From a virus (lineage: Duplodnaviria; Caudoviricetes), in IMG/VR virus record IMGVR_UViG_3300032516_005551, positions 1 through 63,122 of that record: a stretch of DNA of 63,122 nucleotides; one strand, 5' to 3'. This document shows positions 1 through 63,122 of the stretch, piece after piece (within the stretch, counting starts at the first letter, position 1; every line of letters starts with the position of its first letter). The notes under the pieces were generated by a model, which saw only the letters and a program-made list of their open reading frames with translations, did not search any database and was not told where the DNA came from. The position numbers and the translations under genes are program-made.

Positions 1-127
1 TATTCATTTTATCCTCTCTCTTGTCTACACCCGGCGAATACATCCCGGGATAGTTCTATATATACCAGTTATTAGATTAGTTGTCAAGGGTATAGGATAT
101 ATTGATTCTGCATATAGCACAGCCATA
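1..127. repeat. Terminal direct repeat, left copy (127 bp)
   Basis: Identical to 62996-63122. A length of 127 matches a common assembler k-mer, so this indicates a circular or circularly permuted complete genome. Confidence 0.95.
59..87 (-). promoter_or_regulatory. Sigma70-like promoter driving the leftward early genes
   Basis: On the minus strand: TTGACA (87-82), 17 nt, then TATATA preceded by TGG. It points toward the small-gene array ending near 63002 across the junction. Confidence 0.55.
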
Positions 128-551
128 GTACTGGCGCCAGCCCACAGGCGCTAGCCCACAGGCGCTATGTAGAATATAGGCTTGCCTGGGACCATCCCGC
201 TTGTCGTTTATGGATTAATTTTTCCCAGAAAAAATTATGGCCGATTAGCCCTCAGGTATATAAGTCCTTACTATATAAGTTTATATATACCATGTGGCGC
301 ACAGTATGAATATGTCTAGAATAGCCATTCTAATAACGCAATGTATACAGCTGCACCCAGGACCCGGCCAGCAGAATTAAATCAAAAACGAAAAAACATG
401 CAAAAGCCAAATTGCACTATGCACTCCCCCTCTTAAAAAAAATCCATAGAATCCGGATTCACATTTATGGATATAGTAATTAATGGAACCTAATGGGGGT
501 ATAACGGGGGAGGAATGGTGGTAGAATGGGGGGGGTGAGAGGAAAACTAAC

Positions 552-932
552 ATGAACAAGAATCAAACACTGAACAAGAATCAAACACTGAATACATTCA
601 AACGGCAATTCAAGCGTTGGTCTTACATGGTCGAACATTACGGATGGAAATATACTGTTCAATATTACGATTCTTACGAGGACATGCCGGAGGAATTTCA
701 AACCGAATCATGCGCTGCCGGTACCATTGTCCACTTCAAATACCTTGAGGCGACTATTTATGTTAATCTTAAGATGTGTGCGCGTATGGATGAGAAGGGA
801 ATTGAATATATTGTCATCCATGAATTGACGCACCTGCTGGTATCCCCGCTCCAGGAGAATTCGGAATCGACCCCGCTTGAATATAGCGTTACATCAATTG
901 CCCGTATCTTTCAGGGATTGCGAAGCCAATGA
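552..932 (+). CDS. Small zinc metallopeptidase-like protein (HExxH)
   Basis: VIHELTH motif, GAGG RBS, and an N-terminal 18-bp tandem duplication (NKNQTL x2). Confidence 0.6.
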   Translation: MNKNQTLNKNQTLNTFKRQFKRWSYMVEHYGWKYTVQYYDSYEDMPEEFQTESCAAGTIVHFKYLEATIYVNLKMCARMDEKGIEYIVIHELTHLLVSPLQENSESTPLEYSVTSIARIFQGLRSQ

Positions 933-1110
933 TGAACACGATCTTACATCTTGGCGACTGCATTAAATATATGTACTGGATAAATAAGTCTGTATAGAAT
1001 TACCTGTACTTATGAAAATCAACCGAGAATCGCGTATCAACTTTCACTAAAAATCCGTTTTCAGCATATTGTTGAAAATACCCAATTCACTGAAAAGGTG
1101 TATAATAACT

Positions 1111-1361
1111 GCGTAGGCTCGTCATTAAGACGTTTGTGCGGGGGTGGAGAAAACTGGTGGAAGGATACTGTATATGCGGGGTGCTCCTAAATTATGCAGT
1201 CCCACCGGGATTAAACTCCACTTACACGGCGGACAGCATCGTCTCGGTTCGTGGACAACATCGCAGGGCCTACAACGGGATATTCTGCGCGTCGATAGAG
1301 GTGTTACCAGGTCCAGTGCCCTGGGTGAGCCCGTGAGTCGCCAGGCGAGTCACAAACGCAG
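1111..1361 (+). ncRNA. Candidate structured non-coding RNA
   Basis: Follows TATAAT at 1101-1106. Nested stems: 1113-1120/1266-1273, 1144-1149/1216-1221, 1154-1160/1202-1208 and 1167-1174/1193-1200, plus 3' hairpins. Confidence 0.45.
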
Positions 1362-1461
1362 AGTTGCGCACTGTACTATATTTGAGGCTGGACCATGTGA
1401 AGATCCTACGTTTTGCGTCGGGGAGTATGATCTGGCCTTAATAAAAACAAGGAGAGCGGAA

Positions 1462-1716
1462 ATGAGTGCGATCAGGCGAGCGATATACTTTGCAGCCATA
1501 CATTCGGCTGATCATGGGATAGGGGAAGAGGCTTTTGGAGAACTGGACCTGATGGAGAAGAAGATATTGGAATTGGAAGCGCAGGTTCAGGGATTTATCG
1601 GGAAGCAGAATATGCCTGCCTGGAAGGAGCAGATGGGAGAGGTGGATAAAAGTGAGATCGTGATGACTGCGGTACCCAGGAAAGGGAAAAGGAGAAATGT
1701 TAATCACCCCGGCTGA
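1462..1716 (+). CDS. Hypothetical protein (MSAIRRAIYF...)
   Basis: AAGGAG RBS before ATG 1462; C-terminal part of the track ORF 1144..1716. Confidence 0.6.
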   Translation: MSAIRRAIYFAAIHSADHGIGEEAFGELDLMEKKILELEAQVQGFIGKQNMPAWKEQMGEVDKSEIVMTAVPRKGKRRNVNHPG

Positions 1717-2134
1717 TCACTGGTTCAGTTTATGTATACGGGAGAGAGCGGGATGGGTATGTGAAATGTGCGGGACAAAATACCCCAGGGGGGCCAGAGG
1801 AGTACATTGCTCTCACTACTTTGGGCGGGGGATGTGGGCGACGAGGTTTGAGCCGATCAACTCGTTTTGTCACTGTTTTGCCTGTCACAGAAAGGTAGAG
1901 GAGAATCCGGATATGTTTCATGCCTGGGTGGAAAAGAGGTTGGGAGAAGAGAAACTTGGTATCCTGAGGGAGAAGGCATATAATGTTGATCTTGGCAAAG
2001 AGATACGAAGGACGAGGGGCAAAGGGGAAATAGCGGAGCATTTTGAGCAAGAGTACAATGATATGCTGGAAATAAGAAAGATGGAGAAAAAAGAAGTGAT
2101 GTTTAAAGAAGTGATGTTTGTAGGATGGAGATAA
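1697..2134 (+). CDS. ninG: NinG/Rap-like recombination endonuclease (HNH-like)
   Basis: ADxxFSxxIRxR, CxxCG, HyFgR, ATRFePiN and CxxCH pattern typical of the lambda NinG family. Confidence 0.7.
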   Translation: MLITPADHWFSLCIRERAGWVCEMCGTKYPRGARGVHCSHYFGRGMWATRFEPINSFCHCFACHRKVEENPDMFHAWVEKRLGEEKLGILREKAYNVDLGKEIRRTRGKGEIAEHFEQEYNDMLEIRKMEKKEVMFKEVMFVGWR

Positions 2135-2182
2135 ATCGTGTTACAATATAGTTCTCCTTATGCGTAGGGTGCATAGGATCCT

Positions 2183-2213
2183 GGCTGCCCCCGGCCCTCT
2201 CCCGGGGGCAGCT
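2183..2213 (+). terminator. GC-rich hairpin, possible terminator
   Basis: GGCTGCCCCCGG/CCGGGGGCAGCT stem with only a weak T tract. Confidence 0.45.
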
Positions 2214-2257
2214 CTATTTAGGGCGATGGACAGTCCTATTTGTGGTAGAATGTTGGC

Positions 2258-2824
2258 ATGGATACTGCCTATTTCACATCTTATTTCAGTGTTTTGAAAG
2301 AAGCCGTTCGGGATGTATCATTGCTCCCCCTTGCCCAGGCCGCAAGGCTTCTTGGGAATGCAAAAAACTTTGGACAGAGGGTGTGGGTAGTAGGAAATGG
2401 GGGGAGTGCCGCAACGGCCATTCATTTTGCGAATGATCTCCAGAAAATATGTGGCATTGACGCTCTGCCTTTACCAGCTCTCATATCCACCGTAACGGCA
2501 TACGGCAATGATAACGGGTGGGACAAAATGTTTTCACTGGCGATGAAATCTTTTCGGATCGGAAACATACTGGTCGCCATCTCTTACAGTGGAACTTCTA
2601 AGAATGTTATCGAGGCAGCCAAACACGCTCTGGAGTGCGATGGAAAACTGATCGTTCTGACCGGAGAGGTATGGGAAGAGAATATCCTCGGGAACATGCC
2701 AGGAGTGATCATTTCTGTCCCAAGCGATGATATCAAGATTGTAGAGGATGTGCATCTGGCTATATGTCATTCAATCAGCGGAGCCATACATGCAATGCCA
2801 AGCATACAAAAAAAGTTGTCCTAA
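2258..2824 (+). CDS. gmhA: Sedoheptulose-7-phosphate isomerase (SIS domain)
   Basis: GNGGSAA.A.HFA.DL, TAYGNDNG, ISYSGTSKNVI and EDVHLAICH motifs. Confidence 0.85.
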   Translation: MDTAYFTSYFSVLKEAVRDVSLLPLAQAARLLGNAKNFGQRVWVVGNGGSAATAIHFANDLQKICGIDALPLPALISTVTAYGNDNGWDKMFSLAMKSFRIGNILVAISYSGTSKNVIEAAKHALECDGKLIVLTGEVWEENILGNMPGVIISVPSDDIKIVEDVHLAICHSISGAIHAMPSIQKKLS

Positions 2825-3578
2825 ATGTGGTTTCTTCTATGACAAAATTTACACAGGGAAAAAGATATGCCCGGAATGCGGGACGCAAAGAGCCAGGTGT
2901 AAAGGTTATGCAGTTCTTCCATACAGGTTTTGTAAGTTTCACGGCGGTCCTAACCCAAAAAACAATTTCTATGGAATGGGTCACATGTTAACTTCAGGGA
3001 AATCGTCACAGTTTGAATTGACCCGTCTGGCGGGTAAGTACATAGAAATGAAGAAGGATGGAAGATTACTCTCCAATCGGGCTTCCATGGAGGTTGTAAG
3101 AGTCAGGATTCAGCAACTACTGGATCGGATTGATATGAACCAGGCACCTGATCGATTGAAGAACATAAAGGACTTATGGGAAAACTTCAAAAATAGTGGT
3201 GGTTCCGGGCAAGCAGAATATTCCCGGTTGCTTGATGAAGAATTCGAAAAGGCATATCATGATTATGCGGCATGGAAGCAGATGTTCGAGGCTATCGATG
3301 TTGACCGGAAGCTGGTCGAGAGTGAAGTAAAGATCATCAAAGACATGCGCGCTGTTCTTACGGCGGAAGACGGTTATGAACTCACAGCTCAGTTGATGGC
3401 CGCAGTTATGGCAGCCACAGGAGCTATGCCAGAAATACCAGATAACGTCAAGAGGAATTTTCTGAAGAGGATCCAATATGAATTTACGAGAGTCGTTGGC
3501 GAGCGGATTGGTGACAGGGCTGGAAGAGGCTTCACAGAAGATAGTGACGCCGAGAGCGGTGACGTGGATCGAGAATAA
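2790..3578 (+). CDS. Putative terminase small subunit
   Basis: CxxC zinc motifs and CKFHGG (HGGxSTG-like) N-terminus, then a helical body; directly upstream of and overlapping terL. Confidence 0.6.
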   Translation: MQCQAYKKSCPKCGFFYDKIYTGKKICPECGTQRARCKGYAVLPYRFCKFHGGPNPKNNFYGMGHMLTSGKSSQFELTRLAGKYIEMKKDGRLLSNRASMEVVRVRIQQLLDRIDMNQAPDRLKNIKDLWENFKNSGGSGQAEYSRLLDEEFEKAYHDYAAWKQMFEAIDVDRKLVESEVKIIKDMRAVLTAEDGYELTAQLMAAVMAATGAMPEIPDNVKRNFLKRIQYEFTRVVGERIGDRAGRGFTEDSDAESGDVDRE

Positions 3579-6009
3579 CTTTTATATTCCGGAGACACGC
3601 GCCGATCCACACCTGAATGGAAGAATAGGGCTTCAGACTTACCAACGGGATGTATTGAACGAAGCATTGACCCCGGATAAGGATGGGAAATTCAAATATT
3701 CCATCATCGTCTGGTCAGATATTAAGAAGAGTGCAAAGTCGACCATCGCAGCAGCCATGACCCTTTACCGGGCGACCTTCACGGAATTCGGGGAATTCTA
3801 TGTGATCGCCAATGACTTGAAACAAGCGGACTCGCGCGTAGCGCATTACATTCGCCGCGCCGTTGAACTCAATCCGAAGATGCGAAAAAGGTATAAACAA
3901 TTGGGATACAGGATAACTGCTCCTAGTGGTTCTTACATCGAAGCCATCCCCATTGATCCATCCGGAGAGGCTGGAACGAACGCTGATTGTGTTCTTTTCT
4001 CAGAATTGTGGGGAGCGCATGAAGAAGACAAGAATAAAATGTGGTGTCTTGACGACCAGACAGAGGTTTTGACCCGTAATGGATTTAAGTTTGGGTTGAA
4101 CTTATCTTTAGATGACGAAATTGCTGTTTACCAAAACGGAGATGTTTTTTGGGAAAAACCACATGGGATATTTAACCAACCATTTTCCGGAAAGTTACAT
4201 ACATACGAACACAAGCACTTCAGCCTTTGGTGTACGGAAGATCATCGTTTGGTTGGTAAGTATTCTCTTTCAGGAACAACCAAATTGAGAAATGGGGATT
4301 TTTATGGCGTTTTCCCATCAAACGAATTGAGGAAACTTAAGATAAATTATTATCATCCCATTATGACCGTTGACGAGGTTGATCACAGTGTATTCGAACA
4401 TCCTGATATTGTTATTCCAAAGACGAAGTTCAAGGACGAAAAGAAAATCCTGTGGAAGAAATGGGTTGCGTTTTTGGGTTTATATTTGACAGAGGGATCC
4501 ACTTCTGATTTTAGAGGTGTTCCTTGTAAGGTAAGAATATTTCAACTCCGAAAACCTCATCCCGATAAGTATGACGAAATATTAAATATTCTGCGTGATT
4601 GTTTTGGGGATTGGACTTTAGTAAATAAATATGATGGATTTACAATCGCCAGTACAGAGGTTTCAAAATTAACCAAATCATTTGGAACGACTTGGCAAAA
4701 AAGAGTTCCCAGAGAAATTATTGAGAGTTCCCCAGATGTTTTGGAAACATTTCTCCATAGTTATATTCTTGGAGATGGAACGATTAAAGAAGACGGAAGT
4801 TTTTCAATATGCTGTGCATCTTCTGGAATGGCAGATGATATTCAAGAGATAGCATTCCGGCTCGGGTATCGAGTATCAAAACGCCCTCACATGAATAAAT
4901 ACTGGAGAGTATATCTTTCTCCTAAAAACGGGGAGACAACTGTTCTGGTAGAGAAGAAACACTGGAAAGAACGTGAGTATTCTGGACGAGTATGGTGTCC
5001 ATCTGTTTCTACCGGAATGTTTGTGGCGCGTCGGGATGGATGGATATTCATTACCGGAAATTCCGAAATGACATTAAGCCCAACCAAGTATGGACACTCA
5101 TTTCGCTGGATCGAGAGTTACGCTGGATTCATGGAAGAGTCCGACCTGCTCTATTCGCTTTATGAACTTGGTGTGAAGCAGGGGGAACTCTTATGGCCTG
5201 ATCGGGTTTATAACGTAACCGAAGGTCCACCTACCCAGCTTGAATTGTATGTTAACAAATCTGCGGGCATGTTGTGTCTATGGAATACTCAGCCGAGATG
5301 CCCCTGGCAAACTCGCGAATATTACGAGTCAGAAGAGAAGATTCTGCCTCCAGGACAATTCTTACGCCTTCATCGCAATCAGTGGGTGAGTAATACAGAA
5401 ACCTTTGTTCCAATGGAATGGTGGTACTCTTGCCGACGATCGCCTGAAGAATGGCCAGTTATTGATAATGATAGGCATCCTGTTGTTGTAGCCATGGATG
5501 CGGCGACATCCAATGATAACTTCGGTATCTGGGCAGGATCCAGGCATCCGCAATTCCATGATGAGGTCATAACCCTTTTCGCGCAGAAATGGGCACCGAA
5601 TAAATTTACCGGTAAGATAGACTTCCAGGGGACAGAAGAACACCCAGGTCCAGAACGCGCTCTTCGCACTCTCGTTGAAAGATATAATGTAATTCAGATT
5701 TGCTATGATCCATTCCAGCTTCATGATATGTCTATGAGGTTAAAACAGGAAGGATTAGCCTGGCTCAAAGCATTCAACCAGGGGGCAGATCGTCTGCTCG
5801 CCGACAGCCAGTTCAGGGATCTTATCCGGGATCGTCGTTTCTGGCATAGAGGTGAACCTGACCTCACAGAACATGTTCAGAACGCAAATGCCAAACTGGA
5901 TGATCAGGATTCAAGAATCCGGTTGGTAAAACGCGTTGACCGGCTGAAAATAGACCTAGCCGTTGCCGCCAGCATGGGAAGTTACACTCTCTTATACTTG
6001 AATTTATGA
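3478..6009 (+). CDS. terL: Terminase large subunit containing an intein
   Basis: YQ motif, Walker A-like IKKSAKST, Walker B-like VLFSE, nuclease motifs MDAA, YDPFQ and KIDLAVA. Confidence 0.9.
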   Translation: MNLRESLASGLVTGLEEASQKIVTPRAVTWIENNFYIPETRADPHLNGRIGLQTYQRDVLNEALTPDKDGKFKYSIIVWSDIKKSAKSTIAAAMTLYRATFTEFGEFYVIANDLKQADSRVAHYIRRAVELNPKMRKRYKQLGYRITAPSGSYIEAIPIDPSGEAGTNADCVLFSELWGAHEEDKNKMWCLDDQTEVLTRNGFKFGLNLSLDDEIAVYQNGDVFWEKPHGIFNQPFSGKLHTYEHKHFSLWCTEDHRLVGKYSLSGTTKLRNGDFYGVFPSNELRKLKINYYHPIMTVDEVDHSVFEHPDIVIPKTKFKDEKKILWKKWVAFLGLYLTEGSTSDFRGVPCKVRIFQLRKPHPDKYDEILNILRDCFGDWTLVNKYDGFTIASTEVSKLTKSFGTTWQKRVPREIIESSPDVLETFLHSYILGDGTIKEDGSFSICCASSGMADDIQEIAFRLGYRVSKRPHMNKYWRVYLSPKNGETTVLVEKKHWKEREYSGRVWCPSVSTGMFVARRDGWIFITGNSEMTLSPTKYGHSFRWIESYAGFMEESDLLYSLYELGVKQGELLWPDRVYNVTEGPPTQLELYVNKSAGMLCLWNTQPRCPWQTREYYESEEKILPPGQFLRLHRNQWVSNTETFVPMEWWYSCRRSPEEWPVIDNDRHPVVVAMDAATSNDNFGIWAGSRHPQFHDEVITLFAQKWAPNKFTGKIDFQGTEEHPGPERALRTLVERYNVIQICYDPFQLHDMSMRLKQEGLAWLKAFNQGADRLLADSQFRDLIRDRRFWHRGEPDLTEHVQNANAKLDDQDSRIRLVKRVDRLKIDLAVAASMGSYTLLYLNL
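4045..5061 (+). mobile_element. Intein with LAGLIDADG homing endonuclease (339 aa) in terL
   Basis: Starts CLDDQTEVLT; block B CTEDHRL; LAGLIDADG motifs FLGLYLTEGS and FLHSYILGDG; ends VWCPSV...ITGN followed by Ser at +1. Confidence 0.9.
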
Positions 6010-6054
6010 TGTTATAATTGGAAAGCGATATTTCTCACTTGCAGGAGGAGACAC

Positions 6055-6360
6055 ATGGCACGATTACTGGATGATAAACCGATCAGATTTAACCCGGGCA
6101 CATCCGAGGCCCATCATTCAATTACGATTGGGGCGGCATTGTACGATATGTACGTCCCGTTGAACGCCAAGTGCGTTCTTATTCAAGCAACTGCCAAAGA
6201 CATTCGTTTTACCCTGGATGGGACTGCTCCTACCGGTGTAGTAGGTTTTATGCTGGTGGCCAGTGCAGCACCTCTCTTGATTGAGATCACCGAACACACA
6301 AAATTTATGTTCTTTGGATCGGATGCCGCTGCCATGCTCAACTACTGTTTTGGAGAATAA
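6055..6360 (+). CDS. Hypothetical protein, possibly virion-associated
   Basis: GGAGGAG RBS; IRFTLDGTAPT beta-rich motif; lies between terL and portal. Confidence 0.6.
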   Translation: MARLLDDKPIRFNPGTSEAHHSITIGAALYDMYVPLNAKCVLIQATAKDIRFTLDGTAPTGVVGFMLVASAAPLLIEITEHTKFMFFGSDAAAMLNYCFGE

Positions 6361-6485
6361 CATGGGAAAATATGAGAAGAAGCCACCGAAGAATCCAGCC
6401 TCAACAAACAGCATGAGACGTCAGAAAGGGCGCATCTCAAAGAAGACCGCAATCATCAGAAAGAAAAAGTAAGATAATAAGTTCG

Positions 6486-6499
6486 CCGTTTTATAACGG
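6486..6499. promoter_or_regulatory. Palindromic operator-like site CCGTT-N4-AACGG
   Basis: One of six copies (6486, 37974, 47411, 57862, 60768, 61889); immediately upstream of an RBS. Confidence 0.5.
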
Positions 6500-6510
6500 G
6501 AAAGGAAGCG

Positions 6511-6984
6511 ATGAAATACAAAGCGAAGCGAAGTGACGTAAGGACGCGGGAACTCCCGCCGAAGGTCGTACAAACTAAAAAGGGTATCTTGATCAACTGT
6601 CCATTTTGCACGCCTGCGCACGTGATCCTCCCTGGGGTGGAAAGTCCCTGCGGGACGACTCTGCGTGTTACTGCCGTACAAAGCTATTTGACCTCGCACA
6701 CCACAAAGCAATCCAAGATCCATTGTGTGAAATGCGGTCAGGTAGGTGGTGAAATGACCAAGTATCGTGACGGGTTTGTTCATCTCAATGAGTGTTCTCC
6801 AGGAACTAAACTGCTCACAGAGATTCCCCCGTTATCGAATGTAGCCAAATTCATATTCAAATTCCCTGACAGGCTGCGTACTTTTGTAGAAAAACGTACC
6901 GGCGCGGTGAAGGAATTACAAGAGATTGATAAAGAAGGGAAACCCACCGGAAAAATCCTGGGACACTTCTTCTGGAAAGGTTAA
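6511..6984 (+). CDS. Zinc-finger hypothetical protein
   Basis: CPFC, H..C and CVKC motifs; AAAGGAAG RBS. Confidence 0.6.
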   Translation: MKYKAKRSDVRTRELPPKVVQTKKGILINCPFCTPAHVILPGVESPCGTTLRVTAVQSYLTSHTTKQSKIHCVKCGQVGGEMTKYRDGFVHLNECSPGTKLLTEIPPLSNVAKFIFKFPDRLRTFVEKRTGAVKELQEIDKEGKPTGKILGHFFWKG

Positions 6985-6986
6985 TT

Positions 6987-8720
6987 ATGGCGAGACCGCC
7001 CCAACTTACTCCTGAAAGCCAGTTCCCAGGCGAAGCAATTGCCCAAAGTGTTCAAAAGCCTTTGCAGGTTACATCTCTCCCCGCAAGCACTGTATTCACA
7101 TGGAATATTGCAACCGCAGCCGATTCCATTACGCCATGGGGTAGAAATGTTCCTTTAAGAGACAGGCAGTTGCGTGAATTCTGGCCAACGGAGTCCTTTC
7201 TGGCGGGCGCTCTTTGTAATGTGTCATTCAGGAATGCCGCTTATGAGTGGGAGATTCGAGGTCTATCCCCCAGTGTGGAAGTCGCTGTTTCCAACGTATT
7301 AAAATCAGCCATTGCAGGGGATTCGTTCGGATGGACTAATTTCATTCTGAAATTCTCACAGGACTTGTATTCACAGGATAATGGGGCATTTATAGAACTT
7401 ATTCGAGATCCAGGAGAGGACGCCAACAGCAAATTCAAAAACGAGCGGGCACCCGTACTGGGTATCTCTCACATGGATTCAAATCAGTGTACTCGGACTG
7501 GCAATCCGAAATTTCCTGTTATTTATTCGGACCGGTCAGGAAAAGATCATAAACTGGCTTGGTATCAGGTCATTCCATTTTCGGATTATCCATCAGCTAT
7601 TGAGAAAATGAACGGCGTTGGTGTTTGTGCCATTTCTCGAGCATTGAGACTTTCCCAGATCATGCGCAGTATTTTTATCTTCAAAGATGAGAAGATATCC
7701 GGGAGACATTATAAAACCCTGCACATGGTTTCTGGTGTGTCCCGACAGGACATAAAAGACATACTGGCGCAGGGTAGGGAAGATGCGGATAATGAGGGAC
7801 TGATTCGTTACATGGATCCAGCCATTCTTGCTTCCCTGGATCCGGAAAAACCAGTTTCCACCGCCTCGATCGATCTTGCCAACCTACCAGACGGATTTGA
7901 TTTCGATGGGGAAATGAAATGGTATATTGTAGGATTGGCACTTTGCTTCGGTGTTGACTACCAGGAATTCGCCCCACTCCCGGGTGACGGGATCGGATCG
8001 AGCGGACAGTCGCTTGTACTAGGCAAGAAGGCAAGTGGCAAAGGCCCCGCTATGTTCATGAAGATATCAGAGGCTTTCAAGAACTATGGCGTTTTTCCGC
8101 ATGGATATGAACAGGTATTTGAAGATCGGGATGAACAGCGCGAACTTGACAAACAAACATTGCGCAAACTGTTCCAGGAAGAAATGGCACTTGCTCTCCG
8201 TAATGGATTTCTTACCCCGGATGCTGCCAGAACCATCGGCAAAGAACGTGGATTTTACACAGGAACAGAGATCGACTCGATACCGATTGGTTATGGCGAG
8301 GATATTATTAATCCAAAGCAGATGCTTGGCTATACAGGCGGAAATACAATTGCCGAAGATGCCTCTAGGACTGGTGTTGGTACCCCCAATAATTCAGGAA
8401 GCAGTCGTCTTCAAAAAGATATTCAGCCAATCGAAATAAACAATATCATGCCACCTGAGAAAGACGTTATGAAATATTTCAAGAGAATGATGAAAGAACC
8501 TGTTATCAATGTGACCGTGGAGCCATCTCCAATAACGATCAATGTTCCAGAGCAGCCAACTCCCGTTGTGAATGTTGCTGCACCCATTATTAATATTCCT
8601 CCTCAACCAACACCGGTTGTAAATATCCAGACCCCCAAAGTCAAACGAGAGGTTCAAAAGGTAATTCGTGATCATTCTGGGAATATCGAATCTACCGAAA
8701 CAGAGGCTTACTATGATTAA
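6987..8720 (+). CDS. Portal protein
   Basis: Position after terL; DNGAFIELIR and LPDGFDF segments typical of portals; Pro/Val-rich C-terminal extension (INVPEQPTPVVNV). Confidence 0.75.
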   Translation: MARPPQLTPESQFPGEAIAQSVQKPLQVTSLPASTVFTWNIATAADSITPWGRNVPLRDRQLREFWPTESFLAGALCNVSFRNAAYEWEIRGLSPSVEVAVSNVLKSAIAGDSFGWTNFILKFSQDLYSQDNGAFIELIRDPGEDANSKFKNERAPVLGISHMDSNQCTRTGNPKFPVIYSDRSGKDHKLAWYQVIPFSDYPSAIEKMNGVGVCAISRALRLSQIMRSIFIFKDEKISGRHYKTLHMVSGVSRQDIKDILAQGREDADNEGLIRYMDPAILASLDPEKPVSTASIDLANLPDGFDFDGEMKWYIVGLALCFGVDYQEFAPLPGDGIGSSGQSLVLGKKASGKGPAMFMKISEAFKNYGVFPHGYEQVFEDRDEQRELDKQTLRKLFQEEMALALRNGFLTPDAARTIGKERGFYTGTEIDSIPIGYGEDIINPKQMLGYTGGNTIAEDASRTGVGTPNNSGSSRLQKDIQPIEINNIMPPEKDVMKYFKRMMKEPVINVTVEPSPITINVPEQPTPVVNVAAPIINIPPQPTPVVNIQTPKVKREVQKVIRDHSGNIESTETEAYYD

Positions 8721-8734
8721 GGAGAGGAAAATTT

Positions 8735-9610
8735 ATGGCTAAGTTCAGCGTAATCATTCCCGCCAGGAATGAAATATATTTACAAAAAACGATTGATGAT
8801 CTCCTGGCAAAAGCGACGGGTGATGTCGAGGTCATTGCCGTACTTGATGGTTACTGGCCGGTCCCCGAATTGAAAGAAGATCCCCGCCTGATCGTGATCC
8901 ATCGTGATAAACAGGGAATGCGTGCCTCGATCAATGCAGGCATGGATATTTCGCGGGGGAAATACGTTATGAAACTGGATGCCCATTGCATTCTTGCACC
9001 CGGATATGATAAGGCGCTTCAGGAAGATTTTGAGGATGATTGGGTGGTGATTCCCAGGCGCTACTCCCTGGAGATGGACACATGGGATATTCGATATCAT
9101 CGTCCGTTCGTGGATTATGAGTATCTTGGTTATCCATTGCACAACCGCCTGGTGCACAAAAGCAAGACCGGTATTCATGCTTATGTTTGGGATAAGCGCA
9201 TTGAGGACAGGGCGGATCAATTGATTGACGAGAATATGACGTTTCAGGGAAGTTGTTGGGTGGTTAACAAGGGCTATTACTTGAAACGAGTTGGCGAACT
9301 GCACAACGAGGGATATGGAACATTCATAGGAGAACCGCAGGAAGTTGGTTTGAAATACTGGTTGGGAGGCGGTAAGTGCATGGTCAATAAGAAGACCTGG
9401 TATTCCCATTTGTGGAAAGGTACACCATATCGAGAAGAATATAAAAATAGATTTGGCGTTGCTTACACCCGCATGAGTTTTACTGAACTAAAAGAAGGTA
9501 ACAAGTTCTCCGCTGATTTCTGGATGAACGATCGCTGGATAGAACGTATTCATGATCTTCGTTGGCTAATAGAAAGGTTTTCACCGGTACCTACATGGGA
9601 GGGCGTATGA
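8735..9610 (+). CDS. Glycosyltransferase family 2
   Basis: SVIIPARNE, VLDG and KLDAH (DxD-like) motifs. Confidence 0.85.
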   Translation: MAKFSVIIPARNEIYLQKTIDDLLAKATGDVEVIAVLDGYWPVPELKEDPRLIVIHRDKQGMRASINAGMDISRGKYVMKLDAHCILAPGYDKALQEDFEDDWVVIPRRYSLEMDTWDIRYHRPFVDYEYLGYPLHNRLVHKSKTGIHAYVWDKRIEDRADQLIDENMTFQGSCWVVNKGYYLKRVGELHNEGYGTFIGEPQEVGLKYWLGGGKCMVNKKTWYSHLWKGTPYREEYKNRFGVAYTRMSFTELKEGNKFSADFWMNDRWIERIHDLRWLIERFSPVPTWEGV

Positions 9611-10266
9611 AAAAGAGAGTAATGGATATGAACGCTCTTGATTATCTTGCCGAAAAATTCAAGCTGGACTTAACCCAGCCATCCCCGATCGAAATTCCCA
9701 ATGTCGGCCGGGAGATGCTGGGCACGATCTTCAAGGATCTTGGCTATCGTGTGGGTGCAGAGATCGGCGTGTTCAAAGGCGAGTTCGCCGGCATCATCCT
9801 GCGCGCCAATCCAAAGATGGAGTATTTCTGCATCGACGCCTGGGAGGACTACAACGAGTGGCGCAACAAGATGAGCACGGATGGATTAAACCTGTTCCTG
9901 CTCGAAGCGCAGGAGCGCCTGAAAGACTATAACGTCCACTTCATGAAGCGGTTCTCCATGAATGCGGTCAAACGCTTCAAAGATAATTCGCTCGACTTCG
10001 TTTATATCGACGCCAATCACGACGTCCCCTGGGTGATGGATGATATCGTCGAATGGTCCAAGAAGGTCCGGCCGGGCGGTATCGTTGCCGGCCATGATTA
10101 TGTCCATGCAACACGGTGGCGCGCTTCGTATTATTATGTGAGGAAAGCCGTTTCCTGGTATACGCAGTTGAAACCGGTTAACACATGGTTCTTGCTTGGG
10201 CGGGAAGCAAAGATCCCGGGCGAGATTCGTGATACCTGCCGTTCGTTCTTCTGGGTGAAAGAGTGA
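9607..10266 (+). CDS. Class I SAM-dependent methyltransferase (Methyltransf_24-like)
   Basis: AEIGVFKG, IDAW, LDFVYIDANH and PGGIVAGHDY motifs. Confidence 0.85.
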   Translation: MKKRVMDMNALDYLAEKFKLDLTQPSPIEIPNVGREMLGTIFKDLGYRVGAEIGVFKGEFAGIILRANPKMEYFCIDAWEDYNEWRNKMSTDGLNLFLLEAQERLKDYNVHFMKRFSMNAVKRFKDNSLDFVYIDANHDVPWVMDDIVEWSKKVRPGGIVAGHDYVHATRWRASYYYVRKAVSWYTQLKPVNTWFLLGREAKIPGEIRDTCRSFFWVKE

Positions 10267-10853
10267 AGGCATTATTGGGTTGTGAGTTCAGTGGTGTGGT
10301 TCGTGAGGCATTTCGTGCATTTGGCCATAATGCTATTAGTTGTGATTTGCTCCCTCCTGAGGATGAGAGATTTGATTACCATTATCAGGGAGATATTCTG
10401 GATATCTTAAATGACGGTTGGGATTTGATGATTGCACATCCCCCCTGCACTCGTTTATGTAATTCTGGTGTTCGTTGGCTAAACGAACGTAATTTATGGA
10501 GAGAGATGTTGTTGTCGGCTGAGTTTTTCAAAAGGTTACTTAATTGCAATATCCCATTAATCTGTATTGAAAACCCAATACCTCATCATTATGCTCTTGA
10601 TGTTATCGGTAAAAAATATGACCAAATAATTCAACCCTGGCAGTTTGGCCATCCTGAAACCAAAGCCACCTGCTTATGGCTTAAGGGGTTGCCAAACCTC
10701 CAACCAACCAATATTGTCAAAGGCAGGGAACAACGAACCCATTTGTTATCACCTGGTCCTGATAGATGGAAAGAAAGAAGTCGTACCTTACCAGGAATAG
10801 CTATGGCTATGGCTGAGCAATGGGGTAAATATTTGATAGCGGAGGCAGAATGA
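10263..10853 (+). CDS. Short phage DNA cytosine methyltransferase-like protein
   Basis: CEFSGVVR, AHPPCT (catalytic PC), IENP and RSRTLPGIA.AMAEQW motifs. Confidence 0.7.
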   Translation: MKALLGCEFSGVVREAFRAFGHNAISCDLLPPEDERFDYHYQGDILDILNDGWDLMIAHPPCTRLCNSGVRWLNERNLWREMLLSAEFFKRLLNCNIPLICIENPIPHHYALDVIGKKYDQIIQPWQFGHPETKATCLWLKGLPNLQPTNIVKGREQRTHLLSPGPDRWKERSRTLPGIAMAMAEQWGKYLIAEAE

Positions 10854-11704
10854 GAGTCTTCCTGGCTGTTTCGTTCCCGTCCTTCGGTGTGTCCCGGGTT
10901 GCCATGCAGCTCGAGAAATATCTACCATCCGATTTCGTGATCACCAATGATCCAGTTTCAGCCGATCTGACGGTCCTGCATGTCATAGGTCGTCATGATC
11001 ATAATCTGGAAAGAGCTAAACGCGTTGTAGATGCCGGTCATAAATATGCTGTTATTCAGTACACTCTCAAAAGTACCCGCAACCCTGACCCAAAAGATTG
11101 GGTCGAGTTCTGGTCAGGGGCAAAGGTTATGTGGAGTTATTATGACCTGAAAAAATACATTCCGGATATGTACCACGCTCCATTGGGAACCAATCCGGAT
11201 ATCTTCTATCAGGAGCCAGATACCCCAAAGAATTATCTTATTGGAACGAATGCCAGTGGTTCTTGTTACCAGGCAGAGTGCATCGGAGAGGCTCGTCTGG
11301 CCGTATTCAGGGCCGGTGGTCGGATGCTGCATATCGGTGAACCCTTTGGCTCCGATCCATCTGTAGACCATTTTGAGAACATCACCGATGATCAGATGCG
11401 CCATTTTTACAATCAGTGCAGTTGGTATTCAGCTCTCCGCCGCAGGGATGGTTTCGAGATGATCGCAGCCGAGGCTCTTTTGTGCGGAGTTCGTCCGATC
11501 ATGTTCGATACTCCCGATTACCGCCATTGGTTTGATGGTCTGGCAAAGTTCATTCCTGAGACATCTGTTGGGGAGACGGTTCGAAATTTGACTAAGGTCT
11601 TAAAGTCTGAGATAGAGCCTGTGACTAAGGAAGAGATTAAGGCAACAAAAAAACGGTTTAATTGGGAAACAATAGCCAGGGGGTTCTGGGAAAGATGCCG
11701 ATGA
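10850..11704 (+). CDS. Glycosyltransferase, GT-B fold (GT4-like)
   Basis: PLGTNPDIF, DGFEMIAAEALLCG (Ex7E-like) and RFNWETIA C-terminus. Confidence 0.75.
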   Translation: MRVFLAVSFPSFGVSRVAMQLEKYLPSDFVITNDPVSADLTVLHVIGRHDHNLERAKRVVDAGHKYAVIQYTLKSTRNPDPKDWVEFWSGAKVMWSYYDLKKYIPDMYHAPLGTNPDIFYQEPDTPKNYLIGTNASGSCYQAECIGEARLAVFRAGGRMLHIGEPFGSDPSVDHFENITDDQMRHFYNQCSWYSALRRRDGFEMIAAEALLCGVRPIMFDTPDYRHWFDGLAKFIPETSVGETVRNLTKVLKSEIEPVTKEEIKATKKRFNWETIARGFWERCR

Positions 11705-12552
11705 AAGGCATTTCGATATTTGCAAAACTTCCTTTCCTTAATATCCATCCTCATGTGCCTTTCAACGGTCAGAGACGTGGAAAGCTGATGAGGATCTCCT
11801 CGCTTATACGTTGTCAGCAGGTCGCAGAACATATTGGGGCCAGAGTAAATCCAGTAAGCGATTATGCAGATGATGTTTGCATTTATGTGAAACCAGGGTT
11901 CATGTTCAATGATCGTTTCGTGGAAAATGCTTATATTGATGTATTGGATGACAAGCGTTCGATCTATGTTTTGTCGGACCACCCGAAATTTATTGCGATA
12001 GCCAGTTCGATAATGAATGAACAAGTTATTGCATCTTTGGTTAAGAACAAGGTGATATTAATACCTCAACATCATAACAATTATGAGAGAGCCAGAAGAG
12101 TATCTGACCAGATAAAAACAATTGGCATGAATGGCAACACAGATTTGATGCCTTATTTTCCAAATTCCCTGAAGGAGGAAATATTCAAAAGGGGTATTAA
12201 ATTGACCAGCAACGGTTATATATACTCCAGGCAGGATGATGTTGAGTATTACAAAACCCTTGATCTTCAAGTAGTGTGGAGGCCGTATGCAACCTGGACG
12301 GGAAATCCATTGAAGATAATCAATGCCGCCTCGTTCGGTATTCCTACTATTGCCCTGAAGGAACCAGGATTTATTGATGTTGATGGTTTTTATATTCCCG
12401 TTGAAAATGAAATTGAGTTTATTGAAATTCTGGACGATCTTATCAATGACAGATCCCTTTACAATCACTATTCAGAAAGATGTTTGGAAATGTCCGAAAA
12501 TTATCATATTGACAGGATAGGAAAGCTATATAAAGAATTACAGGAGAACTGA
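11701..12552 (+). CDS. Glycosyltransferase-like protein, GT-B fold
   Basis: NPLKIINAASFGIPTIA motif and C-terminal YHIDRI. Confidence 0.65.
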   Translation: MKGISIFAKLPFLNIHPHVPFNGQRRGKLMRISSLIRCQQVAEHIGARVNPVSDYADDVCIYVKPGFMFNDRFVENAYIDVLDDKRSIYVLSDHPKFIAIASSIMNEQVIASLVKNKVILIPQHHNNYERARRVSDQIKTIGMNGNTDLMPYFPNSLKEEIFKRGIKLTSNGYIYSRQDDVEYYKTLDLQVVWRPYATWTGNPLKIINAASFGIPTIALKEPGFIDVDGFYIPVENEIEFIEILDDLINDRSLYNHYSERCLEMSENYHIDRIGKLYKELQEN

Positions 12553-12554
12553 GT

Positions 12555-13418
12555 ATGAGGGTTCTTGTTCTTGGAGGAAATGGCATGATCGGACATCGGT
12601 TATGCCATGTCTTATCAAAAAGGATGGATGTGTGGGCAACCGTCAGGGAACATCCATCCTTTTATAAGAGATTCGAATTGATGTCTGGTCTCAATTTATT
12701 GGGTAATATTAATGTTCAAGATTTCGTGAAGGTCCAATATGCGATTGAAAGTTTACTTCCGGAGGTAGTGATCAATGCGGTTGGAATTGTGAAACAGAGA
12801 AGAGAGTCTAAAGAAGCAATTCCATCAATTCAGGTGAATGCACTATTTCCACACAAACTTGCGCATCTGTGTGGCGAATTGGGCATTCGTGTTATACAAA
12901 TTTCCACAGACTGTGTATTTTCAGGGCGGAACGGAAACTATTCGGAGATAGATGAACCAGATCCAATTGATTTGTATGGTCGCACAAAATTGTTGGGTGA
13001 GTTACATGCCCATGGAACATTAACGTTGCGGACATCGGTTATTGGATGGCAATTAAGTGATTCTTACGGTTTGCTGAATTGGTTATCCTTACAGCGCGGC
13101 AAGAAAATCCCCGGATATAGAAAAGCAATTTTTAGTGGACTTACTACTACCGCGTTTACGACTTTAATTAGTGATATTATTGAATTTGAATCTCAATTGC
13201 AAGGTTTATATCATGTTGCCAGTATTCCTGTTTCCAAATATGACCTGCTTATCCAGTTACAGAAAGAATTTGGCTGGGATGATATTTCCATTTCGCCAGA
13301 TGATGAATTTGTTTACGATCGCAGTTTGGATGGTTCGACCTTTACGTCAAAAACAAATTGGTCGGCTCCTTCATGGAAATCCATGATCAAGGATTTGGTA
13401 AAAGAACGGTATGTATGA
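12555..13418 (+). CDS. rmlD: dTDP-4-dehydrorhamnose reductase-like SDR
   Basis: GGNGMIG, ISTDCVFSG, YGRTK and TLRTS motifs. Confidence 0.85.
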   Translation: MRVLVLGGNGMIGHRLCHVLSKRMDVWATVREHPSFYKRFELMSGLNLLGNINVQDFVKVQYAIESLLPEVVINAVGIVKQRRESKEAIPSIQVNALFPHKLAHLCGELGIRVIQISTDCVFSGRNGNYSEIDEPDPIDLYGRTKLLGELHAHGTLTLRTSVIGWQLSDSYGLLNWLSLQRGKKIPGYRKAIFSGLTTTAFTTLISDIIEFESQLQGLYHVASIPVSKYDLLIQLQKEFGWDDISISPDDEFVYDRSLDGSTFTSKTNWSAPSWKSMIKDLVKERYV

Positions 13419-14301
13419 TCTGACCATTATTATCCCCGCGCGTAATGAGATGTTTCTAGGCAATACAATTGCCGATATACTCGCGCATATCGAAGGCAAC
13501 ACAGAAATAATCGCAGTCCTGGACGGGGAGCTGCCCACCACCCCCATTCCTGACCACCCCCGCCTCACCCTCATCCAGTACTTCACCAGCATCGGCCAGC
13601 GCGCTGCCTCCAACCAGGCTGCCAGGCTGTCCAAAGCAAAATACCTGATGAAAGTCGACGCCCACTGCGCCTTTGACCAGGGCTTCGACGTCAAAATGAT
13701 GGCGCTCATGGCAGACGATATCACCATGGTCCCGGTCATGCGCAACCTGCACGCCTTTGACTGGGTGTGCCCCGCTGGCCACCGCCGCTATCAGGGTCCT
13801 TCCGGGCCATGCACTGAGTGCAGCCAGCCTACCACCATGGATGTGGTCTGGATCCCCAAAAAGAACCCGCAGAGCACCTGCTATCGCTTCGATACCGATA
13901 TGCACTTTCAATACCATAATGAAATGGGAAAGGAACTCACCGGCGATCTCACTGAAACAATGTCCATTCAGGGATCCTGCTTCATGGCCACCCGCGAGAG
14001 ATACTTCGCCCTTGATCTGTGCTCTGAGTCGTTTCACTCATGGGGCCAGCAGGGGGTCGAGGTCGCCTGTAAGACCTGGCTCTCCGGTGGACGGGTCCTG
14101 GTCAACCGCACCACCTGGTACGCCCACATGTTCCGCACCCAGGGCGGTGACTTCGGCTTCCCCTACGAGAACCCGCAAACAGAAGTGGTGAAGAACAGAG
14201 AATTGTCCCGGGATCTTTTCGCCGGCGATAATTGGGACAAAGCCATCCATCCATTTAGCTGGCTGATCGATAAATTCAATCCGCCAGGGTGGGTGAAGTA
14301 A
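13411..14301 (+). CDS. Glycosyltransferase family 2 (paralog of 8735..9610)
   Basis: [18 protein letters not shown] and KTWLSGG motifs. Confidence 0.85.
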
Positions 14302-16850
14302 TGGCAATAGTAATCAAGGGATCTCAAAATCTAACTACAGGTGGATTGACTGTTCCAGCAGATACCACGTTGATTGTTGTCTGTATCACCTATGGCACAA
14401 CTACCCCTACCATTGGTGGCATAACCATGGAAGTGGTTTGTAATGCAGGGAGCAATTCCGCAAAAATCTATACCTTGGAAGGGGGCGGCACGGGTGCAAA
14501 GACTTATTCTGGCCCTGTTCTTGGAACAGCCTATTACTTAGCAGGTGCTCTTGTTACTCCCACCGCTTTTGCTGCTGGTTACGATGCAGGGGGCCTCTAT
14601 ACAGGCGATCTCGCTTCATCATCCACCGATTTGGTGTTTGGCATATCCAAGGGCGTCGGGTCAACCCCCAGCCTCGCCCTCACGCTTGATGGTTCTGCCA
14701 CTACCGAAGGATTTAGGGATGGTGACGGAATGGTGGGTTATAGGTATCAGGGCGATAGTTCATGCCATTTTCACTGCGAAGATAATGCATCGGGCGACAC
14801 TGTATATGGCGCGGTCGCCAGTTTCGCAAAATCTGCTGTGGCGAGTGAATCTGAAAGTGCAAGTCCTTCGAAGTCTATCAGTGCATCTCAGAGCGCCAGT
14901 CCATCCAAGAGCATCAGTGCATCGGAAAGCGCCAGTCCTTCAAAGAGCATCAGTGCAAGCCAGAGCGCCAGTCCTTCAAAGAGCATCAGTGCATCTGAAA
15001 GTGCAAGCCCTTCGAAGTCTGCCAGTGCCAGTCAGAGTGCTTCGCCATCCAAATCAGCCAGTGCATCCGAGAGCATCAGCCCTTCGAAGTCGGCCAGCGC
15101 ATCCGAGAGTGCCAGCCCTTCGAAATCTGCCAGCGCCAGTGAAAGCGCAAGTCCTTCCGCTTCGATCAGCCCTTCCAAGTCGGCCAGCGCATCAGAAAGT
15201 GCCAGCCCTTCGAAGTCTGTAAGTGCAAGTGCAAGCGCAAGTCCGTCTGCAAGCCCCTCGAAGAGTGCATCGGCATCTGAGAGCGCATCGCCCAGTGCTT
15301 CGATCAGTCCAAGCAAGTCTGTAAGTGCTTCTGCAAGTGCTTCGCCCTCTGCGAGCGCATCCAAGAGTGCATCTGCTAGTGAATCGGCTTCTCCGTCTAA
15401 ATCTGCTTCTGCGAGTCAGTCAGCAAGTCCTTCGGCCTCAATTAGTCCAAGTAAGTCTGTTTCTGCAAGTGAATCTGCTTCACCCTCCAAGTCGGCGAGT
15501 AAATCAGCGAGTGCGTCTGAAAGCGCCAGCCCATCGAAGTCAGTCAGTGCCAGTGAGAGTGCAAGCCCATCTGCGAGTATCAGCCCATCCAAATCAGCAA
15601 GTGCAAGCGAGAGCGCAAGCCCTTCGAAGTCCGCCAGTGCCAGTCAGAGTGCAAGTCCATCGAAGTCTGCCAGTGCCAGTCAATCCGCCTCGCCGTCTAA
15701 ATCCGCTTCGGCTTCGGAGAGCGTAAGTCCTTCTGCTTCGATCAGTCCATCGAAGTCAGCCAGTGCATCTGAAAGTGCCAGTCCATCCAAGAGCATCAGT
15801 GCATCGGAAAGCGCCAGTGAGAGCGTCAGCCCATCAAAGTCTGCCAGCGCCAGTCAATCCGCCTCGCCGTCTAAATCCGCTTCGGCTTCGGAGAGCGTAA
15901 GTCCTTCTGCTTCGATCAGTCCATCGAAGTCAGCTAGCGCGAGTCAGTCGGCAAGTCCTTCTAAGTCAGCGTCTGCTAGTGAAAGTGCAAGTCCATCTAA
16001 GTCGGCGAGTAAATCAGCATCCGCTTCCGAATCAGCAAGCCCGTCGAAATCAGAATCAAAAAGTGCTAGTGCTAGCGAGAGTGTAAGTCCATCTGCATCG
16101 ATAAGTCCAAGCAAGTCTGCTTCTCGAAGCGAAAGTGCCAGTCCTAGTAAAAGTGCTAGTAAATCTGAATCTGCTTCTGAGAGTGCCAGTCCATCCAAAT
16201 CTGCTAGTGCCAGTGAATCAGCCAGTCCTTCAAAGTCTGCGTCTGCATCTGAAAGCGCTAGTCCGTCCAAGAGCGAAAGTAAATCTGCTTCTGAGTCTGA
16301 AAGTGCCAGCCCTTCTAAATCTGCGAGCCTAAGTGAATCAGCAAGTCCTAGTAAGTCAGCATCAAAGTCAGAAAGCGCAAGCCCTTCAAAGTCCGCTAGT
16401 GAGTCTGAAAGTGCAAGTCCATCTGCTTCGCCAAGTCCTGGGTATAAAGATTACTCTATGGGCAACTATGCAGTTCTTCCTGCAAACAATAATACACTTG
16501 AAACTCCTTATACTGTTCAAAATGTTACAGATGTTGGCAGTGATAACGCAACTAGAGTTTGCCAAAATGGAACAGCTCAATATCTGATTCATGAGTTCAA
16601 AGATTTCGTTGGAGCTTCTACGGCATGGTCAATGGCTTGGAACGGACAGTCTTCTTATGCCCCAACTTCTGCTAAAGTTGTTTTGCAAATATTCAACATA
16701 GAAGATGGCGAATGGAATGACGTAGATGAAGATAATGAAACTGGAGCTGATACTGATTTCAATTTGACTGGAACAATTACAAACGCAGATCACTATGTTG
16801 ATGCACAAGGTATCATATCTTGCAGAGTTTACCAGCTAGTAGGCATATAA
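14301..16850 (+). CDS. Serine-rich repeat protein 1 (mucin/SRRP-like, probable virion fiber or decoration)
   Basis: About 180-aa beta-rich N-domain, about 530 aa of [12 protein letters not shown]-type repeats, about 135-aa C-domain; translationally coupled to a GT2. Confidence 0.8.
14841..16440 (+). repeat. Ser-Ala/Ser-Glu/Ser-Pro-Ser-Lys coding repeat
   Basis: Degenerate about 36-bp units with synonymous codon variation. Confidence 0.9.
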
Positions 16851-17215
16851 TGACTGACGAAGAGTTTGCAAATTGGTTGAGTGCTAAATTGGTTGAAATG
16901 GGGTCTGCCATAATGCAACACTATGACCCTTGTCGCATTAGATTGGGTTCTTGTAGAGCAGGTGAAGTAAACCCATGTTGCAATGCTATTACTGTTTTTG
17001 GACTAGGTCGTTGTAAATACTTGGATAAAAATGGTTGCACTGATCCTGATCCCAAACCAACTTGTAAACTGTGGTTGTGTCGAACTGCTATTGCTTCGAC
17101 TGATCCTGTGTGTGTCGAAACTCTTATGCTTTTGGAAAAGGTAGGGTTGTTGCATAAAATTGTATTACATCCTATTATCGGTGAACGTTACAGAGGAGCG
17201 GATTGGCAACCGTAG
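16850..17215 (+). CDS. Cys-rich protein, YkgJ/CxxCxxCC-like
   Basis: C..C..CC..CKYL..GC..P.CKLWLC pattern; TAATG coupling to the upstream gene. Confidence 0.55.
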
Positions 17216-19335
17216 TTAGATTGTTTTCGTCTTTGATTTACAGAACAACAGTATTTGCGCATGCTGTTCTTATTCCGTTTGTAAACGAAGGCAAACTATC
17301 TTCTTGGAAACCAATTCATTTATGCTGGTGGTTCGAGGATCATGGCCTGGAAATACCACAGTATTTTATCGGCACCGCCCATGAAAGCGCAAGTGCAAGT
17401 GCCAGCCCAAGTGCCAGTCCTTCAAAGTCAGCCAGTGCATCCGCAAGCGCCAGCCCAAGTAAATCAGCAAGTGCATCAGAGAGCGCCAGTCCCTCGAAGA
17501 GTGCCAGTGCGTCTGAAAGCGTCAGTCCATCAGCCAGTATTAGCGAGAGCGCCAGCCCGTCGAAGTCTGCGTCGAAGAGCGAAAGTGCTAGCCCTAGTAA
17601 ATCAGCTAGCGCCAGTGAGAGTGCGTCCCCATCTAAGTCAGCCAGTGCAAGCGAAAGTGTTAGCCCGAGCAAATCTGAAAGTAAATCAGCTAGCGCCAGT
17701 GAGAGTGCGTCCCCATCTAAGTCAGCCAGTGCAAGCGAAAGTGTTAGCCCGAGCAAATCTGAAAGTAAGTCTGCTAGCGCCAGTGAGAGTGCGTCCCCAT
17801 CTAAGTCAGCCAGTGCAAGCGAAAGTGTTAGCCCGAGCAAATCTGAAAGTAAGTCTGCTAGCGCAAGTGAAAGTGCTTCTCCTTCAAAATCTACTAGCAT
17901 GTCAGAAAGTGCTAGTCCAAGTAAATTAGAAAGCCAGTCTGAAAGCGCCAGCCCAAGTGCAGTTAACCAAAATTTATGCACTGACTACTGGAACGTATCT
18001 GCTGGAGTTGGATCTGAGTCTGAAAGTGCTTCTCCGAGTAAATCGGCTAGCGCGAGTGAAAGCGCGAGCGAAAGTGCAAGCCCATCTAAGTCGGAGTCTG
18101 CAAGCGAGAGTGTAAGTCCCAGTAAATCTGCCAGTCTTAGCGAAAGCGCTTCATCATCTAAATCTGCATCGGCCAGTGAGAGCGCTTCCCCGTCTAAAAG
18201 CGTATCAGCCTCAGAATCTGTAAGCCCGTCTGCCAGTATCAGTCCAAGCAAATCTGCTTCGGCCAGCGAAAGCGCCAGTCCCTCGAAGTCAGCAAGCGCG
18301 AGTCAGAGTGCTTCGCCTAGTGCTTCGATCAGCCCAAGTAAATCAGTAAGCGCCAGCGAAAGTGCAAGTCCTTCCAAATCGGTTAGCAAGTCTGAAAGTG
18401 CAAGTCCATCCAAGTCGGCGAGTGCAAGTGAGTCCGTAAGTCCTTCCGCTTCGATCAGTCCTTCGAAGTCGATCAGTGCCAGCGAAAGCGCCAGCCCGTC
18501 GAAGTCAGCAAGCGCTAGTGAGTCTGTGAGCCCTTCGGCTTCAATAAGTCCTTCTAAGTCTGCGAGTGCGTCTGAAAGCGCCAGCCCATCGAAGTCAGTC
18601 AGTGCCAGTGAGAGTGCATCACCCAGCACTCCGCCTCCTGGGAGTGAGAGCGAAAGCGCATCGCCTTCGAAATCAGTGAGTGCCAGTGAATCGATAAGTC
18701 CTTCAAAGTCCGTCAGTGCATCTGAATCTATTAGTCCATCTGCAAGTCCATCTGCAAGTATCAGTCCTTCCAAGTCATCATCTAAGAGCGAGAGCGCCAG
18801 TGAAAGTCTCTCTCCTTCCAAATCTGCAAGCGCATCGGAGAGTGCAAGCCCCTCCAAGTCTACCAGCGCAAGTGAAAGTGCAAGTCCATCCAAGTCGGCG
18901 AGTGCAAGTGAGTCCGTAAGTCCTTCCGCTTCGATCAGTCCTTCGAAGTCTGTGAGTGCAAGCGAAAGTGTCTCACCAAGCAAGAGTGTGTCTGCTTCTG
19001 AGAGCGTTTCTCCAAGCAGAAGTCCGAGCAAAAGCGCATCAGCCAGCCAGAGTGCTAGTCCGTCCGCAAGCATCAGCCCTTCCAAGTCCGTCAGTGCTTC
19101 TCCAAGTGCTTCACCATCGAAATCTCCCAGCGCCTCTCCAAGTGCTTCTCCCAGCGCGCCCCCTCCAACCGATGTCGGAGCAGAAGATGGTGGTGGTGGA
19201 CCTTCAAGATCGTGGTCGTATGAGGAGGATCTAACCACTGAAATACCACGCAGAATGGTGCGACAGGTTGAATTACAATTGAAACAAAGGCGTGAAGAAG
19301 AAGAGATTATAATTCTACATAGGAAACGCCTATGA
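17203..19335 (+). CDS. Serine-rich repeat protein 2
   Basis: Short N-domain, about 590 aa of [12 protein letters not shown] repeats, acidic/hydrophobic C-terminus (REEEEIIIL); the TTG start is uncertain. Confidence 0.75.
17596..17847 (+). repeat. Near-perfect 84-bp tandem triplication within the Ser-rich repeat
   Basis: Units start at 17596, 17680 and 17764. Confidence 0.85.
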
Positions 19336-19868
19336 GAATCAGTGTAACTCTCAATGTTCCAAATAAAATTCTAAACCCGCAGAACGTGATCAGAGAGATT
19401 GCCAGGGTTCAGCGATCTCAAACCGCGCCGGATGTGCGGAGACTGTTTCAGAGAACGGTGGTGGGATGGAAGAATCCTCCAGGTTTTCCAAACATTCAGA
19501 AAATTGAAAGAGATTCTATTGGTATAACGACTTCAGCCATAGGTACTATAAGAAGTTCACACGGATTAACAGCCACACAACAATATGCCCTTGTCAATGT
19601 TGGCGCAAACCAACATCCTATTCCGACACCAGGAACAACTGCGGTAGGAGGTTGGTTGCGGTTTCAGCGCGGATATTCTTCTTCCACTCGTCCACGTGTC
19701 TTATCCAGCCGGGCCTACATAAGATCAGGAGTTTTTCGACGTGCCAGGTCTGTGGATCATCCTGGTTTTGATCCGCGCGAATTCGATGCGGAGATTGCTG
19801 ATCAATATACTCCAACCTTTACGGCAGACATGCAGGATGCCATAAACAGGGGAGCAAACATGCCTTGA
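19332..19868 (+). CDS. Virion morphogenesis / neck-like protein (HK97 gp10-like)
   Basis: Basic protein with YALVNVGA and VDHPG motifs, located in the head module. Confidence 0.5.
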
Positions 19869-19908
19869 TTTAACTCTTGACAATTTTCGTGTTATACTTA
19901 AGAGGAGG

Positions 19909-21318
19909 ATGCTAATGAATAAGGATAAGAAAACCGAACATCGTCGGGAAATGCGCTTGCGCGCAAAACAACGAAAACTCCTGAAAGCCAATGAATTGGA
20001 GGAAGAACTCGATTCTGACGAGTTGGACGTTATTGAAACGGCGAGTGAACCCGCGGAGAAGGAAATGGATCCGGAAGAGGTTTCCATTGCTCCGACATCC
20101 TTCAACGAACTTGATGAAGCCAAAGTGGCTGCTGAAGAAGCAGAAGATATTATGGAAGTTACCCTTGATACCGAGATGCTCGTCAGAAATATCCTGCGGG
20201 ATAGCGAAATGGATCCAACCAAAAAGGTGGAAGCCATTCATTCTGTCGCAAAAGAATTTGGTAATCGGCTTAAGGCTGGGGTTCGTTCCATCGTGAAAAG
20301 CATCGGAATTGATCTTGGACCTGACAAGAAGCACAATTCCATCCTGATTCAAAAGGATGCCAGTAATAATTGGCGCTGGGTTGGGTGTGTATCGAACAAT
20401 TATGTTGATTGGGATGGAGATATTATCTCTGAAGATGCGCACAAAGAATACTTGGAATGGCTTGATAAGAATATGGATGTGTCTCCGGTTTTTGTATCCT
20501 GGCACACACCCGGTACTGCTCGTATGGCGCCTGTTGATTTTGCTATGTATGAAAATGGTTTCTTGATAATGAGCGGACCCCTTCAAGAAAATGAAGCAAT
20601 GGGTCTATTGAAAGCGCAATCCAAGATTGATCTTGGTATGTCGCATGGTACATTTGCATTATCGCGGGATTCGAGTGATCCGCGTGTCATTACGAAATAT
20701 CGTATGTACGAAGCGTCGGATCTGCCCCTTGTAAAAGCGGCAAATCCTTTCACCGATTTTGAAACCATTGTCAAGGAGGTTGGTATGAACAAGAAAGAAT
20801 ATTTGACACAGATTATGGGAAGCGAAGAGAAAGCCGACGCTTTCCTAGAAAAGATCGGCCTGAAGCAGAAAATCCTCGATGAGGCCGGGATTGAAAGCAA
20901 GGAAAAATCCGAGGTGGCAGTTGTGCCCGAGGTTGTCCCCGAGGTTGTCTCCGTGCCGGTCGTCGTTACTGTTCCAGAACCTGTCGTTCCGACTGCGACT
21001 GTTCCGACGATGGATGAAATTCTGAAAGCAATGGACATAGACGGCCTGAATGAGTTTATTGCCCAGGCCAGGGAAGATCATGAGAAGATCCCCGTTCTGG
21101 AGGCCCTTGTCAAGGAACTCCAGGGATCCCAGGATGAGAAGTTGGCAGAAAAGCTAACTCCGCCCGTTGGACGTTTCACCTGGTCATTGGAGAATCGCCC
21201 ATCACTTTCTGAAGAGAATGTGGTGGACGGGGAAGAGAAAAAGAAAAATCAGCCCGGCGTTCCGGATGGATATTGGTTGTCTGAAGCAACTCAAACAACC
21301 CCTGTGCCGGTTCAGTAA
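19909..21318 (+). CDS. Prohead protease-scaffold fusion
   Basis: DWDGDIIS, WH, GMSHG and EAS...AANP motifs resembling HK97-type S78 proteases, flanked by acidic coiled regions; directly before the capsid gene. Confidence 0.65.
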   Translation: MLMNKDKKTEHRREMRLRAKQRKLLKANELEEELDSDELDVIETASEPAEKEMDPEEVSIAPTSFNELDEAKVAAEEAEDIMEVTLDTEMLVRNILRDSEMDPTKKVEAIHSVAKEFGNRLKAGVRSIVKSIGIDLGPDKKHNSILIQKDASNNWRWVGCVSNNYVDWDGDIISEDAHKEYLEWLDKNMDVSPVFVSWHTPGTARMAPVDFAMYENGFLIMSGPLQENEAMGLLKAQSKIDLGMSHGTFALSRDSSDPRVITKYRMYEASDLPLVKAANPFTDFETIVKEVGMNKKEYLTQIMGSEEKADAFLEKIGLKQKILDEAGIESKEKSEVAVVPEVVPEVVSVPVVVTVPEPVVPTATVPTMDEILKAMDIDGLNEFIAQAREDHEKIPVLEALVKELQGSQDEKLAEKLTPPVGRFTWSLENRPSLSEENVVDGEEKKKNQPGVPDGYWLSEATQTTPVPVQ

Positions 21319-21341
21319 TTAATCACCATAGGAGGTGCAAA

Positions 21342-22862
21342 ATGAAACCTAACGAATCCACTGTTGATCCCCAGAAGGTAATGCAAGCATTTGGTGAACT
21401 TTTGGGCAAGTATGTGAACGCAGAGAACATCCAGAAGGTGCAGACCGTTGGTGCCCCGATCGGCCCCTATATCTACGGTCCTGGAGGTTTGTTCGGCGTT
21501 CGTGGTCTGGAACGCGATATCATTTCAACCCATACCCAGATCCTCGGGTCTTTGGGCGAATTGATTCCGATCCAGGGATCTGTTGATACCAATCCGCTGT
21601 TCCCGTATATTACGGGTTTCCTGCGTTCGGACCAACAGGAGAAGGATGCCGTCTGCGATAACCCTGTGCAGGCCGCGAACTTCAAGACTTGTATCCAGAC
21701 TACGGTCTTTGGGCGCAAGGAATTTAAGACCCGGCAGGTTGAGATCAACCGCATTGGGCAGCGCATTAACCGCGGTGAATTCCACGATCTGAACATTGTG
21801 AATGGACCGTTGGTGGAGCAGATGGGTGGACTTATGCAGGGCTTCTTCGGTCTGCAAGGTCAATCTGCCATCTTTGCAGGACGAGAGATGGTCATGCGCC
21901 TGGTAGAAGTCGGCGTTGCTTATCAACGCTGGTTCTGCCCGCAGGTCTTTACCGGCAATCCGACCAATAACTCTGCTGGTGGCGGGTACAAAGAATTCCC
22001 CGGTCTCGATCTTCTCATCAGCACAACCAAGATCGATGCCTTGACCGGCACCGCCTGTCCGAGTCTTTACTCTGACATTAAATCGTTTGGTTATCGCCAG
22101 GTTGACAGCATCGTGGATCCTGACATCGTTCGTACCATTACGACCATGATGCGGATATTGAAGAGGAAAGCCTCAACGCAAGGTTTGTCACCTGTCGATA
22201 TCCGTATGGTCATGCGCAATGAGTTGTTCTATGCACTAACCGAGATTTGGCCCTGCCGTTACATTACCTACAAGTGCACTGGTATCGACAACACGGGCAT
22301 TGACCCGGCTGGTTCATACTCTACCGAGGCGATGTTTCGCATGAAGACCGAAATGCGCCAGGGCAACTTCTTGTGGGTAGATGGTTTCCAGGTGCCCGTC
22401 ATTATTGACGACTGCATTGCCGAAGACAACCACAATGACAATGGAACCATTCCAGCTGGTTGCTTCGCTTCGGACATCTACTTCGTCCCGTTCAATGCGA
22501 ACGGCGGAACCCTGCGGACTCTCTACTGGGAATACTACGACTACCGGAACGATGTCCTTCCCGCTGTCTCAGACGCACGCGCCGGAACATTCTTCTGGTC
22601 CGATAGCGGCGCGTTCCTGTGGGGCTTGAAGGCACCCGACAACTGGTGTCTCGAAGTAATTTCCAAGGTCGAACCCCGGTTGATCCTGCGCACCCCGCAG
22701 TTGGCTGGTCGCTTGACTGACATTGCTTATTGCCCGCTCCAGCACTCGGATGATCCTCTGCCGAGCCAGGACTACTGGGTTAATGGTGGTGTAACCACTG
22801 GTCGCCCTGCTCCTTCGCCTTACAGCGAATGGAATGCGGCAGGACCAGGCTTCAACAACTAA
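21342..22862 (+). CDS. Major capsid protein
   Basis: Strong GGAGGTG RBS, follows the protease, contains FTGNP...EFPGLD, and is followed by a strong terminator. Confidence 0.75.
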   Translation: MKPNESTVDPQKVMQAFGELLGKYVNAENIQKVQTVGAPIGPYIYGPGGLFGVRGLERDIISTHTQILGSLGELIPIQGSVDTNPLFPYITGFLRSDQQEKDAVCDNPVQAANFKTCIQTTVFGRKEFKTRQVEINRIGQRINRGEFHDLNIVNGPLVEQMGGLMQGFFGLQGQSAIFAGREMVMRLVEVGVAYQRWFCPQVFTGNPTNNSAGGGYKEFPGLDLLISTTKIDALTGTACPSLYSDIKSFGYRQVDSIVDPDIVRTITTMMRILKRKASTQGLSPVDIRMVMRNELFYALTEIWPCRYITYKCTGIDNTGIDPAGSYSTEAMFRMKTEMRQGNFLWVDGFQVPVIIDDCIAEDNHNDNGTIPAGCFASDIYFVPFNANGGTLRTLYWEYYDYRNDVLPAVSDARAGTFFWSDSGAFLWGLKAPDNWCLEVISKVEPRLILRTPQLAGRLTDIAYCPLQHSDDPLPSQDYWVNGGVTTGRPAPSPYSEWNAAGPGFNN

Positions 22863-22879
22863 TCAACTCCTCTCAATCA

Positions 22880-22909
22880 ACGGAGGGTGGAAACACCCTC
22901 CGTTTTATT
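22880..22909 (+). terminator. Rho-independent terminator after the capsid gene
   Basis: ACGGAGGGTG-GAAA-CACCCTCCGT followed by TTTATT. Confidence 0.85.
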
Positions 22910-22910
22910 A

Positions 22911-22938
22911 TTGACAGTTATGGCATTGAGGGTATAAT
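22911..22938 (+). promoter_or_regulatory. Consensus sigma70 promoter for the second sugar operon
   Basis: TTGACA-N16-TATAAT. Confidence 0.8.
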
Positions 22939-23014
22939 ACGCCCATTGAGTATTTAACTTTGGCCAGTTGGAAATGTGGTAGCTTCCGCCATCTCAATGG
23001 GCGTATTATGCCTC
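22928..23014. repeat. Inverted repeat overlapping the -10 box
   Basis: ATAATACGCCCATTGAG / CTCAATGGGCGTATTAT, 17 bp perfect with a 42-bp spacer. Confidence 0.85.
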
Positions 23015-23093
23015 TAAAGGAAGCAGAAAGACAAGGCGAAGCAATGTTAATTCCAAAACCTTTTATCTTTAGTTCTTTTAAAGGGAGATTGTT

Positions 23094-24017
23094 ATGCTTA
23101 CTGGGCGCTTGATTCTAACTGGCGGGGCTGGCACCTTAGGGGAAGCAATAATTCGTCGCGCAACCGAAGAAAAATGGGATTGTCAGATTACAGTGTTTTC
23201 TACGGACGCGATGAAACACTTGAAACTAAAGGCGAAATATCCCAAAGTTCAATATGTTGTTGGTGATATTCGGGATGCGAATGCCTTGCTCAATGTCATG
23301 ACCGGAAAAGATTACTGCCTGCACCTGGCAGCAGTCAAACATATTGACGTGAGTGAATACAACTCGATTGATACCTATGAGATCAATGTAGGTGGTTCTC
23401 TCAATGTTTGTGCAGTTGCCATGCAATTGGGTGTACCGCATGTTCTGGGGATTTCCACCGATAAAGCGGTTCATCCTGCCAATTGCTATGGTGCCACTAA
23501 GATGCTTATGGAACGCGTCTTTCAAGAATATGCGCGCTTGGACATTCCAACTCAATATCATTTAGTGAGATATGGAAATGTGATCGAGAGTAGTGGATCG
23601 GTTGTTCAGGCATGGAAAAAATCGATCGCCCGTGGAGAAAATATAAAAATAACAGATCCGCAAATGTCAAGGTTTTGGCTTAATCCAAGTCGGGCCGTGG
23701 ACTGTGTTCTAAAGGCTCTTGAGTGTCCTTCTGGATGCGTCTATATTCCGCGAATGCCATCGCTTTCAATTGGAAAATTAATGCAATATACAGTCGGAGA
23801 CGTTTTATTTGAGCGTGTTCCAATTAGGCCAGGAGAGAAAATGAACGAGTCTCTTCTTTCCGAAGAAGAAGGCTGGTACGCACTCCAAAGTCCGGATGCG
23901 TTTCTGCTGGCACCCAACACCGCTGGGCGTTTTGAAACGGCGGTTTTGCCATATACAAGTGATACTGCCAGGGAACTTACGCGAGATGAACTGGAAGTAT
24001 TGCTGGAGGAGGGATGA
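23094..24017 (+). CDS. NDP-sugar 4,6-dehydratase (PseB/FlaA1/CapD family)
   Basis: TGGAGTLG, AAVKHI, STDKA, YGATK, RYGNV, MSRF and RPGEK motifs. Confidence 0.9.
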   Translation: MLTGRLILTGGAGTLGEAIIRRATEEKWDCQITVFSTDAMKHLKLKAKYPKVQYVVGDIRDANALLNVMTGKDYCLHLAAVKHIDVSEYNSIDTYEINVGGSLNVCAVAMQLGVPHVLGISTDKAVHPANCYGATKMLMERVFQEYARLDIPTQYHLVRYGNVIESSGSVVQAWKKSIARGENIKITDPQMSRFWLNPSRAVDCVLKALECPSGCVYIPRMPSLSIGKLMQYTVGDVLFERVPIRPGEKMNESLLSEEEGWYALQSPDAFLLAPNTAGRFETAVLPYTSDTARELTRDELEVLLEEG

Positions 24018-24499
24018 CAGAAGACTATCTGCAACTCTTGATCGAAAATCAACGCATATTGGGGCAATTCGATGCGTCCAAAGTCAGTGGGCTTACCCCT
24101 CAGTGGTTCTGGGATCGCTGGATAGACCTGATAGACTTCAGGGGAAGTCTTAAAATCCGTACAACTAATCTTGTTCTCGGAAGAAAGGTTTGTATCATTA
24201 CCGCTTCGCACATCATATCCTCCGGAGCGGCCGGTGATTGGTCAATAAAGCGTGTCTGGATCGATGACAATGTATATATTGGCTCGCGTGCATTATTATA
24301 TAATTGTCACATTATGAACAACGCGGTGGTAGCTTGCGGTGCAGTAGTGAGAAATATGATTGTTTCTGCATTTACAATTGTTGAAGGAAATCCAGCCAGG
24401 TTATGTGGTAAATTTGAGAACGGAATGTGGAGAAGAATAGAGAGCAGCCACGTGGCCCGTGAGTATCTGAATGGTTTGCAGGAGTGGGAAGAAGGATGA
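24014..24499 (+). CDS. Hexapeptide-repeat (LbH) acyltransferase
   Basis: VWIDDNVYIG and AVVACGAVV..IVEGNPAR motifs. Confidence 0.8.
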   Translation: MTEDYLQLLIENQRILGQFDASKVSGLTPQWFWDRWIDLIDFRGSLKIRTTNLVLGRKVCIITASHIISSGAAGDWSIKRVWIDDNVYIGSRALLYNCHIMNNAVVACGAVVRNMIVSAFTIVEGNPARLCGKFENGMWRRIESSHVAREYLNGLQEWEEG

Positions 24500-25230
24500 C
24501 AGACAATTGGGAATTGATGCTGGACTGCAAGGGCATGGGAGGAAATGCCGTTGTTCCAGCTCCTCCACTTTGCATTATTTTGATCACATACCTTAGAACA
24601 GAGATGGCTGTCAGAACGATCAAAGGGATCGCAGATAAGCTGGATTATCCCAAAGAATTACTTTCATGGTATATTGCCGACGATGGATCTCCCAGCAAAC
24701 ACATGGCCGAGATATTCAAAACCATTTCTGACTCCGGAATGAAACTGGCGGGATATCATAATCAAAAACTTCAACCGGGTTTCTTGTGCGGGGTCGGATG
24801 GAATCTTGCCATAAGAAAAGCACATCAGATATCAGACTATATCATGCTTCTGGAAGATGATTGGGTATTGAAGAATACGATGGACATCAGACCATATATG
24901 TGGATGTTGAAGGAAACACCCACTGTTGGCATCGCAAGATTAAGCGGGTTAACCACTGATAATATTGTAAAAGTCATGGTTCATCGCGGAACCCATTATC
25001 TTCAATATCTTCGCCAGGCTCCATTTTGCTATTCCGGAAACCCTCATATCCGGCATCTCAGATTTACCGAATATTATGGGTTTTTTGATACTGACAAATC
25101 ACCCGGGGATATAGAGGTATACTATGATGGCAAGTTCAGGTGGATGAAAGGTGGACCAGAAATCTGGAGGCCAGCCGAGTTATCTGCCTGGGGACCTTTC
25201 GATCATATTGGACAGACGAGGACATGGTAA
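24496..25230 (+). CDS. Glycosyltransferase family 2
   Basis: LITYLR, ADDGS and LEDDW motifs. Confidence 0.8.
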   Translation: MTDNWELMLDCKGMGGNAVVPAPPLCIILITYLRTEMAVRTIKGIADKLDYPKELLSWYIADDGSPSKHMAEIFKTISDSGMKLAGYHNQKLQPGFLCGVGWNLAIRKAHQISDYIMLLEDDWVLKNTMDIRPYMWMLKETPTVGIARLSGLTTDNIVKVMVHRGTHYLQYLRQAPFCYSGNPHIRHLRFTEYYGFFDTDKSPGDIEVYYDGKFRWMKGGPEIWRPAELSAWGPFDHIGQTRTW

Positions 25231-25847
25231 TGACAGATGAGGAAAATTTCAACGATCCCAGAACTTACGATGGCAGAGATCCAGCTATATGGATGGATGG
25301 TCTAAAAGAAATGGATCTTCATAATATAAAACACCTTTTGATCACTTTTGCATATTTTGGCATCCCGGAATCCATGTTGGATATTGGATGCGGGACAGGC
25401 ATCATAGTCAAAACCGCTATGAAACTGGGGGTGAGATCGTATGGGTTGGATCAACTTGTGGACGAGAATGACAAAACAAACTGGCCGGATGGTTTTGTTC
25501 ACATGAACTTGGTTGATTTCTGGAAAGCTCCCGAACCAGTTGATATCGTATTCTGCATAGAGACAGCCGAGCATATTCACGAAACAGCACATGGAACACT
25601 ATGCAGGACGCTGTGCGAAAATCTAAAGGAAGGACCAAATCACCACATCATCTTTTCTGCTGCTCGTCCGGGGCAGGTGGGGGCAGGACACGTCGCCAAT
25701 CGTCCAGCGGAATACTGGCATAACGAAATGATCGCGCACAATGTTGGTTTTGATAAAATTGCCACAATGAATCTTGGACTCCTTTATTCAAACACCCAGA
25801 GCGCGCTTAATTATTTTTGGGATAATCTGATCGTGTTCAGTCGATGA
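25224..25847 (+). CDS. Class I SAM-dependent methyltransferase
   Basis: LDIGCGTG, ETAEHI and FSAARPGQ.GAGHV motifs. Confidence 0.85.
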   Translation: MVMTDEENFNDPRTYDGRDPAIWMDGLKEMDLHNIKHLLITFAYFGIPESMLDIGCGTGIIVKTAMKLGVRSYGLDQLVDENDKTNWPDGFVHMNLVDFWKAPEPVDIVFCIETAEHIHETAHGTLCRTLCENLKEGPNHHIIFSAARPGQVGAGHVANRPAEYWHNEMIAHNVGFDKIATMNLGLLYSNTQSALNYFWDNLIVFSR

Positions 25848-26824
25848 TAATTACACGTACTCCCCTGAGGATCTCTTTTTGCGGTGGTGGAACGGATATG
25901 CCCAGTTTCTATCAGAGACATGGTGGCGCGGTGGTCAGCCTATCCATAGACCAATATCTATATGTCTCAGTTAATAAAAAGTTCGATGGGAGGATAAGAC
26001 TTTCTTATTCACGCACAGAAAATGTAGACCATCCTTCCGAACTGAAACACGATCTGGCCAGGGCTTGCCTGGAATTGTTTAACCTAAAAGGAGTAGAGAT
26101 AACATCTGTTTCAGACATCCCGGGCGAAGGAAGTGGACTTGGATCCTCCAGTTCTTTTACAGTAGGATTACTGAAAGCTATATCTTACTATTGCGAAAAG
26201 CCTTATAGTTCTCCATACATCCTGGCGGAAACCGCCTACATGGTTGAACTGAGCGTTGGACATCCCATTGGAAAACAGGATGCCTTTGCTGCCGCTTACG
26301 GAGGGTTGCATTTCTTTAAGTTCAATAAGGATGATCATGTGGAAGTGGAACCAATATGTTTTCAGAATGGGGAAGAGAATGAATTTCAAAACCAACTTAT
26401 GTTATTATGGACTGGAAAGACCAGAAAATCATCCAGTATATTAAAGCAACAGAGCAAGAATATTTCAAAGAACGGAATGTCTGAAAACGCGGCTCTTGAT
26501 ATGCGTGATCTTGCCTATAAACTTCGCGAAAATCTACTGCTGGGCGGAATATTTACGCTGGGAGAATGTCTGCATAATAACTGGGAATTAAAGAAGGAAT
26601 TGGTGGAAGGAATATCTAACAACAATATTGATGATTTGTATGCAAGTGCCAGGGGTCTGGGAGCGAGTGGAGGAAAAATATGTGGAGCAGGTGGTGGAGG
26701 TTTTCTGCTTTTATGTGCACCAATTGGAAAACAACCCGACATAGAATTTTCTCTTGGATTACGTAGGATACCATTCAGAATATCAAAAAAAGGGAGCACT
26801 ATTATCTATGGCAACGACAACTAG
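25844..26824 (+). CDS. hddA: D-glycero-alpha-D-manno-heptose-7-phosphate kinase (GHMP family)
   Basis: TPLRISFCGGGTD, GSGLGSSS, GKQD and KICGAGGGGF motifs. Confidence 0.85.
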   Translation: MIITRTPLRISFCGGGTDMPSFYQRHGGAVVSLSIDQYLYVSVNKKFDGRIRLSYSRTENVDHPSELKHDLARACLELFNLKGVEITSVSDIPGEGSGLGSSSSFTVGLLKAISYYCEKPYSSPYILAETAYMVELSVGHPIGKQDAFAAAYGGLHFFKFNKDDHVEVEPICFQNGEENEFQNQLMLLWTGKTRKSSSILKQQSKNISKNGMSENAALDMRDLAYKLRENLLLGGIFTLGECLHNNWELKKELVEGISNNNIDDLYASARGLGASGGKICGAGGGGFLLLCAPIGKQPDIEFSLGLRRIPFRISKKGSTIIYGNDN

Positions 26825-27188
26825 AAAACCGAAGGTTCTTTTCATGGACGACAGAAGTAAACGAATTCATTCTGCAATCGGGAAGTTTAAGAACTGTGAT
26901 CTAACCATAGTTACCAACGTCATCGAGTGTCTTCAATTTCTTTCGAACGAAGAATGGGATGTGGTTTTCTTGGACCATGATCTGGGTGGTCGGGAATTTA
27001 TGGATCCATCAAGTCCTTTTAGCGGGATGGAAGTGCTTAGGTATATTTCAAGAACTAGTTGGCCCATAGAAAAAAAGAAACCCAATTTTGTCATTCACTC
27101 CTCTAATACATTCGCTGCCATGGCAATGGAGGAGTATCTCAAAGAAATGAAATTCTCTGTGGTGAGAAGGAGATGGGAATATGGTTAA
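26808..27188 (+). CDS. Stand-alone receiver-like domain (cyclic-phosphate-processing REC type)
   Basis: LFMDD, FLDHDLG and IHSSN motifs. Confidence 0.65.
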   Translation: MATTTRKPKVLFMDDRSKRIHSAIGKFKNCDLTIVTNVIECLQFLSNEEWDVVFLDHDLGGREFMDPSSPFSGMEVLRYISRTSWPIEKKKPNFVIHSSNTFAAMAMEEYLKEMKFSVVRRRWEYG

Positions 27189-27585
27189 GGTTGGGCTGGT
27201 AACTGGTGCATTTGATATCATCCATCCAGGGTATATCCGTTTATTCAAGGATGCCAAGCGGGTGTGTGATTACCTTATTGTTGCTCTCCAGGATGATCCA
27301 TCGTTGGAAAGACCGAAGACAAAATACAAACCGATCTTCTCCAAGGAAGAAAGGTTTGAGATCCTCATGTCCATTCGTTATGTGGATGAAGTGCGATTCT
27401 ACAACACAGAAGATGATTTGATGCTTCTTCTTTTGGAGATCAAACCCGATTCAAGGATCATGGGTACGGATCATTCTGGAAAAGTAGTAACTGGAAGGAA
27501 TGCGGCTCCGATCTATTATCATATCAGAAATCATAACTGGTCGGAAACAAGAGTCAGGAAATTATTATGCGAGGAGAGAAAATGA
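27181..27585 (+). CDS. Cytidylyl/adenylyltransferase (TagD/RfaE-like, HIGH family)
   Basis: GAFDIIHPGY (HxGH variant), ER..IL..IRYVDEV and MGTD motifs. Confidence 0.85.
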   Translation: MVKVGLVTGAFDIIHPGYIRLFKDAKRVCDYLIVALQDDPSLERPKTKYKPIFSKEERFEILMSIRYVDEVRFYNTEDDLMLLLLEIKPDSRIMGTDHSGKVVTGRNAAPIYYHIRNHNWSETRVRKLLCEERK

Positions 27586-28493
27586 AGGTTCTATGCACTG
27601 GCGCAGCAGGATTTGTATGCAGTCATGTTGTTGATCTGCTTCTGAAAGGTGGTCATGAAGTATTGTGCATTGACGATCTATCTTCTGGACTTAGAAGCAA
27701 TCTCCCAAGGAAAGTTAATTTTGTAGAGATAAATGTTGCAAACTGGTATGATATCGTTTCTGAATTTGTGGATTTCAAACCAGAGGTAGTCATCCACATG
27801 GCTGCCCAGCCATCCATCTTCGAATCATTTGACAATCCAATTCGGGACGGTTATGTGAACGTAATGGGAACTCTGAACGTGATCCGGGCGGCTCAGAAAA
27901 TAGGGGCAGAAAGGCTAGTATTCTCTTCCACTTCTGCTGTATACATGGAACTCTACTCGGACCTTCCTACTACCGAAGAATGGCCGTGTCATCCAAATAC
28001 ACCTTATGGTATTTCAAAATTAGCGGCGGAGTCCTATGTAAGACTTCTGATGCCGGAGGGCGGAACCGTGTTGCGTTTTGGGAATGTCTATGGTGAGAGA
28101 CAGGTTCCACTTGGAGAAAACCAGGTTGTACCAAGAATGATACGGCATTTTGAGAAAGGCGATGATTTTTTCATTCATGGTGAAGGCACCCAACAACGAG
28201 ACCTGGTATACGTCGGCGACGTAGCGCGTGCTGTTGTTTTTGCAATGACTGGTCCTGTTGGTATTTATAATATCGCTTCTGGAAAAGCGGTGTCAATTAA
28301 TAAACTGGCCACTATGATTGAAGAGATTTATCAAGTACCTGGCTACAACTGGCAGTATGACGACAAGATCGATCCCAGAGTAAAGGCTGAATTGGATATT
28401 CGAAAGGCTATTCATGATTTGAATTGGCATCCCGGTATTGATCTTCAAGCTGGTTTATGCAAGACTGTTGAATGGTGGAAGGCACAGAAATGA
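27582..28493 (+). CDS. NAD-dependent epimerase/dehydratase (GalE-like)
   Basis: TGAAGFV, SSTSAVY, YGISK and RFGNVYG motifs. Confidence 0.9.
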   Translation: MKVLCTGAAGFVCSHVVDLLLKGGHEVLCIDDLSSGLRSNLPRKVNFVEINVANWYDIVSEFVDFKPEVVIHMAAQPSIFESFDNPIRDGYVNVMGTLNVIRAAQKIGAERLVFSSTSAVYMELYSDLPTTEEWPCHPNTPYGISKLAAESYVRLLMPEGGTVLRFGNVYGERQVPLGENQVVPRMIRHFEKGDDFFIHGEGTQQRDLVYVGDVARAVVFAMTGPVGIYNIASGKAVSINKLATMIEEIYQVPGYNWQYDDKIDPRVKAELDIRKAIHDLNWHPGIDLQAGLCKTVEWWKAQK

Positions 28494-31303
28494 CACTCCG
28501 GGTCTTCATCTCTCCCAACTATCTTAATGAGAAGGAACACGTCGACCGTGGGGGCATTAAACAGGTTGTTCTCGCCGAGAATAAATATCTTGGTCAATTT
28601 GATGTTGAGTCGGTTGCCAACATTGAAGAAGCTCACGTGATCCAAAATCAGGGTTCGATGCAGACCTGGCGCAAGGGCGTTCCTGTAGTGAACTCCAGTC
28701 ATGGATTGTACTGGTCCCGCTATCCCTGGGGAGAGGGAACTCAGGAAGTCAACCGAGAACTTATGCAGGCAATGTCGATGGCAGTCGCACAGACCGCTCC
28801 TTCCGAGTGGGTAGCGAGATCCATTCGGCGTGGTGCTTTGATCTATCCAGAGGTGGTTTATCATGGAGTAGACGCGGATGAATTTCAACCCAGTCTTCAT
28901 CCGAGTGATTACGTTCTATACAATAAACTCCGACATGATTTTGTCAGTGATAGTAAACAAATGCAGGAAGTCGCAAAATTGCTTCCGAACGTACAGTTCC
29001 TTTCCACAATAGGGATCGCGACCCCAAACGTGAAAGTTGTCGGCGCGATGCCGTATGACCAGATGAAACTTCTGACTTCGGAGGCTGGAGTTTATCTCGC
29101 TACCACACGGGAGACTTTTGGGATAGGAACTCTTGAGGCCATGGCTTGCGGTGTGCCAGTTGCCGGATTTTCTTGGGGTGGAACCAAAGAGATAATAATA
29201 CAGGGAGAAACAGGGTACCTTGCTCCTCCCGGAAGATTCGACTTACTTGCAGATTGCATTAAACGCTGCATCGACGAACGCAAGCGACTGTCAGTGAATT
29301 GTGTGAACGATGTGCGCTTCCGCTGGAAATGGGAGAGCAGGATCCAGCAGTATGCCGATCTTTTCAAGGCTGTGTATTCAGACTGGTATGAAGATAGACC
29401 AAAAGTTTCCATCATTGTTACCGCTTACAATCTTGATCGGTATCTTCCCCAGTGCCTTGATTCTGTCAAGATTCAAACGATGAAAGATTGGGAATGCCTG
29501 GTAATAGATGATGCACAATTAACATCCACCCGGGAGATCGTGAACGATTATGCCAAAAAAGACAAGCGTTTCAAATACATCGCCACTCCTGAAAACCTCG
29601 GGTTATCCGGCGCAAGAAACTTTGGCTTTTCGAAAGCGAAAGGCCATTACATTCGTCATTTGGATGCTGATGATTGGCTTGGAGAAACTGCGCTCGAGGT
29701 AGAGTCTGGTGCTCTGGACGATGACCCATTTATTCACATTGCTTATGGTGCTCTTTGCATGGTTGAACAAGATGGTGTAATACCCATGGTACAAGGTTCT
29801 CCCAAACGGTGTGATTGGCCGAAGCCGAAATTCTCATGGATAGAGCAAATGGCGCACCTGAACCAGATCCCAAGTTGCGTAATGATGCGCAGGGAAGTTC
29901 TTCAAAGGTCTGGCGGGTACCGCGTTCGTAACAAACGCCAGGAGGATGCTGAATTCTGGTGCAGGGTGACTTCGCTTGGGTTCAGGGCCATGAAAGTAAC
30001 CGAGGCCATCACCTACTTCCACAGGCAAAGGAACGACAGCAAGGGGCAGATTGAGTGGGATGTGGATGGAAAAGAACCAGATTGGACCGCCTGGTTTCCG
30101 TGGAGTCTGGGCGCAAGAGATTATCGAGAAGGAACTGAATTACTTCGGAAATTTCATGGAGAACACCCTAACGCAGCCATCGTGCCATTCGGAGCACAGG
30201 GCATTTCCTCGGAAGGAAAGTTCTGGTATATCAATGATTTTTCTTACCCGCTGGTCAGCGTGATCATTACCTGTGGCCCGGGGCATAAAGAATATTTGAT
30301 CGATGCTTTGGATTCTGTGCAGGCCCAGACATATCCTGATTGGGAGTGCATCGTGGTCAACGATACTGGCGTGAAATGGGGTAGTTACATCCCGGGCGCA
30401 CCATGGGCAAAGGTTGTTAACATGGATGGCAACCAAGGTACAGCGGCAGCACGAAATGAAGGTTTCCAGCACAGCAATTCACGCTACATAATCTGGATGG
30501 ATGCTGATGATTATTGGTTGCCATGGTTCTTGGAGCGCATGGTAGCTTATGCGGAGCAGAACTTTGGGATCATCTATTCGGACATCATCATGGATGACGG
30601 GAAAGAGAAGAAGGTCTACAAGTATGGCGATTTGAAGTACGATGAAGTGCCATTCCACATGCAGTATGCCGGTTCATCCATCCTTATCCCATGGGAGATC
30701 GTCCACGCGGTCAATAACTTCAACGGCGGGTACGATATAGAAGCACCTGGGATGGAGGACTGGATTTGGCAGATCGCCTGCCATCATCTCGGCTTCTGTG
30801 CCTTCCATCTGCCTGAACCCCTCTTTGTATATAGGACGTTCACATCCACCAAAAGAGAGCGCGACTATGCTAAAATAGAGGATATCCGGGCGTACCTGGA
30901 TGTCAAGTGGAAAGATTATCGTAAAGAAGGGAAAAGACTCATGTGTAGTTGTACTGGGACGAGGAAAGTAACCAATAAACCAAACAGTATGATGACCGCC
31001 TCTGGTGATTTCGCCAAGAGTCTGAATCTTCCCGAAAACGCCAATGAGACCCAGATGGTATTGGTGGAGTATATGGGACCCATCGCCGAAACCTTCTCAA
31101 TTCGCTCACGTATTGATCGAGGTATAAATTATCGTTTTGGAAACAATCCTTTGCACAAGGAACGAACCACCTTCCTTGCAGATGCTCAAATATTGACTGC
31201 CATGGAGGGTGGAGATGGGAAACCTCTTTATCGCGTGAAGGGGATATCCGGACTGACAGAGAATCGAGATCCGACTAATATTGTTGGGGCTATCGTTCAA
31301 TGA
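28490..31303 (+). CDS. Triple glycosyltransferase fusion (GT4 + GT2 + GT2) with C-terminal extension
   Basis: ETFGIGTLEAMACGVP (GT4); VSIIVTAYN..LDADD (GT2); VSVIITCG..MDADD (GT2). Confidence 0.85.
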   Translation: MTLRVFISPNYLNEKEHVDRGGIKQVVLAENKYLGQFDVESVANIEEAHVIQNQGSMQTWRKGVPVVNSSHGLYWSRYPWGEGTQEVNRELMQAMSMAVAQTAPSEWVARSIRRGALIYPEVVYHGVDADEFQPSLHPSDYVLYNKLRHDFVSDSKQMQEVAKLLPNVQFLSTIGIATPNVKVVGAMPYDQMKLLTSEAGVYLATTRETFGIGTLEAMACGVPVAGFSWGGTKEIIIQGETGYLAPPGRFDLLADCIKRCIDERKRLSVNCVNDVRFRWKWESRIQQYADLFKAVYSDWYEDRPKVSIIVTAYNLDRYLPQCLDSVKIQTMKDWECLVIDDAQLTSTREIVNDYAKKDKRFKYIATPENLGLSGARNFGFSKAKGHYIRHLDADDWLGETALEVESGALDDDPFIHIAYGALCMVEQDGVIPMVQGSPKRCDWPKPKFSWIEQMAHLNQIPSCVMMRREVLQRSGGYRVRNKRQEDAEFWCRVTSLGFRAMKVTEAITYFHRQRNDSKGQIEWDVDGKEPDWTAWFPWSLGARDYREGTELLRKFHGEHPNAAIVPFGAQGISSEGKFWYINDFSYPLVSVIITCGPGHKEYLIDALDSVQAQTYPDWECIVVNDTGVKWGSYIPGAPWAKVVNMDGNQGTAAARNEGFQHSNSRYIIWMDADDYWLPWFLERMVAYAEQNFGIIYSDIIMDDGKEKKVYKYGDLKYDEVPFHMQYAGSSILIPWEIVHAVNNFNGGYDIEAPGMEDWIWQIACHHLGFCAFHLPEPLFVYRTFTSTKRERDYAKIEDIRAYLDVKWKDYRKEGKRLMCSCTGTRKVTNKPNSMMTASGDFAKSLNLPENANETQMVLVEYMGPIAETFSIRSRIDRGINYRFGNNPLHKERTTFLADAQILTAMEGGDGKPLYRVKGISGLTENRDPTNIVGAIVQ

Positions 31304-31614
31304 CTCTCCTGGAATTCGCAATTCTGGGATTGGCTACCTGGCGTATATCTGCCCTGCTGTCAAAGGAAGCAGGGCCATTCGACGTTTTCAAACGGATAAG
31401 AGAGAAGGCGGGAATAACTCACGACGAGAATGATGACGTGTTCATGGTTCCCCACAATTTCTTCGCCGAATTACTGTCATGCGTCTGGTGTACTTCCATC
31501 TGGGTGGCGGCGTTCTGGGCGTGTTTCTTTGCAGTAACTCAGCAAATTTGCACAATTATTGCTACGATTTTCGCTTTGAGTGCGGTTGCTATTTTTGTGG
31601 ATCGTCTTTCTTAA
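31300..31614 (+). CDS. DUF1360-like membrane protein
   Basis: LATWRI..LL..EAGPF..IR..ELLSCVWCTSIW pattern. Confidence 0.7.
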   Translation: MTLLEFAILGLATWRISALLSKEAGPFDVFKRIREKAGITHDENDDVFMVPHNFFAELLSCVWCTSIWVAAFWACFFAVTQQICTIIATIFALSAVAIFVDRLS

Positions 31615-32665
31615 CCATTCCTCTCTGATCACAAACCACACTTATCACATATTTGACATCGGCACTGTTCATATTTTGATGGCAGGGAACATATAGATGG
31701 GTGTGGGAGATATGTTCCGCTACCGGGAACTTTCCAACACTTTGATAGCGCGGTTCTTCCAATGGGATGCAGGAGAAGAATTTTCTGCATTCAATCCCCG
31801 CCTGAAGTATATTTCTCATTGCGCCATCCCTGGCACTCTCTGATGAAAACTCAACCGGATACCCATGAGGAACAATTTCTTCTCTTTCCCGCTCATAAAA
31901 TCCACCCAATCCTTTCTGCATTGCAAGAAAGTTCTTTCTCCTTCTTGAAACATACTCATCAACATGATTCATCAGACAGATGCCAAGAACGGATTGAAGA
32001 CTGGTGAATCTGGCGTTGAACCCATAGTTTGTAAAATGGAATTTATTCATTGGATCTGTCGTGGTAGAACCATGTGCCCGGATGGACCGGCATAGACTGG
32101 CGAGCTCGGGATCATCAGTAACAATCGCTCCCCCCTCACCGGTCGATATTGTATGGGACGGGAAGAATGAATAAGTACCCATTTTCCCAAATGTACCCGC
32201 AGACTTACCACCCAATCTACTACCGAATGCTTCACATGCGTCCTCAATATCCGGATTTGTTGGTCCCTGCCGTCCCATCAAATCAGTTGAAAACACGATA
32301 GAATGAAGATAAGTGTACGGATGAATATAAGAAAGATCGACCGTCCAATCTTCTTTTACGTCTACAAAGACTACCTGTAGTCCGTTATACAATACCGAAT
32401 TCGGTTGGGCAATGAAAGTTAGGGCTGGGACTACCACACTTCTTGAGATCTTATAAACTGCCTTCATGGCTGCCACGGCAACGGCATCCGCCATGGTCCC
32501 ATTGGAAACAGCTATGCAGAATTTTGAGCCAACATAATTTGCGATCGCTTCCTCGAACTGCTCGATAAGATCAGTTTGTCCTATCTTTCCTGCCCTGAGA
32601 GCATTTTCCATCATGGGATAGGTTTCTTCCGGAATGTTTACTGCCGCCAGAGATACTTTATACAT
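31589..32665 (-). CDS. DegT/DnrJ-family PLP enzyme, His-type (ColD/RfbH-like 3-dehydratase)
   Basis: VSNGT, VPALTF, EDACEA and SFFPSHTISTGEGG, with His at the position of the usual catalytic Lys. Confidence 0.8.
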   Translation of the reverse strand: MYKVSLAAVNIPEETYPMMENALRAGKIGQTDLIEQFEEAIANYVGSKFCIAVSNGTMADAVAVAAMKAVYKISRSVVVPALTFIAQPNSVLYNGLQVVFVDVKEDWTVDLSYIHPYTYLHSIVFSTDLMGRQGPTNPDIEDACEAFGSRLGGKSAGTFGKMGTYSFFPSHTISTGEGGAIVTDDPELASLCRSIRAHGSTTTDPMNKFHFTNYGFNARFTSLQSVLGICLMNHVDEYVSRRRKNFLAMQKGLGGFYEREREEIVPHGYPVEFSSESARDGAMRNILQAGIECRKFFSCIPLEEPRYQSVGKFPVAEHISHTHLYVPCHQNMNSADVKYVISVVCDQRGMVKKDDPQK

Positions 32666-32666
32666 T

Positions 32667-33398
32667 TCACCACCTGCTGCCAGCGGTCGAAAGATAATTA
32701 TCTGTTCTCCAAACTCCCATGTGCCAGATGGGTTCTTTCTGTTCAAGAGAATCCTCTCCAAAACGCATGGGGATTGCGATCGTCGGTCCATCATGTTTAT
32801 AATAACGCTCATTACCAAGAAGTTCTGCGTTGCCGGGTTGATTCGGGGCACAAGACGGTATATCACCGTAAGCATCCCAGAAGCGCCTGTGATACAAATG
32901 GAAACCGATTGTACTCATGTAGGCGGTTGAACTTTTACTTTTATCCAGTCTCCACCAATGCAATCCGCCGCAATCCAACAGGTCTGCATGAACGTCAACC
33001 TCGTCTTTCTGGTTTGGTCCATTTGACCAGAAGGCAAGCCTGGCCATCCTCACGCATCCGATTTCCGGGTGTTTCAAAAGCAATGCCACGTCGGGAGTTA
33101 TGTCAATTTTGTGCTGGGGCATAAAGTCATCCAGGGCGACTACCCATACATCTCCGCCATGCCTGGCGCATGAGTTTACCATATCGGATAGGTTATCTGT
33201 GACTTCGACCGATGTTGGATAATCCTTGGTGAGCCTGAGATAATAATCTATGTCCTCCTGTGGACTGCCGCCATCTGCAATATGAAATTTTATTGGAGCA
33301 CCATACCCAACAAGTCCAATGATCATTTGAATGGTCATCACGGCATACCATGGACGTTTGTATGTGCAAATCCCGAACGTGAGCGGGGGGAGATCCAT
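32667..33398 (-). CDS. Glycosyltransferase family 2
   Basis: ICTYKR, IADGGS and ALDDF motifs. Confidence 0.7.
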   Translation of the reverse strand: MDLPPLTFGICTYKRPWYAVMTIQMIIGLVGYGAPIKFHIADGGSPQEDIDYYLRLTKDYPTSVEVTDNLSDMVNSCARHGGDVWVVALDDFMPQHKIDITPDVALLLKHPEIGCVRMARLAFWSNGPNQKDEVDVHADLLDCGGLHWWRLDKSKSSTAYMSTIGFHLYHRRFWDAYGDIPSCAPNQPGNAELLGNERYYKHDGPTIAIPMRFGEDSLEQKEPIWHMGVWRTDNYLSTAGSRW

Positions 33399-33991
33399 TA
33401 TTTCACTTCCTTTTTGAATATAACCAGGTCCTTAAATTGGGTCATTTTATAGTTGTATCCAGTGGATAAGTGGATTTCAACGAATGTTTTTATTTTTTCC
33501 CATGCGGCTGATTTTTCGTAGAATAGAATTTCCCCTGCCACAGAAAGTTTCTTTGTCATTGTGTTTAACACACCTTCAACAGCATTGCCTGGGTAATCTG
33601 GGTTTAGTACCTGTTCAGAAATTTCCCCGAGGTGGAATAAAGAAATGAAATCAAACCTAGGTAAAATATTTGCGTTAATCAGATGAATATCCCCGAAGTC
33701 AACCATGTATTTTCTGGCCAACCATGGATTTTCCGTGGCGAGATTTATGTATTCTTTTACCTCAGACGGAGTTATGGAAATGGAACGCACGAAAATGTTG
33801 CTCTGTTCCACCGCCCATAGACCGACCTTGTGATGAAGACCAGGCCCCATGTGAAAGATGACAGCCGTGTTCATTTTTTCAAGACCCAACCCAGAAAGAT
33901 ATTCAATAAATTGTGTGTCACACGGACACACATCACTGTATTCCCATCCCACTTCAACGATTGGAATATTTGTCATGTTTCTTTTCTCCAC
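33398..33991 (-). CDS. Hypothetical protein, SAM-methyltransferase-like fold
   Basis: IFHMGPG, GDIH and FDFISLFH resemble degenerate Rossmann methyltransferase motifs. Confidence 0.45.
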   Translation of the reverse strand: MEKRNMTNIPIVEVGWEYSDVCPCDTQFIEYLSGLGLEKMNTAVIFHMGPGLHHKVGLWAVEQSNIFVRSISITPSEVKEYINLATENPWLARKYMVDFGDIHLINANILPRFDFISLFHLGEISEQVLNPDYPGNAVEGVLNTMTKKLSVAGEILFYEKSAAWEKIKTFVEIHLSTGYNYKMTQFKDLVIFKKEVK

Positions 33992-34641
33992 AAAGATACC
34001 CCTTTATTCTTTGCCCAATATTCTTTTATCTTCTGAGCAGTTATTTCAGGAGTTGGATATAAATCCTGGGAAACATATTTTCGCATAGCATCAATCCAAT
34101 GCGATAGCCCTTCCGAAGTTATATCCGCTGTAGTTCCAGTTAATCCAAGCACAGCCGGATCCAGGGCATCCGGAAGATATTCCACATAGGGAAAATCTAC
34201 GAAATATGTCAGTGATATTCCCAGATCCTCGCTGGCCTTTCGAATAATAACATGATCCACATGGCTTCCAACGGCCAGAGGGCACATCAGGATATCGTCA
34301 GATTCCAGTTGCATTTTTAATAGATGTGTTATTGCCAGAGCTGTTCTGTCTTCCGGGTGAACCGTGGAAAAAACCGTTGAGTAAAGTTTATTCCCCTCAA
34401 AATCCTTTCTATCGAGACCATCGAGGAAACAGTAGTGAATCGGTTTCGCTCCCAATATCTTCAGTGCTTCTTTATCCTCTTTCATTCGTATGGTGTATTT
34501 CTCACTGGATGTTTCTCTGGGAATTGCACACATGAAAGTGAAAACCTCAACATCCATTCCCGCATTCACCTGATCGTATATTAATCCTCCACAGGATAAG
34601 ACTGCATCATCCAGGTGGGGGGAAAGGTAAATAGTCTTCAT
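33973..34641 (-). CDS. PIG-L/LmbE family deacetylase
   Basis: SPHLDDAVLSCGG, R.KED, HVDH and YVSQ motifs. Confidence 0.9.
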   Translation of the reverse strand: MKTIYLSPHLDDAVLSCGGLIYDQVNAGMDVEVFTFMCAIPRETSSEKYTIRMKEDKEALKILGAKPIHYCFLDGLDRKDFEGNKLYSTVFSTVHPEDRTALAITHLLKMQLESDDILMCPLAVGSHVDHVIIRKASEDLGISLTYFVDFPYVEYLPDALDPAVLGLTGTTADITSEGLSHWIDAMRKYVSQDLYPTPEITAQKIKEYWAKNKGVSLWRKET

Positions 34642-34679
34642 AAACTTATTTTATCACCGAATTGGATTATAATTGCTGT

Positions 34680-34985
34680 ATGGATTTTCCTCTTTCGTGT
34701 CCTGGTTGTGCACATGAAAACTGGGTAGACCTGGATAGTCCTCAGGTCTGGAGAGTGAACAGTCTTCTCATAGTTGAAGGATACATTTGTGAGATTTGTA
34801 AAAAACCAATCCCGTTCTTCTTTTACACCAGGTCCATGGAAGACGCGTTAATAAAATTGAAGTATTCAGGACCCCATCATTCGTCTTTCCGCTATCATTT
34901 TCAAAAAGCTCTCCGGAAAGCATTGGGAATACGGGAGAAATATAATGGCTCGATCAGACACGGTAACGAAACTCGCCCTCGATGA
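34680..34985 (+). CDS. Zinc-ribbon hypothetical protein
   Basis: CPGC and CEIC motifs. Confidence 0.5.
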   Translation: MDFPLSCPGCAHENWVDLDSPQVWRVNSLLIVEGYICEICKKPIPFFFYTRSMEDALIKLKYSGPHHSSFRYHFQKALRKALGIREKYNGSIRHGNETRPR

Positions 34986-36162
34986 ATTTGCCCAGATAAT
35001 AGGTCTAAATCCAATGGCGTTCAATGGATTTTCCTCATCCTTGTTCCCGAACAATGTATGCGGAGATATTTTCTTTCAATACGATTGGCAACATTCTGAT
35101 CGAATTGGGAGAGAGACCATCGCCCAGGCAATCAATCAAGCCGAGATGGAGATGGAAGCAGAGGCAGGTTTCATGTTGATGCCAACATGGACAACCGAAG
35201 AACGCCTTGGATATCCTCGTCCTGGCATTCCCGGTGTGTTTGGTCTGGATGGTCGCAATACACGCGGTCTTCCAAAAAGTGTCGAGGCAAAAAAGGGTTT
35301 GATCATCTCGGGAGGTATACAGGAAAAGACTCTGCTTGGAAACGCATCTGCGATCGTCAGATCCGATGTTGACGGAGATGGGTACGCCGAAACAGCAACC
35401 GTCACTACCGCAGTTACATTCACCGACACGAACGAGGTTCGTATTTACTATGCCAGTGAAGACGGCGACGACGCTTACGAGATCCGGCCAGCCAAAGTTA
35501 CCATCTCTGGAGGTTTTGCAACCATTGTGTTTAAGTCCTGGCAGGTTCCTGTTCTCGGAAAACTGGAACAGTTGGATGCTCCTGTTCTGGACGCTGCGGT
35601 GGCCGCGAACTATGAAACAACAGTAGACGTATACCGGGTTCGAAATGATCCCAGCACTCAACTTCAGTTCATGTGGGAAAGTTCGGATTTGAACTGTTGT
35701 GGAACATGCGTAGCCTGTCAATTTGGAACGCAGGCAGGTTGTTTCCATTTGCGCGACCCCAGGCGCGGAGTTTTGGTTCCAACTCCCGGTTCCTGGAATG
35801 CAACAGATCTTGCATTTGATAGTGCGGAGTTTAGTGTTTGCCGCGACCCGGACCAGATTCGATTATGGTATTATTCCGGATGGAAGGATGGAACAGTAAA
35901 ACGACCATACGTGGAAATGTCGAACTACTGGAAGTTCGCCGTGGCTGTGTTCGCGATCTCCAAGTTCGAACGTGCAGTATGTGGATGTTCCAACGTCAAT
36001 CAATTCGTTGAGAAGTGGCGTCGTGATGCAGCTTTCCACTCGATGACCGAAGGAGGTTTTCAAGTAACTGCTGAAATGATGTCTAATAAACTTGGAACAA
36101 GTCTTGGAGCAATCTACGCATATAGGCAGATTCACAGGAATGGAGTAAGGATAATAAAATAG
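34945..36162 (+). CDS. Putative head-tail connector/adaptor
   Basis: Position at the start of the tail module; AI..AE.EMEA and LWYYSGW patterns seen in gp15-like adaptors. Confidence 0.55.
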   Translation: MARSDTVTKLALDEFAQIIGLNPMAFNGFSSSLFPNNVCGDIFFQYDWQHSDRIGRETIAQAINQAEMEMEAEAGFMLMPTWTTEERLGYPRPGIPGVFGLDGRNTRGLPKSVEAKKGLIISGGIQEKTLLGNASAIVRSDVDGDGYAETATVTTAVTFTDTNEVRIYYASEDGDDAYEIRPAKVTISGGFATIVFKSWQVPVLGKLEQLDAPVLDAAVAANYETTVDVYRVRNDPSTQLQFMWESSDLNCCGTCVACQFGTQAGCFHLRDPRRGVLVPTPGSWNATDLAFDSAEFSVCRDPDQIRLWYYSGWKDGTVKRPYVEMSNYWKFAVAVFAISKFERAVCGCSNVNQFVEKWRRDAAFHSMTEGGFQVTAEMMSNKLGTSLGAIYAYRQIHRNGVRIIK

Positions 36163-36176
36163 GGTATAATTAGTTC

Positions 36177-36461
36177 ATGGAACAAGTAACCCATATTGAC
36201 GAACTTGGCAGAAAATATCGGGCGTTTTCAAACGGAGAAGGTTCCATCATTATCATAGGACCACCCGAAAGTTTATTTGAATATTTACCTCTGCCAGAAC
36301 CATTTGCAACACGCCTGCATAATGTTCTTTACGAACGAGGAATATTTGATTACAAAACAGCTTCAAGAGGACAGGCACTTGTCGGCGCTTTGCAAGAGGC
36401 TTTGCTTGTTGATGTCCAAAAATTACTCGAGGCCTACTTTCGAAATGAGCAAGGAGGATAA
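36177..36461 (+). CDS. Hypothetical protein
   Basis: Clean ORF preceded by GGGTATAAT. Confidence 0.55.
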   Translation: MEQVTHIDELGRKYRAFSNGEGSIIIIGPPESLFEYLPLPEPFATRLHNVLYERGIFDYKTASRGQALVGALQEALLVDVQKLLEAYFRNEQGG

Positions 36462-36466
36462 ATCCA

Positions 36467-37969
36467 ATGACAGATATTAAGGCTTTAACAGGAATTAACC
36501 AGCGAGTCTGGTACGTTGAGGGAGGTGTGCACCCCACACATCCACCCGTCCTATTAACCATCGGGAAATTTTCTGGTGATCCATCCCAGAAGACCGGGGA
36601 TGCGAAGAAAATTGCTGCACCCGACCCGAACAACTTCAATCGGGATATCCAGGTTGGAACGGTTCCTGGAACTGCGGACCGGGCAACTCTAGCGGTTGCC
36701 ATTCGGAGTACAGCACAGAAATCTGTGTTGATCGGATGGAAAAACAGGAAATGCCGGGTGGATATTTACGCCCTGTCCGGAAAATGCGGAAATCCGCAAG
36801 ACTTCACCGAAGGTGGAGAAAAATGGATCTACTTCCCGGACGGGCAGATTTCAGGTCACGCGTATGAAGGTTTTGGTGCATTTGGATTGGATGAATCCAA
36901 AGAAACAAACGAAACCGTCGACATGACCGCAGAGGAATACTATGAGTTTCTATACATGGGACAAGTCCAGGTCGGTGCTTCGTCTACCGTAAGAGAAATA
37001 TGGACGGTGGATATTTATCAGGGTAGCGATTGTGAAGACTGCCCCGATCCTTGCTCTCGCGTGCTCTGTTCCATGGCTGGTGCTTCTGCGACTCCTGGTA
37101 CCCAACCGCTCCTATTGTATACAGCGGATTCTGGTTTGACCTGGACAACCGACACCATCACGACCCTTTTCTCAAACGAGACGATCGCAGATGGAGAAAT
37201 GATTGGAGATAATATTGTCTATATCTCCAACACATCCAACAGTATCCACTATACAGATGTTCACCTGGTTTATAAAAACACGAACACCTGGAGCGAAGTT
37301 ACCAGCGGATTCGTCGCGGCAAAGGGTCCTAACGCGATCTGGAGTATAGATCCAAGACATACCTGGATCGTTGGTGATGGTGGATATATTTACTTTGCAT
37401 CCAACTACAAAACTGGCGTCGTTATAAAGAACTATGGTGTTACAACCACCCAGAAGTTGAATGATGTGCACGCAATCGATGTTGATAACATTCTTGCGTG
37501 CGGAGATGCAAACGCTGTCGTCTATTCAGCCGACTCCGGTGAAACCTGGGCTTCAGTAACCGGCCCCGCTGTGGGCGTGAATCTGGGCACCTGCTGGATG
37601 TGGTCTGCTGATATATGGTTTGTTGGAGAGGGAGCTGGTGGAACAGGTAAACTGTGGTTGACCGTGGATCAAGGTACAACCTGGACACAGGTCGCTCTTC
37701 CTGCTTCATACGTGCAGATCGACAAGATCAAATTCATCAGTGATGCTGAGGGTTATCTTAGTGCTCGTACTGCTGGTCAGTCCTTTATTCTGCGAACTAT
37801 TACAGCCGGGAATGAATGGGTTGTACTTCCTCAGGGAAAGACCAGTGTATCCATTGACAACACGAAGTTGACCGACCTTGACATCTGTTCGAAATACAGC
37901 AACACCGTTTTTGCCAGTGGTCTGGCCGACAATGGTACCGCAGGCATCATCCTCAAGATGACTGCATAA
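36467..37969 (+). CDS. Major tail (tube) protein with C-terminal BNR/Asp-box propeller
   Basis: Strong AGGAGG RBS; precedes the chaperone and tape measure genes; Asp-boxes TADSGLTW, SADSGETW and TVDQGTTW. Confidence 0.65.
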   Translation: MTDIKALTGINQRVWYVEGGVHPTHPPVLLTIGKFSGDPSQKTGDAKKIAAPDPNNFNRDIQVGTVPGTADRATLAVAIRSTAQKSVLIGWKNRKCRVDIYALSGKCGNPQDFTEGGEKWIYFPDGQISGHAYEGFGAFGLDESKETNETVDMTAEEYYEFLYMGQVQVGASSTVREIWTVDIYQGSDCEDCPDPCSRVLCSMAGASATPGTQPLLLYTADSGLTWTTDTITTLFSNETIADGEMIGDNIVYISNTSNSIHYTDVHLVYKNTNTWSEVTSGFVAAKGPNAIWSIDPRHTWIVGDGGYIYFASNYKTGVVIKNYGVTTTQKLNDVHAIDVDNILACGDANAVVYSADSGETWASVTGPAVGVNLGTCWMWSADIWFVGEGAGGTGKLWLTVDQGTTWTQVALPASYVQIDKIKFISDAEGYLSARTAGQSFILRTITAGNEWVVLPQGKTSVSIDNTKLTDLDICSKYSNTVFASGLADNGTAGIILKMTA

Positions 37970-38006
37970 TCCGCCGTTTTGAAACGGCGAAAGGAAACCA
38001 GGAAGC

Positions 38007-38543
38007 ATGAAAGATGATATGGAAGTGGTTAAGGCCGTCGAAGATGCTCAAATCCCCCGGGGCAACACCATAACATTAAGCACAGGTGTTGTCCTGAGGG
38101 GGAAGCAGGTTCCCCCGCTGGTTCTTATCAAGATCATGGCGGCTTTCCCGAGACCCAAGATCCCAACCTGGATAAGTCCAACCATGGGACGGGAGATGGA
38201 AAATCCGGATGACCCTGATTACATAGACCGTGTAAAATCATGGAAGATAGAATCTGCCAGTATAACTTTGACCGCATTGATCCTTTTGGGAACAGAATTA
38301 GTCAGTATCCCCAAAAAGATTTCTGGGCCAGATGGGAAAGAATGGTTGGAAGAATATCAGGTGTTGGGAATACCGATGTCTCCAGAGAATAAGAATTGGC
38401 GATATCTGACCTGGATAACATTCAAAGCAGCGCCCACGGTCGGGGATCTCGATCTTATCAAGGAGGTGGTGGGCAGACTTTCCGGGATCTCGGAAGCCAA
38501 AGTCGAGGCCGCCGAACAGTTTCCTGGGAGTAAGCAGGAATGA
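38007..38543 (+). CDS. Tail assembly chaperone
   Basis: Between the tail tube and tape measure genes; ENPDDPDY motif; ends in TTT CCT, a slippery-site candidate. Confidence 0.7.
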   Translation: MKDDMEVVKAVEDAQIPRGNTITLSTGVVLRGKQVPPLVLIKIMAAFPRPKIPTWISPTMGREMENPDDPDYIDRVKSWKIESASITLTALILLGTELVSIPKKISGPDGKEWLEEYQVLGIPMSPENKNWRYLTWITFKAAPTVGDLDLIKEVVGRLSGISEAKVEAAEQFPGSKQE

Positions 38544-38802
38544 TGAGATAGAGACTCCTGCTACGAAACTAGAGTTAGAACACGGGATAAGCTCGAACCT
38601 TTGGATGAGATCGCTGGCTCCGGGGCTTATCCCGATTTATGAAGAGCATACGACCAGGATAGAACGGGGTATTGGCCTGAAAGATTGGGGCAATATGCCC
38701 GGGGACGAAAAAGCAATGCTTGTCGCCCTTAGACGAACCGCAATGGCTATGAAGAACTTGCAAGCCGAAGCAGAATTAAAAGAAAACAAGAAGGTTAAGT
38801 AG
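38521..38802 (+). CDS. Tail chaperone frameshift extension (+1 frame)
   Basis: The +1 frame is open from TTC at 38521 to the stop at 38802. Confidence 0.55.
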   Translation, partial: FLGVSRNDEIETPATKLELEHGISSNLWMRSLAPGLIPIYEEHTTRIERGIGLKDWGNMPGDEKAMLVALRRTAMAMKNLQAEAELKENKKVK

Positions 38803-38809
38803 GACGATT

Positions 38810-40996
38810 ATGCCTATTCCTGCCGCAATTGTAACCCTGATGTTCGTTGTTGAAGGCGTACTTGATTTTACCAAGGACGTTAATACAGTCCATGGATCGC
38901 TGGATAAACTTAGAGCTTCGCTTTCGGACAACATCTTTACAGATGCGGTCAAAGGGATAACCAATTCCTTTTCTGAATTTGGGGATAAACTGTGGGATAT
39001 TGCCTCTGTCGCCATCGGGGTATTGTTAAGGGACGCATTTAACTGGTTGTTGGAAACTCTAAAAGAAATCATAGCATCTGCTTTTGAGGCAGGTGCAGCA
39101 TTTCAATTGGTTGAAATGCGTTTGAAGGGATTGAATTTACAGGCTGCCATTGATTCCGGGTTAAGTTATGCCGATGCCATGAAAGCATCCATAGATGTAA
39201 CAAAAGAACAACTTGACTGGATCATGAAGTTGGCTGCAATTACCCCATATGATGCAGAGGATATTGCCAAAACCTTCACCATGGCAACTGCATTTGGATT
39301 CAATGCTACTGCTGCAAAAGAACTCACGGAAAGTATCCTTGACTTTACCGCTGCAATGGGGTTGGGAAGCCAGGAGCAACAACGAATTATCGTTAACTTT
39401 GGACAGATGATCCAGAGAGGAAAGATCACCACCCGGGAAATGAACGATCTGGCCAGGGGTTCGTTGCTTCCTCTGGCGGATGTATTGAAGCGCGTTGTAG
39501 AGAATTCAAAGGGAGCGTTTGCGAGTGTCGCAGATTTAACCGCAGCGATCTCGAAACCCGGCGGAGGAGTTGATCCACAATTATTCATAGATGCCTTCAA
39601 TGAAATGGTGAACAGCGAAGAGAGATTTTCTGGCGCGGCTGTTCGAATGGCTCATACGTTCGCTGGTTCCACGGAAAACATAAGACAATCTTTGAGAGAT
39701 GTGATTGGTTTCTTTATCCTTCTACCAGGGTTTCTGGATCCAGTTGGTCAGAGACTTGGCGATATCATGGATGAAGTGGGGAACAGATGGGGGGAAATAA
39801 TTGATGCTGCCGGACGGGTGGGTGCCGCGCTCGCCCCTATCATCAACGGAATTTTGGACTTATTTTTGCCAGGCGCCGGAACCATAGTAGACAGTGTGGT
39901 CGGCGGTTTGGATTCTATCGCTAATTGGTTGACAGATAATAAAGAAAACATTCTTGGATTCTTTCGCAGGGTTTCTGACTTCCTGTTTGGAACAGAAGCA
40001 GATGAGAGCGGTAATTTCGGAACAGTAGGAGCACTTCAGAGCATAAAGAATTGGATTGATGCAAACGGTCCACAGGTACTCGGATTCTTTACCGGGATAG
40101 GAACCACGATCCAAAAAAAGATCGTCGCGTTATGGGAAGAAAAATTAAAACCGGCATACGATGATCTTTCGAACTGGGTGACTGAAAATAAAGGGCCAAT
40201 TAATGAATTCTTCAGTGCTCTTGGAGATATCGTCTCGGATGTAATCAATGGGCTTCTGGGTATCAAAAGTGGTCATAGTCCAGCGACCATTCATGGCGTA
40301 TTGGACAAGATATTAGAGGTTATGAAATGGGTCACGGATAATAAAGAAAGCATCGCCAGTTTTGTTGAATCATGGGTAAGATTCTGGATTTTTGCCGAGT
40401 TGATAAAATTCCTCTTAAGCGAGATTCTGGGGTTTGTCGGAGCATTACTCGCTCTTGATGTAGGTGCATGGGGACTTCTCTGGTTAGGTATTAAAATGAC
40501 TTTTGGAATAATAAAGGAAACTGTTGCATTTATTTGGGAAACTATAAGCAAAATAATGGGGGCTAAAATGGGACCGTATTTTGGTGTTCCTATTCCGACC
40601 TGGGGACTACCAACTGTTCCTCCAGTGGTTACTCCTCCTCCGGCCACTCCTCCCGTAGTTAATCCTCCCGTAGTTAATCCTCCCGGGGTTAATCCTCCCG
40701 GGGTTACTCCAATGACTCCAATGACTCCTTTTGTTCCTCCAACAATTGTCCCTCAAGTTGCAATGGCAGAGGGACCTGGTATCCTGGACAACCTGAAAAC
40801 AATTGCTGATTATTTTACTGGAGATGAATTTCAACTAAGTATTTCGGTACCACAGAACGTCTCTGGTAATACAGTATCATCAGTAACATCTTCTACAACT
40901 AATGCAACCAGCAACTATAATTTGACTATCAACACCATGGCATCAAAAGAAAACATAATCCAGGATTATGCCTCGTTGAAGGCAATTGCTGTGTAA
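38810..40996 (+). CDS. Tape measure protein
   Basis: LAAITPY, FGQM..RGKIT.REMNDL tape-measure domain, Trp-spaced helical repeats, and a Pro-rich C-terminus. Confidence 0.85.
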   Translation: MPIPAAIVTLMFVVEGVLDFTKDVNTVHGSLDKLRASLSDNIFTDAVKGITNSFSEFGDKLWDIASVAIGVLLRDAFNWLLETLKEIIASAFEAGAAFQLVEMRLKGLNLQAAIDSGLSYADAMKASIDVTKEQLDWIMKLAAITPYDAEDIAKTFTMATAFGFNATAAKELTESILDFTAAMGLGSQEQQRIIVNFGQMIQRGKITTREMNDLARGSLLPLADVLKRVVENSKGAFASVADLTAAISKPGGGVDPQLFIDAFNEMVNSEERFSGAAVRMAHTFAGSTENIRQSLRDVIGFFILLPGFLDPVGQRLGDIMDEVGNRWGEIIDAAGRVGAALAPIINGILDLFLPGAGTIVDSVVGGLDSIANWLTDNKENILGFFRRVSDFLFGTEADESGNFGTVGALQSIKNWIDANGPQVLGFFTGIGTTIQKKIVALWEEKLKPAYDDLSNWVTENKGPINEFFSALGDIVSDVINGLLGIKSGHSPATIHGVLDKILEVMKWVTDNKESIASFVESWVRFWIFAELIKFLLSEILGFVGALLALDVGAWGLLWLGIKMTFGIIKETVAFIWETISKIMGAKMGPYFGVPIPTWGLPTVPPVVTPPPATPPVVNPPVVNPPGVNPPGVTPMTPMTPFVPPTIVPQVAMAEGPGILDNLKTIADYFTGDEFQLSISVPQNVSGNTVSSVTSSTTNATSNYNLTINTMASKENIIQDYASLKAIAV

Positions 40997-41004
40997 GGAG
41001 ATCC

Positions 41005-43470
41005 ATGACTGCTACCTTGAAAGTCCTGGTTCCCGAACCGGGCGTGAACTATATAATAAACCCGAGTTTCCGGCATGATACGACAGAATGGAGTCCGGTT
41101 TCCTGTACTGCTACGCGTGTGCTTGATTATGCTCTTTATGGTATATCATCCTGCAAAGTGGTTACAAATGGAGGGGCGGGAGCAACTCGACAGGGGATTT
41201 ACTACCGTGCCAACTCTCTATTGGGAATAAGCACCCCAGTTACCATGACCGCGTATGTACGCGGAAGTGGAAGAGTGCACATCAGGATGATAGAGGGACT
41301 TGGCAAGGAATGGGTCGGCGAGGGGACGACTTTATACCCAGATCGTTGGATAAGGTTGGAAGTTACAGGATACACAACCGGAAGCAATGATGTTCGCTTG
41401 TATGTTGAAACAGATGGGATTCAGGCAAATCCGATCACTTTTTGGATGACTGCTGCACAGAGGGAAAACAATTATTATTCTACGACATTCATTGATGGAG
41501 ATCAACCTGGATGTTTCTGGGCCATGGTCAATTCTGGTAGTATTTCAACAAGAAAAGCAAATGTTACTTTAGGTGGCAGGTGGGTTACTCTAGCCGGACC
41601 ATGCCGAGAGAATAATGATATTTACATAACCGTGCTTGGAGGTCTTGGAATGCCTCCCCTTCGACATAATATTCAATCCTGGGCCAGAACACCCGGTTCT
41701 TATTTTCAGAATACGAAGGTTTTGGATAGGGCTGTTACTATCGTATTCCATGCGAAAAATGAAGATATCCGCGTTTCCCGTAATCCTGATACAAGTCCAT
41801 TACAGATCTTGCGGCAACAACTAATCGATGTATTCAAACCCAATACTGCCATGGGGAACGATGCTCTTCTATTCTCATATCAAGATGGAGAAAGAGAGAT
41901 GTTCCTGCAAATGCGTTACGAAGCTGGTCTTGAAGGATCCTGGGATATTCGCAACAAATGGACGGATTCGATACCAGTACGTTTTCTGGTTGTAGATCCC
42001 ATGTTCTATGAGAACAATAAACATTCACAGGCATTGAATTTCAAGAGTGTTTTTCGAACTAATTCTATTATTGGCAGGGTGAATGGAGAATATAAAAATC
42101 TAAATTTTGGGATGTCCTCTGGTATAAGTAAGATGGCTATCGGTAAATCAGGATATTTGTATGCGGCTGGAGGTTATACGACGATCAACAATTCCGCTGG
42201 GGCAGTTGATCCTCGTGTACCCTGTAAGTATATTTCCTACTACGACGGAGAGAAATGGAACAAAATGGGAACCGGAGAGGGAGACGATCATGCTCACAAT
42301 CCGGCGATTGCTCCGAATGGTGATGTGTACGTGGTGGGCGCTTTCACATCTATTGGGGGTGTAGCAGCCAATAGAATAGCGAAGTGGAACGGTACGACCT
42401 GGAGCGCACTATCAACGGGTCTTGACGATACCGCTTACGGCATAAAAATTTCTTCCAACGGTGATGTATATGTTGGCGGAGATTTCCACACAGCAGGAGG
42501 AATCGCCTGCTGGCATATTGCAAGATGGGATGGACTTTCTTGGAATCCGATCGGGGCTTATGCGGGATTAAATAATATTGTAAGATCAATTGCAATCAGT
42601 CCCAATGGCGAGGATATATATGTAACCGGTGCTTTTAACGATCAATATTCTCTGTCTGGATCAGCTCTTTTGTGTGTTGCTAAATATAGTCGATCAACAA
42701 ACCTTTTCTCTGCCATGGGAAATGGATTTGATAATTACGGTAACATAATTAAATTGGCACCATCTGGTGCTTTATACGTAGGAGGAGATTTTGATCTTTC
42801 TGGAACAATAACAGTAAATCGTATTGCCAAGTGGAATGGAAGTTCATGGATCGGTATGGGAGAAGGTCTTTCAGGAGGGGTTGTATATTCATTAGGTATA
42901 TCAGAGAATGAAAACATTGTTGCCGTTGGAACATTTACTTCTTCCGGAGATATAAATTGTAATAAAATAGCCTTTTGGAATGGTAGTTCGTGGTCAAACC
43001 TTGATTTTGCCTTTTCTGATTCTGCCTATTATATTCTTGATGTGGTCATTATTGGAGAGGATATGTATCTGAGTGGTAATTGGTACGGATACCATTTATC
43101 TTCTTCAATAAATACGATTACTAATTATGGAACAGCCGAGGCGTTTCCTGTCATTTATATATTCGGTCCGGGTAATTTGCGCTGGATAGAGAATCAGACA
43201 ACCGAAAAACGAATATTTATGGATTTGACAATTCTTGATGATGAAGAAATATTAATTGATTTTGGTAAGAAAACTATTGTAAGCACAATTCGCGGAGATC
43301 TAATTTATTCCATTCTCCCAGGATCAGATTTTGGAGATTTCTCTCTCACCCCCGGCGATAATAAACTGGCTGTGTTTATGACCGATGATGTCCAGTCGCT
43401 CATGTATATTTATCATCAGCCACAACACTGGTCGGCCAGCGCAAGTGTAAACCCACAGGCGTTGTCATGA
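41005..43470 (+). CDS. Distal tail (Dit)-like protein with CBM-like N-domain and beta-propeller insertion
   Basis: NYIINPSF CBM-like start; GLGMPP and DPMFY Dit motifs; IAKWNG..W..LG repeats; LTPGDN end. Confidence 0.7.
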   Translation: MTATLKVLVPEPGVNYIINPSFRHDTTEWSPVSCTATRVLDYALYGISSCKVVTNGGAGATRQGIYYRANSLLGISTPVTMTAYVRGSGRVHIRMIEGLGKEWVGEGTTLYPDRWIRLEVTGYTTGSNDVRLYVETDGIQANPITFWMTAAQRENNYYSTTFIDGDQPGCFWAMVNSGSISTRKANVTLGGRWVTLAGPCRENNDIYITVLGGLGMPPLRHNIQSWARTPGSYFQNTKVLDRAVTIVFHAKNEDIRVSRNPDTSPLQILRQQLIDVFKPNTAMGNDALLFSYQDGEREMFLQMRYEAGLEGSWDIRNKWTDSIPVRFLVVDPMFYENNKHSQALNFKSVFRTNSIIGRVNGEYKNLNFGMSSGISKMAIGKSGYLYAAGGYTTINNSAGAVDPRVPCKYISYYDGEKWNKMGTGEGDDHAHNPAIAPNGDVYVVGAFTSIGGVAANRIAKWNGTTWSALSTGLDDTAYGIKISSNGDVYVGGDFHTAGGIACWHIARWDGLSWNPIGAYAGLNNIVRSIAISPNGEDIYVTGAFNDQYSLSGSALLCVAKYSRSTNLFSAMGNGFDNYGNIIKLAPSGALYVGGDFDLSGTITVNRIAKWNGSSWIGMGEGLSGGVVYSLGISENENIVAVGTFTSSGDINCNKIAFWNGSSWSNLDFAFSDSAYYILDVVIIGEDMYLSGNWYGYHLSSSINTITNYGTAEAFPVIYIFGPGNLRWIENQTTEKRIFMDLTILDDEEILIDFGKKTIVSTIRGDLIYSILPGSDFGDFSLTPGDNKLAVFMTDDVQSLMYIYHQPQHWSASASVNPQALS

Positions 43471-44594
43471 GTGCTTCCTATGAATTTTGGCTTACTGATG
43501 ATGCTGGAATAAGAATAACTCTTCTGAAGAACTATTCCTATGCGAGTTATTCAAGATCAACGCGCGGGTATGGAATAATTCAATTAGGTATTCCATTGGA
43601 GGAATACCTTGCTTTTGTGCCGGTACTATTTCAACCCGATTGGCGCATTGATGTATATAGAAGTCCCGAACAGGGAATTCCCAAGCGGAGAGAAGGTTCT
43701 TATTTCCTCCGGAAATTCCGTATTTATGACAGGGAAACAGACGCTGTAAGAATGATACAGTTCTTTGGGCGCTCCCCCATTGATATCTTAAGAAGATGGA
43801 GCGTGTGTTTAGATTTTGGGGGAAGCCCACATGTTGTAACGGATTACAAGACAACAGATTACATTGATGATATGATGAAATCACTCGTCAATCGTCTTTT
43901 CATTACCGGAGGAAATGTCGCTCCTGCTGGAGAATTCTCGGTGGATGGTGATACAAGTTTGGGGCCGATTATTACTCGTTCATATCTTGGGAAGAACATT
44001 CTTGATGTTCTGACTGACCTAAAAGCAACATCTTTTAGTCTCAACCAGGAAGACTCAACCAATCGAAAGATATATTTTGACTGTGTTGAAGGACCAGGCA
44101 AGGTCAACGGATTCGGATATATCTTCAGGACATTCGCGAATATCAGAGGAGTGGATCGGACAAAATCATTAGTGTTCTCAATGGAAAACGGGAATATGAG
44201 AACCCCGGAATACTATGAGGACTATCTTGATCAGTCGACAATAGTTCAGGTTGGTACGACAACAGTGACCAGTCCCGATTCTACTCTTTCTCGTTGGAAT
44301 AATATATTGAAATATAAGAACCATAATCCTACCGATACCGGGGACGAAACGTCTATGGCAAACCAGATCTTGAATGAAGAAAAGAAAGACATTTCCATGG
44401 GTGCTTATTTTCTGAGCAATTCTGGATCATCTAACCAACCACGATCTCTATACGGAGTAGACTGGGACCTTGGGGATCTTCTGCCTGTTAATTATGCGGG
44501 TAAAAACATGAATGTTGAAGTTGAAATCGTGTGGGTGTCTATAGATGAGATTGGACGAGAAAATATTGTTGGGTCCAACAGGGTAGGTGTTTAA
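43467..44594 (+). CDS. Minor tail/hub protein (Gp37-like)
   Basis: Follows Dit; contains GVDRT..LVFS.ENGN and YGVDWDLGDL. Confidence 0.7.
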   Translation: MSASYEFWLTDDAGIRITLLKNYSYASYSRSTRGYGIIQLGIPLEEYLAFVPVLFQPDWRIDVYRSPEQGIPKRREGSYFLRKFRIYDRETDAVRMIQFFGRSPIDILRRWSVCLDFGGSPHVVTDYKTTDYIDDMMKSLVNRLFITGGNVAPAGEFSVDGDTSLGPIITRSYLGKNILDVLTDLKATSFSLNQEDSTNRKIYFDCVEGPGKVNGFGYIFRTFANIRGVDRTKSLVFSMENGNMRTPEYYEDYLDQSTIVQVGTTTVTSPDSTLSRWNNILKYKNHNPTDTGDETSMANQILNEEKKDISMGAYFLSNSGSSNQPRSLYGVDWDLGDLLPVNYAGKNMNVEVEIVWVSIDEIGRENIVGSNRVGV

Positions 44595-45082
44595 TGGAAA
44601 ATACGAACTCTTCGGGAATGGATGATTTCATTCACAACGGCTCAATGACCGATACCGCTAGAGAAATAAATAGACTTAAAAAGCAGGTAAGAGACCTGTC
44701 TACATCCCCTATAAATGGTTTTGTTCAGCTTTCCACAAATTTAATTAGCACAAACTTTAATGGTGATGCGTTCCCTACCACCGCAAAAACCTTGATTGAT
44801 CTAAGTGTAGAATTCGGTGTTCCTCCTGGAGCAAAGGCGGTTACTGTCCGTATAGCTGCAAAAGACACAGGTAGCGCCGCTGGATTGCCACACTTTTATG
44901 TTTCCCCTAATAATGTAGCATTATCTTGTGCCGTAATATGCAGGCTGGATGGACAGGCTGATGGTTTATGGGTCGAGGCAAATGGTATTTGCCCATGTGA
45001 TGAAAACGGCGATATTTATTATTCCTGTACTGCGACGGGTACTTTGAACGTCTGGTTACAAATTACGGGTTACTTTATATAA
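44594..45082 (+). CDS. Putative tail tip protein
   Basis: Short coiled coil, then GVPPGAKAV and a C-terminal ITGYF beta domain. Confidence 0.55.
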   Translation: MENTNSSGMDDFIHNGSMTDTAREINRLKKQVRDLSTSPINGFVQLSTNLISTNFNGDAFPTTAKTLIDLSVEFGVPPGAKAVTVRIAAKDTGSAAGLPHFYVSPNNVALSCAVICRLDGQADGLWVEANGICPCDENGDIYYSCTATGTLNVWLQITGYFI

Positions 45083-45111
45083 GGGTATAATTGAGAACCA
45101 GGAGTAATAGA

Positions 45112-46650
45112 ATGAAGATAAACGGCCCGCTGGTAATTGACGTTTCCAAATGGGACGACCACTTAAACACCCAAGAGCTGATTGACGGCGGGGTGGTCAG
45201 CGTCATCCTTGGGCTTTACAAGATCCCCGGCACAACCACGTTGGATGCGAACTGTCAACGGATGATAGATCAAATCTCCGCCAGTTCGCTCATCCTGCAA
45301 ACGTACCGTTATTATTATCCTGAGGTTGACCCGATTGCGGACTGTGACTGGTTCGTGAATGCGATGGCAGGCTACCCGGTAAAATGCGCCTGGGCAGACC
45401 TGGAGGACCATAGCGCGATAATGAATACCACGCGCCGGGCGGACCAGAACAGATTATTCGCAGAACATCTGAAAGCCCATTTCCCCTCGATGGGCGTTTA
45501 CACTGCGAAATGGTATGTTGATACCTATGCTCCGAAGATGAACAACTGGCTGGGGCTGTATCCTGCCTGGATCGCGGCCTACTGGCTCCCGGCTGGTAGC
45601 GAGATGATCGAGTGGGATGCTTTCAAAGCGACGCAGCTTCCAACCCGTGATTTCTACCCTGCGGCAGGGCAGACCAATCCGGTCGGGCACCAGTTCACGG
45701 GTGACAGATTCCGACTGCCGGGCGTGTATGCTACGTTCTACGGCACCACCACGGCGCTCTACAAGGGTAGAATGAAACTCGACGTCAGTGTATTCAAGCC
45801 GGAGTTCATGGCGGCTCTTGGCGCTCCGCCGGTGGTTGTCCCACCGCCCGTTGTTCCCCCTGTAATCATTCCGCCAGTACAAGGAGAATTTATGAATATC
45901 CTGCCCGTTGTAGACAGGTCTCAAATCGGCCCAGGAGCCGACGAACACCACAACGACTGCGGCCCTGCCAGTGACGCAATGTTGCTGCGCACGTACAACC
46001 TTGCCATGCAGGTGACAGTAGATGAGCTGTATAATCAGCTCGTTCCGGCTGGCGATGTTCCAATCAGCGCATCCGCCCTGATGCGGCAGATGACATCGTA
46101 TGGCCTCAAAACAACCTGGTACATCGAGACTAAGACTGACCAGGTGTATGGGTACCTGCGAGCGCGCCGCCCCGTGTTGGCCTTAGTCCACTACGGGACT
46201 TTGGTGGACGCTGGTTTTACTCAGTTTACAAGTTTCAGAGCGGGGCATTTCCTGGTCATCACAGGGATTGACCTTGACAATTATTTTGTCAGTGACCCGT
46301 ACCGGTCGGATGGTAAGTACGATGTCGCCATCCCAATTGCTGTGTTTGAGAAGGCCTGGAAGGACTGCACCATTGACGGCAATCCCGTCGGGGGCTGCAT
46401 TGTGCCTATCCTCCCCATTCAAGACCTGGCTATACCGCCGGTTCCAGTTAGCGATGTGTATGCGATTATCCCCTCTGTCCAGGCAATCAATGTCCGTGCA
46501 GAACCTTACCAACTCGCCGACCATGTACGAACCATCTTCAAATCTGACGAGCCCACCGTCAGGGTCCAGGCAGAGACACTCACCAACGGCTATGTCAGAT
46601 TATCCGACCTGACTGGTTGGGTGTGGTTCGCATATCTCAAAAAAGTATAG
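45112..46650 (+). CDS. Endolysin: GH25 muramidase + Pro linker + C39-like peptidase + SH3-like domain
   Basis: IDVSKW, WADLE and WIAAY (GH25); NDCGPA, GHFLV and DP (C39); INVRAEP..GWV (SH3b-like). Confidence 0.8.
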   Translation: MKINGPLVIDVSKWDDHLNTQELIDGGVVSVILGLYKIPGTTTLDANCQRMIDQISASSLILQTYRYYYPEVDPIADCDWFVNAMAGYPVKCAWADLEDHSAIMNTTRRADQNRLFAEHLKAHFPSMGVYTAKWYVDTYAPKMNNWLGLYPAWIAAYWLPAGSEMIEWDAFKATQLPTRDFYPAAGQTNPVGHQFTGDRFRLPGVYATFYGTTTALYKGRMKLDVSVFKPEFMAALGAPPVVVPPPVVPPVIIPPVQGEFMNILPVVDRSQIGPGADEHHNDCGPASDAMLLRTYNLAMQVTVDELYNQLVPAGDVPISASALMRQMTSYGLKTTWYIETKTDQVYGYLRARRPVLALVHYGTLVDAGFTQFTSFRAGHFLVITGIDLDNYFVSDPYRSDGKYDVAIPIAVFEKAWKDCTIDGNPVGGCIVPILPIQDLAIPPVPVSDVYAIIPSVQAINVRAEPYQLADHVRTIFKSDEPTVRVQAETLTNGYVRLSDLTGWVWFAYLKKV

Positions 46651-46658
46651 GAGCTGAC

Positions 46659-46982
46659 ATGGCAACAATTTCACAAAAACTATTGGATGAACTGGCCGAG
46701 GTGATCCCGGCTCTGGCAATCCACATCGCAGGAGACGAGGATTTGAGAAGCAAAATGGCGGCCATGTATAAGATTCTTGTCACGGGCAATGGTTCACCGC
46801 CGCTCCCGGAGATAGTGCGCATTCACTCAGCATGGATAACTGCGCACGATGCAATTAACCAGGATATACTCAATCAAAAATCTGAATTGGATAAGGAGGC
46901 CCGCCTATTCAAAAAGCAAATACTAATATTATTCATCGGGCAAGTGATTACACTGGCAGTCGTTTTACTTAACCTTAAATAG
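46659..46982 (+). CDS. Small membrane protein (holin/hemolysin-like)
   Basis: Coiled region plus a C-terminal hydrophobic helix, adjacent to the endolysin. Confidence 0.5.
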   Translation: MATISQKLLDELAEVIPALAIHIAGDEDLRSKMAAMYKILVTGNGSPPLPEIVRIHSAWITAHDAINQDILNQKSELDKEARLFKKQILILFIGQVITLAVVLLNLK

Positions 46983-47025
46983 AGTATAATATATATATTC
47001 GATCTAATGGAAAAGGAGAGATAAC

Positions 47026-47385
47026 ATGTTAAAAAGTGTTTTAGGTTCATCTCGTTTCTGGGCGGCACTCCTGGCAATCGTTTTTGTTCTTATGTCAGCA
47101 TACGTTCCAAGCGTTGCGGCAAAATTGAGCGAAGGAGATGTTGTTGCCGGTGTCGTGGCGCTTGCCGCCTTCATCCTGGCCGAATCAGCAGTTGGAGCTG
47201 GAGTCGGTTGGGCGATACTTGCAAAACCGCGTTTCTGGGCGGTTGTCGTCTCATTCGCTTTTATATTCGTGAGGGCGTTTGTCCCAGGGTTCATCCTGAG
47301 CGAATCCCAGATCCAGGAATTGATCACAGCGATCGGTGCTGCCAGCGTTGGGATATCATACCGGCCTATCGGCACATCCCGATAA
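47026..47385 (+). CDS. Putative holin (4 TM, internal duplication)
   Basis: SRFWAAL and PRFWAVV half-repeats; hydrophobic; AAGGAG RBS. Confidence 0.65.
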   Translation: MLKSVLGSSRFWAALLAIVFVLMSAYVPSVAAKLSEGDVVAGVVALAAFILAESAVGAGVGWAILAKPRFWAVVVSFAFIFVRAFVPGFILSESQIQELITAIGAASVGISYRPIGTSR

Positions 47386-47405
47386 TAATAACTGGAAGAA
47401 GACAA

Positions 47406-47429
47406 CCTCCCCGTTTAATAACGGGGAGG
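47406..47429. terminator. Hairpin between the convergent genome arms
   Basis: CCTCCCCGTT-TAAT-AACGGGGAGG; also contains the CCGTT-N4-AACGG palindrome. Confidence 0.7.
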
Positions 47430-47723
47430 CTTTATTTCCTGCCTGTTTTCAATTGACCATTTTAAGAGGGGCGGGGGCATTTCTTGAATCTTGTCTGTAG
47501 CCAGATGTTCGTTGATCGATCTCTTCCCCAGTAATTTCTTACGGATGGATGGGTTGCGGGGCAATCTTCCATTTACCGCATAATCCCATACATATCTGAA
47601 ATTCAACTTCATTTCATTGGCTAACTCCTGCCATGAACCCATTCGTTTATGGGCACTTATCAGCCTTTTTCTACTATCAGAAACGCCCCCTATGCTTATA
47701 TCAAATACTGGTGCAGCTCTCAT
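47415..47723 (-). CDS. Hypothetical protein, HTH-like
   Basis: SWQELANEMKLNFRYVW helix-turn-helix-like segment. Confidence 0.5.
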   Translation of the reverse strand: MRAAPVFDISIGGVSDSRKRLISAHKRMGSWQELANEMKLNFRYVWDYAVNGRLPRNPSIRKKLLGKRSINEHLATDKIQEMPPPLLKWSIENRQEIKPPRY

Positions 47724-47942
47724 TGTAGGGCTTCCTGTTCGCTATTACGGTGCGTAAGGTACGGTTTTACTAAAACAGACTCTATTTTTCGTCCTGGGGC
47801 TTTGTAGCGTTTTCGATAACAACTTTCACGATATGGTCATTGTGACGGACGATCGTGACTTGTTTATCGTCATCCAGGATAGGGGATAGGATCCACATGA
47901 CTAATCGAAGTCGGATATCAGTAAGCGTCATGTCAGTAAGCG

Positions 47943-48287
47943 TCATATCAGTACCAACTGCTTCTCGTACGGTTTCCCATCGATGTAGATGCGTATCCCG
48001 TCCAGATCCAGGTAGCTGCCTGCGTTGCGCTCCAGCTCCGTCTTGGTGATGTAATACGGGTCGGCAACGTGATCGTCAACGATCATTACCCGGCGGCCGG
48101 CGTGCAGATTATTGACACGATCTGGGTGCGGTTTGTGTTCCAGTTTATACACTGGCGGTTTTGGGATTGTCAATCGTTTATCCCGCTTACGATCATTATG
48201 GGCGGTATCCATGCAAGTCGTGGAGCAGTATTTTGACTGGTCGCGGCGCGGTTTCGGGCAGCTTGGATTTGCGCAGGGGATGATCAT
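47943..48287 (-). CDS. Zinc-binding hypothetical protein
   Basis: C..PSC...KYCSTTC motif. Confidence 0.5.
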   Translation of the reverse strand: MIIPCANPSCPKPRRDQSKYCSTTCMDTAHNDRKRDKRLTIPKPPVYKLEHKPHPDRVNNLHAGRRVMIVDDHVADPYYITKTELERNAGSYLDLDGIRIYIDGKPYEKQLVLI

Positions 48288-48562
48288 TTCATGCCTCCGT
48301 ATTTCTCTAGCCAGGCAGCGGCGTCTTTGCAATCGGTATATGCAACTTGAGAGATCATTAAGTTATCCGGAATAGGAAAATCATTAGCCGCCTTGCCTGC
48401 TTCGGCAAAAGGCCCGATAACCTTCCTCGCCTCATCCAGCCCGGCACGGAGTTGGGCGAGTTCGGCAATCGTTTCATCCAACAGATTAGCAATATCATCT
48501 GCACCTTCATTGCGGCATAAATCCGCCTCTGTCTGCAAACGTTCATTCAGTGCGCTGTTCAT
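48284..48562 (-). CDS. Hypothetical protein
   Basis: ATGA-coupled ORF in the operon. Confidence 0.55.
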   Translation of the reverse strand: MNSALNERLQTEADLCRNEGADDIANLLDETIAELAQLRAGLDEARKVIGPFAEAGKAANDFPIPDNLMISQVAYTDCKDAAAWLEKYGGMK

Positions 48563-48681
48563 TTCTCACCTTTCACTAGTATACTGCCTGCCTCAGCCGC
48601 CTGCCACAGCGCGGCGAGATCGACATCATCCGGGAGGACGACATAATACATCGTTCCTTGGTCATAGAGGGGGAGGATCAT
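48559..48681 (-). CDS. 40-aa microprotein, copy A (MILPLYDQG...)
   Basis: Duplicated at 49554..49679 with largely synonymous or conservative changes. Confidence 0.6.
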   Translation of the reverse strand: MILPLYDQGTMYYVVLPDDVDLAALWQAAEAGSILVKGEK

Positions 48682-48684
48682 AAT

Positions 48685-49434
48685 TTATACTCCACAAATA
48701 CCAGTGCATTCCTCATCCCATAAATTCAATTGTCCCTTTTCCTGTTCGGTGCGAAAATCTATTTCAGTTAGGGGGCGCCGGGATGGGTGAACAAATAATG
48801 GCCAGGGCGGGCGAGCGTTGCGAATTTCTGCATCTACCCAGACAGCCTCAGCCCAATCTATTGGATTATTATTCGTGATACGCCACTCATCCGTATTTCT
48901 GAAAGGACAGAACGTACATGCTGATTTAGATGGAACTTCTAATCCGCGACCTTCCAGCCATTTTACACAATCGGAGCGCTTCATCTTTAATTCGATCAAT
49001 GGCCAGCGATTGGTGATATATTTAACATCGCTATCTTTCATGCGCTGAAATTCATCCAAACTTATCCCAAGCCACTGTTCGACTGGTTTATTGTTTCTGT
49101 TCAATTGTAACCATCGGCGAATCGGGGCGCGTTTCCAATTATTCGTACATTGCCGACCGAATTTTCCTTGGGTGGGATTTAGAATATAAGCGGGTATCAT
49201 TACCCCGCCGTACCGATCAATCGGTACGGCGGTTTCGTCTCTCAAGGTGACCATTTTCAATCCATGAGATTTTAACCATCCTGTCCAGCGTTTGGCGAAT
49301 GCATAAGTCAAACTGCTTTCATGGGTTGTATCTGCATGTATTGCCGCGTCAATCTGTTCCAACTCACCCAGCGCAACCATCGCGGCCAATGTGAAGGATT
49401 GCACGCCCCATCCGAGGGATAGTATTTTCATCAC
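48685..49434 (-). CDS. PAPS-reductase-like / adenine nucleotide alpha-hydrolase phage protein
   Basis: SLGWGVQS, ADT, QCT..WK, GISLDE and SACTFCP motifs. Confidence 0.7.
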   Translation of the reverse strand: MMKILSLGWGVQSFTLAAMVALGELEQIDAAIHADTTHESSLTYAFAKRWTGWLKSHGLKMVTLRDETAVPIDRYGGVMIPAYILNPTQGKFGRQCTNNWKRAPIRRWLQLNRNNKPVEQWLGISLDEFQRMKDSDVKYITNRWPLIELKMKRSDCVKWLEGRGLEVPSKSACTFCPFRNTDEWRITNNNPIDWAEAVWVDAEIRNARPPWPLFVHPSRRPLTEIDFRTEQEKGQLNLWDEECTGICGV

Positions 49435-49553
49435 CAGACCTCTGTTTCGTTTATTTCAAATAACCTACTGGATATCCAAATAACCAATCCAAGAATAATT
49501 GGTGGGGTTGCTAAAATAAAAATTAATGTAATCATATCAACACCAGTTGCCTT

Positions 49554-49679
49554 TCATATCTCACCTTTCACTAGTATACTGCCTGCCTCAGCCGCCTGCC
49601 ACAGCGCGGCGAGATCAACGTCATCCGGGAGGATGATGTAACATAACGTGCCCTGGTCATAGAGGGGGAGGATCTTCAT
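49554..49679 (-). CDS. 41-aa microprotein, copy B (MKILPLYDQG...)
   Basis: Paralog of 48559..48681; ATGA overlap with the methyltransferase stop codon. Confidence 0.6.
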   Translation of the reverse strand: MKILPLYDQGTLCYIILPDDVDLAALWQAAEAGSILVKGEI

Positions 49680-50701
49680 TGCGGTATTCTCCTGGCGATC
49701 CATTCGACAACGGGTACAGCAACGGCGTTTCCGAGTTGGCGGTAACGGGTTGAATCACTTTGCCCGTTAGTCCAGCCATCCGGAAAGCCCTGCAAACGTT
49801 CACATTCGGTAGGAGTAAGGCGGCGAATACCAACCAGCGGAACTTGATTTCCGCCTGTTCCCATACGTTGCTGGAGGGTAGAGGCTATATTGCCACTCTC
49901 CCGATAGGCCTCGGATGCGTGTTGCATTTCCCAAATAGCCATTTTTGAGTAAGCCCCATGCGCTGATTTCCCATCTCCACAATGATTAAGTGGAGGACAA
50001 ATATTTCCAAGTGAGCCGCCATCCCGGTTGGCATCAAATACAATAGGCTGTTCATGCGTTGTATTTATTCCCCCATCGCCTTTGTCGCCACCGTGCGAAG
50101 GGCTTGCTCTAATTGAATAGGCAACTTCTTCCCCCGCTTTTCTGCCCTGCGGAGGATCCCCGCACACGCCTTCGTGCTCAAATAATACTTCTGTTGCACT
50201 TCCGTTTCCAAGACTTCCGACAATGAACACACGGCGGCGGCGCTGGGCCACTCCGAAATACTGAGCGTCAAGCACCCGCCAGGCCACGCCATACCCGCGT
50301 TGCGCCAGCCATTGAATGATGTTGGCAAAATCTGCCCCTTTATCGCTGGATAGAAGGCCAGGGACGTTCTCTGCAATAACCCATCGTGGCTCAAGTTCGT
50401 CAATAATTCTCGCAAACTCCCACCATAGTCCAGACCGCTCTCCAGCAAGTCCCGCCCGTTTTCCGGCAATGGAGACGTCCTGGCAGGGGAAGCCTCCGCA
50501 AATAACGTCAATTGATCCTTTTTCGTAGGTTGAACCATTTATCTCCCTTACATCATCAAAAATATGGACGAACTCAAAGTGCTTAAATAACACATCCTGA
50601 CAATGCTTATCAATCTCACACATCCCCATCGATACCATCCCGGCGCGGGTGAACGCCAGATCAAATCCGCCTATCCCGGAGAACAATGATAAAAACCTCA
50701 T
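49676..50701 (-). CDS. dcm: C5 DNA cytosine methyltransferase
   Basis: FSGIGG, GFPCQ, ENV, QRRRR, RRLTPTECERLQGFP and GNAV motifs. Confidence 0.9.
   Translation of the reverse strand: MRFLSLFSGIGGFDLAFTRAGMVSMGMCEIDKHCQDVLFKHFEFVHIFDDVREINGSTYEKGSIDVICGGFPCQDVSIAGKRAGLAGERSGLWWEFARIIDELEPRWVIAENVPGLLSSDKGADFANIIQWLAQRGYGVAWRVLDAQYFGVAQRRRRVFIVGSLGNGSATEVLFEHEGVCGDPPQGRKAGEEVAYSIRASPSHGGDKGDGGINTTHEQPIVFDANRDGGSLGNICPPLNHCGDGKSAHGAYSKMAIWEMQHASEAYRESGNIASTLQQRMGTGGNQVPLVGIRRLTPTECERLQGFPDGWTNGQSDSTRYRQLGNAVAVPVVEWIARRIPQ
50065..50538 (-). CDS. Nested alternative-frame ORF inside dcm (M.EcoHK31I beta-like)
   Basis: 157-aa ORF with its own purine-rich RBS; SLSEVLE and KYYLSTKACAGILRRA motifs. 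Confidence 0.55.
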   Translation of the reverse strand: MVQPTKKDQLTLFAEASPARTSPLPENGRDLLESGLDYGGSLRELLTNLSHDGLLQRTSLAFYPAIKGQILPTSFNGWRNAGMAWPGGCLTLSISEWPSAAAVCSLSEVLETEVQQKYYLSTKACAGILRRAEKRGKKLPIQLEQALRTVATKAMGE

Positions 50702-50750
50702 TGTGAATCTCCATAGGGAAGCGACGGTGTGTACTCCTCGCGATGGGGGA

Positions 50751-51044
50751 TCATCTCGACCCGTCCTTTGACGTCGGCCTGTACGACGGCGAGTTCTCAT
50801 AGTCCAGTTTCGTTTGGTGGATGGGATCGACGCATTTGCAGAATTGCAACTTGCCAAACAACGGGTGGCCGGTTGATACGTTCAGCCGCACCCAGCCGGT
50901 CCCCCGGCAGATGTCGCAGGCCGGTTTGCCCTTGCTTCCTGGCGACCAGAGCGACCCTTCCGGCAGGTTTTCCCGCCAGTCGGGGACATACTTGCGATCA
51001 CCTGGTATTTCATTTGGATTCGGTAAGACGTTTTTGATCTGCAT
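50751..51044 (-). CDS. Stand-alone zinc finger resembling the DnaC/IstB N-terminus
   Basis: CDICRGTGWV....GHPLFGKLQFCKC; GGAGG RBS. Confidence 0.55.
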   Translation of the reverse strand: MQIKNVLPNPNEIPGDRKYVPDWRENLPEGSLWSPGSKGKPACDICRGTGWVRLNVSTGHPLFGKLQFCKCVDPIHQTKLDYENSPSYRPTSKDGSR

Positions 51045-51324
51045 TGTGTTTATCCTCCAGATATTTTTTGAACGTTTCGAATGGGTCATTGTGCCTGGGC
51101 AGCCTGTTATAGGCCGCTATGATCTCGCCGGGAGCTGGAGCGAATGCGCGATCCTGCTTGCAGGCATCCCGGACCGCAGCCCCCAGCATCTGCCCGTCCA
51201 GGTCGCCGAGAAGATCCTCGTAGACATCGACGGTGTTGGGTGTGCTTTTGACATCCGGGTTATAGTTCGGATAGACCAATTTCAAGTATCCGATGATACG
51301 AGCAATCTCTTCTCTGGTTGCCAT
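51010..51324 (-). CDS. Replicative helicase loader/inhibitor-like protein (G39P-like)
   Basis: TREEI..II..L..YPNY and FAPAPGEI; directly follows the initiator gene. Confidence 0.6.
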   Translation of the reverse strand: MATREEIARIIGYLKLVYPNYNPDVKSTPNTVDVYEDLLGDLDGQMLGAAVRDACKQDRAFAPAPGEIIAAYNRLPRHNDPFETFKKYLEDKHNADQKRLTESK

Positions 51325-52163
51325 GGGTTATCCTTTTTTGCTGTGATTTCCAAATCCTTAAAAAACTCGGTGTTGTCGCCCTTCATCTTGCCGGGATACT
51401 TCGGCCCGGATGGTGTCGGCTTCGGCGGTAGCGCTGTCTTTCCCTCTACCGCCCACCGCTTCAGGATTGCCGCGCAATACGCCCAACTGCGCTTGTTATG
51501 CTCCGCCGCGATGTGGAACGAGTCGATCATCCACTCTGGGGATACTTTCAGGTCATCCAGGTAGTCATTTATGTTATCCATGACGCGAGGCGATATCGGC
51601 CCTATTTCGTTCTCGTAAGCGGTGAAAACTTTTTTCGTGATTTCCTTAGTAGTAGTAGATTCTGATGTTGAAGTTGATGTTGAAGTTGATTCTATGAAGG
51701 GAGTGGGATTAGAAGCAGGGTCGCGAAGAACCTGGGTGTCATCCTGGGTGTCATCCTGGGTGTCATCCTGGGTGTCATCCTGGGTGTCATCCTCAATTTC
51801 AAGGGTTGTAGCCAAAGTGTCACCCTGGCGGACGTTCATTCTTTGGCCTGAATAGTTACGGGGATCTATCCAGTTATGGATGATTACCTCTATGCCATGT
51901 TGCCTTTGCTTGCAGGTGATATAGCCATATTTTATCAACCTTTCCCGCCAATCTCTGATCGTCCGTTGATTCAGGCTCATTTCGGCGGCTATGTCTTTAT
52001 CGCGCCAGTCGTAGACGATACCCTTTTCCCAATCCGCCGCGTCGATGATATGCAGGAACAACCACACCGCTTCCCCCATGGCCTGCCTGTGTTTGGGATC
52101 CTCGCTCAGGCCGCGCTTTACCGAGATCCAATGTTTCTTTGTCATAATGGGCTCCCATCTCAT
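51282..52163 (-). CDS. Replication initiator with DnaD-like C-terminal domain
   Basis: N-terminal winged HTH; YENEIG...KRSWAYCAAILKRW DnaD motif. Confidence 0.8.
   Translation of the reverse strand: MRWEPIMTKKHWISVKRGLSEDPKHRQAMGEAVWLFLHIIDAADWEKGIVYDWRDKDIAAEMSLNQRTIRDWRERLIKYGYITCKQRQHGIEVIIHNWIDPRNYSGQRMNVRQGDTLATTLEIEDDTQDDTQDDTQDDTQDDTQVLRDPASNPTPFIESTSTSTSTSESTTTKEITKKVFTAYENEIGPISPRVMDNINDYLDDLKVSPEWMIDSFHIAAEHNKRSWAYCAAILKRWAVEGKTALPPKPTPSGPKYPGKMKGDNTEFFKDLEITAKKDNPWQPEKRLLVSSDT
51731..51793. repeat. Five perfect 12-bp tandem repeats (CCTGGGTGTCAT), candidate iterons/origin
   Basis: Located in the linker region of the initiator gene (encodes DDTQ x5). Confidence 0.75.
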
Positions 52164-52169
52164 GATAAA

Positions 52170-52285
52170 AACTCCTCTGATTCTGGCCGTTCCGGTCCCG
52201 TGGCAAGTACCTGTAACGGTGCGGTAAGAGACACGGAACGCCCAGAATAAAAGGAGTTCGATCCGTCACGTTTCCACCTGCCACA
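52170..52285 (-). promoter_or_regulatory. Structured leader sequestering the initiator RBS
   Basis: Stem 52170-52194/52234-52258 covers the GAGGAG RBS; 52263-52285 is complementary to the loop at 52199-52219. Confidence 0.55.
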
Positions 52286-52616
52286 GTGGTTTGGGCTTTC
52301 GCCCTGAATTACCAGCATTTTATCACATTTCCGCGCTTTCGTGTTGGCTACTTCAATGTCAAGGTCATTTCCGCGGCTTCCTGTTCTTCCACACCATCAG
52401 GCCGATAATCAGGGCCAGACCGGAGGCGACCACCGCCTGGGTGGGGACATCCAGCAGGTCGCGGGCGACGAAGCCCAGAACGAAGATGCACAGGGAGCAG
52501 ACGAGCAGATCAATTGTGGTCATATCATCCTCCGATGAATAGCAACGCACCGATCAACCCGCACAGGGCAGACGATGCGAAAAATACGAACCATCCGAGT
52601 ATCTTCAGCAGGGCGC

Positions 52617-52778
52617 TCATTTGAACGCCTCGAAGAGCATCCAGGTAATTGCGGCGCAGGATGCCAAGATACCCCATATTGCCAGGCCGCAGACGCAACC
52701 GTCCACGATCCCGCGGGCGGCGGCGAGTTGATAGCCGTAATCAAACGGTTCGTTATCAAAATCAAGTTGATCGTTCAT
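52617..52778 (-). CDS. Small membrane protein
   Basis: MNDQLDF... with a C-terminal hydrophobic helix; ATGA-coupled. Confidence 0.45.
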   Translation of the reverse strand: MNDQLDFDNEPFDYGYQLAAARGIVDGCVCGLAIWGILASCAAITWMLFEAFK

Positions 52779-53341
52779 CGGGCATCTCCATAATTTGGGA
52801 AGTGTGTGCGGAATATGTCGGCGCACTGTTTGAGAGTTTCTTTTCTGGCGGCGGCGTAGGCGGCGGAGGCGGCGGCGTAGGCGGCGGAGGCGGCGGCGGC
52901 GGCGGCGGCGAAGGCGGAGGCGGCGGAGGCGGCGGAGGCGGAGGCGGCGGAGGCGACGGAGGCGGCGGCGTAGGCGGCGAAGGCGGCGGCGGAGGCGGCG
53001 GAGGCGGCGTGGGCGGCGGAGGCGGCGTCCCGTAATTCCTTATCCGTCGCTTTTCCATTGGCATACCTGCGGCAGGTATTGATGCACTCCCTCACCCGTT
53101 TATCATCCGGGTATTTAGCCTCGTAATGCTGTAGGCTGAGGGCGGCGCAATCAGCCAACGCGCCCACCAACTGGCGGTGTGTGATGCTGGGCGTTTTTGC
53201 GGCGAGCCAAGCCATCCAGTCGCCGCGCTTGCAATCCTGCCAGCATTCGGCGGACGTTCCACCGTGAGTCTTGACATATTCGACGGCCTCGGTACAAGCG
53301 TCGAGTCTGTTCAACTTTTTGACAAACGCTTTATTTTCCAT
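52775..53341 (-). CDS. Hypothetical protein with Imm5-like segment and poly-Ala tract
   Basis: DACTEA, RGDWM.W and PDDKRVRECI, then an about 60-aa Ala-rich low-complexity tract. Confidence 0.65.
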   Translation of the reverse strand: MENKAFVKKLNRLDACTEAVEYVKTHGGTSAECWQDCKRGDWMAWLAAKTPSITHRQLVGALADCAALSLQHYEAKYPDDKRVRECINTCRRYANGKATDKELRDAASAAHAASAASAAAFAAYAAASVASAASASAASAASAFAAAAAAASAAYAAASAAYAAARKETLKQCADIFRTHFPNYGDAR

Positions 53342-53499
53342 TGCTAATCTCCTGATAGTGGATCATGGGGCACACCTGGGGGCCGGGGATCTGTTTCATT
53401 CCAGGCGGCGCATCGAACCTGACGACGATCTCCCCGTTGCACCGGGCGATTATCTCGCCGGTGCCGTATACTTTCGAGTGGTAGATGGTGGGGGTCATG

Positions 53500-54162
53500 T
53501 TATATTCTCCGCAGGGTGACTGACGGTTCGCCCTCTTTGCGCATAAAAAGGACTTCTGGATGACCAACAGCGTACCCGTCCATTTTGGTGGTATCCCAGA
53601 TCACGCGGCCCTTCACGTAAACCGCCTGGAAGTGATCGGCTTTGACAGTTGCGCCAAGCGCCTTGACCTCTGCTTTGATCTCCTCGGTCAGTTTGCGGAT
53701 GTTATCGTCAACCGCCTCGGACTTCCCGGAGAACTCCGCTTCGATCTCCGCTTTACGCTGGGCAATGGCCTTGTAAACATCGACGGTTTGCGCTATTGCT
53801 TGATCGCTCAAAATTTCCTTTGCGGACCGGATTTTCTCACGGATGACGCATTCAGCCCTGAACTGGGTGTCTCTTACCTGTTTTCTTTGGCGGTCTATTT
53901 CATCGAGGGCCGCTTTGATTTCGACGGGAATGACGATGGCCTCCAATTCCTTATCGGCTGAAATCCGCAAGGCATCCAGAAGCCCATCGAACGATGCTTC
54001 GACTTCGCCCATCTGCTTCATACCTGCGCTTACGATCTCCTCGACTTCGGCAGGGACTTTCACATCTTCAAGAAGGGCGCGCTTGTCGCTTTCCAGAAGG
54101 TCACGGTGCGCCTGGAAATCGGACAGTTGGTCAAGTTTTGATTTGATCTCGGATTCGTTCAT
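53500..54162 (-). CDS. Coiled-coil protein (Gam/Gp157-like, function uncertain)
   Basis: Long coiled coil ending KGRVIWD...HPE...EGEPSVTLR. Confidence 0.6.
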
Positions 54163-54848
54163 TTCGTTGCCTCCATCACTATCTTACCAGCGAGGATAAT
54201 CTGCTTCTCGTACAGCGACTTGCCGTACTTGGCGACAACTGCCGCGCAGGTTTCTTTCAGGTCGCCCCAGAAACATCCTAATGCGAACATCGGGCCATCT
54301 GCGTGCTTGACGGCGTAACCGATGCGCCTTGCCTCCCCAATTGGACCGAAGGAATAAATGCCTATGGCCCCGCGCAGGTCGGCATCGCGCAGGTCGGCCC
54401 CGCTCAGGTTGGCCTCGCTCAGGTTGGCCCCGATCAGGTCGGCATCGCGCAGGTCGGCCCCGCTCAGGTCGGCCCCGCGCAGGTCGGCCCCGCTCAGGTC
54501 GGCATCGCGCAGGTTGGCCCCGCGCAGGTCGGCATCGCGCAGGTCGGCCCCGATCAGGTTGGCCTCGCTCAGGTTGGCCCCGATCAGGTCGGCCTCGCGC
54601 AGGTCGGCCCCGCTCAGGTCGGCCCCGCTCAGGTCGGCCCAGCGCAGGTCGGCCCAGCGCAGGTCGGCCCAGCGCAGGTCGGCTCCGCTCAGGTTGGCCC
54701 TGCTCAGGTCGGCCCCGCGCAGGTCGGCCCCGCTCAGGTTGGCCCCGCTCAGGTTGGCCCAGCGCAGGTTGGCACAGGTGCCGGTGGTTGAATCTTTCGA
54801 CCACTTTGAGTGCTCATCCAAGATTACTTTCAGTTCAGATGCGTTCAT
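54159..54848 (-). CDS. Pentapeptide repeat protein
   Basis: About 27 A(D/N)Lxx repeats encoded by 15-bp units (about 54370-54775). Confidence 0.9.
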
Positions 54849-55043
54849 TGCATATCTCCTCTCAATATCAAATTTTTGGTCCCTGCCGCTCGGTTGAGTC
54901 TCGCCACAAATCCAACCGATAGTTGAATATTTACTTACGGACACAGCAGGGGTAAATCAGATGGGTGTACCGGTCATTTCGACGGGTACCCTTTCCCATC
55001 CCAATAGCGCCGCTCATGGATGGTCTCCGACGGCGCATGTTGG

Positions 55044-55988
55044 CTAAAATGGAATAACTTCCTCTTCTGCATCTGAAAATTTCAGATTGACATCCGCATC
55101 TTCGCCGCCTTTGAGGTTGATCAGGGCTTTGCCATAATCTCCATTGGCCTCTTTGACGAGCTGCTCAATGTCGATGTTGCTCAGGGCCAGATCGTTGCAC
55201 CTGGAGAGGAACAGGGATTTGTCCGAGGCGGTATCTTCTTCTGCGATCTTGCCTTCTGCATTCCAGCGTTCGCAGTTCTGCCACACCTGGGCCTTCTCCA
55301 ACAATTCCTCCATTTCTGGAGTGATGGTAATAAACCTGGGTTTGCTCAGACCAATTGGTTCGATGGGTGTTGATCGCCCCTGTCCATAGATCTCAAAGTT
55401 CGGGGTGGATACCTCGCCCTCTTTCTTTCCCAACGTTCCATAACGGCGAATAAGAGCCTTCCCCTCCGGAACAGCGATCTTGTTCCATGCCTGGCCTGAT
55501 TTCTCGAACGAAATGAAGGTCGACCACTTGGCGACCATCAGAACCCCGGGGGCATGTTCGTCGGTCTTTGGATCAAATACCCATCCAAACACCTGCCGGT
55601 TGGGTGCGTATCCCTGCCTCTTTTCTTTGGAGACAGAGACAACACGTTCGTATTCCCGGCCAGTCTGTTCGTCTTTCACCTTCATGTGAAGTTCAAAACG
55701 GGTCCGCACCCGGATGGGCAGGAATGAAACGAAGTTGGATGCGTACACCTTGTACGGGTGTTTTCCGTCATCCGACACACGTTCCGCGATCGGTAGGGGG
55801 AGCGTGGGAAGCGGGTTTCCATCCTTGTCGAGAGTGAATGCGCGCCAGCCTCCGAAGTATGCGCCAGGGTCTCCCTTGGCGATCGCTTTGAGCTGCGCAT
55901 TTCCACGCGTCCATTTCAGGTACGCAGCCGGAACAGGAAGTTCCGCATAGGCACTTGACGATCCATCGTTGAATTTGTTTGTGTTCAT
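55044..55988 (-). CDS. Putative ssDNA-binding/annealing protein
   Basis: Acidic C-terminal tail EEEVIPF, as in SSB; located in the replication/recombination region. Confidence 0.5.
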   Translation of the reverse strand: MNTNKFNDGSSSAYAELPVPAAYLKWTRGNAQLKAIAKGDPGAYFGGWRAFTLDKDGNPLPTLPLPIAERVSDDGKHPYKVYASNFVSFLPIRVRTRFELHMKVKDEQTGREYERVVSVSKEKRQGYAPNRQVFGWVFDPKTDEHAPGVLMVAKWSTFISFEKSGQAWNKIAVPEGKALIRRYGTLGKKEGEVSTPNFEIYGQGRSTPIEPIGLSKPRFITITPEMEELLEKAQVWQNCERWNAEGKIAEEDTASDKSLFLSRCNDLALSNIDIEQLVKEANGDYGKALINLKGGEDADVNLKFSDAEEEVIPF

Positions 55989-56019
55989 TGGTTCTCCTTG
56001 GGTTGTGGGCAATGCCCGG

Positions 56020-56331
56020 TTAAATAGGATGTCCTGATTCTATCAGGTCTTGTTTCGTGCGCTCAAAGTCTTTTGATTCAATGTCAAGCCATATCATCTG
56101 CTCAATTTGTTCTATCCTTTCTTTGATAACGGGTAGCATTTCTCCGGCTGTCTGCTGGGGGCAGGAGTCGTACCATACCGGCCAATTGGGGTCGACTTCT
56201 TGCAGGCGCGCTAGAGTGTCGAGCCATTGCTCACGAAAACGCAGAGATTTTTGTTGTGCCTCAATCATTTGATCAAAGCGTTCAATTCTGGCTGCCGCGC
56301 CGGTGTAATTACCTCTTATCGTTCTGGCCAT
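56020..56331 (-). CDS. Hypothetical protein
   Basis: ORF in the operon. Confidence 0.5.
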   Translation of the reverse strand: MARTIRGNYTGAAARIERFDQMIEAQQKSLRFREQWLDTLARLQEVDPNWPVWYDSCPQQTAGEMLPVIKERIEQIEQMIWLDIESKDFERTKQDLIESGHPI

Positions 56332-56506
56332 TTTTTAGCACCTGGTTCAATTCGAAATTCATTAAGAGAAGGGTTCCCGCGCTGATGAATCGAATGTATT
56401 TGAATATGCTGATCTTGCCAGTCCCATCACAAAGGGAGCAGGGTTCAGGAATCCCCGTCAGGGTTTCATCCATTATACCAACTCCACTACAGATCAAGCA
56501 CTTCAT
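56309..56506 (-). CDS. Small DnaJ-type zinc-finger protein
   Basis: CLICSGVG and CSLCDGTG (CxxCxGxG x2). Confidence 0.55.
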   Translation of the reverse strand: MKCLICSGVGIMDETLTGIPEPCSLCDGTGKISIFKYIRFISAGTLLLMNFELNQVLKNGQNDKR

Positions 56507-56651
56507 CTTTTTTCTCTCTGAGAATATATTGGATGATCGCCTCCCGAAGGATGTGGGAGAGTTTGATACGTCTCTCCTTTGCGATCTCCTCTAATATCTT
56601 GCGGTCTTCTTCGTCTATCCGAACCGGGAATGATTTGATTAGTTTATCCAT
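56487..56651 (-). CDS. Ribbon-helix-helix regulator
   Basis: FPVRIDE..LEEIA...SHILREAI; first gene after a promoter. Confidence 0.7.
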   Translation of the reverse strand: MDKLIKSFPVRIDEEDRKILEEIAKERRIKLSHILREAIIQYILREKKDEVLDL

Positions 56652-56667
56652 ATTTTTCCTCATTTGC

Positions 56668-56713
56668 ATTGTAAACGTAAAGTACAGGAAAGTCAAGGTT
56701 TTTGGTGTATAAT
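56668..56713. promoter_or_regulatory. Divergent promoters
   Basis: Minus strand TTGACT-N17-TACAAT (56696-56668); plus strand TATAAT at 56708-56713. Confidence 0.7.
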
Positions 56714-56724
56714 CTGGATATGAT

Positions 56725-57603
56725 ATGTTTTATCCACCTACAAAAGGAGAGGATGAATTGAAAAATAAACTGTTCGCCAAAAGTCAAGGATTTAATGGGA
56801 AAATAATGGTGGTAGCGGTATCAGATTTACATGTGAATTCAACAATAGGGTTGTGTCCCCCAAATGTTCAATTAGACGATGGGGGTACGTATACACCATC
56901 GAAACCACAAAGAGTATTATGGGAGGCCTGGCTAGATTTTTGTGAGAAGGCGCATTCTACCAAAATTCCTGTTTATGTAATATTAAATGGGGATTTGGTT
57001 GAAGCCGATGGATTCAAAAGTCTTCAGTATGTTTCGAAGAATACTTCGACCATTCATGATATGGCCATGACCGTACTTGCTCCTCTGACAGATAAGGCAA
57101 AGAAGGTTTTTGTTGTGCGTGGAACGGAATACCATGTGGGGCAAAGTTCGCCATCTGAAGAAAAGATAGCCAAGGATTTGTTGAACATTGTTCCTTATGA
57201 CAAGAAGGGTACTTATTCGTGGTGGTATCTCAGGACAAAAATAGCGGGAGTAAGTTTTGATGTTGCTCATCATGTATCCATGGGATATATGCCCTGGACA
57301 GAAAAGAACGCTGCCAACCGAATAGCCGTTCAACTTATGTATGAATACGCAGAGTGGGGGGAGCCGTACCCACAAATAGCACTCAGGGCACACATGCACA
57401 GGCTGTCAGACAGCGGACTCAATTTCCCAATTCATGCTTTCGTTATGCCGTGTTGGTGCATGAAATCTGCTTTTACACACAGGATCGGGCGTGGGAACGA
57501 TATGCCCAAAATCGGCGGCCTGATAATAACCTGTGAGAAAGGAAAGGCTGATGTTGAGGCGATCATGTATAAACCATATCGAGATGATGTGAGGACAGAA
57601 TGA
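56725..57603 (+). CDS. Calcineurin-like metallophosphoesterase
   Basis: SDLH, NGDLVE, RGTEYH, AHH and AHMH motifs; the start may be at 56758. Confidence 0.75.
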   Translation: MFYPPTKGEDELKNKLFAKSQGFNGKIMVVAVSDLHVNSTIGLCPPNVQLDDGGTYTPSKPQRVLWEAWLDFCEKAHSTKIPVYVILNGDLVEADGFKSLQYVSKNTSTIHDMAMTVLAPLTDKAKKVFVVRGTEYHVGQSSPSEEKIAKDLLNIVPYDKKGTYSWWYLRTKIAGVSFDVAHHVSMGYMPWTEKNAANRIAVQLMYEYAEWGEPYPQIALRAHMHRLSDSGLNFPIHAFVMPCWCMKSAFTHRIGRGNDMPKIGGLIITCEKGKADVEAIMYKPYRDDVRTE

Positions 57604-57848
57604 CAAAGATAATTGAAAAATCCCTGGGCATTTCGGAAAACGAACTGTTGAATGAATTAGTGAAAGAATATTCTGTTTGCAAACGTATGCCCGGGGACGT
57701 ATCAGCAAAGGATATGGCAAAGGCAACAGGGTGGTCGGAAAACTGGTGTGGTGAATTACTTCGACAGAAATACCTGGATGGAAAATTATTACGGATAAGG
57801 GTTATTGGAGAAAACAAACAACCCATAGTTGTATACAGGAAACCATGA
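57600..57848 (+). CDS. Small winged-HTH protein
   Basis: SAKDMAKATGWSE helix-turn-helix. Confidence 0.55.
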   Translation: MTKIIEKSLGISENELLNELVKEYSVCKRMPGDVSAKDMAKATGWSENWCGELLRQKYLDGKLLRIRVIGENKQPIVVYRKP

Positions 57849-57890
57849 TATTATGATCTCCCCGTTATAAAACGGTGAAAAGGAAGCAAC

Positions 57891-58445
57891 ATGGAAGAAG
57901 AGTTTCAGCGTGGGGATGAACTTGCAACTGCGGGTGATCGAGTGGCCCTTGAATATGGGTGGTGGGCGAATGGGTGGTTGGGAGAAGAGTCCAAACTCTC
58001 AAAGGCAGATCCAGAATCACGGGCCGCCTTTTCCTATGCGCTGACCATCCTGGAGAAGCGCCACGGCAGATACCTATCCCGCTCCCAGATCACGGATCGG
58101 ATCAGGATAGGACGGGCCTTTCCTGAAGAGGAGTACAAGGACCTGGTTGCGGAATTGCATTACTCCTTCACCTTTTCTCAATTGCGGGCTGCATACATCC
58201 GGGATGACAAAGAAGCGACCATGGACTTGCTTTTATGGGCCGCAGAGAATGATGCCGAGCCCTTGCAAATAAACGAGAAAAAAATGGGGGCCGTGGTAGA
58301 GACAGACGAGGATCGGGCATGGCGTCACCTGGTAGAGTGGGCCTCCAAATATCTGCTGCGCTGCGGGGACGCTAAAGGAGAACGGTCCCGGGTTTCCAAA
58401 GACGTAATGGAAGTGGATAAAAATGAACAAGCCAAAAAGTATTAA
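57891..58445 (+). CDS. Hypothetical protein
   Basis: AAGGAAG RBS preceded by the palindromic operator-like site. Confidence 0.6.
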   Translation: MEEEFQRGDELATAGDRVALEYGWWANGWLGEESKLSKADPESRAAFSYALTILEKRHGRYLSRSQITDRIRIGRAFPEEEYKDLVAELHYSFTFSQLRAAYIRDDKEATMDLLLWAAENDAEPLQINEKKMGAVVETDEDRAWRHLVEWASKYLLRCGDAKGERSRVSKDVMEVDKNEQAKKY

Positions 58446-58713
58446 AAGTTTTTTTTCAATTGATGAGAATATGAAGAAGGAACTACAAGCCATAGGATTC
58501 ATGAAATATGGACGAGGTTTTATTTCTCCTCCTGCCCGATATTTCATTCAGGAAGGGATCAATAATTTCAAGGCTTCCCTGACTGACAAGGATCTCAAGA
58601 TATACAATCAAATTTTTGAGAATGTTCAGATAGGATCCATATATAAAACCTGCGGGGGAAAACGACCACATCATCAAAAATATGTCAAGAAAAAGGAACG
58701 AGGTGGAGTATGA
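58423..58713 (+). CDS. Hypothetical protein (RHH-like)
   Basis: FFSIDE..KKEL...ARYFIQEGI. Confidence 0.45.
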   Translation: MNKPKSIKSFFSIDENMKKELQAIGFMKYGRGFISPPARYFIQEGINNFKASLTDKDLKIYNQIFENVQIGSIYKTCGGKRPHHQKYVKKKERGGV

Positions 58714-58875
58714 AACTGTCTACGTTCGTAGCTTCCCTGGCATGGACCTCTATATTTATTGAAACCTGGTTGTGGCTGCTGGGCTCCGTGTATATGGACG
58801 GGCTGCGCTCCACATTGTACGTCCTGTTCTGGATACTGGCATTACTTTCCGGGGCATGGTCCTTATCATATAGAC

Positions 58876-58903
58876 AAAAACCCCGGTGATGAGCCGGGGT
58901 TTC
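58876..58903. terminator. Bidirectional terminator
   Basis: AAAAACCCCGG-loop-CCGGGGTTT between convergent genes. Confidence 0.75.
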
Positions 58904-58907
58904 TTAT

Positions 58908-59879
58908 TTATTCTATCTCTTTCCGCCTATGATAAGGGATATGCAGCAGGGTGGCGCCCATCTGCTGCACTCGATCACTACGCCGATCATAGATTTGAGT
59001 AGTAGAAAGAGAGCTGTGCCCCATGAGTTTGGATGCGGTCGAGATATCCACGCCAGCATCGAGCAGCGAGGAGCAGAACGATCTCCGCAGAGAATGGGGG
59101 CTGAATGACTCCAGGCCACAAGCACCCGCCCGCTTTACCACGGTGTTATACACGAACTGGGGGGAGAGCCGGTGATCGTGTCTGACCTTACCCGAACTGT
59201 TCACGGCCAAGAACAACGGGCCGGGCTGCGCTCCTCGAACAACCAACCAATCGTTCAGTGCATCCAGGGTGCCATTGGTTATATAGGCGAGCCTGTCTTT
59301 TCCTCGTTTGCCATGGACGGTCAAGGTACCGTCTGCGGGCCGGTAGTCTGAGAAATCCAGGCCTACCAGCTCCTCGCGTCGCAGGCCGCACCCGTAAAGG
59401 ATTGCGAACAGGGCCGCGTCCCGGGCTCCGTTGGGGGTTTTGTCTGCCACACAGCAGGCGAACACCTTCTCCATTTCATCCACTGTCACAAGCCTTCCGG
59501 CAGGCAGCGAGCTTCCGCTGACCTTTCCCAGGTCAATAGCCTTGGCGTACTCCTCGGCGCCGATTTGCCCGAGCTTCCAGGCTGCCCGCATCGTACCGCG
59601 CAGGGCACACAGAAATTTGCGGGCTGATGCGGGGCCGTATCCAGATTCCTGGATCCTGGATTTTATGGCGATGCAATGAGCATAGCGGAGTGCCCCCCAC
59701 TCCACCGCCCCCAGGGTGCCCCCCAGCCATCCGGCGATCACGGTAAGGACCTGCTTCTGGGTATTCCGCCCTGACTTGGCGGACAGACTCGCCAGGTAGA
59801 TAAATGCGGGGTTTTGAGCAGGCGGCCTTGGGATAGCCGTTAATACCTGAGGACCTTCGACTCTGATAATTTCGTTCAT
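58908..59879 (-). CDS. Tyrosine recombinase/integrase
   Basis: Catalytic residues in GLRREE (R), HGK (K), HSLRR, MGH and TTQIYD (Y). Confidence 0.9.
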   Translation of the reverse strand: MNEIIRVEGPQVLTAIPRPPAQNPAFIYLASLSAKSGRNTQKQVLTVIAGWLGGTLGAVEWGALRYAHCIAIKSRIQESGYGPASARKFLCALRGTMRAAWKLGQIGAEEYAKAIDLGKVSGSSLPAGRLVTVDEMEKVFACCVADKTPNGARDAALFAILYGCGLRREELVGLDFSDYRPADGTLTVHGKRGKDRLAYITNGTLDALNDWLVVRGAQPGPLFLAVNSSGKVRHDHRLSPQFVYNTVVKRAGACGLESFSPHSLRRSFCSSLLDAGVDISTASKLMGHSSLSTTQIYDRRSDRVQQMGATLLHIPYHRRKEIE

Positions 59880-59890
59880 TTCATTTCTCC

Positions 59891-60205
59891 TTATACATCA
59901 TTCAGGGGTGGGGCGAACGGTGAATCCGGGTCGCCTAGTTTGCGCTTCAGGGCAATTAGCTCGAGCTTCTTGATCTCGATCTGTATATCCTGGAGCATTA
60001 ATTGATTGCTTTTTATGCCCTGCACAATTTGACCGATCTCCCGGTCCTGTACCAACTTCTCGATCTTTGCGCGTTGCAGGGCTTCCTTTCTATTGCGCTC
60101 AACAGGTGCGATTAAAAACACTTCGCACAATCCCCGGATGCCAGCCAGGAACAGGTGAGACGATCGGTACTTATTGCGGGTGCGTTGGATCCTCACCCTT
60201 TTCAT
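59891..60205 (-). CDS. Hypothetical protein
   Basis: Coupled ORF with a coiled coil. Confidence 0.5.
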   Translation of the reverse strand: MKRVRIQRTRNKYRSSHLFLAGIRGLCEVFLIAPVERNRKEALQRAKIEKLVQDREIGQIVQGIKSNQLMLQDIQIEIKKLELIALKRKLGDPDSPFAPPLNDV

Positions 60206-60429
60206 CGGTTCCTCTCTATTTCAGCCAGGGCTTGCATAGCTTCATTCTCGTCGGAGCGAATATCCTTGGCCCATTTCAAGATATCGGATTCTGGGGCTGT
60301 GCACACCCAATCAATATGTTCATCAATGTTTGGCCAGCTATACTCACAAATAATATCGAAGTATGGCTTTAAGTCGGGGCTGTGCATAACACGGGCGCAG
60401 GCTTGGTTGGGGGGATAGTGGTTGGTCAT
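60202..60429 (-). CDS. Hypothetical protein
   Basis: GAGG RBS; coupled ORF. Confidence 0.55.
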   Translation of the reverse strand: MTNHYPPNQACARVMHSPDLKPYFDIICEYSWPNIDEHIDWVCTAPESDILKWAKDIRSDENEAMQALAEIERNR

Positions 60430-60430
60430 T

Positions 60431-60715
60431 TCATACCTCTTTCATTGTGTAGTTGGTCAGGTTGGCTAAAAAGTGCCGCTGTGAAGGGGCGCGGGATAGT
60501 ATTTCACCCGTGGGGGATTTTACAACCCGCGTGCATTTCTGATAAATATGTAGGAACGGGCGGCGATCCCCTACGCTCCGGGACCGTCTGATCAGCAGTT
60601 CTTCACCATTGGCAGGGTTGATGGCTGGGTATGCTGCTCCCCGTGTCCAGGTGCGCGGGTGTTGCGCCTCAAGTTTGATGATTAAATCCTTGATCTGTGC
60701 GGGTGTGTGTGTCAT
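60431..60715 (-). CDS. Hypothetical protein (MTHTPAQ...)
   Basis: GGAG RBS before the internal ATG of track ORF 60431..60838. Confidence 0.45.
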   Translation of the reverse strand: MTHTPAQIKDLIIKLEAQHPRTWTRGAAYPAINPANGEELLIRRSRSVGDRRPFLHIYQKCTRVVKSPTGEILSRAPSQRHFLANLTNYTMKEV

Positions 60716-60785
60716 TTTATATCTCCATGCCCGGTACAATGCCCCGGGCCGGGCGTAGGGTGATTGTCCGTTATAAAACGGTGGA

Positions 60786-61442
60786 TTAAAATGGTGCGGC
60801 GGGTTCGTCAGGCTGGGTGATAGGTTCTGGCCATTCAACCCGCATTGGCATTAATACCACTTCCCGCTGCCCATCAGTAATAAACATGGGGCGATCGTGG
60901 GCGCGCAGGGAGATATAAACTTCTTCCTGCATCCCTGCCAGGGCTTCAGCCAGGAAGCGGGGGTTAACTGCAATGTTTACATCGTCGCCCGTGTGCTGGT
61001 ATCCTGATTCAATATAGCCGGATGTTTCCCCGTTCTCTTCTGAAATGGCCTGATACTCCAGGCGTCCATTTACAGACAGGCGGAGGGGCGGGGTAAAATT
61101 ATCCTTCGCGCGTGGTCCCTTGCCGATTGCAATAGCCCGCAAGCATACCAGGATCAGGGCATCCCGGTTAATGGTGATCAGGATTTTATTGGCGTTGCAG
61201 TCAGCCAGGACCATTTGAAAGGATTGTAGAATCTTCTCGGGGGTCCACACAGGGTGATCTTCAGGGGCTGAAAATTGACGGGTTGTATCATGGTGCAGGC
61301 GGAATCCGTCGGCTGCCATATTCCCGTAAACTTCGGTCAGCCAAGCCCGGCCTTTATCCTTTGAGATGGCCAGTTTCAGCCATTTGTCAGAGTCAGGGGT
61401 CAGGATGCGGGCAATCTTCTCATAACAGGTTGATTGATTCAT
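60786..61442 (-). CDS. DNA polymerase III beta-clamp-like protein (truncated)
   Basis: ADGFRLH, IAVNPRFLAEAL, RPMFI and VVLMPMR match DnaN central and C-terminal motifs. Confidence 0.65.
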   Translation of the reverse strand: MNQSTCYEKIARILTPDSDKWLKLAISKDKGRAWLTEVYGNMAADGFRLHHDTTRQFSAPEDHPVWTPEKILQSFQMVLADCNANKILITINRDALILVCLRAIAIGKGPRAKDNFTPPLRLSVNGRLEYQAISEENGETSGYIESGYQHTGDDVNIAVNPRFLAEALAGMQEEVYISLRAHDRPMFITDGQREVVLMPMRVEWPEPITQPDEPAAPF

Positions 61443-61529
61443 TTTGTACTCCTCTCGTTATCCGGGTCAGGATTGACCACGGATTGACCCGGAGCAGGTC
61501 CTCCCGTGCTGCTCCGGGCGGATCCGGGG

Positions 61530-61778
61530 TTAATTGACTTCGTATTTTTGTGCAAGCTCGGCAAACTTACTGGCAGACACACGATTCTTTTTGTTACCTC
61601 CATCGATGTAATTCAGATGCTTGCCCGTGGTGGTGCTCCAGTCATTCTCGCGAACAATCAGGCCACTTTCCGGGGTGTGAAATGCAACCAGGGTTTTATA
61701 AGAAAAATACAGGGTTGCGCGGACTGTGCAAACTTCGGTGAAATTGAGGCGGTAGGTTGGGTGGTTTACGGTAGTCAT
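61530..61778 (-). CDS. Small early protein (SxTTxKH motif)
   Basis: FSYKTLVA and WSTTTGKHLN; strong RBS. Confidence 0.6.
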   Translation of the reverse strand: MTTVNHPTYRLNFTEVCTVRATLYFSYKTLVAFHTPESGLIVRENDWSTTTGKHLNYIDGGNKKNRVSASKFAELAQKYEVN

Positions 61779-61845
61779 TTTATATCTCCTCTCAAAGATA
61801 GGGGCTGGGACTGTGCTCCAGCGGGTGGGGTGGTACGTACTTACG

Positions 61846-61873
61846 ATTTTATCACGTTCTAGTAACTTGTCAA
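61846..61873 (-). promoter_or_regulatory. Sigma70-like promoter
   Basis: TTGACA-N16-TAAAAT with an extended TG. Confidence 0.7.
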
Positions 61874-61893
61874 GGGCTGGACGGTTCCCCGTT

Positions 61894-62187
61894 TTATAAC
61901 GGGCTGGCAGGGTTCAGGAATTCCCGGAGCTGATGCATGGCCATGCTTAACCCGGCTATGTCTGATCCAATGCTTTTATTCATCAGGCTGATTGAGGCGG
62001 CGACGGTGCCCGGGCTGCACACATCCAGGCAGGCGGGATTCTTTATCATGTAATCACACCCAAGCGGGCTGTGTGTCTCTTTGGCAATCCCAATAATAGC
62101 GGGCTGCTGGATATAATTATAGGCGCGCTCCAGGTTGCTCAAAATGGTATGGAGCTGCTTGTATTGCGTGTTTGTGAGTTTAGCCAT
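61894..62187 (-). CDS. Hypothetical early protein
   Basis: GAGAGAGGATAAAA RBS. Confidence 0.6.
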   Translation of the reverse strand: MAKLTNTQYKQLHTILSNLERAYNYIQQPAIIGIAKETHSPLGCDYMIKNPACLDVCSPGTVAASISLMNKSIGSDIAGLSMAMHQLREFLNPASPL

Positions 62188-62207
62188 GATTTTATCCTCT
62201 CTCTCTC

Positions 62208-62315
62208 TTAATAGGTCGGGGTGAACGTTCCCAGGACAACAGCTGGCGAGAACATAGCAAGGCGGTAAAGGCGGTGACGGGCTAAAAAGCGATAAAGTAG
62301 TACAAATAGTTTCAT
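62208..62315 (-). CDS. 35-aa microprotein ending MFSPAVVLGTFTPTY
   Basis: GGAGGTG RBS; shares its C-terminus with 62596..62721. Confidence 0.45.
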   Translation of the reverse strand: MKLFVLLYRFLARHRLYRLAMFSPAVVLGTFTPTY

Positions 62316-62578
62316 TTTACACCTCCCCGTGCCGATATCCCAATTACAATCCAATTACAGATTACAGCCTGATAATGTTCATCGGCTATTCGCTCTGCAA
62401 CTGGTTCCCAGAAGCAGAATCCCGAACATACTGATATATACCCGGTCCAGGATAGGGGATTAACCCCGGTTTTATGTTCCCATTCGGTAGGGGAAAAATA
62501 CCCTTGTTTATACTTCATGCCGGATAATTTTAATAATTCTGACATGTCGCGGCCATTATACGTTATTGGTTGTAGCAT
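62312..62578 (-). CDS. Hypothetical early protein
   Basis: Repeated GAGAGAGGATAAAATG RBS. Confidence 0.6.
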   Translation of the reverse strand: MLQPITYNGRDMSELLKLSGMKYKQGYFSPTEWEHKTGVNPLSWTGYISVCSGFCFWEPVAERIADEHYQAVICNWIVIGISARGGVK

Positions 62579-62595
62579 TTTATCCTCTCTCTCTC

Positions 62596-62721
62596 TTAAT
62601 AGATCCGGGGGAACGTTCCCAGGATAACAGCTGGCGAGAACATATCAGGCAAGAAACACCATAACCCAATATATACCAGTGCGAACATGATAATTACAGG
62701 CAAGTAACCCTTCGTATTCAT
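62596..62721 (-). CDS. 41-aa membrane microprotein ending MFSPAVILGTFPRIY
   Basis: Repeated RBS and a hydrophobic helix. Confidence 0.5.
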   Translation of the reverse strand: MNTKGYLPVIIMFALVYIGLWCFLPDMFSPAVILGTFPRIY

Positions 62722-62750
62722 TTTATCCTCTCTCTCATTCAAGTAACCCT

Positions 62751-63002
62751 TCATTGGCAAGATATAAAATATTCCTGATTCTTTCCAATGCACGCTGTAT
62801 CAGTAGATAATGTATACCCGTCGTGGTGAATCACCAGGATATGTTGAAGGTTACAAACCGCCCGCAAGAACCGTTTAATGCTTGCGCGTGTTGGAGTGTA
62901 TGTAATCAGCTTGCCAGTGTGCAAGTCATAAGACCGTGAATCTACCATGATCCTTGATTCATACGGGTGAATAACCTTAAGTGTATATCGTTTCGTATTC
63001 AT
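62751..63002 (-). CDS. Hypothetical early protein (MNTKRY...)
   Basis: Repeated RBS; first gene after the junction promoter. Confidence 0.55.
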   Translation of the reverse strand: MNTKRYTLKVIHPYESRIMVDSRSYDLHTGKLITYTPTRASIKRFLRAVCNLQHILVIHHDGYTLSTDTACIGKNQEYFISCQ

Positions 63003-63122
63003 TTTATCCTCTCTCTTGTCTACACCCGGCGAATACATCCCGGGATAGTTCTATATATACCAGTTATTAGATTAGTTGTCAAGGGTATAGGATATATTGA
63101 TTCTGCATATAGCACAGCCATA
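62996..63122. repeat. Terminal direct repeat, right copy
   Basis: Identical to 1-127. Confidence 0.95.

Follow-up and report, generated by a model that had tools for sequence, protein, structure and literature searches.

A small receiver-fold protein, encoded between a heptose-type kinase and a nucleotidyltransferase of a temperate phage, is on its genomic context a plausible, tentatively held candidate for a non-orthologous heptose-1,7-bisphosphate phosphatase in the role of GmhB. The nucleotide-heptose pathway normally needs a phosphatase after the kinase, and in bacteria this enzyme is the HAD protein GmhB; the cREC protein stands in the slot of this enzyme and may therefore represent a novel type of sugar phosphatase, in which case a cREC-family phosphoesterase would have been recruited into a phage nucleotide-heptose pathway. 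The window, which is the whole 63,122-nt stretch of DNA analysed, is a complete 63-kb temperate siphophage. A tblastn search with the cREC protein as query, covering 50,697 deposited phage genomes, returned nothing at E ≤ 1e-3, which left no annotated phage context for comparison.

Gene order and receiver fold of the cREC protein

The sequence-only reading had described a kinase, a receiver-like protein and a nucleotidyltransferase overlapping in series, and the ORF coordinates (Table 1) bear this out, with overlaps of 17 nt between the kinase and cREC genes and 8 nt between the cREC and nucleotidyltransferase genes, followed by a 19-nt overlap of the SDR gene with the nucleotidyltransferase gene. 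The kinase ORF stops at TAG 26822–26824. The cREC ORF most likely starts at ATG 26808, which has its own Shine-Dalgarno sequence (GGGAG, 11 nt upstream) and is equivalent in the alignment to the position where the homologues begin, while TTG 26754 was also listed as a start and is less likely. Its stop is TAA 27186–27188, and the ATG of the nucleotidyltransferase is preceded at about 9 nt by AGGAG. The gene order of kinase, cREC and transferase is also the order of the proposed chemical steps.

Table 1. Features of the phage genome around the proposed nucleotide-heptose pathway
Feature	Position	Strand	Basis
GmhA-like sedoheptulose-7-phosphate isomerase (SIS_2), proposed first step	2258..2824	+	PF13580, E 3.6e-16
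Terminator-like hairpin, directly before the promoter	22879-22904	+	Consensus scan
Predicted sigma-70 promoter, TTGACA-16-TATAAT, 12/12 consensus	22911-22938	+	Consensus scan
Glycan-biosynthesis island containing the kinase–cREC–transferase triad	23094..34641	.	Pfam and NCBIfam scans
HddA/WcbL-type GHMP kinase, proposed D-glycero-D-manno-heptose-7-phosphate 1-kinase	25844..26824	+	GHMP_kinases_N and GHMP_kinases_C
Stand-alone cREC (receiver-fold) protein, 126 aa, proposed heptose-1,7-bisphosphate 7-phosphatase	26808..27188	+	PF20274, AlphaFold2 model
Small cytidylyltransferase-fold nucleotidyltransferase (HldC/TagD-like), proposed heptose-1-phosphate nucleotidyltransferase	27181..27585	+	PF01467, E 1.7e-12
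NDP-sugar epimerase/dehydratase (SDR)	27567..28493	+	PF01370, E 2.4e-56

The assignment of the middle protein as receiver-like, together with its motifs (VLFMDD, FLDHDLGG and VIHSSN, all present), stood far above chance. The protein matched Pfam cREC_REC (PF20274) with E 1.5e-15 and 58 bits against a cut-off of 27, and the same family was found on all 32 homologues retrieved. Its AlphaFold2 model had a pLDDT of 94.8, and the top structural matches (VIA-align) were receiver domains of response regulators (Z up to 13.1, rmsd 2.1 Å over 101 residues); among the 50 structural matches listed (Z 10.9–13.1), a single one lacked a receiver domain or response regulator title, and Foldseek also supported the receiver fold (E about 2e-5). 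The Pfam Response_reg model did not match the protein at E ≤ 0.01, cREC_REC being the only match, and no NCBIfam family matched it. The cREC family is a predicted phosphoesterase named for cyclic-phosphate processing (PMC7824862; PMC9503650), and PMC9503650 places it "only" in NAD/ADP-ribose and RNA-repair contexts and reports no experimentally characterised member.

Alignment of the 32 sequences showed that D14, D15, R19, D56, D58, H97 and N100 are invariant, and in 110 distant members the conservation of D14, D15, D56 and D58 reaches 96% or more, except for a D/E alternation at position 14. The putative phospho-acceptor Asp aligns with that of receivers, and no invariant Lys was found across the C-terminal third of the alignment, where the conserved Lys after strand 5 was sought. 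The cRECs of this phage lineage differ from others at three positions, namely Arg at position 16 (95% of lineage members, versus D/S/N), Lys at position 18 (92%, versus E/N/Q) and Ser at position 99 (97%, versus L/W/M), and they carry an inserted WPxEK loop. The basic residues gained next to the acidic pocket appear, from the alignment, to be substrate-side changes.

The other enzymes of the pathway are recognisable at the family level. The GmhA-like gene, which had been placed elsewhere in the genome and is indeed found there, lies 23 kb upstream of the triad and adjoins the terminase genes; PF13580 reached 8e-18 at this gene in a six-frame search, and the best NCBIfam families of its product were all phosphoheptose isomerases (8e-23 to 1e-19, under equivalog cut-offs). 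Family-level kinship of the kinase to HddA, as previously suggested, is clear from structure matches at E 1e-35 to 1e-40: its closest solved structures were 3k85 (1.4e-40) and WcbL (4usm/4usk, 2e-40 and 5e-39), it also matched 4n3o, a putative heptose-7-phosphate kinase (1.8e-35), and the GHMP motif PGEGSGLGSSS is conserved, while its match to NF049969 HddA (5.6e-44, 151 bits) stayed below the equivalog cut-off of 600. The nucleotidyltransferase belongs to the PF01467 superfamily (48 bits against a cut-off of 21) and matched TIGR02199 rfaE_dom_II at 5.6e-23 and 81 bits, below the cut-off of 181.5, as well as TIGR01518 (2.2e-16) and phrog_7878 (1.4e-30); it has HPGY instead of the usual HxGH, and HPGY is kept in the lineage. 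The SDR matched GalE, dTDP-glucose dehydratase and heptose epimerase models, all under their cut-offs.

The triad lies in an island that also encodes a PseB-like dehydratase, an LbH acetyltransferase, glycosyltransferases, a methyltransferase, a 943-aa triple glycosyltransferase, a DUF1360 protein, a DegT aminotransferase and a PIG-L deacetylase, and the hairpin and promoter element (22879..22938) sits just 5′ of it. Sugar-modifying genes occupy about 27% of the phage genome, interspersed with structural genes, and the phage is a good subject for studies of phage-directed glycosylation whatever the answer on the cREC enzyme. In relatives, the island is an insertion hot spot for homing endonucleases and DNA methylases. 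Heptose can be placed on 5hmC by phage gene clusters (bioRxiv 10.1101/2023.12.21.572611), and on this account the sugar genes were also considered for a role in DNA hypermodification. No dioxygenase family was found among the scanned ORFs of the window, and a C5 cytosine methylase is encoded at 49676–50857.

The phosphatase step in the lineage and in viral cassettes

The sequence-only reading had seen no HAD-family GmhB in the genome, and HMM searches agreed: TIGR00213, PF13242 and PF00702 gave no six-frame match at E ≤ 1 in the complete virus record, and the Pfam scan of 67 ORFs contained no HAD domain. The 276-aa ORF after the GmhA-like gene (2748–3578) was considered as a hidden phosphatase and set aside; it matches no Pfam or NCBIfam family and is not similar to the ORF preceding the large terminase gene of the provirus G047.

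The cREC loci form one lineage in which the pathway genes travel together. The 37 non-redundant loci form a single clade (SH-aLRT 97 in a quick IQ-TREE run), within which cREC identity falls to 43%. Linkage of the homologues to hddA-like genes, on which the proposal depended, holds in this lineage, where the kinase lies directly upstream of cREC in 18 of the 23 loci with at least 1 kb of upstream sequence and no more than 3.5 kb away in another 3. Downstream, the SDR gene is the most constant neighbour; it directly follows cREC in 16/26 loci and follows the nucleotidyltransferase in 6. All eight complete or near-complete lineage genomes (G000–G005, G008 and G011) encode the SIS protein, the kinase and cREC, and none of the eight has a Hydrolase_like HAD. 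A cytidylyltransferase-like gene is present in only three of them (G000, G005 and G008), leaving 5/8 without a nucleotidyltransferase, and PF00483 and PF12804 were each found in 0/5 lineage genomes. Two lineage contigs, L112 and L116, retain cREC among glycosyltransferases and have no kinase in the 2.7–2.9 kb upstream of it; the cREC of this sub-lineage bears a zinc-ribbon tail at its C-terminus. No GHMP kinase was found within about 6 kb of any of 111 more distant cREC loci; all kinase-linked cRECs are in one phage lineage, so one recruitment event is indicated. Among species-representative genomes there was one cREC match, on a 15-kb contig (L089/G085) that is probably the phage itself, since it also carries a GmhA-like gene; across 401 genomes of the phylum of this MAG, a strong cREC match occurred on that contig only. 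The MAG, from Anaerolineae, gives a weak hint of the host, and G085, a genome that may be incomplete, had no GmhB-like match.

The provirus G047, related to the lineage by 53% identity of the capsid-position protein and 39% of the kinase, has no cREC and carries a HAD-IIIA phosphatase directly after GmhA (TIGR01662, 1.4e-15, above cut-off). At another provirus locus, L178, the order is HddC-HddA-GmhB-SDR-GmhA (GmhB by NF006506, 8.5e-48), and the position of GmhB between kinase and SDR parallels the lineage order kinase-cREC-SDR.

Phosphatases were counted in the best 80 of 429 viral records or loci with an HddA-like kinase. Within the same 50 records TIGR00213 found viral GmhB-like HADs in 8 and PF13242 (Hydrolase_like) in 10, and because TIGR00213 proved less sensitive for these proteins than PF13242 or a viral-cluster HMM, the final HAD counts rest on PF13242. 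Among these best 80 of 429, 4 had cREC only, 24 HAD only, none both and 52 neither, and a GmhB-like HAD lay within 4 kb at 20/80 loci; of the nine records at least 90% complete, five had neither phosphatase. The predicted mutual exclusivity of cREC and HAD therefore appeared in direction, with no record holding both, but chance alone gives zero overlap with a probability of about 0.23 (4 cREC and 24 HAD in 80 records). In a commentary on the study by Tang et al. (Science 2024), the phosphatase is called "absent in viruses" (PMC11461863); by the present counts, a GmhB-like HAD is encoded in some viral heptose cassettes. Since most viral cassettes have no phosphatase and most lineage members no nucleotidyltransferase, a phage-encoded phosphatase is not strictly required. 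The proposal of a non-orthologous heptose-bisphosphate phosphatase thus keeps the logic of the missing step, the predicted phosphoesterase family and the HAD-bearing G047 on its side, and is weakened by the single lineage, the chance level of the overlap test and the many viral cassettes with no phosphatase.

Proposed pathway and alternative roles

Gene order and overlaps, family and fold assignments, conservation and phyletic patterns are observed, and from them we infer what cREC acts on, how it would catalyse the reaction and which nucleotide is used. In the proposed pathway, the phage GmhA-like isomerase would convert sedoheptulose-7-phosphate to heptose-7-phosphate, the HddA/WcbL-like GHMP kinase would add the 1-phosphate, and cREC would remove the 7-phosphate via a phospho-aspartate intermediate on D56. 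D14/D15 would form the acidic (metal) site, D58, at nucleophile +2, may act as general acid/base by analogy with the Asp+2 of HAD enzymes, and R16, K18 and R19 would hold the second phosphate. NDP-heptose would then be produced by the overlapping HldC-like transferase, or by a host enzyme in relatives without a transferase gene, and would be used by the SDR and glycosyltransferases of the island.

The kinase-free loci suggest that cREC might instead be a glycan-island phosphoesterase acting on another phosphorylated substrate, such as a different sugar phosphate, a phospho-glycan, a lipid-linked pyrophosphate intermediate or a cyclic sugar phosphate. The SDR, not the kinase, is the most constant cREC neighbour, L112 and L116 have cREC but no kinase nearby, and cyclic-phosphate hydrolysis is predicted by the family name itself. 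Independent glycan links add to this, as P0153 fuses cREC to Wzy_C, an O-antigen-ligase domain, and L161 and L168 read DapB-cREC-SDR-SDR with NDP-sugar SDRs; such glycan-linked cRECs without any kinase point to a broader or different substrate. We nevertheless consider this alternative unlikely, because no other step of the predicted sugar pathways obviously needs a phosphatase, as judged from domain content, the diNAcBac-like route (dehydratase, aminotransferase, acetyltransferase) involves none, and the heptose step agrees better with the tight overlaps of the triad and with the HAD-bearing G047. It is decidedly less probable that cREC is a non-enzymatic phospho-acceptor or ligand-sensing module, a receiver charged by a small phosphodonor in place of a histidine kinase, that tunes the kinase or transferase. 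The receiver fold of nearly all structural matches listed and the aligned phospho-acceptor Asp would suit such a role, as would the fusion of cREC to non-catalytic modules in P0154 (an AAA and Roadblock protein) and the translational coupling of the genes, which is often a sign of stoichiometric partners. But no histidine kinase (HisKA/HATPase) or output domain occurs in the 67 scanned ORFs of the complete phage, cREC_REC matches where Response_reg does not, and the strict DxD and HSxN conservation together with the HAD-complementary relative favours catalysis.

The published role of the family, on RNA 2′,3′-cyclic phosphate ends or cyclic ADP-ribose phosphate in phage–host conflict, may have been kept, the island location then being incidental. 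Distant cRECs are flanked by R2K ATP-grasp, SNase, Ro60/TROVE, Macro, NADAR, HAD_SAK_2, Metallophos, NUDIX and NAD synthase genes, matching the published NAD/RNA-repair contexts, and the island is an insertion hot spot in relatives. This is nonetheless very unlikely, as none of the 67 scanned ORFs of the window encodes an RNA ligase, sirtuin, Macro, NADAR or Nudix protein, the location within overlapping sugar genes is kept across a lineage diverged to 43% identity, and the active-site-side substitutions are specific to that lineage. Beta-phosphoglucomutase is a HAD enzyme that uses phospho-Asp chemistry and a bisphosphate intermediate, and this analogy is the sole basis for supposing that cREC is a phosphoheptose mutase moving phosphate between O7 and O1 via the bisphosphate, a cofactor that the kinase would provide. 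A mutase would account for the retention of cREC at loci without an adjacent kinase, but the co-occurrence of kinase, GmhA and cREC in 8/8 genomes is expected for a stoichiometric kinase step, and we give this idea hardly any credence.

Returning to the heptose-bisphosphate phosphatase, it is possible, and we say so with some reserve, that cREC is a true metabolic phosphatase replacing GmhB and the first of a wider glycan-associated cREC branch that includes the Wzy_C and GT9-like fusions. The latter is represented by P0155, in which cREC is joined to a GT9-like (heptosyltransferase-like) domain (PF01075, 24.5 bits against a cut-off of 22) and a methyltransferase, and the middle domain of which resembles viral clusters auto-named "ADP-heptose:LPS heptosyltransferase" (atlas score 0.92). 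If true, this would be the first biochemical function for a phage-rich family so far predicted from context, with a testable substrate assigned, and the first case in which a receiver fold turns over a small-molecule phosphate monoester; the fold of a signalling switch could then also work as a metabolic phosphatase that has converged on the chemistry of HAD enzymes. It would also extend the cREC range from NAD/RNA-repair conflict systems to glycan synthesis, and fill the step called absent in viruses in the commentary on the cross-kingdom NDP-heptose enzyme survey (PMC11461863).

Comparison with known systems

The protein shares with cREC_REC (PF20274), as defined by jumbo-phage comparative genomics (PMC7824862, PMC9503650), the D-D, D-x-D and H-S-x-N constellations, and like other members it is stand-alone or phage-borne, has no histidine kinase partner and is a predicted phosphoesterase. 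Unlike the cREC_REC proteins published so far, it is part of a nucleotide-sugar operon, flanked there by a heptose-type kinase and a nucleotidyltransferase, and its neighbours are a GHMP kinase, a cytidylyltransferase-like gene, an SDR and glycosyltransferases rather than the published NAD/ADP-ribose or RNA-repair genes, and its lineage has gained R16, K18, S99 and the loop insertion. It resembles CheY-like receivers in a (beta-alpha)5-type fold in which strand 1 is followed by an acidic pair and strand 3 by an Asp, but differs from them in lacking the last helix and in an 18-residue loop after strand 3, as well as in having no Response_reg match, conserved post-strand-5 Lys, kinase partner or output domain.

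With GmhB (HAD-IIIA) the protein would share the proposed reaction, the pathway position and an Asp-based phosphoryl transfer, by analogy, and the two occupy the same kinase-to-SDR slot when L178 is compared, with a HAD-IIIA gene in place of cREC in G047. No sequence or family relationship links them (TIGR00213, PF13242 and PF00702 do not match), the fold is a receiver and not a HAD, the cREC nucleophile would be on strand 3 whereas the HAD DxDxT is on strand 1, and cREC has no cap domain. Viral NDP-heptose cassettes, among the best 80 of 429, have a GmhB-like HAD or no phosphatase, with cREC in this lineage only. These cassettes otherwise combine GmhA, an HddA-like GHMP kinase and a small HldC-like transferase, some with GmhB and transaldolase, and their proteins are 28–44% (isomerase), 35–52% (kinase) and 30–46% (transferase) identical to those of the window.

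Layout and genomic setting of the cREC gene

The sequence-only reading, which described overlapping kinase, receiver-like and nucleotidyltransferase genes with gmhA elsewhere in the genome and no HAD-family GmhB, was borne out in every point. The kinase gene overlaps cREC by 17 nt and cREC overlaps the transferase gene by 8 nt. The top NCBIfam matches of the distant GmhA-like SIS_2 protein were all phosphoheptose isomerases, below curated cut-offs. An HMM search of the complete genome with TIGR00213, PF13242 and PF00702 returned no six-frame match at E <= 1, and no HAD phosphatase was found among 67 scanned window ORFs. The start codon of cREC is most likely the ATG listed in the table and probably not the TTG at 26754, because homologues begin at the ATG position.

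The 63,122-base window has direct terminal repeats, is an entire virus record with a completeness estimate of 100%, and belongs to a temperate siphovirus-type phage that also encodes a Dit-like tail protein and an endolysin. Some 17 kb of the genome (27%) is given over to two sugar-metabolism blocks that lie among the structural genes; they encode at least six glycosyltransferase-like ORFs, three methyltransferases, a PseB-like dehydratase, a DegT/PseC-like aminotransferase, an LbH acetyltransferase, an RmlD-like reductase and a PIG-L deacetylase. The 943-aa glycosyltransferase is 44-72% identical across the lineage (the phage clade with a sugar-island cREC) and more distant relatives.

Features of the window and island insertions in relatives (L, contig loci)
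Feature	Position	Strand	Remarks
GmhA-like SIS_2 protein	2258-2824
Large terminase	3478-6009
577-aa protein	6987-8720		after terminase region
First sugar block	8735-14301
Hairpin and promoter	22879-22938		TTGACA-16-TATAAT
Second sugar block (glycan island)	23094-34641
GHMP kinase	25844-26824		stop TAG at 26822-26824
cREC	26808-27188		ATG 26808; GGGAG 11 nt upstream
Nucleotidyltransferase	27181-27585		ATG 27181; AGGAG upstream
SDR	27567-28493		19-nt overlap with nucleotidyltransferase gene
943-aa glycosyltransferase	28472-31303		one GT1-type and two GT2-type domains joined
Tape-measure protein	38810-40996
Imm5-like putative immunity protein	52775-53341	minus
261-aa pentapeptide-repeat protein	54159-54944	minus
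Integrase	58908-59879	minus
Island inserts in relatives	L002:693-3515; L005:7460-8095; L009:3821-4135 and 7298-8512; L011:3937-4605

Directly 3' of the capsid-position gene stands a strong terminator-like hairpin; next, ahead of the glycan island, comes a promoter with the perfect sigma-70 consensus, which makes the layout moron-like. This arrangement suggests that the island may have its own expression, possibly from the prophage, rather than being expressed with the late genes alone. The island is also a hot spot of selfish insertions, with homing-endonuclease genes (HNH/AP2, Endonuclease VII, His-Me finger) and N6/N4 DNA methylase genes inserted at different points in different relatives. 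The Imm5-like and pentapeptide-repeat genes belong to the early/lysogeny region, within a stretch of raised GC content (57% vs about 46% elsewhere).

The cREC protein, its lineage and its partners

The middle protein scored 58 bits against Pfam cREC_REC (PF20274; cut-off 27) and matched no NCBIfam model. Its confident AlphaFold2 model (pLDDT 94.8) has a five-stranded alpha/beta fold with the last helix missing and an 18-residue loop after strand 3, and 49 of the 50 structural neighbours listed (Z 10.9-13.1; Foldseek E about 2e-5) have titles that name a receiver domain or a response regulator. Invariant or nearly invariant across the family are D14/D15 after strand 1, R19, D51, L-D56-H57-D58-L after strand 3, G73 and H97-S98-x-N100 after strand 4. 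The sugar-island lineage differs from other cRECs at position 16 (Arg in 95% against D/S/N), position 18 (Lys in 92% against E/N/Q) and position 99 (Ser in 97% against L/W/M), and carries a WPxEK insertion before strand 4. These positions flank conserved residues in sequence, beside the predicted active site, and the two added basic residues would fit a substrate with a second phosphate.

In a collection of 5.8 billion proteins only 32 near-length relatives were found, all with PF20274, and deposited phage genomes held none. We re-found cREC by tblastn in 161 loci, 148 of them non-redundant, on viral, genome and metagenome contigs; the 37 loci at least 42.5% identical to the window cREC form one clade in a quick tree (SH-aLRT 97). 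Where a lineage locus extends far enough to cover it, the window's capsid-position protein has a counterpart at 58-86% identity; an atlas look-up of that protein pointed to major-capsid clusters, as a lead only. Of the 23 lineage loci whose upstream sequence is 1 kb or longer, 18 have the kinase directly upstream of cREC, a count that takes in L090 (the window's own sequence), L092, L096 and L108, where the two genes overlap. The kinase lies within 3.5 kb in three more (L005, L006, L011), and none is present in the 2.7-2.9 kb of upstream sequence of L112 and L116, whose cRECs bear a C-terminal Cys-rich tail and sit among glycosyltransferases. A sub-lineage comprising these two loci, L109 and L106, all metagenome contigs, and proteins P0025 and P0027 has a C-terminal extension that is about 80 residues long, contains two CxxC pairs and resembles a zinc ribbon, and its cREC genes are flanked by GT2 and GT10-like genes, with no kinase next to them.

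The order seen most often lacks a transferase and reads kinase-cREC-SDR; kinase-cREC-transferase-SDR occurs in the window, L002, L091, L092 and L108, transferase-kinase-cREC-SDR in L103, L118 and L172, and kinase-cREC-large glycosyltransferase in L097 and L098. Where 700 bp or more of downstream sequence was available (26 loci), the next gene is an SDR (16), a transferase (6), a large glycosyltransferase (2) or another gene (2). All eight cREC-bearing genomes of 96-100% completeness (G000-G005, G008, G011) carry the SIS_2 gene and the kinase, and none carries a Hydrolase_like HAD; the conserved core of the lineage is thus isomerase, kinase and cREC. A cytidylyltransferase-like gene is present in only three (G000, G005, G008), G004 has a weak match with a stop codon inside, and searches for PF00483 and PF12804 nucleotidyltransferases, each covering five genomes, found none. 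The last step must therefore often be supplied by the host.

By sequence, the kinase can be placed in the HddA/WcbL group of GHMP kinases and not given an exact specificity, because its 151 bits fall far under the 600-bit NCBIfam equivalog cut-off; among solved structures it is closest to 3k85, WcbL (4usm/4usk) and 4n3o (E 1e-35 to 1e-40). The transferase is a 134-aa cytidylyltransferase-fold protein closest to RfaE domain II/HldC (5.6e-23) and TagD (2.2e-16), both below cut-offs. It has HPGY in place of the superfamily HxGH and WSET/WSVT in place of the SST-type C-terminal motif. Since the variant is conserved across the lineage (relatives L002, L091, L092, L104, L108, L110, L111 and L118), the enzyme is probably functional. 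HPGY also occurs in an unrelated viral locus, L196.

cREC and HAD phosphatases near viral kinases

The kinase has thousands of relatives, and a scan of viral contigs confirmed 429 loci, the best 80 of which were censused with HMMs built from neighbour clusters in a 4-kb radius around the kinase. Within it, these 80 contained GmhA-like SIS (52), a small cytidylyltransferase-like gene (29), transaldolase (21), GmhB-like HAD (20; the cluster matches GmhB models), NTP_transferase (6) and cREC (3); a fourth cREC, in L177, is cut by the contig end. Over the whole records of the same 80, cREC was found in 4, Hydrolase_like HAD in 24, both in none and neither in 52; the nine records at least 90% complete divide into 3, 1 and 5 with cREC, HAD and neither. 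The predicted mutual exclusivity of cREC and a GmhB-type HAD near the kinase thus has the expected sign, with both at 0/80 loci, but carries little weight: by our calculation, 4 and 24 of 80 would give zero overlap by chance about 23% of the time, and the four cREC records are a single lineage.

Provirus G047, a relative of the window phage by identity of its capsid-position protein (53%), 577-aa protein (48%) and kinase (39%), lacks cREC, and the gene that immediately follows its GmhA-like gene encodes a 146-aa HAD-IIIA phosphatase, which passes the TIGR01662 cut-off (1.4e-15) and matches GmhB weakly (1.6e-6). Provirus locus L178 reads NTP_transferase-kinase-GmhB-SDR-GmhA, its GmhB (NF006506, 8.5e-48) occupying the kinase-to-SDR slot that holds cREC in 16 lineage loci. 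The more distant relative G060, 59% complete, has GmhA and the kinase and neither phosphatase.

A widespread viral cassette, transferase-GmhA-GmhB-like HAD-transaldolase-...-HddA-like kinase, lies beside T4-type RNase H and PhoH genes (L203, L205, L209, L211, L217, L219, L221-L223, L230-L232, L234, L237, L238, L242, L243, L246 and L247, in some of which contig ends remove part of it). Its GmhB-like HAD indicates that some viruses do encode a predicted heptose bisphosphate phosphatase, contrary to the statement, in the portion consulted of a commentary on Tang et al., that this enzyme is absent in viruses (PMC11461863).

Possible roles of cREC

In the portions consulted of the papers that defined the family by comparative genomics, cREC is predicted to be a cyclic-phosphate phosphoesterase derived from receivers and is said to occur only alongside genes for NAD/ADP-ribose and RNA repair, never with histidine kinases (PMC7824862, PMC9503650). 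A full-text literature search found no paper that assigns cREC, or any receiver-like protein, to a heptose pathway, and the words heptose and GHMP do not occur in the jumbo-phage paper defining cREC; the family member described here is in a context not previously reported for the family. The 111 cREC loci outside the lineage have no GHMP kinase within about 6 kb, and Pfam searches of 206 flanking ORFs at 110 of them reproduced the published contexts (among others R2K ATP-grasp with SNase, Ro60/TROVE, Macro, NADAR, HAD_SAK_2, NUDIX, NAD synthase and eight Metallophos); within the family, a sugar setting is thus a specialised offshoot and not the norm. Cytidylyltransferase-like proteins adjoin two distant cRECs (L022, L043).

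Gene context in one phage lineage points, tentatively, to the phosphatase step of the phage heptose pathway as the most likely role of cREC, the step that the sequence-only reading had proposed. The main rival, itself rather unlikely, is that cREC is a phosphoesterase for a different intermediate of this glycan system, and here the four fusions found among longer proteins bear on the choice. P0153 joins cREC to a Wzy_C O-antigen-ligase domain, its cREC being 57% identical to those of L161 and L168, where dapB on one side and NDP-sugar SDR genes on the other flank cREC in a cellular-looking dapB-cREC-SDR-SDR order (643-3333 in L161). P0155 joins cREC to a GT9-like domain (PF01075, 24.5 bits, cut-off 22) and Methyltransf_24; its middle domain is similar to viral clusters that carry the automatic name ADP-heptose:LPS heptosyltransferase (atlas score 0.92), which serves only as a lead, and support from PDB sequences is negligible. 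Of the other two fusions, P0156 joins cREC to NAD synthase and P0154 joins it to AAA and Roadblock. The fusions link cREC with glycan assembly more than once and, having no kinase, give firmer backing to a phosphoesterase role related to glycans than to the heptose-bisphosphate reaction in particular. P0153, P0155 and the dapB-cREC-SDR-SDR order form a glycan-associated side of the family that goes unmentioned in the consulted portions of the family papers (PMC7824862, PMC9503650).

A regulatory role, which the receiver fold might bring to mind, is improbable. Retention of the published RNA/NAD role is more doubtful again, and a mutase is the least probable. The Asp two residues past the putative nucleophile of cREC may be the counterpart of the general acid/base of HAD enzymes.
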